Shown here: one piece after another, positions 1 to 64,000 of the stretch
Layout: every line of letters begins with the position of its first letter
Position numbering within the stretch: position 1 is the first letter of the stretch
Assembly (NCBI RefSeq): GCF_031769215.1
Contig: NW_026781965.1
Coordinates: 2,666,001-2,730,000 of the forward strand
Direction: 5' to 3'
Source: Ylistrum balloti
Lineage: Eukaryota
DNA length: 64,000 nt
Made by a program: the position numbers and the translations under genes
Notes under the pieces: model-generated
The model's input: only the letters and a program-made list of their open reading frames with translations
The model's database searches: none
Told to the model about the DNA's origin: nothing

Positions 1-3000
1 TCCTTAGTCCACCACGACAACTCTAATCCATCAGAACAGATCTCCTTAGTCCACCACGACAACTCTAATCCATCAGAACAGATCTCCTTAGTCCACCACG
101 ACAACTCTAATCCATCAGAACAGATCTCCTTAGTCCAGCACGACAACTCTAATCCATCAGAACAGATCTCCTTAGTCAACTATTACAACTCTAATCCATC
201 AGAACAGATCTCATTAGTCCACTATTACAACTCTAATCCATCAGAACAGATCTCCTTAGTCCACCACGACAACTCTAATCACTCTGAACAGATCTCCTTG
301 GTCCACCACGACAACTCTAATCCATCAGAACAAATCTCCTTAGTCCACCACGACAACTCTAATCCATCAGAACAGATCTCCTTAATCCACCACGACAACT
401 CTTATCCATCAGAACAGATCTCCTTAGTCCACTATGACAACTCTTATCCATCAGAACAGATCTCCTTTGTCCACCACGACAACTCTAATCCATCAGAACA
501 GATCTCCTTAATCCACCACGACAACTCTAATCCATCAGAACAGATCTCCTTAGTCAACTATTACAACTCTAATCCATCAGAACAAATCTCCTTAGTCCAC
601 CACGACAACTCTAATCCATCAGAACAGATCTCCTTAGTCCACCACAACAACTCTAATCCATCAGAACAGATCTCCTTAGTCCACTATGACAACTCTTATC
701 CATCAGAACAGATCTCCTTTGTCAACTATTACAACTCTAATCCATCAGAACAGATCTCCTTAGTTCACCACGACAACTCTAATCCACCGGAATAGATCTC
801 CTTAGTCCACCACAACAACTCTAATCCATCAGAACAGTTCTCCTTAGTCCACCACGACAACTCTAATCCATCAGAACAGATCTCCTTAGTCCACCACGAC
901 AACTCTAATCCATCAGAACAGATCTCCTTAGTCCACCACGACAACTCTAATCCATCAGAACAGATCTCCTTAGTCCACCACGACAACTCTAATCCATCAG
1001 AACAGATCTCCTTAGTCAAATATTACAACTCTAATCCATCAGAACAAATCTCCTTAGTCCACCACGACAACTCTAATCCATCAGAACAGATCTCCTTAGT
1101 CCACCACGACAACTCTAATCCATCAGAACAGATCTCTTTAGTCCACCACGACAACTCTAATCCATCAGAACAGATCTCCTTAGTCAACTATTACAACTCT
1201 AATCCATCAGAACAGATCTCATTAGTCCACCACGACAACTCTAATCCATCAGAACAGATCTCCTTAGTCAACTATTACAACTCTAATCCATCAGAACAGA
1301 TCTCATTAGTCCACCACGACAACTCTAATCCATCAGAAGAGATCTCCTTAGTCCACTATTACAACTCTAATCCATCAGAACAGTTCTCCTTAGTCCACTA
1401 TGACAACTCTTATCCATCAGAACAGATCTCCTTAGTCAAATATTACAACTCTAATCCATCAGAACAGATCTCCTTAGTCCACTATGACAACTCTTATCCA
1501 TCAGAACAGATCTCCTTAGTCCACCACGACAACTCTAATCCATCAGAACAGATCTCCTTAGTCCACCACGACAACTCTAATCCATCAGAACAGATCTCCT
1601 TAGTCCACCACGACAACTCTAATCCATCAGAACAGATCTCCTTAGTCCACCACGACAACTCTAATCCATCAGAACAGATCTCCTTAGTCCACCACGACAA
1701 CTCTAATCCATCAGAACAGATCTCCTTAGTCCACCACGACAACTCTAATCCATCAGAACAGATCTCCTTAGTCCACCACGACAACTCTAATCCATCAGAA
1801 CAGATCTCCTTAGTCAACTATTACAACTCTAATCCATCAGAACAGATCTCATTAGTCCACTATTACAACTCTAATCCATCAGAACAGATCTCCTTAGTCC
1901 ACCACGACAACTCTAATCCATCAGAACAGATCTCCTTAGTCCACCACGACAACTCTAATCCATCAGAACAGATCTCCTTAGTCCACCACGACAACTCTAA
2001 TCCATCAGAACAGATCTCCTTAGTCCACCACAACAACTCTAATCCATCAGAACAGATCTCCTTAGTCAACTATGACAACTCTAATCCATCAGAACAGATC
2101 TCCTTAGTCAACTATGACAACTCTAATCCATCAGAACAGATCTCCTTAGTCCATTATTACAACTCTAATCCATCAGAACAGATCTCCTTAGTCCACCACA
2201 ACAACTCTAATCCATCAGAACAAATCTCCTTAGTCCACCACGACAACTCTAATCCATCAGAACAGATCTCCTTAGTCCACCACAACAACTCTAATCCATC
2301 AGAACAGATCTCCTTAGTCCACCACAACAACTCTAATCCATCAGAACAAATCTCCTTAGTCCATTATTACAACTCTAATCCATCAGAACAGATCTCCTTA
2401 GTCCACCACAACAACTCTAATCCATCAGAACAGATCTCCTTAGTCCACCACAACAACTCTAATCCATCAGAACAAATCTCCTTAGTCCACCACGACAACT
2501 CTAATCCATCAGAACAGATCTCCTTAGTCCACCACAACAACTCTAATCCATCAGAACAAATCTCCTTAGTCCATTATTACAACTCTAATCCATCAGAACA
2601 GATCTCCTTAGTCCACCACAACAACTCTAATCCATCAGAACAAATCTCCTTAGTCCATTATTACAACTCTAATCCATCAGAACAGATCTCCTTAGTCCAC
2701 CACGACAACTCTAATCCATCAGAACAAATCTCCTTAGTCCATTATTACAACTCTAATCCATCAGAACAGATCTCCTTAGTCCACCACAACAACTCTAATC
2801 CATCAGAACAGATCTCCTGAGTCAACTATTACAACTCTAATCCATCAGAACAGATCTCCTTAGTCCACCACAACAACTCTAATCCATCAGAACAGATCTC
2901 CTTAGTCCACCACGACAACTCTAATCCATCAGAACAGATCTCCTTAGTCCACTATGACAACTCTAATCCATCAGAACAGATCTCCTTAGTCCACCACAAC

Positions 3001-3904
3001 AACTCTAATCCATCAGAACAGATCTCCTTAGTCCACTATGACAACTCTTATCCATCAGAACAGATCTCCTTAGTCCACCACGACAACTCTAATCCATCAG
3101 AACAGATCTCCTTAGTCCACCACGACAACTCTAATCCATCAGAACAGATCTCATTAGTCCACCACGACAACTCTAATCCATCAGAACAGATCTCCTTAGT
3201 CCACCACGACAACTCTAATCCATCAGAACAGATCTCCTTAGTCCACTATGACAACTCTAATCCATCAGAACAGATCTCCTTAGTCCACCACGACAACTCT
3301 AATCCATCAGAACAGATCTCCTTAGTCCACCACGACAACTATAATCCATCAGAACAGATCTCATTAGTCCACCACGACAACTCTAATCCATCAGAACAGA
3401 TCTCCTTAGTCCACCACGACAACTCTAATCCATCAGAACAGATCTCCTTAGTCCACCACGACAACTCTAATCCATCAGAACAGATCTCCTTAGTCAACTA
3501 TTACAACTCTAATCCATCAGAACAGATCCCCTTAGTCCACTATGACAACTCTTATCCATCAGAACAGATCTCCTTAGTCAACTATTACAACTCTAATCCA
3601 TCAGAACAGATCTCCTTAGTCCACTATGACAACTCTAATCCATCAGAACAGATCTCATTAGTCCACCACGACAACTCTAATCCATCAGAACAGACCTCCT
3701 TAGTCCACCACGACAACTCTAATCCATCAGAAGAGATCTCCTTAGTCCACCACGACAACTCTAATCCATCAGAACAGATCTCCTTAGTCCACTATGACAA
3801 CTCTAATCACTCTGAACAGATCTCCTTGGTCCACCACGACAACTCTAATCCATCAGAACAGATCTCCTTATTCCACCACGACAACTCTAATCCATCAGAA
3901 CAGA
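1..3904. repeat. 42-bp minisatellite, about 93 copies, truncated by window start
   Basis: Unit TCCTTAGTCCACCACGACAACTCTAATCCATCAGAACAGATC. The lines at 61, 481, 901 ... 3841 (every 420 nt) all begin AACTCTAATC, so there is no net indel across the array. Confidence 0.98.
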
Positions 3905-4257
3905 CCTCTAAAATGTATTACGACAGTGTTTCGTTGATTGTTATTTTGAATAGGAAAGGGTGATTGAAAACATGTTTCAATTACATTTCGCTCTTGAGAC
4001 AGATACTCTACTATCTGACTCCCACTAGCTGGTGTTAGAAAAGTGACATGTACTCCATTCTTCACAAAGTATTCAACCCGAAGACAACCACAACCAATGT
4101 TCAAACTCCAAGAAACATAGCAACCTCAAAGAGCGTCTACCCTTGGAGAGGTCAACTGCGCAAAAGGAAGAATGATTGAAACAGGACTCGAAGTCGGTTA
4201 CTACCAGGCCCCTCTAACGCTTGATTAAAAGGAAATTCCCACTAGCAGAGACTAGTA

Positions 4258-7200
4258 ATGTCATCCAACCTCATTCTACATAAACACCACGATAACTCAT
4301 ACATCAAACGTCATTCTCACATAAACACCACGATAACTCATACATCCAACGTCATTCTCAGCATACACCACGATTACTCACACATCCAACGTCATTCTCA
4401 CCATACACCACGATTACTCACACATCAAACGTCATTATCACATAAACACCACGAGTACTCACACATCCAACGTCATTCTCACATAAACACCACGATAACT
4501 CTTACATCCAACGTCATTCTTACCATACACCACGATTACTCACACATCCAACGTCATTCTCACCATACACCACGATTACTCACACATCCAACGTCTTTAT
4601 CACATAAACACCACGATAACTCACACATATAACGTCATTCTCACCATACACCACAATAACTCGCACATCTAACGCCATTCTCACCACACACCACGATAAC
4701 TCACACATCTAACGTCATTCTCACCACACACCACGATTACTCACACATCCAACGTTATTCTCACATAAACACCACGATAACTCGCACATCTAACGTCATT
4801 CTCACCACACACCACGATAACTCGCACATCTAACGTCATTCTCACCATACACCACGATAACTCGCACATCCAACGTCATTCTCACCAAACACCATGATAA
4901 CTCATACATCCAACGTCATTCTCACCACACACCACGATAACTCACACATCAAACGTCATTCTCACCAAACACCATGATAACTAACACATCCAACGTCATT
5001 CTCACCACACACCACGATAACTCACACATCCAACGTCATTCTCACCATAAACACCACGATAACTCACACATCCAACGTCATTTTAACCACACACCACGAT
5101 GACTCACACATCCAACGTCATTCTCACATAAACACCACGATAACTCACACATCTAACGTCATTCTCACCACACACCATGATAACTCCCACATCCAACGTC
5201 ATTCTCACCACACACCACGATAACTCGCACATCTAACATCATTCTCACCATACACCATGATACCTCACACATCCAACGTCATTCTCACCATACACCACGA
5301 TAAATCGCACATCTAACGCCATTCTCACCACACAACACGTTAACTCGCACATCTAACGTCATTCTTACCATACACCACGATAACTCGCACATCCAACGTC
5401 ATTCTCACCAAACACCATGATAACTCACACATCCAACGTCATTCTCACCATACACCACGATAACTTACACATCCAGTGTCATTCTTACATAAACACCACG
5501 ATAACTTACACATCCAACGTCATTCTCACCATAAACACAACGATAACTCACACATCCAACGTCACTCTCACCATACACCACGAAAACTCACACATCAAAT
5601 GTCATTCTCACATAAACACCACGATAACTTACACATCCAACGTCATTCTCACCATAAACACCACGATAACTCACACATCCAACGTCATTCTCACATAAAC
5701 ACCACGATAACTCACACATCTAACGTCATTCTCACCATACACCATGATAACTCACACATCCAACGTCATTCTCACCACACACCACGATAACTCGCACATC
5801 TAACGTCATTCTCACCATACACCATGATACCTCACACATCCAACGTCATTCACATCATACACCACGATAACTCACACATCCAACGTCATTCTCACCATAA
5901 ACACCACGATAACTCACACATCCAACGTCATTCTCACCACACACCACGATGACTCACACATCCAACGTCATTCTCACATAAACACCACGATAACTTACAC
6001 ATCCAACGTCATTCTCATCATACACCACGATAACTCACACATCAAACGTCATTCTCACCATACACCACGATAACTTACACATCCAGCGTCATTCTCATAT
6101 AAACACCACGATAACTCACACATCTAACGTCATTCTCACCACACACCACGATAACTCACACATCTAACGCCATTCTCACCACACATCACGATAACTCACA
6201 CATCCAACGTCATTCTCACCATACACCACGATAACTCACACATCTAACGAAATTCTCACCACACACCACGATAACTCACACATCCAACGTCATTCTCACC
6301 ATACACCACGATAACTTACACATCTAACGCCATTCTCACCACACACCACGATAACTCGCACATCCAACGTCATTCTCACCATAAACACCACGATAACTCA
6401 CACATCCAACGTCTTTCTCACCACACACCACGATGACTCACACACCCAACGTCATTCTCACATAAACACCACGATAACGTACACATCCAACGTCATTCTC
6501 AACATACACCACGATAACTCACACATCCAGCGTCATTCTCACCATACACCATGATAACTCACACATCCAACGTCATTCTCACCATACACCATGATAACTC
6601 ACACATCCAACGTCATTCTCACCATACACCACGATAACTCACACATCTAACGTCATTCTCACCGTACACCACGATAACTCACACATCTAACGTCATTCTC
6701 ACCACACACCACGATAATTCGCACATCTAACGTCATTCTCACATAAACACCACGATTACTCACACATCCAACGTTATTCTCACATAAACACCACGATAAC
6801 TCACACATCCAACGTCATTCTCACATAAACACCACGATAACTCGCACAATTAACGTCATTTTATCATACACCACGATAACGTCATTCTCACGTAAAAAAA
6901 ACATAACAATCACATCAATCGTCATTTTCACATAAACACCACGATAACTCATATATTCAGCATCATTCTTACATATATGCCACGACGTCCCTCACATCTT
7001 ACGTCATCCTCACATACACACCACGACAACCCATAGATGTAACGTCATCCTCGAAAGTACATCACAATAACCCACAAACATAATATCATCCTCACATATA
7101 CATCATGATAACCCATAGATGTAACGTCATCCTCGAAAGTACATCACAATAACCCACAAACATAATATCATCCTCACATATACATCATGATAACCCATAG

Positions 7201-7290
7201 ATGTAACGTCATCCTCGAAAGTACATCACAATAACCCACAAACATAATATCATCCTCACATATACATCATGATAACCCAACATCTAACGT
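4258..7290. repeat. 40-42-bp minisatellite ending in about 3 copies of an 82-bp dimer
   Basis: Unit approximately CACATCCAACGTCATTCTCACCATACACCACGATAACTCA with length variants (CCATA/CATAA/CCATAA). An 82-bp period is seen at 7031, 7113 and 7195. Confidence 0.97.
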
Positions 7291-7991
7291 CATCATCACG
7301 TGTTTTAGTTTGCAATCAAAATAAACCTTGTCAGTGGTATGGCAGGACACGTGGTTTTCAGAGCGTGGACTAGTGATCCTAGTAAGTAGAGCGTGAAGTA
7401 TGATATTGACATAATGAAACAGAATCATGAATAACACTGATACGGATGAGTAACACTTGTCGGCAGTTAAAGTGTTATTATCTAGTCCGAGTGCAAAATG
7501 CATGATCCGCCTGTTTCCCAGTGTTCAGTGCCATTTCTCGCTGGATTGTCTTGAAATGTTGCCTTTATTTGTTTTCGTGTCTTGATTGATTTTTTGTTTC
7601 ATTTTAAAGTACATAATCCCATGTTCATTCTTGTATCATGTATTTGTAACATTTTTTCTTACAGAGTTATCAAGATATAGTTAAAACTTGAGTAAACTTA
7701 TGTTTCTTGTACGTTCCAGGATCCATTCAGACAAAACTAGTCTTAGTAGCAGTTGTTGGTAGTCTGTAGTGTTACGGGCGATAAGGCATGTTGATGAAGC
7801 TGATAGCGGGCACTAAGTATAATATAAACAAGACATCGTTTGTGTAGAGCGAGGAAAGTATATTGTTAATGCGAAATGTTTATAATATTTTTGATGTAAA
7901 TCATGAGTTAGTCATTGTTAGAATGTATAAACTTATCGCAGCAATGTATCGGAATGTTAACACAATTTTCTTGTTGTATTTTGAAACGAAA

Positions 7992-9140
7992 AGTGTCCTA
8001 CCCCAATAAGTAACAGACTTCTGTTACTAATCTTGGCAGTGTCCAATCCCAATAAGTAACAGACTTCTGTTACTAATCTTGGCAGTGTCCTATCCCAATA
8101 AGTTACAGACTTCTGTTACTAATCTTGGCAGTGTCCTATCCCAATAACTTACAGACTTATGTTACTTATCTTGGTTGTGTTCTATCCCAATAAGTAACAG
8201 ACTTCTGTTACTAATCTTGGCAGTGTCCTATCCCAATAACTTACAGACTTATGTTACTTATCTTGGTTGTGTTCTATCCCAATATACTGCAGACTGTTGT
8301 TACTAATCTTGGTAGTGTTCTATCCCACTAACTGCAGACTGTTGTTACTAATCTTGGTTGAGTTCTATCCCAATGTACTGCAGACTGTTGTTACTAATCT
8401 TGGTTGTGTTCTATCCCACTAACTGCAGACTGTTGTTACTAATCTTGGTTGAGTTCTATCCCAATGTACTGCAGACTGTTGTTACTAATCTTGGTTGTGT
8501 TCTATCCCACTAACTGCAGACTGTTGTTACTAACCTTGGTTGTGTTCTATCCCAATGTACTGCAGACTGTTGTTACTAATCTTGGTTGTGTTCTATCCCA
8601 CCAACTGCAGACTGTTGTTACTAATCTTGGCAGTGTCCTATTCCACTAACTGCAGACTGTTGTTACTAATCTTGGTTTTGTTCTATCCCACTAACTGCAG
8701 ACTGTTGTTACTAATCTTGGTTGTGTTCTTTCCCAATATACTGCAGACTGTTGTTACTAATCTTGGTTGTGTTCTATCCCAATGTACTGCAGACTGTTGT
8801 TACTAATCTTGGTTTTGTTCTATCCCACTAACTGCAGACTGTTGTTACTAATCTTGGTTGTGTTCTTTCCCAATATACTGCAGACTGTTGTTACTAATCT
8901 TGGTTGTGTTCTATCCCAATGTACTGCAGACTGTTGTTACTAATCTTGGTTGTGTTCTATCCCAATGTACTGCAGACTGTTGTTACTAATCTTGGTTGTG
9001 TTCTTTCCCAATATACTGCAGACTGTTGTTACTAATCTTAGTTGTGTTCGTTCCCAATATACTGCAGACCTTATGTTACTAATCTTGGTTGTGTTCTATC
9101 CCAATATACTGCAGACTGTTGTTACTAATTTTGGTAGGTT
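7992..9140. repeat. 46-47-bp minisatellite, about 24 copies
   Basis: Unit CCCAATGTACTGCAGACTGTTGTTACTAATCTTGGTTGTGTTCTAT. The first copies are a 46-bp variant (8002 to 8048). Confidence 0.96.
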
Positions 9141-9565
9141 GTGTATCTTGGTGATAGTTTTTTAGTGATGATGTTTTACTGAAGATCTTCCTATTAGATG
9201 ACGAAACCATACAGCAGCCGAGTTTTTCACGCGCGTGTACGGGTAAGAACAAATACAGGAACAACAAAGCGCGTGCCATTCCGGCAGGATATAACTACAA
9301 CCTTTGGGAATAATTTATTTCATGAACATGAAAGAAAAAGTCGCCACATCCTTTTTAATCTGGTAACATTACGTCACGTGTTTTACATCAGTGTTAATAT
9401 AATCGATCATGCACTGCTCTCTTTGGTAGTCATTCATATACTCCGCAACACAGTATATTTCAGCACCATTCGGAAGTCCATTTTATGGACAGTAAGTTTA
9501 CAATAAGCATGGGTTATGGCAGAAAAACGGACTAACCGTTTTATGTATTGAGACCAACTAGACTA

Positions 9566-10550
9566 ACCGCTGTATGTTACATCACACAATCAAACTCTCC
9601 GCTTTATGTTACGTCACACATCAATCTATCTGCTGTATGTTACGTTACACAATCAAGCTACCCGCTGTGTGTAACGTCACACGATCAAGCTACCCACTGT
9701 ACGTTACGTCACACAATAAATCTATCCGCTGTATGTTACGTCACACAATCAAACTACCTGCTGTACGTTACGTCATACAATCAAACTATCAACTGTACGT
9801 TACGTCACACAATAAATCTATCCGCTGTATGTTACGTCACACAATCAAACTACCCGCTGTACGTTACGTCATACAATCAAACTATCCACTGTACGTTGCG
9901 TCACACAATAAATCTATCCGCTGTATGTTACGTCACACAATAAATTTATCCGCTGTATGTTACCTCACACAATCAATCTATCCACTGTATGTTACGTCAC
10001 ACAATAAATCTATCCACTGTATGTTACGTCACACAATAAATCTATCCGCTGTATGTTACGTCACACAATAAATCTATCCGTTGTACGTTACGTCACATAA
10101 TCAATCTATCCACTGTATGTTACGTCACACAATAAATCTATCCGCTGTACGTTACGTCACACAAACTATCCGCTGTATGTTACGTCAGATAACCGGACTA
10201 ATTGCTGTATGTTACGTGGCAAACCCGGCTATCCGCTGTACGTTACGTCATACAATCAAGCTACCCGCTGTATGTTACGTCAGATAACCGGACTAATTGC
10301 TGTATGCTACATCAGACAAACCGAGACCAACCGCTGCATGTTAGGTTTGGCAACCGTACCAATCGCTGAATGTTATGTCAGACAACCAGACGAGTCAATG
10401 TAAGTTAGATCAGACAAACCGACCAACCGCTTTATGTTAAATCAGACAACCGGACTAACTACCTTATGTTACGTCAGACAACCGCACTAACCGCAGTGTG
10501 TTACGTCAGACAACTGGGCTAATCGTTATAGGTTACGTTAGAAAATCAGA
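9566..10550. repeat. 32-bp minisatellite, degenerate towards the 3' end
   Basis: Unit CCGCTGTATGTTACGTCACACAATAAATCTAT; period 32 (10021 to 10053). Confidence 0.95.
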
Positions 10551-10624
10551 CTAGCCTCGTAATATTGAGATAAACAAACCGGATTCCACTGCTTGTATGT
10601 TTATTTATTTATCTGATATATATT

Positions 10625-12530
10625 CTCTCCGATGGACCTCGAATAGACGAGGTTTTTTTCTCTATCTGTGATAGATCTCAGATCGACGAGGACATTTTCC
10701 CTCTCCGATGGTCTTCGGAAAGATGAAGAAATATCCCCTCTCTGATGGCCTTCGGAGGTTTATCCTCTCTCCGACAGACCTCAGATAGACGGAGGTTTAT
10801 CCTCTCTCAGATGACTTTCGGATAGACGAAAATGTATCCTCTCTCCGACAGACCTCAGATAGACGAAGATTATTCTCTCTCCGACAGACCTCAGATAGAC
10901 GGAGATTTATCCTCTGTCCGACAGACCTCAGATAGACGGAGGTTTATCCTCTCTCCGACAGACTTCAGATAGACGGAGGTTTATCCTCTCTCAGATGACT
11001 TTCGGATAGACGAAAATGTATCCTCTCTCCGACAGACCTCAGATAGACGAAGATTATTCTCTCTCCGACAGACCTCAGATAGACGGAGATTTATCCTCTG
11101 TCCGACAGACCTCAGATAGACGGAGGTTTATCCTCTCTCCGACAGACTTCAGATAGACGGAGGTTTATCCTCTCTCAGATGACTTTCGGATAGACGAAAA
11201 TGTATCCTCTCTCCGACAGACCTCAGATAGACGAAGATTATTCTCTCTCCGACAGACCTCAGATAGACGGAGATTTATCCTCTGTCCGACAGACCTCAGA
11301 TAGACGGAGGTTTATCCTCTCTCCGACAGACCTCAGATAGACGGAGGTTTATCCTCTCTCCGACAGACCCCAGATAGACGGAGGTTTATCCTCTCTCCGA
11401 CAGACCTCAGATAGACGGAGATTTATCCTCTGTCCGACAGACCTCAGATAGACGGAGGTTTATCCTCTCTCCGACAGACCTCAGATAGACGGAGATTTAT
11501 CCTCTCTCCGACAGACCTCAGATAGACGGAGATTTATCCTCTGTCCGACAGACCTCAGATAGACGGAGGTTTATCCTCTCTCCGACAGACCTCAGATAGA
11601 CGGAGATTTATCCTCTGTCCGACAGACCTCAGATAGACGGAGGTTTATCCTCTCTCCGACAGACCTCAGATAGACGGAGGTTTATCCTCTCTCAGATGGC
11701 TTTTGGGATAGACGAAAATGTATCCTCTCTCCGACAGACCTCAGATAGACGAAGATTATTCTCTCTCCGACAGACCTCAGATAGACGGAGGTTTATCCTC
11801 TGTCCGACAGACCTCAGATAGACGGAGGTTTATCCTCTCTCCGACAGACCTCAGATAGACGGAGGTTTATCCTCTCTCCGACAGACCTCAGATAGACGGA
11901 GATTTATCCTCTGTCCGACAGACCTCAGATAGACGGAGGTTTATCCTCTCTCAGATGGCTTTTGGGATAGACGAAAATGTATCCTCTCTCCGACAGACCT
12001 TAGATAGACGGAGGTTTATCCTCTCTCCGACAGACCCCAGATAGACGGAGGTTTATCCTCTCTCCGACAGACCTCAGATAGACGGAGGTTTATCCTCTCT
12101 CAGATGACTTTCGGATAGACGAAAATGTATCCTCTCTCCGACAGACCTCAGATAGACGAAGATTATTCTCTCTCCGTCAGACCTCAGATAGACGGAGATT
12201 TATCCTCTGTCCGACAGACCTCAGATAGACGGAGGTTTATCCTCTCTCCGACAGACCTCAGATAGACGAAGATTATCCTCTCTCCGACAGACCTCGGATA
12301 GACGAAGACTATTCTCTCTCCGACAGACCTCAGATAGACGGAGGTTTATCCTCTCTCCGATGGCCTTCGGATAGACGAAAATTTATCCTCTCTCCGATGG
12401 CCTTCAGATAGACGAAGATTTTATTCCCTTCCTGATGGATCTCGATTAGACAAAGATTTATACAGACCCAGATGGATCTCAGATAGACGAAGATTGTATT
12501 CTCTCTCCGATCGATAGACCTCGGATAGAC
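10625..12530. repeat. 37-bp minisatellite with a local 184-bp (5-unit) higher-order repeat
   Basis: Unit CTCTCTCCGACAGACCTCAGATAGACGGAGGTTTATC. The variant unit CCTCTCTCAGATGACTTTCGG recurs at 10801, 10985 and 11169. Confidence 0.96.
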
Positions 12531-13299
12531 ATTGATTTAATCCGCAGTCGTTTTACTTTAACGTGTCGATGTTATTGTCCATTTAACAATAAAATAAACC
12601 CTTTTTTATGAGACATTGAGACATTGATTTACGTGGTAACAGCTTTACGCTTCACGTGGTAACAGCTTCACGTGGTAACAGCTTACACCCACAGGTGTTA
12701 GTGACTTTTCGAACACCTGGCTTCAAACACAGACATCACAATATTATTGTACAACACGAGCTGGCGCTCTACCGTTTACAGCCTCTGATTCACGCCGAGC
12801 TGTTTGTGTTATACCTGTACGCCGTGCATGTACTTCAATTTTCAAAGTAGCGTGCTCTTCTACCAAAATCAGTTGTTTACGCCTTAAATTAAGATATCTT
12901 CTACATCGTACATGTAAAACGGCACCAAAAACAAGCGCAGATTCACACGCCTGGGTTCTCCATTGTATAGGCTGCGGCAGATATGTCTGAATTTAAAACT
13001 CTTGAATTGTTAATAGATAACAGAAACACGCGTGTATCTCTATTTTTAGTTTCCCGACCTTAATCTGAGAGAGGTTTCAGTAGTTCAATAATAGGCTATA
13101 TCAAATAAAGTATTGATACAGAGATGCCGTACACCGGGGCTTTATACAAACAATGCATGCAGTGAAGATATCGGCGTATACTTACCCGTCCTTGTATGTG
13201 GACGACAGTTACTCACAGCAAAACAAGCAGCTCTCATACAATCATCATATTTTACTAAGGAAGTACTTCCTCTCATACATATATGTCTGCATGTGTCTT

Positions 13300-13315
13300 T
13301 GTGTGTGTGTGTGTG
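13300..13315. repeat. short (TG)n microsatellite
   Basis: tgtgtgtgtgtgtgtg. Confidence 0.9.
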
Positions 13316-15090
13316 CGTTTGTTCTAGTACATAAGGGAAATAACTCGTATTCATTACTAGTAACATGGGGGTATCTGCTTAATGCAATCACGAAAAAATG
13401 ATGTTTTGACACTTGAAAAAATTGATTGATTGTAGTGGGGACCGTTACATACGTCCCCCAAATACCTCCACAGTCATTATCAATGTAAATAGTATCTATT
13501 TAAGATTGATACGAAATGCGATGAAAATTGAACAAAATTTAAATTTCACCACATTAGTCGTCTGCCATTGAGGAGAATGAGAATGTCTTACGTTAATCGT
13601 AACAAAAAGATAAGGACGGCCATGCTATTTTAAACTTGGGATACACATATTATATGTTTATGCATTCAAAACCCGGTGAAATTAACAAATTGTTAAAGAT
13701 GATGATTCTAACGGATGTATACCACAAATATGATGGCTAGTAAAGAGCTGTCTTTCCACATTCAATTTCTTAAACACTAAGCCGTTTTCTTGACTGTATG
13801 TCTGTTCTCTAAAGAAAGTGTTTTTATTATCTGATAAAGAAGACCATTATACGCATGTACATGTGTCAACAAACTCCATAAAAATCCAATTTCGATATTA
13901 GAGTAGATGAAAGTTCCTGCGGCTTATAGACCGTGTAAAGGAATAACCATATCTATGAAAACGAGCCAAGAAAGACACCGGTAGACTATTGATACAACAT
14001 ATATTTTTTATTCAGTTTTGAAAGAAGGATACATTTGCATATTGACGGCTGAAGACGCGTTTGAAGTATATAATTAGTATTCATAACGATTAACTTACAT
14101 GTCAGATCAAATCAAAGCATAAAATCAGTTCAAGGGTAAACTTAACATTTAACAAATATACTGTGTACTTCATGTCAATCATGTAGATTTTGATATGTAT
14201 TGTGTTCACAAAATATGTATGTCCAAATAAGATTAACTGTGTTGTTATTTATCTGTTTCGACTGATTACGTTCTTAGGTTAAGCATTTTAGAAGGTGAGT
14301 TTTACTTAACACAGAAGACATTTATCTGCTTAGATATACGGTAATTAAGTTATTAATTACAATAAATAGGCCGACGTACTATCGTTCCGATTAAAAACAT
14401 ACCTTGATCTCCCTATGTAGCGGAGCGAAGTTTACGAAACGGGAGCGATGATCAAAATCTATTTTTAATTTTATTGACATGTTATTAATGTCACTCACTT
14501 AGATTTTAATGTGGAGTTAGAATTTGTTAATATCATTTAGTAACATTTGTAAATAAACGTATCATAAAACAATTTATTTTCACTGGCCTATATTTTTGAG
14601 CTGTTGTTAATATTGATCCCGAGTTGAAACTTAACAAACGAAATAGTTTGTTCATTCGCCCTGTTTTTTTTATCTAAATGTTTCAAACAGTAGCATATTT
14701 GTCATACCACTAAAATTCAAGTCTTAAGTTTGTGATGTAATTCTCATTAAAGCGATAATTAATGTACATTTCATATACAACACACAATTAGTATGCACTC
14801 CCTGCATATTACTTAAGATCTTATGAATATTTATAATATCGAAACTTATTTTATGTACATTCACTTTACCAAATGGCATGTGATATCATAGACTTCAAGT
14901 CTTACTGAATGATAACACTAAGATCAATAGAACTTACTATATGCCTTCTATACAAGTCCTTGTAAAATCATTTAGAGGGTACCTGTTTACATTATTATAA
15001 CTCTATATAGATAACAAATGATATGATTATGGTTTGTGTGAGTTTCATTCACCGGTGAGCCACTATTTTGTAGTTGATACCGCTGTGGGT

Positions 15091-16398
15091 TTATAACTTG
15101 ACGCCCCTCACCTCCTCATCGTCGCCGTACCCTATCCGGACCACCGATCTCAAACGGTTTGATTCAGGCTCGTTTTCTTTACCTATGCTTTCACTGTTTA
15201 CGGCAGGGATGCTGTTTTTGATGGGTGATTTGATACCATTAGGACTTAAATCCTTCGATCTTTCTCGAACTCTATTTTCTCGGAGGTCCCCTAGAGATCG
15301 GGTGTGAACTCCATAATGTCTAACATTCGCCTTACTTTCGTTAATAAAGGAGCGGCGAATACCATAGGAGGCATATTGGATTGGCGTTGGGATGTTGGCG
15401 ATACTTTTTGGACGTATAAAATGATGATTTGTCGCTGCTGGTTTAGACCTTGGTTCAGTAATTACAAAATTACGTCCACGGACCGGGTATCCGCTGTTGT
15501 TTATGCTACGAATATTAAGTGGAAGATTACCTCTTCTGATGCCATTTCCATTAAGTGGATGTCCACTGACGTGATATTCGCCATTAGTGGCGTTACGTCC
15601 ATGTCCATTTTCAGATCGTTCATTCTTCCTTTTCTTTCCATCATGGTAAAATCCTTCAGCTAACCCAGTTGGGTCTTGGAAGTTACTATTAATGATACCG
15701 GTTTTGCTTGCATGAGAACCTTTCTTTTTCAACATGGCGTCTGTAGAACCAAAATGAGAGATCTCATCCTCAACCTCCTTACATTCGTCTGCACTATGTT
15801 TCCTTGAACAACAAGGTAAATTGAAACATAGGATGCCCAAACGGTAGGTCAACAGGAGCACGACAATTATATTCTTAAGCACGAAAAAAACCAAACTGTA
15901 CGTTAGCAGTTGTAAATAGAAGATGATAAAGAGTCGGAGAGCCAAGAACGGTCCGTCTTGTAAAAACAATCCGGCAAATGTGACGAAAATGTCGGGGAAC
16001 TGGTCCCCACAACAGGCACAAACATAACTGTTACTCTTGTTTCTCCTATCTTTCGTATTTGTATAGTCTCTAACCGAGTGGACAGCCCGTCTGTTCATCA
16101 CGACTGGTATAAACTGTATGAAGCTGACAGACCAAATCACCAATATAGCATAGGTTATCATGGTGTTGCCTCGGATTAAATCCTCGTCGAATAATGCAAA
16201 TAGTTCCATGATGTCTGACGCCATGGCCAGGTAATCAAAAAGGAGGTCGGCAAGTTCCTCACGGGTGACCCTTCCCCTGGGTAAAAGCCACCGACCAATT
16301 ACAATTAAGTACACCAGTGACTCCTCCACGATTACCACCCACGTGTCAGCTGTAAAACTGTCCAAAAGGCTCTCAATGTTCGCTATTATCCCTCCGGG
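15091..16398 (-). CDS. TMEM26: TMEM26-like multi-pass membrane protein, last coding exon
   Basis: Family motifs IGRWLLPRG, YAILVIWSVSFIQF and FLQDGPFLALRL...LVFFVLKN...YRL match the TMEM26 family as I know it. Acceptor ttccatag|CCC at 16399 is phase 0 and in frame with the tracked ORF; stop at 15091-15093. Confidence 0.88.
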   Translation of the reverse strand, partial: PGGIIANIESLLDSFTADTWVVIVEESLVYLIVIGRWLLPRGRVTREELADLLFDYLAMASDIMELFALFDEDLIRGNTMITYAILVIWSVSFIQFIPVVMNRRAVHSVRDYTNTKDRRNKSNSYVCACCGDQFPDIFVTFAGLFLQDGPFLALRLFIIFYLQLLTYSLVFFVLKNIIVVLLLTYRLGILCFNLPCCSRKHSADECKEVEDEISHFGSTDAMLKKKGSHASKTGIINSNFQDPTGLAEGFYHDGKKRKNERSENGHGRNATNGEYHVSGHPLNGNGIRRGNLPLNIRSINNSGYPVRGRNFVITEPRSKPAATNHHFIRPKSIANIPTPIQYASYGIRRSFINESKANVRHYGVHTRSLGDLRENRVRERSKDLSPNGIKSPIKNSIPAVNSESIGKENEPESNRLRSVVRIGYGDDEEVRGVKL

Positions 16399-16979
16399 CT
16401 ATGGAAGAATAGAAAAAAAATATGTGAAAATATACCAACTCTATTCAGTTTAAAATGTGTAAAACTGATACCAACATTCCTTCACATCTTAATGTTATAT
16501 ACATAACTTCTTAGATATCTACAGTTCTGGCTTAAATTTTGGTCAGTAAAGCTGAAATACGTTTTTTGTTCTATTTTGATGATTAACACCTAGCTATGTT
16601 AACTTCTGAATACAGTTTAATCAAACCTTTAGTTTCAATAAATTTTGTACACGATAGAGAGGTTACTATCTCTTTCTAAGGGGCCGCTTAAAACAAAAAC
16701 GAAAACAAAACTGATAATATTCACATATATAATTTAATATATACGGAGAGGAAAAAGAAATGCAATTAGCATAAAGTTAATATTGTAAATAAAATCCTTG
16801 ACGTACACCCTTGAAACTTGACAAATGTGTGCACGCCGCTTGTACAAAAGAATAAGAGACAAAAGCACAATATATCTCGAACCCAGTACGAAGAATTGGT
16901 TCAAAATCTGTGTGTGCGAATCTTCAGACATATCCGTCTTGATTTCCCAAATTTTAAGCATAAACAGTTCACCGTAAAA

Positions 16980-17426
16980 ATGCCACGACTGTCCGAAGTT
17001 GACAGGGGTCGTGCCATTGCACTTCTTATGCAAGGTACCCCGCAAAATCAGGTCGCTAATCAATTTGGAGTCCATCCATCGAACATTTGCCGTCTCATCC
17101 AAAGACTACAGGCCACCGGAAGGGTTGCAAACCGTCCCCGAAGCGGTCGCCCTCGTGTGACGACGCGTCAGCAGGATAGGACAATGCGACTTTCACACTT
17201 ACGCAATCGCTTTCTGACGGCCACGGAAACAGCAAGGAACACAATTGGGCGACATCATGTTCCAATTGATGACAGTGCGTACTCGACTTCGTGTCTTCGG
17301 TCTAAGACCGCGGCGGCCATATGTTGGACCACTGCTTGATGCGCGGCGAAGTGCCAGACAAATGCAAGTACTGAACGCACATTCCGTAAGATGCTTCCCA
17401 ATGCAACGTTGGAGAAGGGTCCTAAT
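16980..17426 (+). pseudogene. Tc1 transposase, N-terminal part (paired-like HTH, GRPR motif), frameshifted near 17270
   Basis: MPRLSEVDRGRAIALL...RSGRPRVTT...; shifts frame to TVRTRL...WRRVLI, then is cut by the LTR element. Confidence 0.92.
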
Positions 17427-17581
17427 TGTTACATATATGTGGGTGTAGATCCGGAATGTCGTTTTATGTATTACGCTATCCTGGCGTATGAATAGGAGAT
17501 GTACAATAAAATGGTAGTTCCTGTCTGGTGTCGTTTGTACACAGCTCCTAAAGTATACCCACTTTGACAGAATACACAACA
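17427..17581 (+). repeat. 5' LTR (155 bp)
   Basis: TGTTACA...CACAACA; matches the 3' LTR except for 2 substitutions and a 15-bp gap. Confidence 0.95.
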
Positions 17582-17584
17582 TAT

Positions 17585-17599
17585 TGGCGACAAGGATGG
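17585..17599 (+). promoter_or_regulatory. primer-binding site, probably tRNA-Ser(GCT)
   Basis: TGGCGACAAGGATGG starts 3 nt after the LTR. It differs by one base from the complement of the animal tRNA-Ser(GCT) 3' end (...CCATCCTCGTCGCCA), recalled from memory. Confidence 0.75.
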
Positions 17600-17763
17600 C
17601 CGTTACGACATAACAGTAACAGTATCATGCATTGAAATTCGCCATCACAGTCAACAGAAGGTCAGTTTCGCCCTGTTTTAATTGTGAAGCTTACACCACG
17701 TGGTTCGTTCGCTAGATCAACGGGGGCCTGTGAACTCGATAAACTTTTGTTACTGGTATAACA

Positions 17764-20700
17764 ATGGCAGGTCGCATAGGTCGATTAGAATCATTCGACG
17801 CCGACACGGAGTCGTGGGAGTCCTACAGTGAAAGACTAGGTCAATATTTTCTTGTAAACGAAAGATAAAAGATGAAAAACAAGTTCCGGCGCTACTCAGT
17901 CTGATTGGAGGAAGGACATACAATGTGTTACGAGACCTAACTGCAACGGACAGGCCAGCGACAAAAACATTTAATGAACTGGTGGCGATATTAAAGAATC
18001 ATCTGTCCCCAAAACCCTTACTTATCGCTGAAAGGTTCCGCTTTCATAAGCGTGATCAGAAGGAGGGAGAAAGTGTAAGAGATTATGTAGCTCAATTACG
18101 AAAATTATCGGAGCACTGTGAATTTGGAGTCGTGTTGATGGAGTCACTGAGGGACCGGTTCGTTTGCGGGTTGAAGAATGAGGCAGTTCAGAAAAAGTTG
18201 CTGTCGGAAAAAGATTTAAGTTTTGATAAAGCTGTGGATATTGCAGTGGCCATGGAAACCGCCGCACGGGATGCGGTTGAATTACAAGCGAAACACAAGG
18301 GTCTGAGTGTACATAGCCTGAAATCAAAGAATCCAAAGTTCAGCTCTAGAAATCAGAAATCATCACAGCAAAACAAACCCAAGGTGAGTTCACACGAGAA
18401 GCCGTGTTATCGATGCACACGTCCAGGACATGATCCTCAAAAATGTTTCTTCAAAAATGAAAAATGTAACCAGTGTGGAAAAGTAGGTCACATTAAAAAG
18501 GCGTGTCGGCGTGAGGTACACACAGAGAAAAATGGGAAGAAAGTACACTCTCTAGATGACCAGTATTATGAATATGGTGACATTGTAAGTGACATATACA
18601 CGGTACATGATACACAGTCCCCAGGTCCTTATTGGGTAAAGCCCAGAGTAGATGGGACACCACTACGGATGGAACTGGACACCGGTTCAGCAGTGTCAGT
18701 AATCCGGAAACAGGATTTAGTGGAGCATTTTGGGAAAGTTACATTAAACCCCACCACAAAGGTATTCAAGACCTATTCAGGTGAGACTATCACTCCGATT
18801 GGGGTAAAGGAAGTCAAAGTACACATCAACAACCAAATAAGTGATCTTCCTCTGTACGTTGTGGAGCGCGGTGGACCTCCTCCATCGTTCGGAAGGAGTT
18901 GGCTAAGTGAACTAAAACTGAACTGGGCAGAAATACATGCAGTTTCGGCAGTGTCAGACCGTAGTAACCGTGCTGATTCAGTAAAATCCATTCTCCAGAG
19001 ATACGCGGAGGTGTTTGAACCTAATCTCGGTACAGTAAAGAATATTCAGGCCAGGTTCATATTAAAGGAGGATAGTCAACCCAAGTTCATGAAAGCGAGG
19101 CCCGTGCCTTTCTCTCTTAGGCCAGCTGTGGACAAGGAACTTGATAGACTTGTTAACCTAGGTATACTTACACCGGTTGATCATAGTAGCTATGCTACTA
19201 CCATTGTAGTAGTGCCCAAGAAAGATGGGTCGGACCGCATTTGTGGGGATTTCAAAACTACTGTTAACTCAATGATTGTGATTGACAAGTATCCTTTGCC
19301 TAAGATTGAAGACATATTTGCGAATCTGTCTGGGGTTCAGCACTTTACTAAAATTGACCTGAAGAACGCCTATCTACAAATGGAGGTTGTTGAGGAACAG
19401 AGACCACTGCTGACAATTAATACACACCGAGGATTGTTCCGCTACAACAGATTAGTGTTTGGTATCGCTGCAGCGCCAGCAATTTGGCAGCGCACTATGG
19501 AGCAGATCCTACAAGGCATCCCAGGTGTCCAATGTATAATTGACGATATGATAATTACAGGACGCACTGAGGAGGAACATCTACAGAACCTGGGTAGTGT
19601 ACTAGGTAGACTTCAGAAGTATGGATTAAAAGCAAACATTGAGAAATGTGACATTTTTAAAGACAAGATAGAGTTCTGTGGCCATGTCATCAATGCGGGA
19701 GGCTTACACAAGACTCAGGAGAAAATCAAAGCTGTTGTTGAGGCAGCAGTACCAGAAAATGTCTCGCAGCTCAGAGCCTTTTTGGGCCTGGTCAATTACT
19801 ATGGAAAGTTCCTACATAACTTGGCATCAACTCTAAGACCCTTACATAAACTGTTGGAGAAGAATGCACCATGGGTGTGGTCTAGGGAGGTGTCAACAGG
19901 CCTTTGTCAAGGTAAAGGAACAGATGACATCAGAGCAGGTCTTAGCTCATTATGACCCAAACCTACCTGTTTCCATAGCTTGTGATGCCTCGCCATACGG
20001 CTTGGGTGCAGTCCTGTCTCATGTCATGCCGAGTGGCGCTGAACGCCCGATCGCGTTTGCTTCGCGCACGTGAAATCCAGCGGAGAGAAATTATTCCCAA
20101 ATTGATAAGGAAGCTTTGGCTATAATTTGGGGAATTAAACATTTTAACGCTTACCTATATGGGAGACATTTCACACTAATCACAGACCATCAGCCATTAG
20201 TCTCTATTTTTGGTCCGTCGAAAGGAATGTCTGTTAGCGCGTCAGCACGCATGCAGAGATATGCAGTTTTCCTATCGGGTTATACTTACTCCATACAATA
20301 CAAGAACACTAAGCTGCATGGGAATGCAGATGGGCTATCACGTCTTCCGTTAAAATCTGCTCGGACACAGAGTGAACGAGAGATTTTAGATGAGTCACAC
20401 CTGTTCCAAGTTTCCCAGATTGAAACATTACCTGTTTCAGCTTCAGATATTGTGAAAGGGATCAGAAAGAGCCCAACTCTTTGTAAAGTGTTGAATGACG
20501 TTTTACACGGGTGGTCACAGGAGGACAAAGCAGCATTACCCTTTTATGACCGACGGAATGATATTACCGTTCAACAAGGCATTCTGCTGTGGGGAATTAG
20601 AGTGATAATTCCAGAAGAACTGCAACCTCGAGTCCTAGAGGAACTCCACTCAGGACATCCGGGAATTGTCAAGATGAAAGCTCTCGCCAGGAGTCATGTA

Positions 20701-21744
20701 TGGTGGCCATGGATTGACAAGGATCTTGATCAGCTCGCTAAGAACTGTAATGGTTGTCAGGGTAACAGAAACACAGCAAAAGAGGCGCCAGTTCACCCAT
20801 GGGAATTCCCCATGACACCTTGGCAAAGGATCCATGTGGATTTTGCTGGACCCTTCCTAAACAGTATGTTCTTGGTAGTGGTGGACGCCCACTCCAAGTG
20901 GCCCGAGGTCGTTCAGATGGGTTCTACAACAGCCTCAAAGACCATTGAAGTGCTACGGTGTATTTTCGCCAGAAATGGAATCCCTCAGCAACTAGTGAGT
21001 GATAATGGACCGCAATTTGTTTCTTCTGAGTTTCAAGATTTCATGCGTGGAAATGGGATCCATCACATTACATCGGCACCATATCATCCAAGGACGAACG
21101 GACTCGCGGAAAGGTTTGTTCAGACTTTCAAACAGGGACTAAAGTCAGCATTGAAGGATAACGGGTCGATACAGAGGAAACTACAATGTTTTCTGATGTC
21201 CTATAGGAACACGCCCCAATCTACTACAGGAGAGACACCTGCAAGCCTATTCATGGGTAGGAATTTACGGACAAGGTTGGACTTGCTACGGCCTAACTTG
21301 AAGGAGAGAGTGGAAAAGGCGCAAGCTCGAATGTGTAAGGACAGCAATCTGGGTAAAACTAGGAGTTTTGAAGTTGGTGACTAAGTCCAAGTAAGGGATT
21401 ACAGAGGAGATACCAAATGGGCACATGGAATTGTAAACGCAACAACAGGTCCCATTTCATACAAAGTGGAAACATCACCAGGACAGGTCTGGAGACGCCA
21501 CACCGATCAAATTCTGGGGTCGGTCCCTAAGGATGTATCCGAGAACCCATTGGTGGAGCATCTCGTAGAGGCTGATATGGTGATTGCCAAGCCTACAACC
21601 GTGACAAACTCCAGTGTTCCCCAGGATGTTGGTAAAGTAAACAGCCCAAAGGACTCAAGCAAGAAAGCGTCACCTATGACAAGGGTTGAACATCGGTACC
21701 CCGTGAGAACTAATCGGAGAGCACCGGTTAGGTTAGATTTGTAG
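17764..21744 (+). pseudogene. disrupted single gag-pol ORF
   Basis: Gag starts MAGRIGRLESFD and has two CCHC knuckles (CYRCTRPGHDPQKC, CNQCGKVGHIKKAC). Protease LDTGS; RT KIDLKNAY and IIDD; RNase H CDAS; integrase HHCC plus VDFAGP/SDNG/AER. Frameshifts near 17865 and 19890; premature stops at 20071-20073 and 21382-21384. Confidence 0.95.
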
Positions 21745-22028
21745 GGTCAGATCATGGTGTGTACGGGCATAATAATCATGTGTGATCTGCAGAGCCCCAG
21801 GGCTCTACGCAAGTTTCTTTGTTAATCTAGTCAGTTAGCGTAATTCTCATTTATTGTTTCTAGTCAAGTAGCTAGTTGTTTTTAGTTTAACCGTTGTGAT
21901 AATCTTGACTGACTGAAATAAGAAGATGTAAGACTGGTCAGTGGTGAAAGTTGCTTTATTCATTTTTATAAAAAAAAAAAAATGAACGTGACATTTGTTC
22001 AATTTTCAAATTAACTGTCTTCAGAACT

Positions 22029-22041
22029 AAAAGGGGAGGAG
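22029..22041 (+). promoter_or_regulatory. polypurine tract
   Basis: AAAAGGGGAGGAG immediately before the 3' LTR. Confidence 0.9.
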
Positions 22042-22211
22042 TGTTACATATATGTGGGTGTAGATCCGGAATGTCGTTTTATATATTACACTATCCTGGC
22101 GTATGAATAGGAGATGTACAATAAAATGGTAGTTCCTGAAATGGCCGCCACTGTCTGGTGTCGTTTGTACACAGCTCCTAAAGTATACCCACTTTGACAG
22201 AATACACAACA
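22042..22211 (+). repeat. 3' LTR (170 bp)
   Basis: Same as the 5' LTR plus GAAATGGCCGCCACT. Confidence 0.95.
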
Positions 22212-22216
22212 CTAAT

Positions 22217-22836
22217 CTTAGATGAGTCCAGGTTTTCGCTGTACCGGGCAGACGGCCGACGTCGTGTCTATAGACGTACCCACGAGCGCTATGCAGATGC
22301 TTACGTGATAGAGAATGACCGCTTTGGAGGAGGATCGGTCATGGGGAGGGATCGCGCATGGTATCAAGACTCCACTGGTCGTTATTCAGGGAAATCTCAC
22401 GGCCGTCTGCTATAGAGATCAAGTCCTAGCGCCTCATGTTCTTACTCTAGTACAGCAGCGTCAACTAACGTTTCAGCAGGACAACGCTCGGCCGCATGTA
22501 GCGAGGGTATGCCGTGGTTATCTCGCAGCAAACAATGTCCCCACCCTAGACTGGCTCCCATACAGCCCTGACCTCTCCCCAATAGAACATTTATGGGACG
22601 AGTTGGACAGAAGGATAAAACGTAGGCCGAATCCTCCAATCAACGTCGCTCAGCTGGCGTTGGCGCTGGATGAGGAATGGAATCGTATACCAATGAGGAG
22701 GGTTAATGCCCCGATCAATTCAATGCACAAAAGAGTTCGTGCAGTTACTGCAGCTCGCGGGGGGGGGAGGGGGGGGGGGGGCACACACTACATTGATGGG
22801 TCCAGAAAGCACTTCATTTTGAGTGGGTACTCTTGA
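22217..22836 (+). pseudogene. Tc1 transposase, catalytic part (DD34E), frameshifted near 22342
   Basis: DESRF...GGGSVM/WGG...QQDNARPH...SPDLSPIEHLW; 34 residues counted between D and E. Removing the LTR element and one TSD restores WRRVLILDESRF in frame. Confidence 0.93.
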
Positions 22837-23819
22837 ATCAACGTCAAATTAAAAAGGTTTACTTACCGTACACGAATGAAATTCTCGTAGATGACAGAGT
22901 GGTCAACTATCTTCTAGTTACACCATAATTACATTCTAAAACCCTTTTCTATTTCCCGTAGTTGACCTGGAAATTCCTAATCGCGTTTCTTTTTCCTCTC
23001 AGTATAATTGAGCACATTAAAATTTCTTTCTTTTCTATGATTCCTCTTAACATTCGAAAGACGAAGACTGCGATAAAAAGTGTTACGATAATAGAATAAT
23101 TTTGATTGTACCAAAACATTTTGATCATAGTCTAACATCATTATGGTATGATTAACTTTGTGAAAAACTCCACAAAGCTAACAAAGTTGAAGTCAGTATC
23201 TATTTCTCGTGTAGATAAGATAAAAAGGATTCGTTGCATCCTGAGTATAAAAAAGATGTATTCAGAAAGAAATCCATTGTTCTGTATCATGCTACAGACT
23301 TGTTTAGCAGGTTTTGTAAAAGCTTACACGGAGCGACGATGAATATTACAAAGACAAATATTTAAACTTGCACTAGCAAGTTCCTGTTCGTCTGTATTAT
23401 GTTCGACTAGTTTGTTAAACTCCAACCAGAAAAAGTCAAGTATGTATTCAATACATTCAGCTGTAAGGTACTGAGAAGGGGTGTATAGATTAGTAACTCC
23501 CGAGGAGCTCCATCTGAGACCCCTTTTAAGTGTACTGGAAGACTAAATATGATTGTAGGACTACATAGCGAGCGTACAATTAGATATTATGATATTATAA
23601 AGGTTTGCATTATCACTAACACAACACTACATTCTCATCACGCATACCAAGGTGAACTGTCTTTGTGGAATGAATAAATCATCCAAACACAATTTTCGTG
23701 ACATATAATTATATGAATATCAGTTACAAATCTACCTAGTAAAATGGGAAACATATTTTTAAAACAAAGTTGAAACATAATACACATAACGACAACAAAC
23801 ATTTACAAGGCAACTTTAC

Positions 23820-24210
23820 CGTAGTTGTTGTCATAGAAACGGTAGACGTGAGCAGCTCAGTGACGTTGACGGGCAATGGAGTAGTGGTCATAGAAGTGTT
23901 CATCGTGCCCAAGGTATGAGATGTGACGGCAGACATGGTGACGTTCATAATGTCCGAATTGTTGGAAGTGGTAGTTGCCATGGTAACCGTCTCGTTACTG
24001 ATCCGTGTACTGGAAATAACAGTCGAAGCAGTGGTCAGTGACGATGTTACTACACTGGTCACTGACTGGACACCAGAGGGAGTCAAAGTGACATTAGCGA
24101 TAGTAGCGATTCTAGTCTGACTTTCCATGTATTTTTTCATCTGAGATATCTCCAGCAACCATATAGAAGGTAATGTTATGATCAGGTAGATGGCGAAACA
24201 CGGACACAAC
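23820..24210 (-). CDS. TMEM26: TMEM26-like, coding exon 2 (TM segment plus Thr/Ser-rich loop)
   Basis: Acceptor tttcag|G at 24211 completes a split Trp codon (TG|G), giving WLCPCFAIYLIITLPSIWLLE. Donor ACG|gtaaag at 23819 is phase 0, matching the last exon. Confidence 0.85.
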
Positions 24211-24392
24211 CTGAAACAGATCCGATACATAGTCAAACCTCCACTGCATTTGTCAACATCAGAGTTCTATCATGATAAATATACCTTGTAGACCCGAATT
24301 AATCTGTATTAAATGTAGTATTGTTCTGATATGTCTAGATAGTGACAATGATACATGAATTAAATCTAACAGAAGTCATTATTTATTTCAAT

Positions 24393-24465
24393 GCCTCTGC
24401 CAGGATTTGAGCCCGGGACCTCTAGCTTACTAATCTGACGCTCTACCGATCGAGCTAAAGTTCCC
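24393..24465 (-). other. tRNA-derived pseudogene or SINE head (Thr-AGT-like loop) in intron 1
   Basis: Reverse strand GGGAACTTTAGCTCGATCGGTAGAGCGTCAGATTAGTAAGCTAGAGGTCCCGGGCTCAAATCCTGGCAGAGGC has A-box, T-arm and degenerate B-box. The acceptor and anticodon stems do not pair. Confidence 0.65.
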
Positions 24466-24539
24466 TGTGACCGAGCGGTATGTTGCGTGCAGTGTTTTAC
24501 CACGGGTACATAAACAAAACGTTTGATTTTATAACTTAC

Positions 24540-24748
24540 CACTTCCACTCTATACCCTTGTTAACTCGGATGGTAATATATCCCTCCAGGCCAACTAATA
24601 ACACTCCTAGTGACATTAACCAGTAGTGAAGGTCATTCCAGGCCAAGGTCACTCGCCATGTTGCCAATATTGTGTGAAGCACCAGTAGAAGTCGGACGAA
24701 AATTGCCATAGCAACTGTCGAGAGGTGTGTCTTCGACTTGTTCTTCAT
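24540..24748 (-). CDS. TMEM26: TMEM26-like, first coding exon
   Basis: ATG at 24748; AIFVRLLLVLHTILATWRV...YWL...LEGYITIRVNKGIEWKW fits the TMEM26 N-terminus. Donor TG|gtaagt at 24539. The three exons total 1908 nt, or 635 aa. Confidence 0.87.
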
Positions 24749-25261
24749 TTCTTTATCGGCAAATCAAAGTAAAACAGAACACTAAGCACATCAAATACTG
24801 TAATATAGATTTATTTTTAGAAAATTGACGCATTCTAGGAACAAAGCACAAACTAGAACATGTGTATAAGTGAATTATATAACAGCGTATCTCGATAAAA
24901 ACACTGTCATTTGTCTATTTATTTACTTTGCAAAAATTGCAAAAAAAAAAATTATGAAAAAGATATAAATAGAAGTTAATTGGTGTTTTTGTGCACGTTT
25001 TAGACAAGTATGAATAGAAACACTCACTAAAGTCTGGTTCACACGGCTATCATATCGTTAAGTAATCTAGACACAGATACAAAATATATCATTGTCAAAA
25101 ATTCGGGTAATATTGCATGTATACTGGCTTCAAGTTATCGCATGATATCGCTAAGTAATCTAGACAGAGAAACGAAATGTATCATTAAAAATGTCAAAGG
25201 CTAGGGTAACAAGGAATGCAAAGTGGCTCCAAGACATCCATATCTCTCTTTCATCCCTTAC

Positions 25262-25413
25262 CAATGGTCAAGTGCTGATCTCACGAGATATTCACAAAGT
25301 CAACTCTGACGAGGCGGTCAACCACTGGATCGGCCCTTTCCCTGTACGAAACTGTGGTGGAACGGCGGAACTATTAGAGTTGCCCAGTGTTTCTCGTCAC
25401 CGTGAAGCAGAGC
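25262..25413 (-). other. putative non-coding 5'-UTR exon of the TMEM26-like gene
   Basis: GC-richer 152-nt block bounded by tattctctcag| and |gtaagg; no ATG, and stops in all three frames. Confidence 0.4.
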
Positions 25414-25959
25414 CTGAGAGAATACAGATATCACTTTACACACTTCTTAAGAAAAAATCCTTTTTGTTTGCTTTTGTCACAAACAATACATCTTATAGTA
25501 TGAAGTATAAAAATGTGCTCATACTTCTTTATAAGTCGTTTTGTTAGTTGTTTTAAATATATGTGAAAAGAAGAAACTAAAAGTTTTGAATACTTTTTTG
25601 AAGCTAAACGGATAAAGCATGTTCACAACACCAATTTAAAATGTGCAGTGTTTCAAAGGCCCTGTAAGTCAATCAACAATTCATGACGACTAATTATAAT
25701 ACATAATAACCGACATTTAAATTCTCCCTGCATGGTTTAAATACCCTACAATGTCTACCCGAGACAAAGTAAGGTAATACTATGATGAAATCGGTGACCC
25801 GCGCTGAGGTGAATGATAATTTTTAAAAGAAGGGAAATACATTGAAAAAATCCAAGCACAATATAAAGTTGTTTTGACATATACCTGTGACTATCATTCA
25901 ATATAGCATTTATGTACCTTCTCGGAGCCAAATCAGCACAAACACATTAGTTTGGTTTT

Positions 25960-26190
25960 CCAGACCCCAGTTGACCAAAGCTTCGTTAGATTTGACTAAT
26001 AATTGACGAAATATCTCAAATATTGCGAATGAAAACATACGGACTTTACTTTCAAAAGTCATATATATCAATTTAATACCATATATCTACAATTGTGAGA
26101 CGATACAGACTATTTAAAATTACTTTTAATTCATATTGTATAAGATTTTCACTAACAACTCTAACAAAGCTTTGCACTACTTGGGCCTGG
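25960..26190. mobile_element. MITE-like element (231 bp) with about 38-bp imperfect TIRs
   Basis: Left end CCAGACCCCAGTTGACCAAAGCTTCGTTAGATTTG; right end reverse complement CCAGGCCCAAGTAGTGCAAAGCTTTGTTAGAGTTG. No TSD recognised. Confidence 0.65.
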
Positions 26191-26644
26191 TGAGAAGGGG
26201 TTAAATAATTGCTTGCAACAATGCGAGGCGCTACTTAAACATATGCTATACCTAAGAAACACTCAAACATCTACAGAACTCATGTGTTGCTTTAGGTTTG
26301 GTGAGTATAATATTGCTGAAAACAAACACTTTCACTCACTAAAAAAAATTGTTATCATTCAATGGCACAAAAATATATCGTTGACTAGCTCATTTATAGA
26401 CTTTGTTCCGCAGCTTATATAAGGAAGAGACGAACATGGCAACAGAATCCAAACTAGTTCCACGGTGTACGCTCTTTTGCTATTCAGACAGCTTAAGATG
26501 TAAATTCTGTCAGAAAGGTATGCAGTTTAACAAATAATAAGTTAATTATGAATTCATGAATCCAGTCAAAAAACAATTGCTTATTTTGACTTAAACTGGG
26601 TTAACTCATCAAAACCGCACATATACATTTTACATGCGTCTGTT

Positions 26645-27965
26645 TTAAACTTTATTTTATTTTGGCAGTGGCATTTCATTCAAAGCATGTTATGCAAAAA
26701 GGATCCAGAAAGAAGTTATAAACTTATGTTAATCTGTCTCGTTAGAAGTAACAAGCAGACAGCGACTGATCGAATTTGGGAAAGGGAAAGTGAAAAGAGT
26801 TTAGGAGAGGGAAATGAAGTAAGGAAAGTGGATAGAGTGAGTAGTATAGTATGTATACATTATGTAAGATCGACAAATACAATATGATAAGGAATGCAAG
26901 TTCATCCATAGTAACATATGGGTATCTTGATAAATTGTTAATTATACATGTAGTACTACAAACTGCTGTACTGTTAGTTAATACAGATATACAAAAACTC
27001 AGGAAAGTAAAAAGTTTCGCGTATATGGAAGGAGTACAGTAGTGTTGGCAGTAACTCTTCCTAATGCTCAAATCGTTTAGTCTTTAATATGAAAGTTTGG
27101 ACACTAACAAATATAGCTTCGTTTTCTGCAAATGATAAAAATGTATCGCCAAAAAGAAGGACGTCTACAGATTCAATGGGAAGAAGATGAGAAAGAAAAA
27201 GATGTCTACATCTGTTATGATTAGAACAAGATAAAAAGAAATGTTCGGTTGTTTCGTTTCCCATACCACAATCACATATAGGACTATCAACTAGATTTTT
27301 ACTGAAAAGGTGACCCTTAAGTGAACTACATTGCATTCGTAATCTAGAATGATAAATTTGTCCTAGTCTAGAACCAACATAGAAATATCCTGGAATATTG
27401 GAATTAAGGCCATTTAAGTAATTCTTCAGAGTATAAAGAGATGGGTTTCTTTAACATGCACAGGTAGGGAATTCCAAAGATTTACAGCCGAAGGAAGAAA
27501 AGAGTCTTTGTATAGCTTTGTTCTTCATGCAACTGGACGGAAGTTCGCTGCGTCTCTAGTGTTATGGTTATGCAGGTCGGATTGACGAGGTGGAAGGAGG
27601 TCATGAAGGAATGACGGCGATAAACCGTGAACTATTTTATGAAACTGGATAATTTTACTATGTTTGCGTCTGGTGGAAAGACTAACCCAACCAGTTTCTT
27701 TATGAATTATATTTATACTTGTAAGCTTGGTTCCCCCAGCTACGATTCTAGCCGCTTCTAGTTGAATACTTTCTATTACATTTGACTGGGTTGTCGTTAT
27801 ATTATCCCAGACGATATTGGCATATTCTAGAACTGGCCTTATGAAAGAAAAGTACATAGTCTGCAAAGACTTTCTATCCACTTTAAATTTTAGTTTTCTC
27901 ATAAGTCCTATTTTTTACTAGCCTTTTTGATTATATTATCAACATGATCTGCCCATCCCCCATGC
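26645..27965 (-). mobile_element. 5'-truncated, degenerate CR1/L2-clade-like LINE (RT C-terminus, Cys-rich tail, 3' UTR)
   Basis: LQTMYFSFIRPVLEYANIVWDN...IESIQLEAARIVAG; SFLPSAVNLWNSLP; CDCG...ETTEHFFLSC. Internal stops and frameshifts; A-rich end near 26650. Confidence 0.85.
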
Positions 27966-28035
27966 GTTTGATAAGTCCATTGTGCAAAGTAACTAGGAAA
28001 CTTTTCATGGAAACTGAATAATTAAAATAACGTAT

Positions 28036-28350
28036 TAGTTATAAATTGTAACACACTGGCCAGGTTACACTTTGTTTATAAATTTAACACACCGTTTATA
28101 AATTGTAACACACTGACCCGGTTACACTTTGTTTATAAATTGTAACACACTGACCCGGTTACACTTTGTTTATAAATTGTAACACACTGGCCCGGTTACA
28201 CTTTGTTTATAAATTTAACACACTGGCCCGGTTACACTTTGTTTATAAATTTAACACACTGACTCGGTTACGCTTTGTTTATCAATTTAACACACTGACC
28301 CGGTTACACTTTGTTTATAAATTTAACACACTGTTTATAAATTGTAACAA
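28036..28350. repeat. 37-bp minisatellite, about 8 copies
   Basis: Unit GTTTATAAATTGTAACACACTGACCCGGTTACACTTT; period 37 (28131 to 28168). Confidence 0.93.
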
Positions 28351-29039
28351 AACTTGTAAGAAACACGCACACATGTTATGCATTGCTATACAGAGATTCC
28401 TGAATGTATTTATCATATCTTGATAATTTAAACGTTGTTTTAAGTTTTGATAAAAATCACTCTCTGTTCAATGTCCAGACTTAATTCACGAGTCTGGGCA
28501 AGTTATATGATTATGTTAACTTTCAGGAATATGCTTACATTGACAATCTCGAAGACCATTTCTTCAAAAACGATCGTTAAGACACAAGCATTTTAACAAC
28601 AAGTGATGAGATTTGATATAAATTAGTTTTGAGAGTTATAATATTGTTTGGACACATAATAATCTGTTATTTAGAAAAGTAAAAAACAACTTTTTCAATA
28701 TTAGTTAGAAGCTGTTAGATAAAGAATGCATCCCATTACCTGTGTCTTCTACAGTAACATGGCGTACAAGTGGGAAATACTTGTATAAGCACCACACCTG
28801 AAAACAACCCTTTTATATGCAATTGTTATTTTACATTTTCTATACGGATGTATGACTTTAACCTTTCTTTATCTCTTTTTACCAGATATGAGCCTTTTCG
28901 TGACGGACGTCAATTTTAATGAGAATGATATCGAGTGACGATGGTACCCGTCATAGATGCATCCTGTATGATACCGTCTAGATCATTGTTATGCTCTACT
29001 GTATCTACACCTATAACTTTAAATTTGTATTTAAATGTG

Positions 29040-29555
29040 CTGTTCACTTGTGTCTGGTTTGAATAATCTTTATATTCACATGTGTGTGGTTTGTACAATC
29101 TATATATTCACATGTGTGTGGTTTGTACAATCTTTATATTCACATGTGTGTGGTTTGTACAATCTATATATTCACGTATGTGTTGTTTGTACAATCTTTA
29201 TATTCACATGTGTGTGGTTTGTACAATCTATATATTCACATAGGTGTTGTTTGTACAATCTATATATTCACATGTGTGTGGTTTGTACAATCTTTATATG
29301 CACATGTGTGTGGTTTCTTCAATCTATGTATTCACATGTGTGTGGTTTGTACAATCTTTATATTCACATGTGTGTGGTTTCTTCAATCTATGTATTCACA
29401 TATGTGTGGTTTGTACAATCTTTATATTCACATGTGTGTGGTTTCTTCAATCTATGTATTCACATGTGTGTGGTTTGTACAATCTTCATATTCACATGTG
29501 TGTGGTTTGTTTTACAATCTTTATATTCACATGTGTGTGGTTTGTAAAATCTATA
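29040..29555. repeat. 32-bp minisatellite, left half
   Basis: Unit TATATTCACATGTGTGTGGTTTGTACAATCT(T/A). Confidence 0.95.
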
Positions 29556-30186
29556 TGTAACAGTCCCAGATTTCACAGATTAAACAACAATCTTTCTGGA
29601 TTCTGTCAGTATTTATTAAGAAAGTTCGAAACTCAAACCATCACGTCTGATGTGGTGGCTAGCTACATCTTGATACTTGAAGTATGAAGCTATAATAATC
29701 AACAATCTATATGGTTCTCTGATCAAATTCAGGTAAGCTATAATGTGTAAGTCTGTATGTGACGACGATCTCTAAGAAAGTGTGTAGATTTGAATTTCGT
29801 GAGTAGGAAATAGAAAAGATAGATTAACGAAGGAAAGAACCAATGGTAAAAGGAGAAAAGACAAAAGAATCAGTTAACCCAATGTCCAGTCGGTAATGTC
29901 CGTTGAGATCTAAAAATAGCACGGTAAAACAACAGGAGTACATAGACACATACCGTACCGTATTAAATGTAATAACGCGGTAAATTACGGCAAACTCATA
30001 ACTATACGCGTTAATATAAATACACGCGAAGAATACGTACATATATACAATTTCACTAACAATGTGCCAATATTTATAAATAAATATTACATTTCACAGT
30101 CATAAATATCATAAATATATATGAAATAATTGAACACAATGAAACACGGAGAACATAATTAATTCAGGTTATATAACCCTGTTACA
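29556..30186 (-). mobile_element. solo LTR (631 bp), probably Ty3/Gypsy
   Basis: Ends TGTAACAG...CTGTTACA, flanked by TATA on both sides. Removing it restores a satellite unit. AATAAA on the minus strand lies about 56 nt before the end. Confidence 0.75.
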
Positions 30187-30690
30187 TATATATTCACATG
30201 TTGGGGTTTGTACAATCTTTATATTCACATGTGTGTTGTTTGTACAAGCTTTATATTCTTTTGTGTGTGGTTTGTACAATATATATATTCACATGTGTGT
30301 TGTTTGTACAATCTATATATTAACTTGTGTTTAGTTTGTACAATCTAAATATTCACATGTGTGTGGTTTATACAATCTTTATATTCACATGGGTGTGGTT
30401 TGTACAATCAATATATTCACATGTGTGTGGTTTGTACAATTTATATATTAACTTGTGTTTAGTTTGTACAATCTTCATATTCACATGTGTGTTGTTTGTA
30501 CAATCTTCATATTCACATGTGTGTGGTTTGTACAATCTTCATATTCATATGTGTTTGGTTTATACAATCTTTATATTTTTTTGTGTGCTGTTTGTACAAT
30601 CTTTATATTCACATGCGTGTGCTTTGAACAGTCTTTATATTAACTTGTGTTTGGTTTGTACAATATTAATATATTCACGTGATGATTTGT
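30187..30690. repeat. 32-bp minisatellite, right half (same family as 29040-29555)
   Basis: Same unit, more diverged. Confidence 0.94.
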
Positions 30691-31538
30691 AAAATCTTCC
30701 AAACGATCCCATGCTATCTGTCGGTTATTGTGTATTATAATTGGTCATGGCGCTACAGAGAAATATACTCGGTACATAATCACTACGTATTGTGAATGAA
30801 ACTGCAATTCATGGATGAAAAAGAATGTGATAGAGGCGTGTATATTTATAATAACAATATCTGACTTTTCGGTGCCTACATTAAACTGAAACCAGTTGTG
30901 TTTTTGTCAACGCAAACCAACACAATATCATTGTAATACAAGACAGCTACTTCTCTCCTCTCAAATTACATTGGCGTTTTCATCACTGCGGAATGGCACA
31001 CAATCTTCAATATCATTACTTATTCACTAGAATGTAATCGTCCTAAAAAAGAAGTCTACCCCTTCGAATGCGTGCTGTTCCCACAAAAGATTTGTATTTT
31101 ACAGGTATCACTGCATGTTGTACACTTGTCTCTTATTACCGAGCGCTTTACTGTTTTGTGTGTGGAAATCTAAAGTAGTTGAAACGCAACCGAAATAAAC
31201 TATATATATGATCGTCTCTAACAGCTTGTCGCCGTAACATTTATCACCAGCTGTAATGAGAACTTCCGGTCAGTTTATTGGATAAAATATATCTCGGTCG
31301 ACAAAAAGCTTTCATATAGAAAAAAGAAACATAATAAAAGCCTTAAATGATAAAAATGAATTTAATCTAGAAAAATATATCCCGTTAAAGGTTCGGGGAC
31401 CTTCGTTACCTTCCGGAAGAGATCAAAAGTATTATCTCTTATATGAATGATGGTAAACGGTCAACATTTGGTATGGAACTTCTGATTTTTGAAATGTACG
31501 AAACATTTTAGAAATGAATGATACATTAATGTTCATTT

Positions 31539-31540
<2 letters not shown>

Positions 31541-31608
<68 letters not shown>
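31541..31608. repeat. (AG)34 microsatellite
   Basis: Uninterrupted AG run. Confidence 0.98.
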
Positions 31609-31614
<6 letters not shown>

Positions 31615-32757
31615 TCTAGTAAGTAATATTGACAGTATTGGTGCTGGATCCCAACAGACAAATGTTCAGTGAATGCGTATTACTGGAATAGAAGATATAA
31701 GATAAATGAAAAAGTAACGACAGTACGCACAGATAAATAGAATTTAGAGGCAATCTTCACCAAGACACATATTTAAATCCACATAGTATTGAAACGTGCA
31801 TCGTCTAGGTCAAATTGAGCTCGTGTTTAGGCGTTGCCTATTTCATATCATCTACATCATAATTGTCAGGTGTACATCCTTTTTACACATAACGTATTAC
31901 AACTAGATACGAAAGAAAAGGGCTGTTCTATGTTTATAACGTGCTTTGGAAGCCCAGCAGAGTCGAACTCCAAGAGGGTTGATAACAAGTTGTGAACTAT
32001 TCGCCATTGTCACTTGTAACGTTTTGTGTGTTGAAAGGTAGTCTAGCAGTGTCGCACTGTATATATCGTGTAAACACCGAGGCTTTGTTACATGAACCGT
32101 ATTAGACTAAAACATACCAAAAGCATTTTCATTTGTTGTAAAGAATAGAAGTATGATTTAGGAATTTTCATTCACTGCCACTAAGTATGGAATTAAATGC
32201 CTGAATGAGACTAGAAAATAACGCTAACTTTCCCATGAGCCATTTTCAATTACAACACATGCACAGCAGCAGGCAGTGCAAAACGCGTCATACTCAACTG
32301 GAGTTGAAACACAAAGCTCGGACAAATTGGAAAACTAGATGCTTTATTGTACCGTTGAAAATAGTATATTCATTTTTAAATGTTAGAGAGTGGGCCTATT
32401 TGTTAAACGTGTATATTACAGATAGAGGTATAGTGTCTAATCCATCAATATAGAAATCACACGGCCCTTAATCCTTTCTAAGATACTTATATATTCAGAG
32501 AGATAGATATCATTTTCTATTGAAACTCCAGAATGGGGCCATGCTATTTATTTTCTGGGTTCAAATGCATCTAGAATGAGGAAGACTTAACGTAAAGGTA
32601 AAATCGATTCCTGTTTGCAATATTTTCCCTCAACTGATATGTAAACATATCTATTTATCTATTCAACATTTTGATATTTACATATGTTATATTCACAACA
32701 GCTCTCATTTTACTAAGTTATATGTCTATCACAGATCCGTTTAGAACAATTCGGTAT

Positions 32758-34641
32758 TTAATAGTCTAACGACAAAAGCGTTTTGAGGTTTTTGACCAGT
32801 TTTTCTTCTGCACGTGATCTGGTCGCTTTGTCCATCTCTGTGTTTTGTAGAACATCCGCTAATCCAGCCATCAATTTACTTTTGAGTTCTCTCACGTCTA
32901 CTGTATCGATCGTTTGACCGATTTTTGCCTGCTCGTCTGTTAGTAAAATATTTGCAACCTTAAATACTATATCAGGAATGACTGTTGCTGATGCTTGCTT
33001 ATCTAAAGAATGGGCTCTACCGATTTCTTCAAATATGTCGAGCGCTTTGTCAAAGAGAAATCTATCCCTCTCTTGCCCTGTTTTCTTTTTCATTTCCATA
33101 ATTTTGTCAAAAGGAAGGTCAATTACATTCACTTGGTCTTCATGAACTTTGTAAAAGAATGTTTGTAGATTCTGAACTGGATTCATGTAGATCGCCTCTA
33201 TTTTCTCGACGATACCAACGCGAACACTCCTCTCTAAACCTGCAAAGAGGTTGCTAGGAAAGAAGTAATGTTGAAGTCTACCCTCATGTAACCGATCCCT
33301 CATGTAGTCCAGGAGGTCCCTCAACACATTTAGCACGTCCTTGCTATTCTCTGAGTAGGTGACTGGGTCAGTTGACTCTAGCATCCAATATATAGCTGTT
33401 TTCCAGTGAAAGGTCGTCACGTCATCTGAGTATTCCTTTAGTATGGTTCTCTGAAAGGCCTTGATCATTAACAAACATTTTTTGTGTCCAGAAGGCATTT
33501 GCCTTGCCAGCGTGATTTCAGCTAGATTGCAGGAGAGGCAGAAATCTATTTCGGGCTTCTCATCTTTTACAGCTGGTTTGGCTACAACGAAATACTGGCT
33601 TCTTGAGATGGCATCCACCATTGGTTTCCTAGGCCAGTATCGAGTTCGCAGAATCCATTCGTGGATGAATTTAGGCGGCCCAGACAAACGAAGAGCGGGA
33701 ATAAAATCCTTCATGGATTTCTTATTGTATGTCGCTCGAACAGACTTGATCTTGGATCTGGTTTGTTTGACAAGTGACGAGGTGCAGTTTATTTCTGGAG
33801 GCTCTGTCCCTTTGTGATCCTCTTGTAAGTTCTCCCTGACGTCACCAATAGTTTCAGCAGCGGTACTCACATGGTTTTCTTCTTCTGCGGCAAGAACATT
33901 AAGATATGGTCTGAAGGTTTGATATAAATATGAGTCTGAATTTTCCTTTGTTTTGAAAAGCAGAAGTAATTTTGCTATAATTTCCATAGCATGGACAGCG
34001 CCATTGGACTTGTCATGGAAAAACTCTGAGTGGTTTACTCGTTCAGCATATGTCTTTCGCAATGCTTTGTCATGTCGATATCCTGGATTGGTTTTTGGTA
34101 AAAGTAAATCACAGCTCCAGTCTTCAAAGTCGACCGTATTAAACCCAGGCTTGATATCTGTGTCCATCGTAACCCGTGATATTCCATTTGCTTTAAATGA
34201 CTGGGGTCTAAGGAAAAGCTCCAACAAACCTTTCACGTGACCAAAGAGTGAAGGAGAAAGCTTTTTCAGTAGTGTTGCCGGAAGATACTCTCCATCAATG
34301 AGGTCTTTTCTTTCCACTTCTTTCATGAATGTCCCGTTTATATGTACAAAACATGGAAGATCCTCGCGATGCTTTAGATTCTCCACCGGCACTGTGATAT
34401 CCCCTATTACCAAGATGTCATAATCACCTTCATTTTGTTTTGTGCGGAGTCGCGTTCCTTCTTTTGTACTTCCTACCAATATACACCGTTCTTGTCCCAA
34501 CTCCTCCATTATCAGGTTGACGTACCGACAGTAAGTCGCCATTCTAAAGTCCTGTGGTAATGGTCGAGCCATTGCGACCAATTCGTCTAGCATCTCCGAC
34601 AATGACTTCTTAATTTTGACCGGAAGGTTGTCTTGATTCAT
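32758..34641 (-). CDS. Mab-21/cGAS-like nucleotidyltransferase (cGLR-type), copy A, 627 aa, single coding exon
   Basis: VGS(57-58)...GDYD(D73,D75); KDFIPAL (D312); YWP...FVVAK; LSCNLAE; KKCLLMIK; TFHWKTAIYW; LQHYFFPSNLF. Acceptor ttttacttccag| at 34647 lies just before the ATG at 34641, so the first 16 aa of the tracked ORF are probably intron. Confidence 0.9.
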   Translation of the reverse strand: MNQDNLPVKIKKSLSEMLDELVAMARPLPQDFRMATYCRYVNLIMEELGQERCILVGSTKEGTRLRTKQNEGDYDILVIGDITVPVENLKHREDLPCFVHINGTFMKEVERKDLIDGEYLPATLLKKLSPSLFGHVKGLLELFLRPQSFKANGISRVTMDTDIKPGFNTVDFEDWSCDLLLPKTNPGYRHDKALRKTYAERVNHSEFFHDKSNGAVHAMEIIAKLLLLFKTKENSDSYLYQTFRPYLNVLAAEEENHVSTAAETIGDVRENLQEDHKGTEPPEINCTSSLVKQTRSKIKSVRATYNKKSMKDFIPALRLSGPPKFIHEWILRTRYWPRKPMVDAISRSQYFVVAKPAVKDEKPEIDFCLSCNLAEITLARQMPSGHKKCLLMIKAFQRTILKEYSDDVTTFHWKTAIYWMLESTDPVTYSENSKDVLNVLRDLLDYMRDRLHEGRLQHYFFPSNLFAGLERSVRVGIVEKIEAIYMNPVQNLQTFFYKVHEDQVNVIDLPFDKIMEMKKKTGQERDRFLFDKALDIFEEIGRAHSLDKQASATVIPDIVFKVANILLTDEQAKIGQTIDTVDVRELKSKLMAGLADVLQNTEMDKATRSRAEEKLVKNLKTLLSLDY

Positions 34642-37600
34642 GTCAACTGGAAGTAAAAAGATACAAACAGAATTATCAATATCAAACATGTATAGGAATC
34701 AAGTCATATTTTGGTTGTGTAATTCAAATGTTTACACTCTGAGTACAGAAACTCATAACGACCAAAATTGATATCATTTTGATATTAACTAATTCACATT
34801 ATCAACATCTGCCTATTTTATCTGCTGGAAGACTTGATGTAGTGACTGTATGTTGAAATATACGTTATATACCCATTGGTGATGACTGTCGGTATACCGT
34901 GAGTCATTGTCTTGGTGATGTAGTGACTCTATGTTGTGATATGGCGATGGAAAGATTAGTGTTAAAAATTTCCTGTTTCTGATACAGAAAAATTTCTCAC
35001 GTTGTTTTCGTTACACCAACTGTTTCCGTGTCACGAGTACGATTTCACACGAATCTTATTACATATAACACGTGTATACTTCACTTAAGTATAGCTCTAT
35101 TAGACGGTATACGTCATACAGAGTATATAAAGCAGTTGTATCGACCTCACCACAATTTGTATAAGATATCATTTATGATGTGTCCTCTTCGAGATGTTTT
35201 GAGATAAATGCTGTTTCTGAATATGATTCGTCCATAGCAATAGATATCATCAAACGCAAAGTTGAAAACATTTTTTTAATTGAGTTTTTCCTGGGAGACA
35301 ATGATAATACGACACTTCAAAAACTGTCCAATGTTTAACCAAAACTGACTTCTCTATTAAAGCTGTCGTCGCTGGTTATAAAGCTGTCGGATTTGAATTT
35401 TAAACTGTAATGAACAAAGTAACAGTTTTCATTATGATTCTGATACATTCCTCGGAAAGGACACTGCTCATAATGTCATTGTATCTAAGGAAGTGGCGCC
35501 TTACTTGGAAACGACTATGAATACATCTGGGTTTATAAAATTGCATCATCTGTTCGAAGTATCATATGTTTGCATGTCCAATTCAACGTTATTAAAATCA
35601 TCAAAATATTATTGAAATGAAAGTCAGTGACGGTACATATCATGAAATCATATTTAATTTCATGTAATTATCTATGTGTACTTACATTTTGGCGTTATGT
35701 GTCCAAATTTCTGTTATTGCCTTGTGTGTTCCAGTTGCCGTATGATTTTCCCTGTTGCCTTTCATTATACCGTGTCCGGTATTCCGATCGCACGCCTACC
35801 ATGACGTGACACACACAGCTTGAGAGATTTCAAGGATTTCAATGAGTGGGTGATGCGGTTCATAGCCAATCAAAATTCTTCATTTCTCGGTACGGCCTTA
35901 GAGCTTAGGATTATATCTTATTGGTTGTATTAATGAGTAAACTTAAAGAATCAAGTATTCCAACTGTTTGTTATCATACTTCAAACACTTTGTACACAGG
36001 AAATAAGTTAAGATATGGGGAAAGGTCAATAGGAAAAAGTGGAAATTCCCGATGATTCTTCGTGTCCAACATCTTAAGATCTTTATTAGTGTTAAGTTAC
36101 TTGGGTATTTCCCTCTATTATCTTCTGTATGATTTCTCCAAAAATCAATTAGGTACCGTCGGGAGTTGTCATGTCAACTTTGAAAATCATTCAATGATAT
36201 AGATCGATAATCAACGACAACTGTCGTAATCCCAGATCGTCACCTGTCGGCCATTTTGTTATTCTAATCTCTTCCATAATGGACATAACTAAAGACTATT
36301 GAACAACTACAAATGAAGTACGAGAGTGATTACAATCTATCATCAAAACACAAGGTGTTCGTCTGTCCGTAACATCAACATTCCAATCAAATCTAGATTA
36401 GATGAACAATACACATCTAAGAACAACACAAAACCTAAACAGAAAATTGAAGAATGGTCAATGGAGTGCTTCTCAGGAAAAATTGATCAATATTAAATAG
36501 TCAAAATCCAAGATAACAATCTATTAGCTATTTCGTTTATTACATCAGTCCCACTATGGACCATGTACAACTAATGAAGACTACATAAGAACTGAGAGAA
36601 AGATCCATCTATTACTTTTCAAGAAATGGCGAAAACAAACTTCAACTGTCAAAATCCGATATGGCCATCTGTCAGTCAGTTTGTTCTTTGACAAGTCTAG
36701 AAAACTAAACCAGGACCAAATTAAGTTTTCTTATGGAATTCGAGAACGAGGAACCACGAACGGGAAGTAATTTTATTAACCCTCCATCTGATGGTGGTTA
36801 GCTAAACTGTATAAAGTAAGCGTCTTGTGTTAAATATAATCTATAGATATACATAATAATATATATAGCAAACTTTATTCACAATCTGATACTTGAAATA
36901 TTCTCTATCTATGGAGATCACTTGTGAAAATCAATCACGGTATTGGTAGGTCGGCGAGGCTAATATTCTCTTCTAGTTCCGATTTTGAAAAATCCCCTTG
37001 AACAGAGGTCCAATAGTTTAAACATGTACATTATTAGCAGATCGGAAAAGAGTTTATTCTTCGACCGTATGTTGGAATCAGGAACATTCATAAAATTACT
37101 GAACTTGTGACTTTCACGTTGATTTGCTGTCATTCATAGATAATTAAACAATAATATTAAATCATAACATATTCATTCTATTTCATTACACTTTCCAACC
37201 ACATCTTATAACATTATAACAATACATGTTCATTTTAAACTTGGGATTTCTTTGTCTGTAGGAGAATAGTATTGAAATCAAATGTTTTCTTACCTGTAGA
37301 TCAAAAATTAAAAACAATACTTAAGTATATATTATATTCTTTTACCAGTGCATGTAAGTCGTCACGTGCCTCTAATTGAAAGGAAAAGAAATTCCCCTCT
37401 GTGCAGGGTCTGAGGGAAACACACGAATCTTTTCCATCAAATCGGTAACATGTATGTTTTTTTTATAAATGTCATAAGGTACTCACAAAGTACCCTTTGG
37501 TAGTACTTCGCTTTGGCTAAAATCATTTTCCAAAATTAAAACTTTGATTGAAATATCCCCTCATTCTATATTTAAAACTTTTGGAAAGATTTGTCGTCAG

Positions 37601-39261
37601 TCCACAAGATATTCTTTGTCTCTGTATCATGTGAGATAATTTTAGAGATGTGAACGAACATGAAGATAAGGGTGCCATATACTCCATGGTGATTATTTCA
37701 TACACCCTAAAAAGAGAGACTAGTTTCAGATTCTAAAATTAAAGATATTTTTACCACTATAACACGTTCCTATGTGTATATGTCTACCTCCGCGCCCTCC
37801 ATATCCGTTAGACCTGTATTTGATAACTGAGGACAATTAACTTATCGTAAGGAAATTAGTCAGGTTTTTTTTATTCGTTTTGGTATTTCATAACAGAATT
37901 TGTTAAAATGAAAGTTGTTATAATATATCATTTCTCTTATCTTAATCATTATGCGGTACCTCCCTTTTAAACAAGGGTTTACATGACGTAGAGGAATTTG
38001 ATTATGCTGGCTATAACGCTTTGAAGAGTTGTAGAATAACGAAGCGCCTGTAAAATGCAGTACTATTTAATATCCGGCTTCAACAGTAAATATTTGATAT
38101 TTTTGTGTTTGAAAGTGTTTTCCATTTGCTTCCCTTACGTTCTGGGCCTGACAGATGAATTACTAAGAATATTCTCTGTTCTATCAGCAAAGTTTGGACG
38201 TATCCGTTTTTCCGTCCCTGGTCCCACATACCCTTTTAATACACAAAATGAAAGACATGTCATTGTGACTGACATATTCAAACATCTGCAGTACGAGATA
38301 TGCTGGTACTTTTACATAAAGATCGAATAATATTTATTTCACCTTTCAAACACTGATTTAATTTAGACCTAGGATTCCGTATTTGTAATATTGCAGACAA
38401 CAGAAGTGTGAATGTCTAAGTAAGACGGAGTTGTCTTTTCCTTACCACACGTGTGGACACTTATGGATGGAGCAATGACTAATGATTGCGTCAGTAATGA
38501 TTTAAAAGGCGACATAATTTTTAAGAAAGTATAACACAAGACAGATTTCTATTTATTTCTGGATAAATATCACGATACACATATGTACAAAAATGGCTAT
38601 TAATAAACCTGGACCTCTTTTTTACACCGGATAAATACATAGAGCATCTGATAAATATAGTCATACCAGTCGGAAGAAAGCAATGCGAATAATTATTTAT
38701 ATAGAAAATGGATTTGAAATCTTTGGAATACACCTTCATCTTTAAAGGACCGGCTATAACAATCGAAAAAATAGACGTCCCAAAGTAATAGAATCATGTT
38801 CAAAATGTGTAAGCATGTGGATTTATATGGCTGCATTAATTTTCTACATTTATTAGTATCGTGAATATGCGTCTACGGGGATGTTTTAATACTGATATAC
38901 ATAGATTTTTCTATATCGGATGATGAGACTAGTCTAATATTTTTCATTAAACCTAATCTCTGGCGAAGTAAACAGAAAAAAATCGTGACGACTTTCATAA
39001 GTTCCACATGAGAAGGAAACGAATGTAAGAATTTGTTTATCACATAAAACTATCTTAGTGTTGTATAAATATTAGTGGAAATAGACTGACATAAAATTCA
39101 TTTTCAATATTCTCTCTAAATACCAAGTTGTTTGATGACGTCACACTATTTATGACATTATCAAGTTATAACGTCACAATTGAAGCCTTCAGTCAATAAC
39201 AGATACGTGTAGTCATAACACAATTTAGATGAGTGATATTTCACTGATAACGGGGGTAATG

Positions 39262-39526
39262 TTAACAAGGCATCGGAAACATTAGAAATCCTCCAGTTTC
39301 CATTTATAATGACGTTGTGTTGCGTCTAAGTAACGGTGACCTTAAGGTTGACACTGGCATACTGAAACAGGTTCAAGTCGTTCAAGGTATCATAATACTT
39401 TACCAAAATGTGAAGTTTGATTAAAATCGGTTGAGAAATGAAGTGGCTAGAGTGATGACAAAAATATACATACGTACACACCTGCGTACAAACGGAACGC
39501 TATATCCTCGTAAAGGGATAATAATA
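39262..39526. mobile_element. possible short non-autonomous element (Helentron/HINE-like)
   Basis: Starts TAACAAG and ends with a small hairpin, TATATCCTCGTAAAGGGATAATAA. The interior resembles common mollusc interspersed repeats; family assignment is by recall only. Confidence 0.3.
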
Positions 39527-39797
39527 AGTTATTAATCAATTACATCGTGTACTGAGGTACATACACACTAATAAAAACACTGTGACGTTAACATTGTTGT
39601 CAACATGGAAGTTTGTGCCGAGGATGTATGCATTCTGGTTCTTATCTCAAAGTAAATAATTTATATCTTTTCTTGGTAACGAAGAATAAAGTTTGGTCAA
39701 AGTTAACACAAACATATACACGAAGAAAACTCAAACATAAAAACAAAGAAAGTGCAAAATTTAAAACGTAAATGTTAAATAGTGCACAAGTCAACTA

Positions 39798-41900
39798 TTA
39801 CTTCTTTCCTGCCGAGAAATAGGCTAAGGCCGCTTTCTTGGCTTCCTTCTCCGCCTGTCTCCTAGTGCTTCTGTCAGCTCCTAATGTAGAGAAAAGACCT
39901 TTGACACTTTCCATTAGGTGGTCCTTTGATACGGTCGGTGGAGTTGTTGGTCCATTTTCCTCTTTATCTTTTCTCCTGTTTTCTTCATCTGTTAGGGCAG
40001 TTTCCGCAATTTGCAGGATCAGGTTAGGAATCGGTACTTTTGGTTTTTCAATCGAATCTGTCGATGCTGGTTTGGCAAATCCTTCAAGGACATTCACAAA
40101 TGCATCTACCGACCGCTCATCCCTTCTGTGTTCTACTTGATTCTTCACTTCATCTAACGTGCTCACTGGAATTTTTACAACTCGTCGAGCATGGGCTCGT
40201 TCTTTTTCAAGACAAAAGAAGGATCTCAAATAGAAAATTGGATCCAAATGGATCTTTTCTATTTTCTCGACGATAGCAACACGAATGTCTCTCTCCAAAC
40301 CTGCAAATAAGTTGCTGGGAAAGAAGTAATGTATCAGGCATCCTTCATGCAGCCTGTCTCGCATGTAGTCTAGGAGCTTTCTTAGCACATCCAGTACGTC
40401 TCCGCTGTTCTCTGAGTAGGTAGCTGGGTCGGTGGATTCAAGCATTCGATATATAGCTGTTTTCCAGTGAAAAGTCGTCACGACCTCAGAATATTCCTCT
40501 AGAACGCTTCTCTGGAATGCTTTGATCATCAGCAAGCATTTCTTATGGCCAGGAGGCATTTCTCTCGCCAGGATGATTTCAGCCAGGTTGCAGGATAGAC
40601 AGAAATCTATATCTGGTTTTTCATCTTTCACTGCAGGTTTGGCAACAACGAAAAACTGACTTTTGGAAATATCCTCTACAATTTCAGGATTTGGCCAATG
40701 CCCTCCGAGGACCCGCTGCATCCATTCTTGTATAAATTTAGGTGGTTCAGATAATCGAAGTGCTAAGATAAAGTCTTTCTTAGACTTGCTACGATATGTT
40801 GCGTATACTTCTGTGTCTTTTTTCTCCTCAGACTTGCTGTCCACACTTTCTTTTTCTGTGATTCCGCTTACAGTGTTTTCTTCCGGTGTCGATATTCCAT
40901 TCTTACCGAACGTTTCTTCAGCTGGTGTAGAAACATCCATATTGTCTGTTTTCGCATCACAGCATTTCTGAATGTCTTCTTGGGTCATACAATCTTTGTC
41001 GGAAGTGTGCATCCTGGCTTTCTTGCCTCTGCTACTCGTTGCTATCTCGTTTTCCTGAAGATGGCAAGTAGAGTCTACAATTTGTTCCTTGTCATCATTG
41101 GAATGCTCGTCAGTTGGCCTTTTCTTCGACGTGCCACTCGTTTTACCTGCTAAAGCGCTCAAAATGGGACCGAACTGCTGGTAAACTAACCCTGTTGATG
41201 TATCATTGTTTTTCATGTTTTCTATGAAGTCAATAACAGCAGCAAAAGACGCTAATATATTGTTCCCATCTTCTTGTAGAACCTTTGAACTTTTCCTACG
41301 CTCCTCAAACTGTTGGTATAAAGCCCGTTCACTTGCAGATCTGGCATTTCTCTTCACACTCAGATCTTTGCAATCCCAGTCTGCGTAATTTACCAAACTG
41401 TAACCAGGTTTCATGCTGGTGTTGATAGCTAAGTGTGGAGTGTTTCGACCATGGGACGTGGTAGATCTGCTGACGATATCGAAAATCCCTTTCAAGTGTG
41501 GAAATGCCAATATGCTGACATTCTTCAACAACCATGTTGGTAGGTATACGCCATCTATCAGCTGATCACAAAACTCTTGTCCCATGAAGGACCCTTTGAT
41601 GTGAACAAAGCAGGGTAGGTCTTCTCTGTACACCAAACAATCAGTAGGGACTATGAAATTACCAGACAAGATATAATCGTAATCTCCTTCGTCCTGTTCC
41701 GAGCGTAGACGTGTTCCTTCCTTTGTACTCCCGACTACTTGACAGTGTTCTATGCCGAACTCAGAAACAAAACTGCTGATGTAAGAACAGTACTGATCTT
41801 GTCGTTTGTCATTCGGTACTGGATGTGTCATGGCCATTAATTTGTTTAACAATTCTGTGAACGACATGGTCCCGACGTCTTGAGATCCACCTTCTGCCAT
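39798..41900 (-). CDS. Mab-21/cGAS-like nucleotidyltransferase (cGLR-type), copy B, 700 aa, single coding exon
   Basis: VGS...GDYD(D73,D75); KDFILAL (D376); HWP...FVVAK; LSCNLAE; TFHWKT; HYFFPSNLF. Acceptor ttgtattgtag|GTAACCATG. Confidence 0.92.
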   Translation of the reverse strand: MAEGGSQDVGTMSFTELLNKLMAMTHPVPNDKRQDQYCSYISSFVSEFGIEHCQVVGSTKEGTRLRSEQDEGDYDYILSGNFIVPTDCLVYREDLPCFVHIKGSFMGQEFCDQLIDGVYLPTWLLKNVSILAFPHLKGIFDIVSRSTTSHGRNTPHLAINTSMKPGYSLVNYADWDCKDLSVKRNARSASERALYQQFEERRKSSKVLQEDGNNILASFAAVIDFIENMKNNDTSTGLVYQQFGPILSALAGKTSGTSKKRPTDEHSNDDKEQIVDSTCHLQENEIATSSRGKKARMHTSDKDCMTQEDIQKCCDAKTDNMDVSTPAEETFGKNGISTPEENTVSGITEKESVDSKSEEKKDTEVYATYRSKSKKDFILALRLSEPPKFIQEWMQRVLGGHWPNPEIVEDISKSQFFVVAKPAVKDEKPDIDFCLSCNLAEIILAREMPPGHKKCLLMIKAFQRSVLEEYSEVVTTFHWKTAIYRMLESTDPATYSENSGDVLDVLRKLLDYMRDRLHEGCLIHYFFPSNLFAGLERDIRVAIVEKIEKIHLDPIFYLRSFFCLEKERAHARRVVKIPVSTLDEVKNQVEHRRDERSVDAFVNVLEGFAKPASTDSIEKPKVPIPNLILQIAETALTDEENRRKDKEENGPTTPPTVSKDHLMESVKGLFSTLGADRSTRRQAEKEAKKAALAYFSAGKK

Positions 41901-42107
41901 GGTTACCTACAATACAAAACGGATTACCTCTTATTAGAATAAATCATTATTTGTTTAATCCAGCGACGTATCTGATTCTTTATTTATCTGATGAACATAC
42001 TTTTATTATCGAAATATAAAGTAGTTGTGAATGCAATACTTTCATATTTTGGTAGTTAGTACATCATTGAAACTCACTGTTTTCAGAAAGAGGTCAGTTT
42101 TGATGGT

Positions 42108-42953
42108 CTACTTTCGGTTTGGTACTCTAGGCTAGATCAGCCAAATATCTTAATGTCCTACTTTCGGTTTGATATTCTAGGCTAATGAAATGACATTTTA
42201 AAACATCATGCACATGTAATGCCAGCCTTTTAATCACACAATGGTGTAAATTTATTTTCAATAACAGTACATTTACACTATCAAAGCAAAGCACGTGGTT
42301 TTATAACTAAAGATGCATTGTACACTTTTAACAATGGAGCTGCTAGATTCACTTCTGATGAAGCAGAATTATACAAACATGAAATATAAACCGTATTCGA
42401 ATGTTTACCGTCCTATGCAAAATCAGTGTAATACAATCTATAGAATTTGAAAGGAATTTTTCCATTTTGCTTACCGCTACTGTCTTCCTTTATCTTCTGC
42501 GACACCGTAGGAATGTGGTACCTTTTGGACCTGTCCGAAACTTATAACTAATACCGAGGGATTTCCATTTGATTTATAAACAGCAGTGATGTAGTTTGGG
42601 CCTTCAACAGGAGGTTGGAACTTCCCAATGCTGATATCGATTGAAATTTTCCTAATATTTAAATATGTTTTGGCATATGTTTATCACGTCTGTACTGAAG
42701 TGCGATATATCATACTAAATAGTCTAAAAAAAACTATCATAAATGTCTCGTATGAACAACAGGGACCTTACGATACCTCGATTTACATGTTTACCCGACC
42801 AGAACTTAGCTTACGTGTACATAATATACACAGACACTGACTGCTCTCAGAATTTATTACACGGTTAAACAGAAACTAGACTTGGAAAACTTCCGCCAAT
42901 GGTCATAGTCATAGCCATGTACTTTCGTTTAAAAGTTCACAAAGTGAAAGTGA
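42108..42953 (-). promoter_or_regulatory. putative first (UTR) exon and promoter region of copy B with IRF-E-like and kB-like motifs
   Basis: Donor GCG|gtaagc at 42474. ACTTTCGGTTTG occurs twice (42110, 42160); GGGATTTCC at 42558; GGAACTTCCC at 42617; AAAGTGAAAGTGA at 42941. Motif matches only. Confidence 0.3.
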
Positions 42954-43367
42954 TCCTTGAAATTAAATGAGCAGTTAGGAATATGAATCGTCTTTGGGAT
43001 TTTCAAATAATTGTTGCAAAACAAGTTCAAAATGTAGTCAAGACTAAAATGCTTACAACAACATCTACGATTTATCGTTTATTAACTTGCATTGAATATG
43101 AAGTATTTTACAGGGATTGGTTGGAATATTGACATGATAAAAACCTAAATTTTATTGTTAATGGTTTTAGAAATTCTATTCTCAGAAACACCGGATTAAG
43201 AATTGGAGCTTCTCAAGTTTCTATTCCCTAAATTTTCTTTCCAGCGTAAAGCTTCCTATTCATAAACATTAGACCAAAAGTCAAAGATAATAGGGGTCAC
43301 AAACGGTAACATTAAACTCAGTATCAGGTCTCTAAATCCTAAACTGTCATAACCAACCAAAGATTCT

Positions 43368-43715
43368 ACATAATCCAGACCTACACTCGACAATACAGGT
43401 TCTTAGCCATCAAATGTAGACTCTTGTTACACACTCTGACATAATCCAGACCTACACTCGACAATACAAGTTCTTACCCATCAAATGTAGACTCTTGTTA
43501 CACACTCTGACATAATCCAGACCTACACTCCACAATACAAGTTCTTACCCATCAAATGTAGACTCTTGTTAAACACTCTGACATAATCCAGACCTACACT
43601 CGACAATACAAGTTCTTATCCATCAACTGTAGATTTTTTGTTAAACACTATTACGTAATCCAGATCTACACTCGATACTACACGTTCTAACCCATCAACT
43701 GTAGACTCGTGTAAA
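43368..43715. repeat. 71-bp tandem repeat, about 5 copies
   Basis: TAATCCAGA recurs at 43371, 43442, 43513, 43584 and 43656. Confidence 0.92.
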
Positions 43716-44421
43716 AATCTCTCCTGATTCTACATCTTACACAAGAAACTGTATACACGAGGCTACAGCTTTTGACCCCAGAATCGCGAGGTGGAATCAA
43801 CATCTATTTCTACACCCGGGAGAGCATAGCATAGACCACACTACCCAAGTGTTTTCCAAAAATAAAGTTTTCATCATATGATCCGTTTATTGAAGTGATA
43901 GATTGATTCTGTATTTGATACTTGGGTCTATAAACTCCCATCACAGCAGATCAAAGTCCAACAAGATATTGACTTTTATAGGCAATTTTATAGAGCCAGC
44001 ATACCAATTCGGTCTACTTCATAAATATCAGCGATGGACATAAACAGAGTTAATAATATAAGTTAGTTGTTTGATATAAAATTATACATAAACATTCGTT
44101 GTGTTATATATGTGATAAGTGGAAGCCGTTACTACCGTCAAACGTCTGTAATGTTTTGGTTAGGCTGTATAACAGGACAGGTGACGATGCTACAGTCAAA
44201 TACATACCATTTATAACAAAATCTACACATAGAAGTGCTATACAATGAAGCATTTTATATGTTCATTAATCAATCATTCTTAATCAATAAGGAGCCATTA
44301 TCAGCATGTTGTCAAGCTGACAATACTTTATAACAACATTTTTAAAATGCTGAAGTATGAGAGAACGATAAACAAATATTCCACATTTTTAATTTAAAAG
44401 AGAAGTGCACAATGCAAAATG

Positions 44422-46278
44422 TTATTTAATTTCTTTCAGTAAACCAGATAGTTCGAATACGGTAAATAACGCAAACATTGTGTCGTGTGTTTTCGATTCA
44501 GGCGCTGTAAGATAAGCGTCAAATGTCTTCATGATTCTGTCGACTGGTACCATTAATGCTCTCCCCTTTCTCACCAAATCCTTCGTTAAATCGGTACAAA
44601 TCGCTGCGGCCACCTTCACCACCGCTTTTTTTAGCAATGGTTCATCGTCAAACGACTGAGGTGGTTCTCTTACAAACTGTTCTAGAGCAGAAACAATCAT
44701 ATCAACGACAAATTTGTCTGCGTCCATGTGTAGCGATTTCTGTAGTTTTTCTACGTAGGATCGAGACACTTCTATAGTCTTAACACTACTGTTTACATCC
44801 TCATATCTGAAAAACTCCCGAATCGCTTCAACGGGATCGTCAAGAATTTCTGTGAGTTTATCAACAATCATGCCTGTAGTTATGGCGTCCAAATGTCCGA
44901 TGATGTTGCTATGGTTGAAGTAATGCTGTAGATTACATTTATGAAGACATGTAAGCATGTAATCTATTACTGCCTTCACTAAGCCTATCACATTTTCTTC
45001 CATGTCGTTCGTAAGCTGTGAGTAGTCCACATTTTCTGATACCCAGTACAACGCCGTTTTCCAGTGGAACGTAGCAAGTTTATCAGAATATTCCTCTAAC
45101 ATGCAGTTTTGATACGCTTTGATTATAAGAAGACAGTTCTTTTGGACAGGATGCATACATGCAGATAGCTGAATCTCTGCCGAGATGTAGGACAAATAAA
45201 AGTCAGTACTCTCTTCTGACGCTTCTTGTGACACCGGTTTACACACAACATAAAAATCACTGTTACAAATACTGTTCACAACGTCACTTCCTGGCCAAAC
45301 CTTGCCACATACGCGTGCTTTCCACGTATCTATATGTTTTGGTGGACCGTCAACAGGAAATGCTGCTATAAACCTCTTCTGAGATTTCCATCGGTAACTT
45401 GCATAAACGACGTCTTCGCTGTTTGTAGGTCTTGGTGACCCCAGTTCTTCCTCAGCGGCCGTCGAGTTTTGTTGGGTAACTCCGAGCGAGGTTCTTGACG
45501 AACTGTTGATTTCGTCTGTTACTGCATTTACCAAAGGACTCAAATATTGAAAGACTTGTGAATGAATCCCATGATTGTCACTCAGAGTTTTCGCCAAAAG
45601 TGCCAGCTTTCTCAAAACTAGAATAACATTGGCAGTCATGTGCATCAAAAATGGCGAATTTCTTATCCTTTGGCGAAATAGGCCGTAAGCTTTGTCAGCA
45701 TCGGTTGTAGTTGATCTTGATGCATTCTGGATTTCGTCACAGAGCCAGTCGGTGTAGTTGGTAAGGGTAACACCTGGCTTGTTTGGTATATTTATGTTTA
45801 TATGAGGGATGTGCTGACCTTGGAATGTACTAATCAACAACACCAAGGAGAATAAGCCACGTAGACCTGTAAAAGCTTCGCTTCTGACTGTTTTGAGAAG
45901 GTTGCTAGGGAGATACATTCCATCAATTAGCTCAACCGGAAGTTCATCATGTAATTCCCTGCCGTCGATTCGCACAATACATGGGTCTTTTTCATTGTAA
46001 TGAAGAAAATTTGATCTGATTTGTATTTCGGAAATTATCAGATAGTCAATGTCACCTTGATCCTGGTTTAACCGAAGCCTAGTCCGTTCAGCAGTACTAC
46101 CAACTAACATGCATCTCTCGTCACCATACAACGACAGAAGGCTGTTTGTGTAACGGCAGTAACGATCCTGGTCGTAGTCATTCGGTACAGGTGCGGCTTT
46201 TTTTAATAATTCTTTCATTAATTGATCAAAGTTCTCTGAGCTGTAGAGTTCACTTTCGTCATTATCGCTGTCACTCAT
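44422..46278 (-). CDS. Mab-21/cGAS-like protein (cGLR-type), copy C, 618 aa, third catalytic Asp replaced by Arg
   Basis: VGS(60-61)...GDID(D76,D78); KRFIAAF (R302); VWP...YVVCK; LSYISAE; TFHWKTALYW; LQHYFNHSNII. The tracked ORF opens on GTG; acceptor ctttcgttccag| at 46291 precedes the ATG at 46278. Confidence 0.88.
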   Translation of the reverse strand: MSDSDNDESELYSSENFDQLMKELLKKAAPVPNDYDQDRYCRYTNSLLSLYGDERCMLVGSTAERTRLRLNQDQGDIDYLIISEIQIRSNFLHYNEKDPCIVRIDGRELHDELPVELIDGMYLPSNLLKTVRSEAFTGLRGLFSLVLLISTFQGQHIPHININIPNKPGVTLTNYTDWLCDEIQNASRSTTTDADKAYGLFRQRIRNSPFLMHMTANVILVLRKLALLAKTLSDNHGIHSQVFQYLSPLVNAVTDEINSSSRTSLGVTQQNSTAAEEELGSPRPTNSEDVVYASYRWKSQKRFIAAFPVDGPPKHIDTWKARVCGKVWPGSDVVNSICNSDFYVVCKPVSQEASEESTDFYLSYISAEIQLSACMHPVQKNCLLIIKAYQNCMLEEYSDKLATFHWKTALYWVSENVDYSQLTNDMEENVIGLVKAVIDYMLTCLHKCNLQHYFNHSNIIGHLDAITTGMIVDKLTEILDDPVEAIREFFRYEDVNSSVKTIEVSRSYVEKLQKSLHMDADKFVVDMIVSALEQFVREPPQSFDDEPLLKKAVVKVAAAICTDLTKDLVRKGRALMVPVDRIMKTFDAYLTAPESKTHDTMFALFTVFELSGLLKEIK

Positions 46279-49200
46279 TCTTAAATGCGCCTGGAACGAA
46301 AGATCAGCTAATATCACAATCCAAACCAAAACATTCCACAAGCAACTCTGACATGCATCGGATTTATACACAAGGAGTTAAAAATAGCTCACGCTTACAC
46401 ATACCGAGCAGAAGAAATACCATAATATGCACTGAAGATGTGCAATATTTACACGACCTTTGAGTATTAACTTCGGTTTGTCGGCATGTTTAGTTCATGG
46501 ACATAATATACAAGCTAATACTAGCTTGTTGTCTCTCAAGATCGTGTTATCTGTATGGCCTTACCTTAGATTTACTCGCCTTCTTTCTTCCACAGCTGCT
46601 TTTCCAAACTTAAGCCGGTACCCGAAAGATCGCGAGCGGTGTGCTATGGCTGTTCCGTTTGTTATAAATCAGGATTTGTTCGTATCTCTGTAGAGTTACA
46701 TAGGCACCAGACCAATACACTGGAGTGAATGGACTTAGTTCTGGGCTTTGTAAGACACATGTAACTGAATATGAGTGTATACATGGTCGGCTAGATATAA
46801 TCGTCTGGTAGGTCACAGTATAGTGCATATAGAGGTACTTTAACAATAACAAATAATTCTTAATCACAATCAGTTTATTTATAACAGTATATCACAGTGG
46901 GTTACGTATCCGCCGTTTTTCTCACTCGTTTAGACGGAAACACAAAGTGAAAAAATATAATATACTGCTATCCGGAATATTTCTAATTACAACCCTTGAT
47001 ATCAGTAGTTTTGTGTCAATATACATCGCAATTTTACAATACGTTGCGATATCATTCTCAGGTACATACAATTCCCCGGTGTATTATACTTCCATTAACA
47101 CTTTTTACCATGTATTATACCTTTTTCTAACATATTTAGTAATATTAATACCGTCTCTTGTTTCTTATAACTCAAAAGTCCTGACTGGTTAGTCAATTAA
47201 CAATGACACTAAGATTGCCTGGACGGCCAATAGGTGCACCGTTAAACTAAACTCCCATGTTCCAATAAATAAGAGAAGAAAAGCGCTCTTAATTCAGTAT
47301 AATTTAAGCTAATTACTGTAAAATTCTTGGTTTTTGCGGGAATTATTTTTCGTTGATTCCATTTGTACTCTTTGTCCAGGAATCCATATGTTCAGTCCAC
47401 AAACTGATACAAGTGCATGTATAGATTTCTATTTTGTGGGGCTTTGTTTTCGTGGTTTTTAACCAACAAAGCCCCACGAAATATGTGATTTTACACAATA
47501 CCTATGTCAATAACGTTGATGAAAATCGTGTACATGTGTATCTGATCTTATTAACTGTATGATAGCGAAACAATCTGCATTTTATGAAACAGAATATTCA
47601 TCTACCATACGAAAAACATTAACAAGATGATGATCAATTCTCTTAATAACATTGCATAAAGTACATTCTTACCTTGAGAATCAAACCCGGTGTCTATATC
47701 TGTAAAGCCACTGAACGTCAGTCGCACACCATTCACACTCACTACACTAAATCATTACTAGATATTTAATACAAAGTTTTCAGTATAAAACAATGTGTGT
47801 TTCCTCATCAATATGGCATATTTTAATACAACTGCTGACCTGTTTGATACATGCATGTCAAATGCACTGTTTACGACCAGGCAGTTGTCACAGATGGAGC
47901 ATCGTCAGTGAAGATTCGTTACACAGGGGACGTAACGTTAATGATTTTAACGGAATCAAGACAGGTCAGGCACTCCAATCAGCATACAAACAAGGTTATA
48001 TATAGTAACCATTGTAGTTTAACTGTTGAGAAATTTAAATAATACATCCATTTTAATTAAATATTTCATTTCCGTTTCCTCATATCACAACGCTATCTTA
48101 ATCTTCTTTTGTCGAATGTTTACTTCAACAACATATATAACCGCATATTTCCATATTATGTTTACTTATCACATTTTAAATAAAGAAAAGCATAAGCAAA
48201 CATACATATCTTCATAGAATTGACGCTGATAAGGACACCAATTGTGTATATAAAATTAATTTCTCGTTGATAACAATGCCATGGTAACAGCGTAGCGCTG
48301 ACATTGTGAGACTAATAATGAAAGAAACACCTGTTCGGATTTAGATGATTGTACTTTTACCATGAATTAATGAATATCTTACGTATAAAGATATGTAAGG
48401 ATATAAATATCATAATATCAAAACACGATATTAATGGGTTACATTCATATTTCGGAAAGCTTTAGGTGAATATGTTACCTTATATCTGAAATATTGGTCG
48501 ATCTCCAGTCTAGTGTATAACAATCTAATGTGTATCTAGTGTTCTCAACAAAACCTGTATCACTTAACAAGTATTTAATGGTCACAACATATCCCACATC
48601 CCCAAGCATGCCTGTGATGTTCTAAATACCTTGCGTTAAAATAATGCACCAGCTTCATGTTTTATGCCATAATCCAAATCAATTCATGCTTAACGGGATA
48701 TTTCGCGCAATTTCTGGCTGTTCTGTACCTTTAAAGAACTCATACTAATGTCTATTAATTCTATTGTTAGCATCAAAATATCTAAATTTAACCATCTAGA
48801 TACAGAGCATCGGGAAATTCGGAACTGAAGGAACACTGGATCATAGGTTTTATGTAGAGTGTTAGGTAAATACACAAGTTTATATGCTGTTCAATAAAAT
48901 TTCTGTTGGGAATGCAATTTTCTTTGTTGATTTTTTATAATTTACACAAATATCTCATCCTATTCGGCAATAATTTATTAATCTTATGACCATTTAAACC
49001 GAAACGATCTCGAGAATCGTTGTCGCAGACAGAGATTTTGTTAATCCATTCGTGAATTTCTTGCCTTTAGGATTCCCTCTCGCTTTTCTTTGAAGTTTTT
49101 TTTTCATAAAATAGAGCATACTTTGCCCCTGTCCTTTTCTATGGACACCACAGATGTCCAGGTGTAAATGTTCGTGTGTATTTTGCATATTTTACAAAAA

Positions 49201-52200
49201 AGAAATAGTACTACAAACCACGAAATGTTCAAGAATTTTTTCATTACATTGAAAAGGTTTCTCCCATGCCTTGAAGAAACCCCTGATACCAACAGATTAT
49301 TGCTAATAAATAGAACCTACCTGTCACATATTGGCGTTGATTACAGACGAGAGTTTCTATAGCATCATGCATTATCCTGTGTGTGAGGTCGTAAGTAATT
49401 GTGTGTATTGTTTTGGGGAAATACCACAGAAACAGACTTCTTTGCCGTCGTGTTTGTTACACAGGGTTCGGTGGTCAGCTGAGCGGTGAAAGTGTCAATG
49501 AAGACCAGAGTTTTCTTCAATCCTATACGGCCTTTGACATTTTTACGGTACATAGGTGTCAGTTAGGACATGTCTCCATGCCTAAGACACAGGCATGTAA
49601 ATCCATAACTCCGTTATTGTAGTTGCCGAAAATACACTCTTATAACATGAATCGTCCTTCTTTCTGATTACTTCCAGTTTTCAAAGTAATTACGAAGATA
49701 GAACTTTAATGTAAATATTTATAATTTATGGCGTCAAAATCACAATTTTACATTAGATGTTTATTGAAGACAACCAGATGAGAGACAAGCTGTTGCAACA
49801 CATGGAACGTTTGTCAAAAATATGAAGACAATAAAACATGTTTATTGTTGATAAATGCTCAACATATCTGTTGTTTTAATGTAGGGTAGCTTTTTGGCTT
49901 CCTCGTCTGCCGATACCTGCATTCATCTTCAACTTATCTTAAAGTTAATCGTTTTCCCCATAACACAAATAGATAATAATGTAATATGAAGTTCGCACAT
50001 TCCACAAGATATTGGATGTTTTCCTCAAACTGACTTTGTTGGGGCGAATCAGGAAATCTGCTCAAGCAAGGGAGATATCATGAACACTTTTATCAAAAGC
50101 ATTAACATCAAATACATATACAATCTACCAAATTCTTAATCACGGCTAATAATTCATTACATATTTGCCAGTGAAATAGGAATTTACCAATTTCTTAAGA
50201 ATGTATCTCTTATAAAATAATTCTTGTGTACATTTCTTAATTTCTCTAATTTTGTAATTAAAATAGATTCTTACTAGAAAATAACATAAAACGGTAGAAT
50301 ATCGTGTAGAGATGTCTGAGGAATTTGACGCCATCTTTTTAACGTCAAAGAATGCGTTAATGTTTAGCGAACTTTACATGTTTAGAATGAATTGCACTAG
50401 TAAAAAACATTCATATTCTATCATACTTGTCAAATATTTATGATATTCAACGGGAAACCATTAAATACCTTCTATATAGTATCATATATCCTCAACATAT
50501 CATGATCACAGCCATAATTTACAATATCTATAACATAACATTGGGCATAAATGAATAAACATTGTTTATAGACGTGACGTGAATGTTTGTTACAGTTATT
50601 CTGATTGGCTAGTAGCTGCGTATTGTTTTATAAAGCAATTCATCATTAAAGAAAATGAAAACCTTACGCTTAAGGTATTGTTTCTCTCGCCTTTTTACGT
50701 TATGAAGCAGTGACAAAAAATAATATGAATTTTTCCATAAATCACCTTTGTTGCTGATGGAGTATACTGCAATGTAAAAACGATTTCAATTAAATCCTTA
50801 ATAACGTCTAGCTATAAATCTGTGTTATTTATAGGTAATCTGTAATATCAATTATGATTAATGATTGTTAATTACATCTAATTAGTTAACACGTATTCTG
50901 ACATTTTAATATCCAATCACGGCTTATATCGAAGTAATAGTGAAAACAACAACGTCTATGTTAAGCTCACATGACAACATAATACAGGTTCGTTTGCACC
51001 AGTCTCGGTCGTCTGTCATTCAATTTAGAAATAATAACTTGTCACGGATGACAGCTAAATCGTCCTGAACATCAATCTGTGTTCTATTTATAATAGATTG
51101 ATTTATTGAAGAACTAGGCATGTATACAATCACTGCAGATTTATTAATCAAAATACCTAATGAAGAATCAGTTCATACAAGGACAGAATTGATAATTATC
51201 ACCTCTCGGAACAGTATACATATCCACAAACAGGCAGCACACAACAAGGTAACCTTTCACATGCACCTTCAGACTGCCACGAGAATATAATATTTGACAC
51301 AACATATCCTTTCACCTTGTTTTCACTTCCTTATTCCTAATATATGACGAATTCAACATTGTCACTTTTAACACAGGGAATAGACCAGAAATCTGCATAT
51401 TAAAGATGGTTGTTAAAATGTAATAAATGGAAGTATGGATGTCTTTCAGTTCTGGATGTAGAAACACCTGAAACACTTTTTTTATATACAAATAGTGATT
51501 TAGCGAGCACATTTTCTCTTCTTCGTATCGTCTGATTCATCTGTCTGTAAAATGTTGACATATTCCTCTAATAGAATCACAAAGTACATCTTATAAGGCT
51601 AGTAACAGAGTTAGGGAAGTAATTAAACCGGACGATGATTATTGATTTATTCTGTTAATAAGGGTGTTGGCAAAGGTATCTTTTACAGAACGGTGATTTG
51701 ATCAGTGTAATTTCATGAAAATTAGAGATCATTTAAGTAGGATGAATATCAAGCAAACCTTTTAACTAATTATTAACTCCTATCGTTGAAGTGGGGTTCA
51801 CGACTGATATATCAATCTGTACTAATGTACATGCGGTAGACACTGTTTGTGGACTTAACCTGCATGCCATGTTTAAATGAATTCGGATAGTGTCACGGTT
51901 AAAATCATAGGTATGTACTTGACGATTTAAGTCAGAAATGTATTGAATCATGGGGTTGATGCACCTACCTAGATTTTTGTATTTCTTTTCATTACATTGG
52001 CATTCTAGATTTAAAAAACTAGGTCCTTAGCATCACAGACAGTTTTAAAATGAGGAAACAACTGCATGACGCAGTTTAATTCATCATTTGGCTCTACTTT
52101 ATCATCAGTGAACATGATATTGCAGCTATTCTTAAGCACTACGTTAAAAATATTTTGACATATTCGATAAAAAAACCAATTTCACGTCGAAAACAAAAAC

Positions 52201-53339
52201 CAAACAAGAAATGTGTCTCAAATTGATGTCAAATCATAAAATGAGATATGTTCACTGAAAACCGAAAAATCTGTATGTCATCCATACCAGAAAGCGGTGC
52301 ACGTGGTGTCATATAGATATTCAAATAAATACCGTAATCAGATGATTTTCCTAGACTAGGAAGAGAATTAGCATTGTGTAGTTGGTCCGACATGCTTTAT
52401 TACCTGACACGGTGTATATAGACATAGACAAAGACTGCCAACAGGAAGGTGTAACTGACCTACAAGCCACACGGGAACACATATTTAATGCTAACTGGTT
52501 CTGTACATTCCCTTTTCTTGTAAAAAAAAAGTCAACGGACTCATGCACGAATTCATGACATTTGTTTGTCTATTAACTTCTGATAAAACTACTCGTGAGA
52601 GAGCACAATGGTAACAATATGTACGTATATACAGACACAACAGTCAGGCAGACTTTCATTAGTAATTAATCGAAGGCTGATAGTACCATCAATTAAAGGG
52701 CATCGGTTAAACACGAGATATTGAACCAGAATATCTTGTCACGATGAAAAGCAATCTACAACAGTGCATTTTACTACTGATGACCGCCTTGCAAGAAGAA
52801 CGATAACTCAGTATCTATCTGCATGTACAGGTTATGTCCCTTATCACAGTGAGACTATCGTGACACGAGTGAAGTTAGTGCGTTGACTTGGATAAGTTAT
52901 CTTGGTATCGTTGTATCTTTGTTCATACCTACAATTACTTTCAAACGTCTTTATTTATTTCTTTATTTATTTATTGTTAGACTTTTTAAAAAACACATTA
53001 TATATATATTATATAATATTGAAGAGTCGTTCTCCATAAAAGTTGGTAATTCAAAGTAAAAAAAAATTAATTCACAAAATCATCTTCAAATTGCAAAATA
53101 CTTTTAGGATGAACTCGTATTCAAAACGAAAAACAACAACTGGTATTCTAATGACATCAAAAGAGTAGAGGAAAGCGTTCATTTTTATAGAACTTCAGGT
53201 GGTTTTCGGCTCTCAAAAATGGTAATAAATGAAATTTGTCGCCACGTCACTTATCTATCCCCACTACTCATGACACTCTGAATACCTGCCGTCAACACAC
53301 AAACATAATTCAAACGGATGCCAAAACATGAACAAATTT

Positions 53340-54230
53340 GAAGAAATGGGAATAAGGTAAGGTTTTTACTGAAGGCGTCTGCTGATCCTAAGATGACTTC
53401 CGTCTGTTAAATCTAGGTCTCATCAACATGCATTTCTCGAAACCCTTATGTTTTAACAGTAAAACACTTAAATAAATAGCACCACGTAATATAAAAGCAA
53501 AATACATCAATATAATATACTTAACAGCTTTATACTGCTGTTTAATCTGTCTAGGATTTGTCACTCATGCGACGGATGTCAAATGCGAAAAGATTATAGG
53601 GGAAAAACAGAAATAAGCAGAAACAAGTGTTAAATGTGTACCAAGAATTCCCGAGATATCGTACGTTTTACATGATGGATGGTTAAAAAAAACACTTCAG
53701 AATATGTACTTATTCCAAATCTTGCCACTGTTCATATGACCTTAGGGACTGCAACTGGAGTTTGTTCCTTGTTATCTAAATGAAATGTACGTAAGAAGCA
53801 GTGTTGAATAGCAAAATTGGCGGGAACAAGTATAACACCATACCAAGGTCTAGACTATCCAATTAACTACGACAGGCAAACACAACATTTCGTAAAGCAA
53901 GAAGGTCATTGCTAGGAATTGAAACCAGCCATTGGGAAATTGGAAAGTCTGCTTATTATAGAGCTGTTACTAAAGAGTTCAGGTTTTGAGTAAAACCTGA
54001 GGGAAGTATCTGGTGAAGACGGATCTGTCATGTCTCTGATGTTTAATTCTAGGGGATATATCTTATGAAAATAGGCAATAACTTTCTAATCAGAGATGCA
54101 TCATCGGTATTCATCAGTCTGTTTAAAAGTGGGATGGGAGAATTTAACAAGGATCTCGTGACCTGTTTAGAAAAAGATCTTCGATAAAGTCAGCATCATA
54201 TGATCTGCTGGAATATCTTTCAAATATAAA
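53340..54230 (-). mobile_element. heavily degraded Penelope-like retroelement RT fragment
   Basis: Manual translation across frameshifts gives YDADFIEDL, TDDASL, IYPLELNIRDMTD and LYNKQTFQFP, resembling mollusc PLE-type RT (YEADFIQ..IDDVLSL..IYPIELEIKDTTD..LYDKRDDFNFP, from memory). Confidence 0.5.
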
Positions 54231-56769
54231 TTCAGTGTTTTCATTTTGGTTACTCAAGATTGAACAAAAATACTTTGGAGTACCTTGAAACCTATACACC
54301 GTAATTCCAGTTATGAATTATACAATAAGATAGAGACTGTAACTCGCTTGTTTGTTCAGCAATTAGTGAATCAATAAAACTTCTTCATATTTTTCATGTT
54401 TTTTATACCGTTTTCTTGTGAAGAATATGAACCCAATATAAACAAGGCGTGTCTGTATCATTATAATGAAGCATGATGCATGATTTGTTCGCATTTCATT
54501 GTCTTTGAAGAGAGTATATAACGTGTTGATTATATAGCAATCACTTGTCCTTTTCTAACACAGGGTAATACAATGTATATATCTATATTTAAATAAGAAA
54601 AAGAGTATGATATTATAGACCTTATTTTTCATGCAAGTCGTTCAAACCTTTTTGCTCCTTTTCTTCTTTGCTTAATTTAATAATTATGTGTTCTTTTTAA
54701 TAATGGACTACCAAATTGAATGAGTTTATGCTTTCGACCCTACATGTGAAGCTCTCGTATCATGCCAATTTGACTGATGATCAGAATTTAAGTGTTCAGC
54801 TAGTCTAAATCGTAAGTGGAGGTTAGAAAGCCATGCTTAGGGTAAAGTCCTTGGGTCTCCTATATTCTGTTGTTACAGCGTTTGCTTGTAGTTGAAAATT
54901 AACTGACATGGTTATTTCTATATTGGGATTGTCAACTCTAACAGACGTTTAATGTTTATTAGTACCGATATTTATAACATCATGTCCCTTTTTGTAAACT
55001 CTGCTGTTTGTATGGACAAAAAAGATTGTTCGCTAAAAATGGTTTTGTCACCAGAAGTCCGCACCATAGTGAACAAATCAGTTGAATAAAGCAACATTTC
55101 ATTATTCAAAACAAACAAACAATACGAACACGATATTATCTACAATATATCAACGTTCATACTTTAATTTAAGAAGTTGTCCATTTCACATTTTGTTTAA
55201 GCATGGTTGGTCAAAATTTTTAGGTATTGCCTAAAGCTGCATGTCATTCATATACATAATCGACAAATTATAAAACATATGGACGTATTCCTGCTTTTGA
55301 AACGACATATATACAGCCATGTAGAAGCATTGTGATAAGAGAGGTGACATGAAATGAAATCATCGATGTTATGGGAAAGAAGTACGAGTGTTCATTTGAT
55401 CCTGATTATTGGTTTACATTCGTCATTGTGTCATTTAATGAATTTTCAATAGCCCTAACATTCCAGTACAGCACCATTGCGGTCCCATTGAGATGCAAGC
55501 TTTCTCAGGGAGACTCATTCACTGTATACAATAACGTTTGCGTATTCGGATTGAAAAGGGACGGCACATAATGTAATTGTGGAATGGAGGCGATGACGAG
55601 ATTTTGATGGAATTTTACGTCAGATTGTAGTTCGAGTATTGTGTGAGGTAATGACGAGCTTTCCTTCCCATACTCTATCGTGAGAATACCCCGGCCGGGC
55701 CACTAAATCACACGCCTTCCAGTCCTGTTTACCATGTCAATTCCGAAGGCTTTCAATTGTGTAATTATTCTAGATTTTAAATTTAATCATGTGTATAGAA
55801 AGCAAAGCTTGCACTGATGACTTCAAAGCTCGAAGGTAAATCCGCGAGTAAGACACACGTGTTATTATGTGAAATCTTATCAATTGATATTACTGTAGAT
55901 GTAAGCGACCTATATAGAAAATCTGTACCCGATATTTATGGCTAAGAGTCCTTGGGTTATGTTACAACTGAAGTAGATCCATCAAGGTTGGTGTTTATGT
56001 ACCATCGGGCGTTTGTTCGAGGTACCAAGCCACCACGACGCAACAATGTCATTATGCGTTTGGTGCTTGAAGTAGATTGCAAGCAAAGTTAGTATTGTTA
56101 CTAAATTAAGTGTCGAAACAGTATTAGAGATATTAATAAAAACAATCAAAGATCTCTAATTACAGGTATGCATAAAAATAAAAGTGTTTATAAGAAAAAA
56201 CAATATTTCATATTTTTGGGTTTTTTTTTACTAAATTTTATTGTCTTTTATCTTGAAGAAATGAAGTTATATGTAATCCCAAAAGAAATTTCTCTAAAAC
56301 ATATAACCATGTCCGTAAAATACCTCAAATGGCCTTTAACCCTTTATTTAAAATGGGAATTTTAATCGTGTTAAAGACATCTTTTTCATTTATAGACAAT
56401 TTTAAATTAGATACTGAAGTATATATAAGTCAAAATACTTCTAAAATTCCGACATACCTTTGAATGTGAAATTTGTATATAGAGTAGTTATGGTAATATT
56501 TTTGTTATAAAGTCATAATTATATGAGAGATCTCTATAATTCTAAATTTATATCTTAGGTTATACATACATATCTCATGTAAAGTCTGTGAAATGTATCT
56601 TTGTGAGAATAAAAATTAACGTGACTAACAATAGATATATCGTAAAAACAAAACAGAAAAATACCAACATGTCAACAAAATCATAATCCAAAGTCTAATT
56701 CAATTAAACTAAGACAAAGTATGAACGAAAAAGATTTACATGAAGACCTCTGATAAAGTACAAGAATAG

Positions 56770-57125
56770 TCATGTGTTCCGTAAGTATAAGCGTCTTCTG
56801 CTTCATCGACGACACCCGGAGTGTAATTCTTGATTAAGTAACGTCACGATCTCAAATGAGAACAAGATATACAACAACGAAACAGGCGAACTAGCGAACA
56901 TAAAACACATACAGCTTTAGATCGCACAAAGAAAGAAAATTATTCTCTGTGACATCACTTTGACGACCGTAAGACTTCCCCATAAATTTAACCAAACCGC
57001 GTGTTTTGAAACTCTGTACTACGAGTTTGTCGGTCAGTTGACGATTTTTTCCATAAAAATCATGGTAGTGGGAACAGGCCCTTAAATATCGAATCAACTG
57101 TGACATTGAAAGTTTATATACTGGC
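56770..57125 (-). mobile_element. Penelope-like retroelement, RT C-terminal fragment and tail
   Basis: SQLIRYLRACSHYHDFYGKNRQLTDKLVVQSF...KSYGRQSDV resembles the SQLIRYSRAC...KFYGRHHDL segment of PLE-type RTs; a tail-like motif lies at about 56770-56820. Confidence 0.6.
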
Positions 57126-59199
57126 AGACAGGTACTACACCTTCGTCATACGCTGCAATGTTACAGAAAAATCATCACAAAACACCGAAATTAAATATGA
57201 AATTTCAACGCATACATACTTAAAAATATGAATATCAAATATTATCTTTTACGTGTATTAAGCATTGCCACACACGTGGAAATACGGACACCAAGTACTA
57301 TATATAACCATACTTATTTGCCACGAAATAACCCCACAAGGGTATCATTAAGACAGATATATTACAGTAATATAAGTACCAGTAGTGTTAGTCTTTATAC
57401 AAATGCCTCTCAAAATCACCCTCTCTACTGGTTGTCAAGCTCCATTAGATGTCGTGATAATGATTCATTAACACGGAACATCAAAGTAACAATGGCCACG
57501 TGTGCTAATCTTCAGTGATTGTAAATGAATTCGTTTGTAGATACACACTGTACCAATGTTTAAGTAGAAAATAATGTATGATGCAAATTGATGTAGACTA
57601 TCGTAACGTTATATGGCCGCACTGATGTTTCCTTGTGCGATCGGAAGTTAGATGTGTTCACTGTCAGTGTGTTTGGTGGCTTAGTTGTTATAAACAATGA
57701 CAAACAAACACGAAAAAGGGGTGGGGGGGGAGAACTTCCCCTTCTCGTGCATTTGGTCTTATCAATTTTTGATATGATCTCGAATTTCGAATTAAGATGA
57801 TAATGAAAGTAAGTATTTTTTTTCTTGTATCTGTAGCCGAGGAATATGCCTTAACAGATACACTACAAAGTGGTATAGCTTAATATACTATGCACAAAGG
57901 AAGAAAACACTTAGAATGGTAAATACATTAATGTTGTTTAAATAAACATAGTAACTATGAATATGTAGGCATCAGAAATATGAACATAGATTTATAGGAA
58001 ATAATCATTTCGAAGAAACAACATGATACAGTGCAATAATAAATCTGAGAACGTAGGGTGTTAAGGTATTAATAATAAGGTTATCCTGTTTAAAATATAA
58101 ATATCCCGTACCAAAAAAGACGCCAATGGCAAAATGACTGCTTCACATGCAAAGGTTTGACTGACTTTCCCAAATTATTTCTGCTCTCTTTAAAATTAAT
58201 TTTCTCTTTTTCCTTTGAAACTGGTGATTTAAAATGTAAACATGTGTGATCTTGATACAAATAAACAGTGTTAAACCATTTTCAGACATGTTTTTTGTTG
58301 GTGGGGACGACGTATGACACGCGATATAAGTATACCCTGTACACCTGTCGTGTGGCCATGACGAGGCAAAAGTTGTTGTTCACAGAGGCGTGTCCACAAA
58401 CATAAGTAACTACGTATCATCATCAAATTCATGTAAGTGCTTTCAAATTAGAATGTTTCCGGTTGAACACCAACCTTTTTCTTGACGGATTACTTCCACT
58501 AACCAGTAAACAACCCCCTCGTGTCTTTTTGTTGACTATCTCTTCTCCGCTTTTCCACGTAGTCAGCATGCAAGGTTATCTCTGAATACTGGTGTTTATA
58601 CTGATCTTGTGCCACAATATATCAAACGGCAAAGATCAGGAGCAAACAGGTTCAAAGAATTGTATCAATATAACACTTGTTGCGTGACTTTATTTCTCCT
58701 AAAACATCTCGGTGATGCTATGAGCAATAAGTTCAGAAATCCAGAGGAGGAGTAGGGAGGGGGTGAGGGGAGGGATGTAACTTATAGAACATTACTTGGG
58801 TGATAGTCAAAAGATGAATAGACTAATGATACGAGTATCATATATATAAAAGAACAAGGCGAGATATCAGAACAAGGAAGTGTTTTATTTGTCATAAGGT
58901 AATTTTAACCACTTTAAAGGCATGACTTGCCTCAACATGAACATTCACTTTCAAGACATTTATCTTTTTCATACCAGCTTTATTCTTTTCATTTCTATGA
59001 ATACAGAGGAGAGACTTTTTTAAATATACACTCAAGAAAGGATAAGTTTATCACTGTAATGGTCATTCAATTCCTATATCAAAATTATCGGAATTAATTA
59101 AGTTTGACTGAAGTGCGCCAATCAATAAAGAAAATACCAACAACTCAACAGAATCATCATCAAAATTCAAAAACATAAAAAGACCATTAAGAATAAGAC

Positions 59200-59250
59200 C
59201 ATACATTCCAAAGTATTCGTCTTATGCTTCATCAACGACATCCGCCATGT
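59200..59250 (-). repeat. short relic similar to the 56770-56820 tail motif
   Basis: ATTCCAAAGTATTCGTCTTATGCTTCATCAACGACATCC versus GTTCCGTAAGTATAAGCGTCTTCTGCTTCATCGACGACACCC. Confidence 0.45.
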
Positions 59251-62200
59251 AAGTCTAGGTCAATCAATGTAGGTCATGCCACGTTCTCCAATTGAAACAC
59301 GATATCATTATTTAAACAATAACGGAACCAATAGGCATAATACCGAGCATCAAACACGGAAAACAACAACAGAACCAACAACAACGGTAGCACGGTAAAC
59401 AACAACGGCACAAACAGGGATACTAACGAGCATCGAACATGGTAAACAACAACGGAACTTAGGGGTATACTAACGAGTATTAAATACGTCAAATTTCCTA
59501 TCGTGTAAAGAAATAGAATATTTCTCAACGAGATCATTATGACGACCGTAAAACTTTTTCATTTTCATCAACCTCCATCTCTCTGTGTGGTGAGTTTGTA
59601 AGTTGAAGACATCTTGCACGAAAACAATTGTGTTGTTGGAACAAGCTATTATCGTGTCAGCTTCGATTTGTAAACAGTATGTTTCTTCTTTTTTTTATGT
59701 TATTTCCTTTATTCGATTTTACACAAGATTTAAAGTTCTATTCACTTCTTAGTTGGTTGGTAAACTCAGCTGGGCATTGTAGTCCCGAAGTTTGCAATGT
59801 TCCTTCACGCCACATAGAAACATTTGGGATAGTGGCGCCAGTTTATGATATTCTGACTAAATAGGTTGAATTTAACAATCATCACAGTAGTTTTTTGTCT
59901 TTGAAAACTTCTTTCGATCAATTTCAATATCCCTACCTCTTCTTCGAGATTTCAACACTTTTTTCTGTCAGAATGACATTACAATTGTGTGGCGCTATTT
60001 TTATCGATTTACGACAAATGCTATACTTTGATTGAATTTCTATTACATGTGTCATTCTCTTGTGTGTTTTTCATCGCTTTAAATAGCACACCATATTAGT
60101 TCAAGTAAGATACAGCTGATTTAGCACAACCCCCGTATCTAAAATGAATACCTTATTGGTGAATCTACTGAGCGATAGCAGACAATTTGTCCTTAAGTTA
60201 ACGACATTGTCTTAGCTGCTTATTGTCTTGATAGGAAGTCGTATTACTACATATTAAAATATCATTATGCCTGATGTTTAACTACAAATTATTGTAGACT
60301 GACTATACGTGTGATTGGATATGGTTTTAAATCAGTTGATACGATTTGAATTTACAATTGGAATAAGGGCGGAAGTGTTCTTACAATATACGAATATATG
60401 AAATTAACAAAAGAGTATCAAATATTTCTTGAAACTTACCTTAAGACATATTTCTGCAACGATAGCTTCAGATCAAACTATGTAATAGCCCACATATCAA
60501 CTGGTTTGTGAGACCGGTGGGCAGATACAGCGTCCTGTAAGGTCAGGACATTCTTCTAACCGTTAAAACAATGTTGACTTTTGTAAATTTGGTAAAGACA
60601 CACGGCATACTAATGTGTTGACAAATCATTTTGGTATTCTAAAGTTCGAGAGGTTTTATAATTCAAAATTCAAACATAAGTTCAAACAGAAATTACGATG
60701 AAGAGCAAATTAGACACATATACAGAGTCAAAAGTACAATCTAGTACTCTGATGTTGTTTTCTCAACACCTGTTATAATAAAATCACACAGACAATATAG
60801 TCAATATTTAAACACCTCAACTTCCTACACTCTGAACTTGGAATATTCAAAACGATGGGATTTTTCATTATTTGCTTTGCACTAAAATATGGCTAACCTT
60901 TCTAATCATCTTTCACGTTAGCTATTAGGTAAATAAATCGGACGGATGAACTTACTGACTAAATCAAATATCACTCTTTTTATACTACAGAGTTATTATT
61001 GCGGAACCATCATAAAATACATCACTACGAACACCGTTGTCGCGTACTTAACCCATATAAATCTATGTGAAACTAACTTACTGAAAAAAACATATGTTTG
61101 ATTCCATTTCAAATCAGAAATTTCCATATTATTTTAATATATATATACATTCATGTGCAACTCATAGACAGCATTACGACAGAAATAGCATTTATGTACA
61201 TCGTACATCTCATGGACCATGACAAAAAATATCATTATGTAGATCTGCAGAGGTAATCTTATCACACGGACTCGAGTACTTCACAGATAAAGCTGCTATA
61301 TCGTTCAACATCTAAGAAGGGTTGGCTTTTTAACTCTACAGACGATCATAAGTTAAGATATAGTTTCCCATAGCTTAATGTGACACCTGCATAAAAGGTT
61401 TATCTTTTTTTACTGACAACAGTCAATGGTCCACCTCTGATTACTATAATGCTCCATTTTTAACACACTTATGACTCAGACACTTTTTAGAACATAGAAT
61501 TTCAGAAATGCTGTTTTTATATTGTCTTCTTAATTAGATATCGTCACTTAAAGTATTCCTAGCATATGTAAACGTTTAAGTCTCTGCGAATGTTTGACAT
61601 TTGAAAAAGAATGTGATATTTTGTACACGTTAATCACGTAGTATTTTTTGTTAAAGTTCGTCAATTTCGGAGAATTTGCAGTCTTGGTTTTGATTCTTTT
61701 TGGAAAAGTTTAAACCGTTGGGATGCTAACTGGATGGTATGGAAACAATTACACAAAAAGGTTTTAATCTACATATTGCGTAAATATACATTTTATACAG
61801 TTTGAAAAATAGTATTTGTATTATTTAATATAAAAATTGTTTTTAACAAAGAAAACTGTTGAGTATTGATATCATCTGGTCATCGAAACGTCTTCTGCTT
61901 GGCTCTGGTTGTCTCTACTTGTCATTGCTGTAATGTTAATTGTTCAAGAATTGTACAAAAGATACCAATCTTTCGATTGGAAAATACATTTCCGTGAGGA
62001 AGCAGAAAGCAATAATAAAAACAATGGATACCTCTACATTACGTGCAGCTTATGATTTAATCATCTTTATTAGTACGGTAAAATCAACTATGTGTTTGAA
62101 CCGTGCGTAAGTAATAACCCAATCGATGAAAATTTAACCAAAATGCTTTAGAAATATCTATATATTTACTCCGCCTGACTAGCTTTATAGTTGATGAAAA

Positions 62201-64000
62201 AAGGAAAGCTGTCTACATGGCTGTTTGACGTTTGATCCCAATATCAAGCATGTTATCAGTGCATGTGCAGTCCTGTCAACTAACAATGTCCTTATTTAGA
62301 AATTGTTTTCGCCCAATGTTATCACGCTATTTCAATTCTCCTCCATTTAGTTTCAAGGCCAATACGATCTCAATCTCCTTTGTTCGGTTTAGTGAACGTG
62401 TCGGTGTTTCTAGTTGTTTTCAGAATATTGGAGGTTAGTATTTGTCTAGAAAGTCTGTGACTTACAACGTACTGAAATTTACTGTCAGAACATCCAATAT
62501 TGTACAAAGGTTTATCCTGGAATTACATGGTTCTACAAAAATAAATATATACCCTCGAGACCTAAACGGTATCTACTAGGTCTTAATTGCAGTTTACTGA
62601 ATAGTGTTACTACATGGGTGGAAGTTGGTGGGTTTGGGAGTGGGGGAGGGTTGTTGTTCAAAGTAAAAATAAGCCTTTGTGGTTTATATCTAGTAAATAC
62701 ACAATATAATGTATAGCTAACACGTAGGATGTCATGGCGCCGTGGTTGTAGATCACATAAATTTATACTTACACATTAGACCCTTATTGTCCCAGTCTGT
62801 CCCCAGTTTTTAGGGACAACTGTTCTGTAACTCTGCACACTAAATACAAAAGTATGCTTTACCTCAAGTAATAAAATCCTAAAAAAGGAAATAGTAGCCT
62901 CGATGAAGGCTACAGACCTTTCCTGAACATCTTCCCTTCTGCAAGGGTTTATGAGCAGCCAACCACCAAACATATCTGGTGTGACTGATCTGTGTAGCTT
63001 AGTCTGGATTTTACACTATATAGCTTTTCAATCTTTTGTCCACAACAACATGGGGACGCCAAGCACTCTGGTTTATAGAAACAATGGTATTCTCGTCAGT
63101 ATTATGTAAGGCTTGTGTAAATATGATACTTCTGTTGACATAGGCAATAAAACGGTGTTTCAATCATGTTACTATTAATGTGCACAGTTTAAATAATTTA
63201 ATGACGTCGCAAATTCATAAACAACAGATACATAACAGAAAACTATACCGTGTTTAGACCAAACAATTATATCATTTCGTGGATAACTAGTACCACAGAC
63301 AGCATGGTGCAAACGAAATATCTTGTTTCTACATGTACATCATACAGACACGAATCATGGCAGATTCAATCACTTATCCACTGAGCAATGTTGGTCATGT
63401 ATTTAAGCAAATTATGTAAATATTTTAATAAAATATGAAATTTAATTCAGCAAATAAGATATATAATTTACTAAATCACGTGTCTTCTTTATTAGCTATC
63501 TTTTAAAGATAATTTATTTTAATATCTTCTTTTTAAAATATCTTTTTTCACATTACATATCTATTAAATTAGATATCTAAAAAATTGAATCACATATCGT
63601 ATATACTAGATTAGATATCTATTTTAATAAATACATGTAATTAATTTTTGAGATATCTTATTTATTATATTACAAATCTGATTCAACTTTGCTTTATGAA
63701 TAAATGACAACCTTACCATAAACGACTAGGTCTGTATCTCTCTGTATAGCTTTCTTGCATTGTTATACTTTGTCGCATCGATTGCTTACTGGAAACTGAT
63801 TCCATCAATCTGAACCATTATACGTGTGACACAAGTCACGTGAATTATTTTACCATTTTTAATTTGAATGCAAAAGAATAACAAACACAAATGGTGATTC
63901 AAGTGTTGAAATATTTATCTTGGCGTTGGAGAAAAGGAAGATGAATGGAATACGATAGATCACATATTATAAAGATATATCTCAGAAAAAAAACCTATGC

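What the first reader, a model, noticed from the sequence alone, without database searches (positions are those of the whole stretch)
32758..46278. Tandem trio of intact, divergent cGAS-like receptor (Mab-21 NTase) genes
Seen: three co-oriented minus-strand ORFs (627, 700 and 618 aa) with no stops or frameshifts, in a window where every transposon is decayed. Each carries GS-x14-DxD and the Mab-21 C-lobe motifs. Established: cGLRs are animal innate sensors that make cyclic dinucleotides for STING, and the family is expanded in bivalves. Inference: this is a locally diversified immune sensor array, possibly an uncharacterised subfamily given the shared unusual architecture.
Basis: partly seen in the sequence, partly recalled or inferred. 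Interest (0 to 1): 0.8.

Follow-up and report, generated by a model that had tools for sequence, protein, structure and literature searches.

The report
Conserved scallop cGAS-like receptor trio
Three neighbouring intact scallop genes encode divergent relatives of the immune enzyme cGAS; different scallop genera have kept the trio together, one copy has lost a catalytic residue yet is the best conserved, and the subfamily is already catalogued but its function is untested.

Summary
Three co-oriented, intronless minus-strand ORFs of 627, 700 and 618 aa are intact. All pass the Pfam Mab-21_C cut-off. A confident model of copy A matches the whole cGAS catalytic domain (Z 26.9, 326 of 355 residues).

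- **Age of the array.** It is not a recent local diversification. The same C-B-A trio, in the same order and strand, exists in Pecten and Mizuhopecten. Argopecten keeps C and B, and A is a decayed fragment there. All three genes are under purifying selection (omega 0.10-0.29).
- **Catalytic residues.** A and B keep every catalytic residue. C has Arg or Lys in place of the third metal-binding Asp in all four genera, yet it is the most constrained copy and has conserved upstream blocks. It is probably a pseudo-enzyme that selection has kept.
- **Gene conversion.** A and B exchange their Mab-21_C segment by gene conversion.
- **Already catalogued.** The Mizuhopecten ortholog of A was sample 13 of the 140-protein screen of Li et al. 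2023. It is not among the labelled active enzymes.
- **Ligand.** The proteins are neutral to acidic (pI 4.9-7.0), unlike known nucleic-acid-sensing cGLRs.

No expression, ligand or product data exist. Verdict: new members of a known kind, moderate interest.

The parts
32758..34641 (-). Gene A: intronless cGLR paralog, 627 aa plus stop, full catalytic set
   Evidence: ORF. AF2 model pLDDT 83.9, pTM 0.82. Match to the cGAS catalytic domain: Z 26.9, rmsd 3.4 A, 326 residues. Orthologs in P. maximus at 59% and M. yessoensis at 55% aa identity in the MAFFT alignment.
39798..41900 (-). Gene B: intronless cGLR paralog, 700 aa plus stop, full catalytic set, longest insert
   Evidence: ORF. 46% identical to A. 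Orthologs in four scallop genera, omega 0.14-0.20. D376 retained.
44422..46278 (-). Gene C: intronless cGLR paralog, 618 aa plus stop, third catalytic Asp replaced; probable conserved pseudo-enzyme
   Evidence: ORF. 31% identical to A. 618 aa in all four genera, omega 0.10-0.15. R or K at the third acid in all four.
34417..34473 (-). A: GS-x14-DxD motif (G57 S58 ... D73 D75)
   Evidence: G57, S58, D73 and D75 are invariant in 56 family members.
33706..33708 (-). A: third catalytic Asp, D312
   Evidence: Asp in 52 of 56 family members. Aligns with the YDI Asp of MB21D2.
33745..34116 (-). A: family-specific insert (residues 176-299): helical part 191-251, then a disordered linker 254-296
   Evidence: Secondary structure and pLDDT of the model. 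The spacing from D75 to the third acid is 223-300 residues in the pectinid orthologs, against X50-90 in the published cGLR motif.
33148..33543 (-). A: Mab-21_C (C-lobe) segment, residues 367-498; tract of A/B gene conversion
   Evidence: Pfam. A/B nucleotide identity here is 0.76-0.80 in the window, 0.89-0.95 in P. maximus and 0.89-0.93 in M. yessoensis, against about 0.4-0.6 elsewhere. The segment tree groups by species.
32761..33147 (-). A: C-terminal helical tail (residues 499-627) outside the cGAS fold
   Evidence: The cGAS alignments end at model residues 491-499. Folded alone, the tail has 5 helices and pLDDT 79.9. Only generic helical-hairpin matches, Z up to 8.2 over 47 residues. A tail of 121-155 aa is present in 54 of the 55 other rows of the 56-sequence family alignment.
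41676..41732 (-). B: GS-x14-DxD motif
40773..40775 (-). B: third catalytic Asp, D376
46045..46101 (-). C: GS-x14-DxD motif (retained)
45373..45375 (-). C: R302 in place of the third catalytic Asp
   Evidence: The residue is R in the window species, M. yessoensis and A. irradians, and K in P. maximus.
46347..46468 (-). Conserved non-coding block proximal to C (about -190 to -69 from the ATG), holding an invariant GCTATTTTTA (TATA-like) at 46379-46388
   Evidence: blastn to three other genera, 74-77% identity. Four-genus alignment.
46608..46818 (-). Conserved non-coding block distal to C (about -540 to -330), holding an invariant GCTCGCGAT at 46629-46637
   Evidence: 78-92% identity across four genera although synonymous sites are saturated.

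Best explanation
The locus holds three real, intact, intronless paralogs (C, B, A in the direction of transcription) of one discrete, divergent subfamily of cGAS-like receptors. These are Mab-21 superfamily nucleotidyltransferases, here in a scallop genome.

**Shown:**
- The full cGAS-type bilobed catalytic fold is present.
- The fold is interrupted by a family-specific helical-plus-disordered insert just before the strand that carries the third catalytic acid, and it is followed by a five-helix tail of no recognised fold.
- The trio is an old syntenic block that predates the split of four scallop genera, and all three genes are under purifying selection.
- A and B keep the whole catalytic set.
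- C has a basic residue in place of the third metal-binding Asp in every genus, yet it is the most constrained copy.
- A is the least constrained copy. It is a decayed fragment in Argopecten and may carry a frameshift allele in another individual of this species.
- A and B homogenise their C-lobe by gene conversion.

**Inferred:**
- A and B are ligand-gated nucleotidyltransferases. On binding an unknown and probably non-nucleic-acid ligand, they would make a cyclic di- or oligonucleotide that one of the genome's STING proteins reads.
- C is a pseudo-enzyme kept for a non-catalytic role, such as binding a ligand or nucleotide, or regulating A and B.
For: **Fold.** AF2 model pLDDT 83.9, pTM 0.82. 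Foldseek top hits are MB21D2, cGAS and oyster Cv-cGLR1, with E down to 9e-11. VIA-align gives Z 26.9, rmsd 3.4 A, 326 of 355 residues of mouse cGAS over model residues 13-494.

**Sequence.** Pfam Mab-21_C is above cut-off in all three. The family profile hits PDB 8gjy 'cGAS-like receptor 1' at 1.5e-17, MB21D2 at 5e-11 and cGAS at about 3e-8.

**Catalytic set.** G57, S58, D73, D75, E375 and K394 are invariant in 56 family members. D312 is present in 52 of 56. The exceptions are the C orthologs and one Mytilus protein.

**Synteny.** The order C-B-A, on one strand and with single-exon genes, is found in P. maximus and M. yessoensis. C and B are found in A. irradians.

**Selection.** omega is 0.23-0.29 for A, 0.14-0.20 for B and 0.10-0.15 for C. 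Every region has omega below 0.5, and the tail of C has 0.09.

**Copy C.** R or K at the third acid in four genera. Conserved upstream blocks occur only at C.

**Copy A.** Only fragments remain in Argopecten. A 1-bp deletion at 34455 appears in a DNA contig of another individual.

**Gene conversion.**

**Ligand.** pI is 4.9-7.0 in all orthologs, whereas published nucleic-acid-sensing cGLRs have pI above 8.5. The ortholog of A was in the screen with poly I:C and dsDNA and is not labelled active.

**STING.** STING_LBD matches lie on three contigs of the genome.
Against: - There is no expression evidence. The only run that holds the sequence is DNA.
- No biochemical activity is known for any member. 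One ortholog was screened and is not among the labelled active enzymes. That fits an unknown ligand, but it fits a non-enzymatic role equally well.
- The Pfam NTase-domain model matches only partially and below threshold.
- The residue before GS is Val, not the published Q/T. The spacing to the third acid (223-300 residues) is far outside the published X50-90.
- Only A was modelled. B and C are judged by alignment.
- dS is near saturation, so the omega values are rough.
- The pseudo-enzyme call for C rests on one residue.
Confidence: 0.6

Rival explanations
1. All three are non-enzymatic Mab-21-like proteins, comparable to MAB21L1/2. They would keep the fold for a structural, developmental or regulatory role and make no nucleotide signal.
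For: The ortholog of A was not labelled active in the 140-protein screen. The proteins are neutral to acidic. The Pfam NTase model is sub-threshold. C has already lost a catalytic Asp yet is the most conserved copy, so the fold is clearly useful without catalysis. The closest human relative by fold, MB21D2, is itself an orphan.
Against: GS, both DxD acids, E375 and K394 are invariant in 56 members, and the third Asp is kept in 52 of 56 across distant bivalves. That pattern is hard to explain without catalysis. According to Li et al., MAB21L1-type proteins lack a predicted functional active site.
Confidence: 0.2
2. They are classical nucleic-acid sensors like cGAS (dsDNA) or Drosophila cGLR1 (dsRNA).
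For: They have the same fold and the same catalytic motif. The core of window copy A alone has pI 8.55.
Against: Full-length pI is 4.9-7.0 in all eleven pectinid proteins, and net core charge runs from -21 to +4. Published nucleic-acid-sensing cGLRs have pI above 8.5. The M. yessoensis ortholog was incubated with poly I:C and 45-bp dsDNA and is not among the labelled active enzymes.
Confidence: 0.1
3. This is a rapidly diversifying, arms-race immune array produced by recent local duplication, which is the first reader's sense of 'locally diversified'.
For: The arrangement is tandem. The family is expanded in Mytilus. The genome has at least 90 Mab-21_C loci. A evolves faster, is lost in Argopecten and may segregate a null allele.
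Against: The three-gene block has kept its order and strand in Pecten and Mizuhopecten, and C and B also in Argopecten, with dS of at least 1. No further subfamily member exists in this genome. omega is below 0.3 overall and below 0.5 in every region. C sits on a long branch that is shared across genera.
Confidence: 0.07
4. The ORFs are unexpressed relics or annotation artefacts.
For: No RNA evidence could be obtained.
Against: Open frames of 618-700 aa have been kept in up to four genera with omega 0.10-0.29. The upstream blocks of C are conserved. When a copy really decays, as A has in Argopecten, it shows as fragments.
Confidence: 0.03

Closest known systems
Animal cGAS-like receptors (cGLRs) as catalogued by Li et al. 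2023 (PMC9980059); the closest entry is screen sample 13, M. yessoensis XP_021346622.1
   Same: That protein is the direct ortholog of gene A: 53-55% aa identity, the same synteny and the same architecture. The family shares the GS...DxD...D active site and the caged NTase plus helix-bundle fold.
   Different: No activity label was given in the screen, so ligand and product are unknown. The spacing to the third acid is 223-300 residues against X50-90, and Val precedes GS. Copy C fails the active-site criterion.
Human MB21D2 (PDB 7lt1), an orphan cGLR
   Same: It is the best Foldseek hit (E 9e-11). By sequence profile it was the best PDB hit with the 3-sequence profile and the second best with the 56-sequence profile. 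The third Asp aligns. It is also an orphan with no known ligand. One bivalve relative is auto-named 'Protein MB21D2'.
   Different: Only 11-12% identity in the structural alignment. Orthology was not established. MB21D2 is shorter (the PDB chain has 464 residues). Whether it has an equivalent insert or tail was not examined.
Mammalian cGAS catalytic domain (e.g. PDB 4k9b)
   Same: The whole catalytic domain superposes: Z 26.9, rmsd 3.4 A, 326 of 355 residues. The [ST][ST][YF]H.K and E-in-AE motifs of the C-lobe align.
   Different: There is no basic N-terminus or overall basic charge. An insert of 111-188 aa and a tail of about 130 aa have been added. Identity is 14-19%.
Oyster Cv-cGLR1 (PDB 8gjw) and PDB 8gjy 'cGAS-like receptor 1'
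   Same: 8gjy is the best PDB match of the 56-sequence family profile (E 1.5e-17). Cv-cGLR1 superposes at Z 25.5. Cv-cGLR1 is a bivalve cGLR.
   Different: Cv-cGLR1 is a characterised dsDNA-activated enzyme. The trio's subfamily is distinct: within the genome the next relatives match only the C-lobe, at 25-28% identity.
OAS / OASL-type pairing of active NTases with a catalytically dead paralog (an analogy from general knowledge, not tested here)
   Same: An inactive paralog of a nucleotide-signalling NTase is kept under selection beside active ones.
   Different: This is a different branch of the NTase superfamily. No evidence here shows that C acts in the same pathway as A and B.

Membership tests
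cGLR (criteria of Li et al. 2023) | Active-site motif h[QT]GS X8-20 [DE]h[DE]h | tested here: met
   A and B have VGS-x14-DYD[IY], and C has VGS-x14-DIDY. GS and both acids are invariant in 56 members. One deviation: Val instead of Q/T before GS.
cGLR (criteria of Li et al. 2023) | Third acidic residue h[DE]h, 50-90 residues after the DxD | tested here: inconclusive
   The Asp is present in A (D312) and B (D376), but the spacing is 236 and 300 residues because of the insert. The ortholog was nevertheless accepted by the authors' curation. In C the residue is Arg (R302), so C does not meet this criterion.
cGLR (criteria of Li et al. 2023) | [quoted passage not shown] | tested here: met
   The structural alignment covers model residues 13-494, both lobes. 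Pfam Mab-21_C is above cut-off.
cGLR (criteria of Li et al. 2023) | Predicted structural homology to known cGLR or CD-NTase enzymes | tested here: met
   Z 25.3-26.9 to cGAS and 25.5 to Cv-cGLR1. Foldseek probability 1.00. Only copy A was modelled.
cGLR (functional definition) | Ligand-dependent synthesis of a nucleotide second messenger | not testable with these tools
   The only indirect datum is that the M. yessoensis ortholog of A was screened with poly I:C and dsDNA and carries no activity label.
cGLR-STING pathway | A STING receptor encoded in the same genome | tested here: met
   PF15009 STING_LBD matches above cut-off on three contigs. Pairing with these cGLRs is not shown.
Nucleic-acid-sensing cGLRs (cGAS, cGLR1 type) | High pI (above 8.5) and a basic ligand-binding surface | tested here: not met
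   Full-length pI is 4.9-7.0 in all eleven pectinid proteins. The surface electrostatics of the model were not computed.
MB21D2 orthologs | Specific orthology to vertebrate MB21D2 | tested here: inconclusive
   MB21D2 is the top Foldseek hit, but with the 56-sequence profile PDB 8gjy scores better. No reciprocal or phylogenetic test with MB21D2 was run.
Death-fold or other signalling-domain fusion cGLRs | A recognisable appended signalling domain in the tail | tested here: not met
   No Pfam hit in the tail. Folded alone, the tail gives only generic helical hairpins, Z up to 8.2 over 47 residues. The Atlas search was uninformative.

The most novel reading that the evidence does not exclude
Copy C is a catalytically dead but ligand- or nucleotide-binding partner that has been kept beside two active paralogs since before the scallop genera split. 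It would work with A and B as an enzyme/pseudo-enzyme sensor module. The family-specific helical insert and tail would form a recognition surface for a non-nucleic-acid (cationic or protein) signal. That would be a cGLR activation mode not yet described.
Probability: 0.12. Interest if true: 0.75.

Novelty: new member of a known kind. Interest (0 to 1): 0.4.

Why it matters
cGLR radiations in bivalves are known, but almost all members are orphans.

This trio is a small, stable and tractable case inside that radiation. It has three genes with clear one-to-one orthologs across scallop genera, two with a full active site and one with a conserved loss of a metal-binding Asp. Constraint runs C > B > A.

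That makes it a convenient system for three questions:
- What do acidic, non-nucleic-acid-type cGLRs sense?
- What does a conserved cGLR pseudo-enzyme do?
- Why is gene conversion confined to the C-lobe?

The finding does not change the picture of the family. It refines it.

Tried and rejected
1. **Expression.** The look-up of sequencing runs found one holder only. Read laying showed it to be genomic DNA, a collinear 7.4-kb contig with no joints, so nothing can be said about transcription.
2. **Logan contigs.** Contigs with A-like and B-like orthologs from another scallop (L005, L006) have no poly-A tail. Whether they are RNA or DNA is undetermined.
3. **Tail domain.** The Atlas feature search was uninformative. 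Folding the tail alone and searching 48,161 PDB representatives gave only generic helical hairpins. A death-fold or other known signalling domain is not supported.
4. **ISRE/IRF-type promoter module.** No GAAANNGAAA or kB-like site lies within 1.2 kb upstream of A, B or C in the window, and no such site is conserved in the orthologs. A and B have no conserved upstream sequence at all.
5. **Literature.** Searches by the orthologs' LOC identifiers and by scallop + cGAS + STING found nothing specific.
6. **Restriction to pteriomorph bivalves.** The word-indexed searches suggested it. The exhaustive profile search rejected it. That search found full-length relatives in Arcida, Venerida and Myida and a partial-length relative in Unionida. 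No named non-bivalve was among the 20 representatives looked up, but most had no name, so the range outside Bivalvia is open.
7. **Complex prediction for C with A or B.** Not run. The chains exceed the size limit and I make no binding claim.


Full report
**Observation.** The window holds exactly three long minus-strand ORFs in the stated interval: 32758-34689, 39798-41900 and 44422-46371. A is 46% identical to B and 31% to C. tblastn finds no other copy or fragment in the window. There are no N bases.

All three pass Pfam Mab-21_C above the gathering score (40.6, 29.3 and 25.8 bits against 24.1). The Mab-21 NTase model matches only its last third, and below threshold. GS-x14-DxD is present in all three.

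**Fold.** I built an alignment of 56 homologs. With it, AlphaFold2 gave a confident model of A: pLDDT 83.9, pTM 0.82, with disorder only at residues 1-8 and 254-296.
- Foldseek ranks human MB21D2, cGAS and oyster Cv-cGLR1 at the top, with probability 1.00.
- VIA-align superposes 326 of 355 residues of mouse cGAS at Z 26.9 and rmsd 3.4 A, over model residues 13-494. Both lobes of the cGAS-type enzyme are therefore present.
- Two parts lie outside that fold. The first is an insert between the strand ending near residue 173 and the strand carrying D312. It has helices at 191-251 and then a disordered linker. The second is a five-helix tail at 499-627.
- Folded alone, the tail (pLDDT 79.9) matches nothing better than generic helical hairpins (Z up to 8.2 over 47 residues). 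It is not a death-fold or any other recognisable signalling domain.
- 54 of the 55 other rows of the family alignment carry a tail of 121-155 aa.

**Catalytic residues.** Across the 56 members, G57, S58, D73, D75, E375, K394 and an aromatic residue at 411 are invariant. The third acid, D312, is Asp in 52. The exceptions are one Mytilus protein (His) and the C orthologs. C has R in the window species, M. yessoensis and A. irradians, and K in P. maximus (the A. irradians C protein is in the pectinid alignment only). D312 aligns with the corresponding Asp of MB21D2, and the C-lobe motifs align with those of cGAS.

Compared with the published cGLR motif h[QT]GS X8-20 [DE]h[DE]h X50-90 h[DE]h, the family has Val before GS and a spacing of 223-300 residues to the third acid.

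**Evolution.** The organism is a scallop. The best named hits are P. maximus and M. yessoensis proteins at 53-58% identity.
- **Synteny.** In P. maximus the same three genes lie in the same order and orientation (C 618 aa, B 692 aa, A 650 aa), each as a single exon. M. yessoensis is the same. A. irradians has C and B. At the expected place of A it has only out-of-frame fragments covering residues 1-42 and about 335-527.
- **Selection.** Nei-Gojobori estimates give omega 0.23-0.29 for A, 0.14-0.20 for B and 0.10-0.15 for C, with dS about 1-2, which is near saturation. By region, every part has omega below 0.5. The disordered linker is the loosest (0.31-0.46), and the tail of C is among the tightest (0.09).
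- **Family tree.** A and B are sisters (support 99). C sits on a long stem branch (0.99) shared by the three scallop genera in that tree.
- **Copy number.** In the window's own genome (648.5 Mb) there are at least 90 Mab-21_C matches, mostly inside open frames of 620-760 aa. Only the trio belongs to this subfamily. The next hits match the C-lobe alone, at 25-28% identity.
- **Conclusion.** The array is an old, stable block, not a recent local burst.

**Gene conversion.** Nucleotide identity between A and B is about 0.4-0.6 along most of the genes. In the Mab-21_C segment (A residues 367-485) it rises to 0.89-0.95 in P. maximus, 0.89-0.93 in M. yessoensis and 0.76-0.80 in the window species. 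Ortholog identity there is only about 0.72-0.82. Maximum-likelihood trees of the N-lobe and of the tail recover the three orthogroups. The C-lobe tree instead pairs A with B within P. maximus and within M. yessoensis, with bootstrap 98 each. The C-lobe of A and B is therefore repeatedly homogenised, while the N-lobe, insert and tail diverge.

**Regulatory hints.** Only C has conserved non-coding sequence upstream. There are two blocks, at about -540 to -330 and -190 to -69 (window 46608-46818 and 46347-46468), conserved at 74-92% in all four genera. They include an invariant TATA-like GCTATTTTTA at 46379-46388. No ISRE or kB-like site lies within 1.2 kb upstream of any of the three genes.

**What is already known.** Li et al. 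2023 (PMC9980059) catalogued about 3,000 cGLRs and noted extreme radiations in bivalves, with 73 in M. yessoensis and 61 in P. maximus by their table. The M. yessoensis ortholog of A, XP_021346622.1, is sample 13 of their 140-protein biochemical screen (Table S3). Its Note column is blank, whereas the 15 active enzymes are labelled there. The screen used poly I:C and a 45-bp dsDNA.

The authors report that nucleic-acid-sensing cGLRs have pI above 8.5, and that acidic cGLRs may respond to other ligands. All eleven pectinid proteins of this subfamily have pI 4.9-7.0.

The exhaustive profile search shows full-length relatives in ark clams, venerid clams and Mya, and a partial-length relative in a unionid mussel. 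The subfamily is therefore spread across Bivalvia. Whether it reaches other phyla is open. A coral protein next to it in Table S3 seems, by eye, to have an insert at the same site, but I could not align it.

**Mechanism.**
- **Shown:** the fold, the catalytic motifs, selection, synteny, and the presence of STING ligand-binding domains on three contigs.
- **Inferred:** A and B are ligand-gated nucleotidyltransferases that make a nucleotide second messenger for STING, and their ligand is probably not a nucleic acid. C is a pseudo-enzyme kept for a non-catalytic role.
- **Confidence:** I put about 0.9 on membership of the cGLR fold family. I put about 0.5 on A and B being active enzymes, and about 0.6 on C being catalytically dead but functional.
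- **Main rival:** the whole subfamily is non-enzymatic. The invariance of the catalytic residues across distant bivalves argues against that.

**Expression.** The only sequencing run holding the locus is genomic DNA of another individual, with about 0.4% differences. Its contig lacks one base at 34455, just after codon G62 of A and upstream of the DxD. That would truncate A. It rests on one contig and needs genotyping. With A's higher omega and its decay in Argopecten, it fits A being the most dispensable copy.

**Verdict.** These are new members, in one more scallop species, of an already catalogued but functionally orphan cGLR subfamily. The added value of this analysis is fourfold: the conserved trio structure, the conserved pseudo-enzyme C, the C-lobe-restricted gene conversion, and the evidence against nucleic-acid sensing. 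Interest is moderate.

Noticed in passing
window 34455 (inside gene A, after codon G62): The DNA contig of another individual (run X1, k-mer depth about 10) lacks one base here. That would frameshift A before its DxD motif, so it may be a segregating null allele. It rests on one contig only. The same contig carries 8 SNPs in the ORF, 5 of them non-synonymous.
   Followed up: partly
L004:16208-17074 (Argopecten irradians, downstream of the B ortholog): Only out-of-frame fragments of an A-like gene remain (residues 1-42 and about 335-527). Copy A has become a pseudogene in this genus, while B and C stay intact.
   Followed up: yes
window 46347-46468 and 46608-46818: These non-coding blocks upstream of C are conserved in four scallop genera, although synonymous sites are saturated. 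They include invariant GCTATTTTTA and GCTCGCGAT motifs. A and B have nothing comparable upstream.
   Followed up: partly
window 1-12000: A run of minisatellite arrays with periods of 42, 40, 82, 46, 32 and 37 bp. The first alone has 93 copies over 3.9 kb. The first 6 kb have strong strand asymmetry, with GC skew about -0.6.
   Followed up: no
window 15091-16365 (-): A 424-aa open frame whose first 175 residues match Pfam Tmem26 (E 6e-43, profile positions 123-285 of 285). This is probably the last coding exon of a TMEM26-like gene.
   Followed up: no
window 17925-21384 (+): A Ty3/gypsy-like retroelement with two long open frames of 676 and 422 aa. They carry zinc knuckle, aspartyl protease, RT, RNase H and integrase domains. 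Not every transposon in the window is decayed. A DDE_3 transposase fragment lies at 22315-22836. I observed these only.
   Followed up: no
genome G000, many contigs (e.g. C524, C941, C12, C798): There are at least 90 Mab-21_C matches. Most lie in uninterrupted open frames of about 620-760 aa and often in clusters. This is a large intronless cGLR repertoire, of which the trio is the most divergent branch by Mab-21_C score.
   Followed up: no
PMC9980059 Table S3, sample 12 (Stylophora pistillata XP_022779765.1): By eye, this coral cGLR has a long helical-plus-acidic insert right after its GPAFT strand, the same site as in the scallop family. This hints that the insert may predate bivalves. It was not aligned here.
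   Followed up: no
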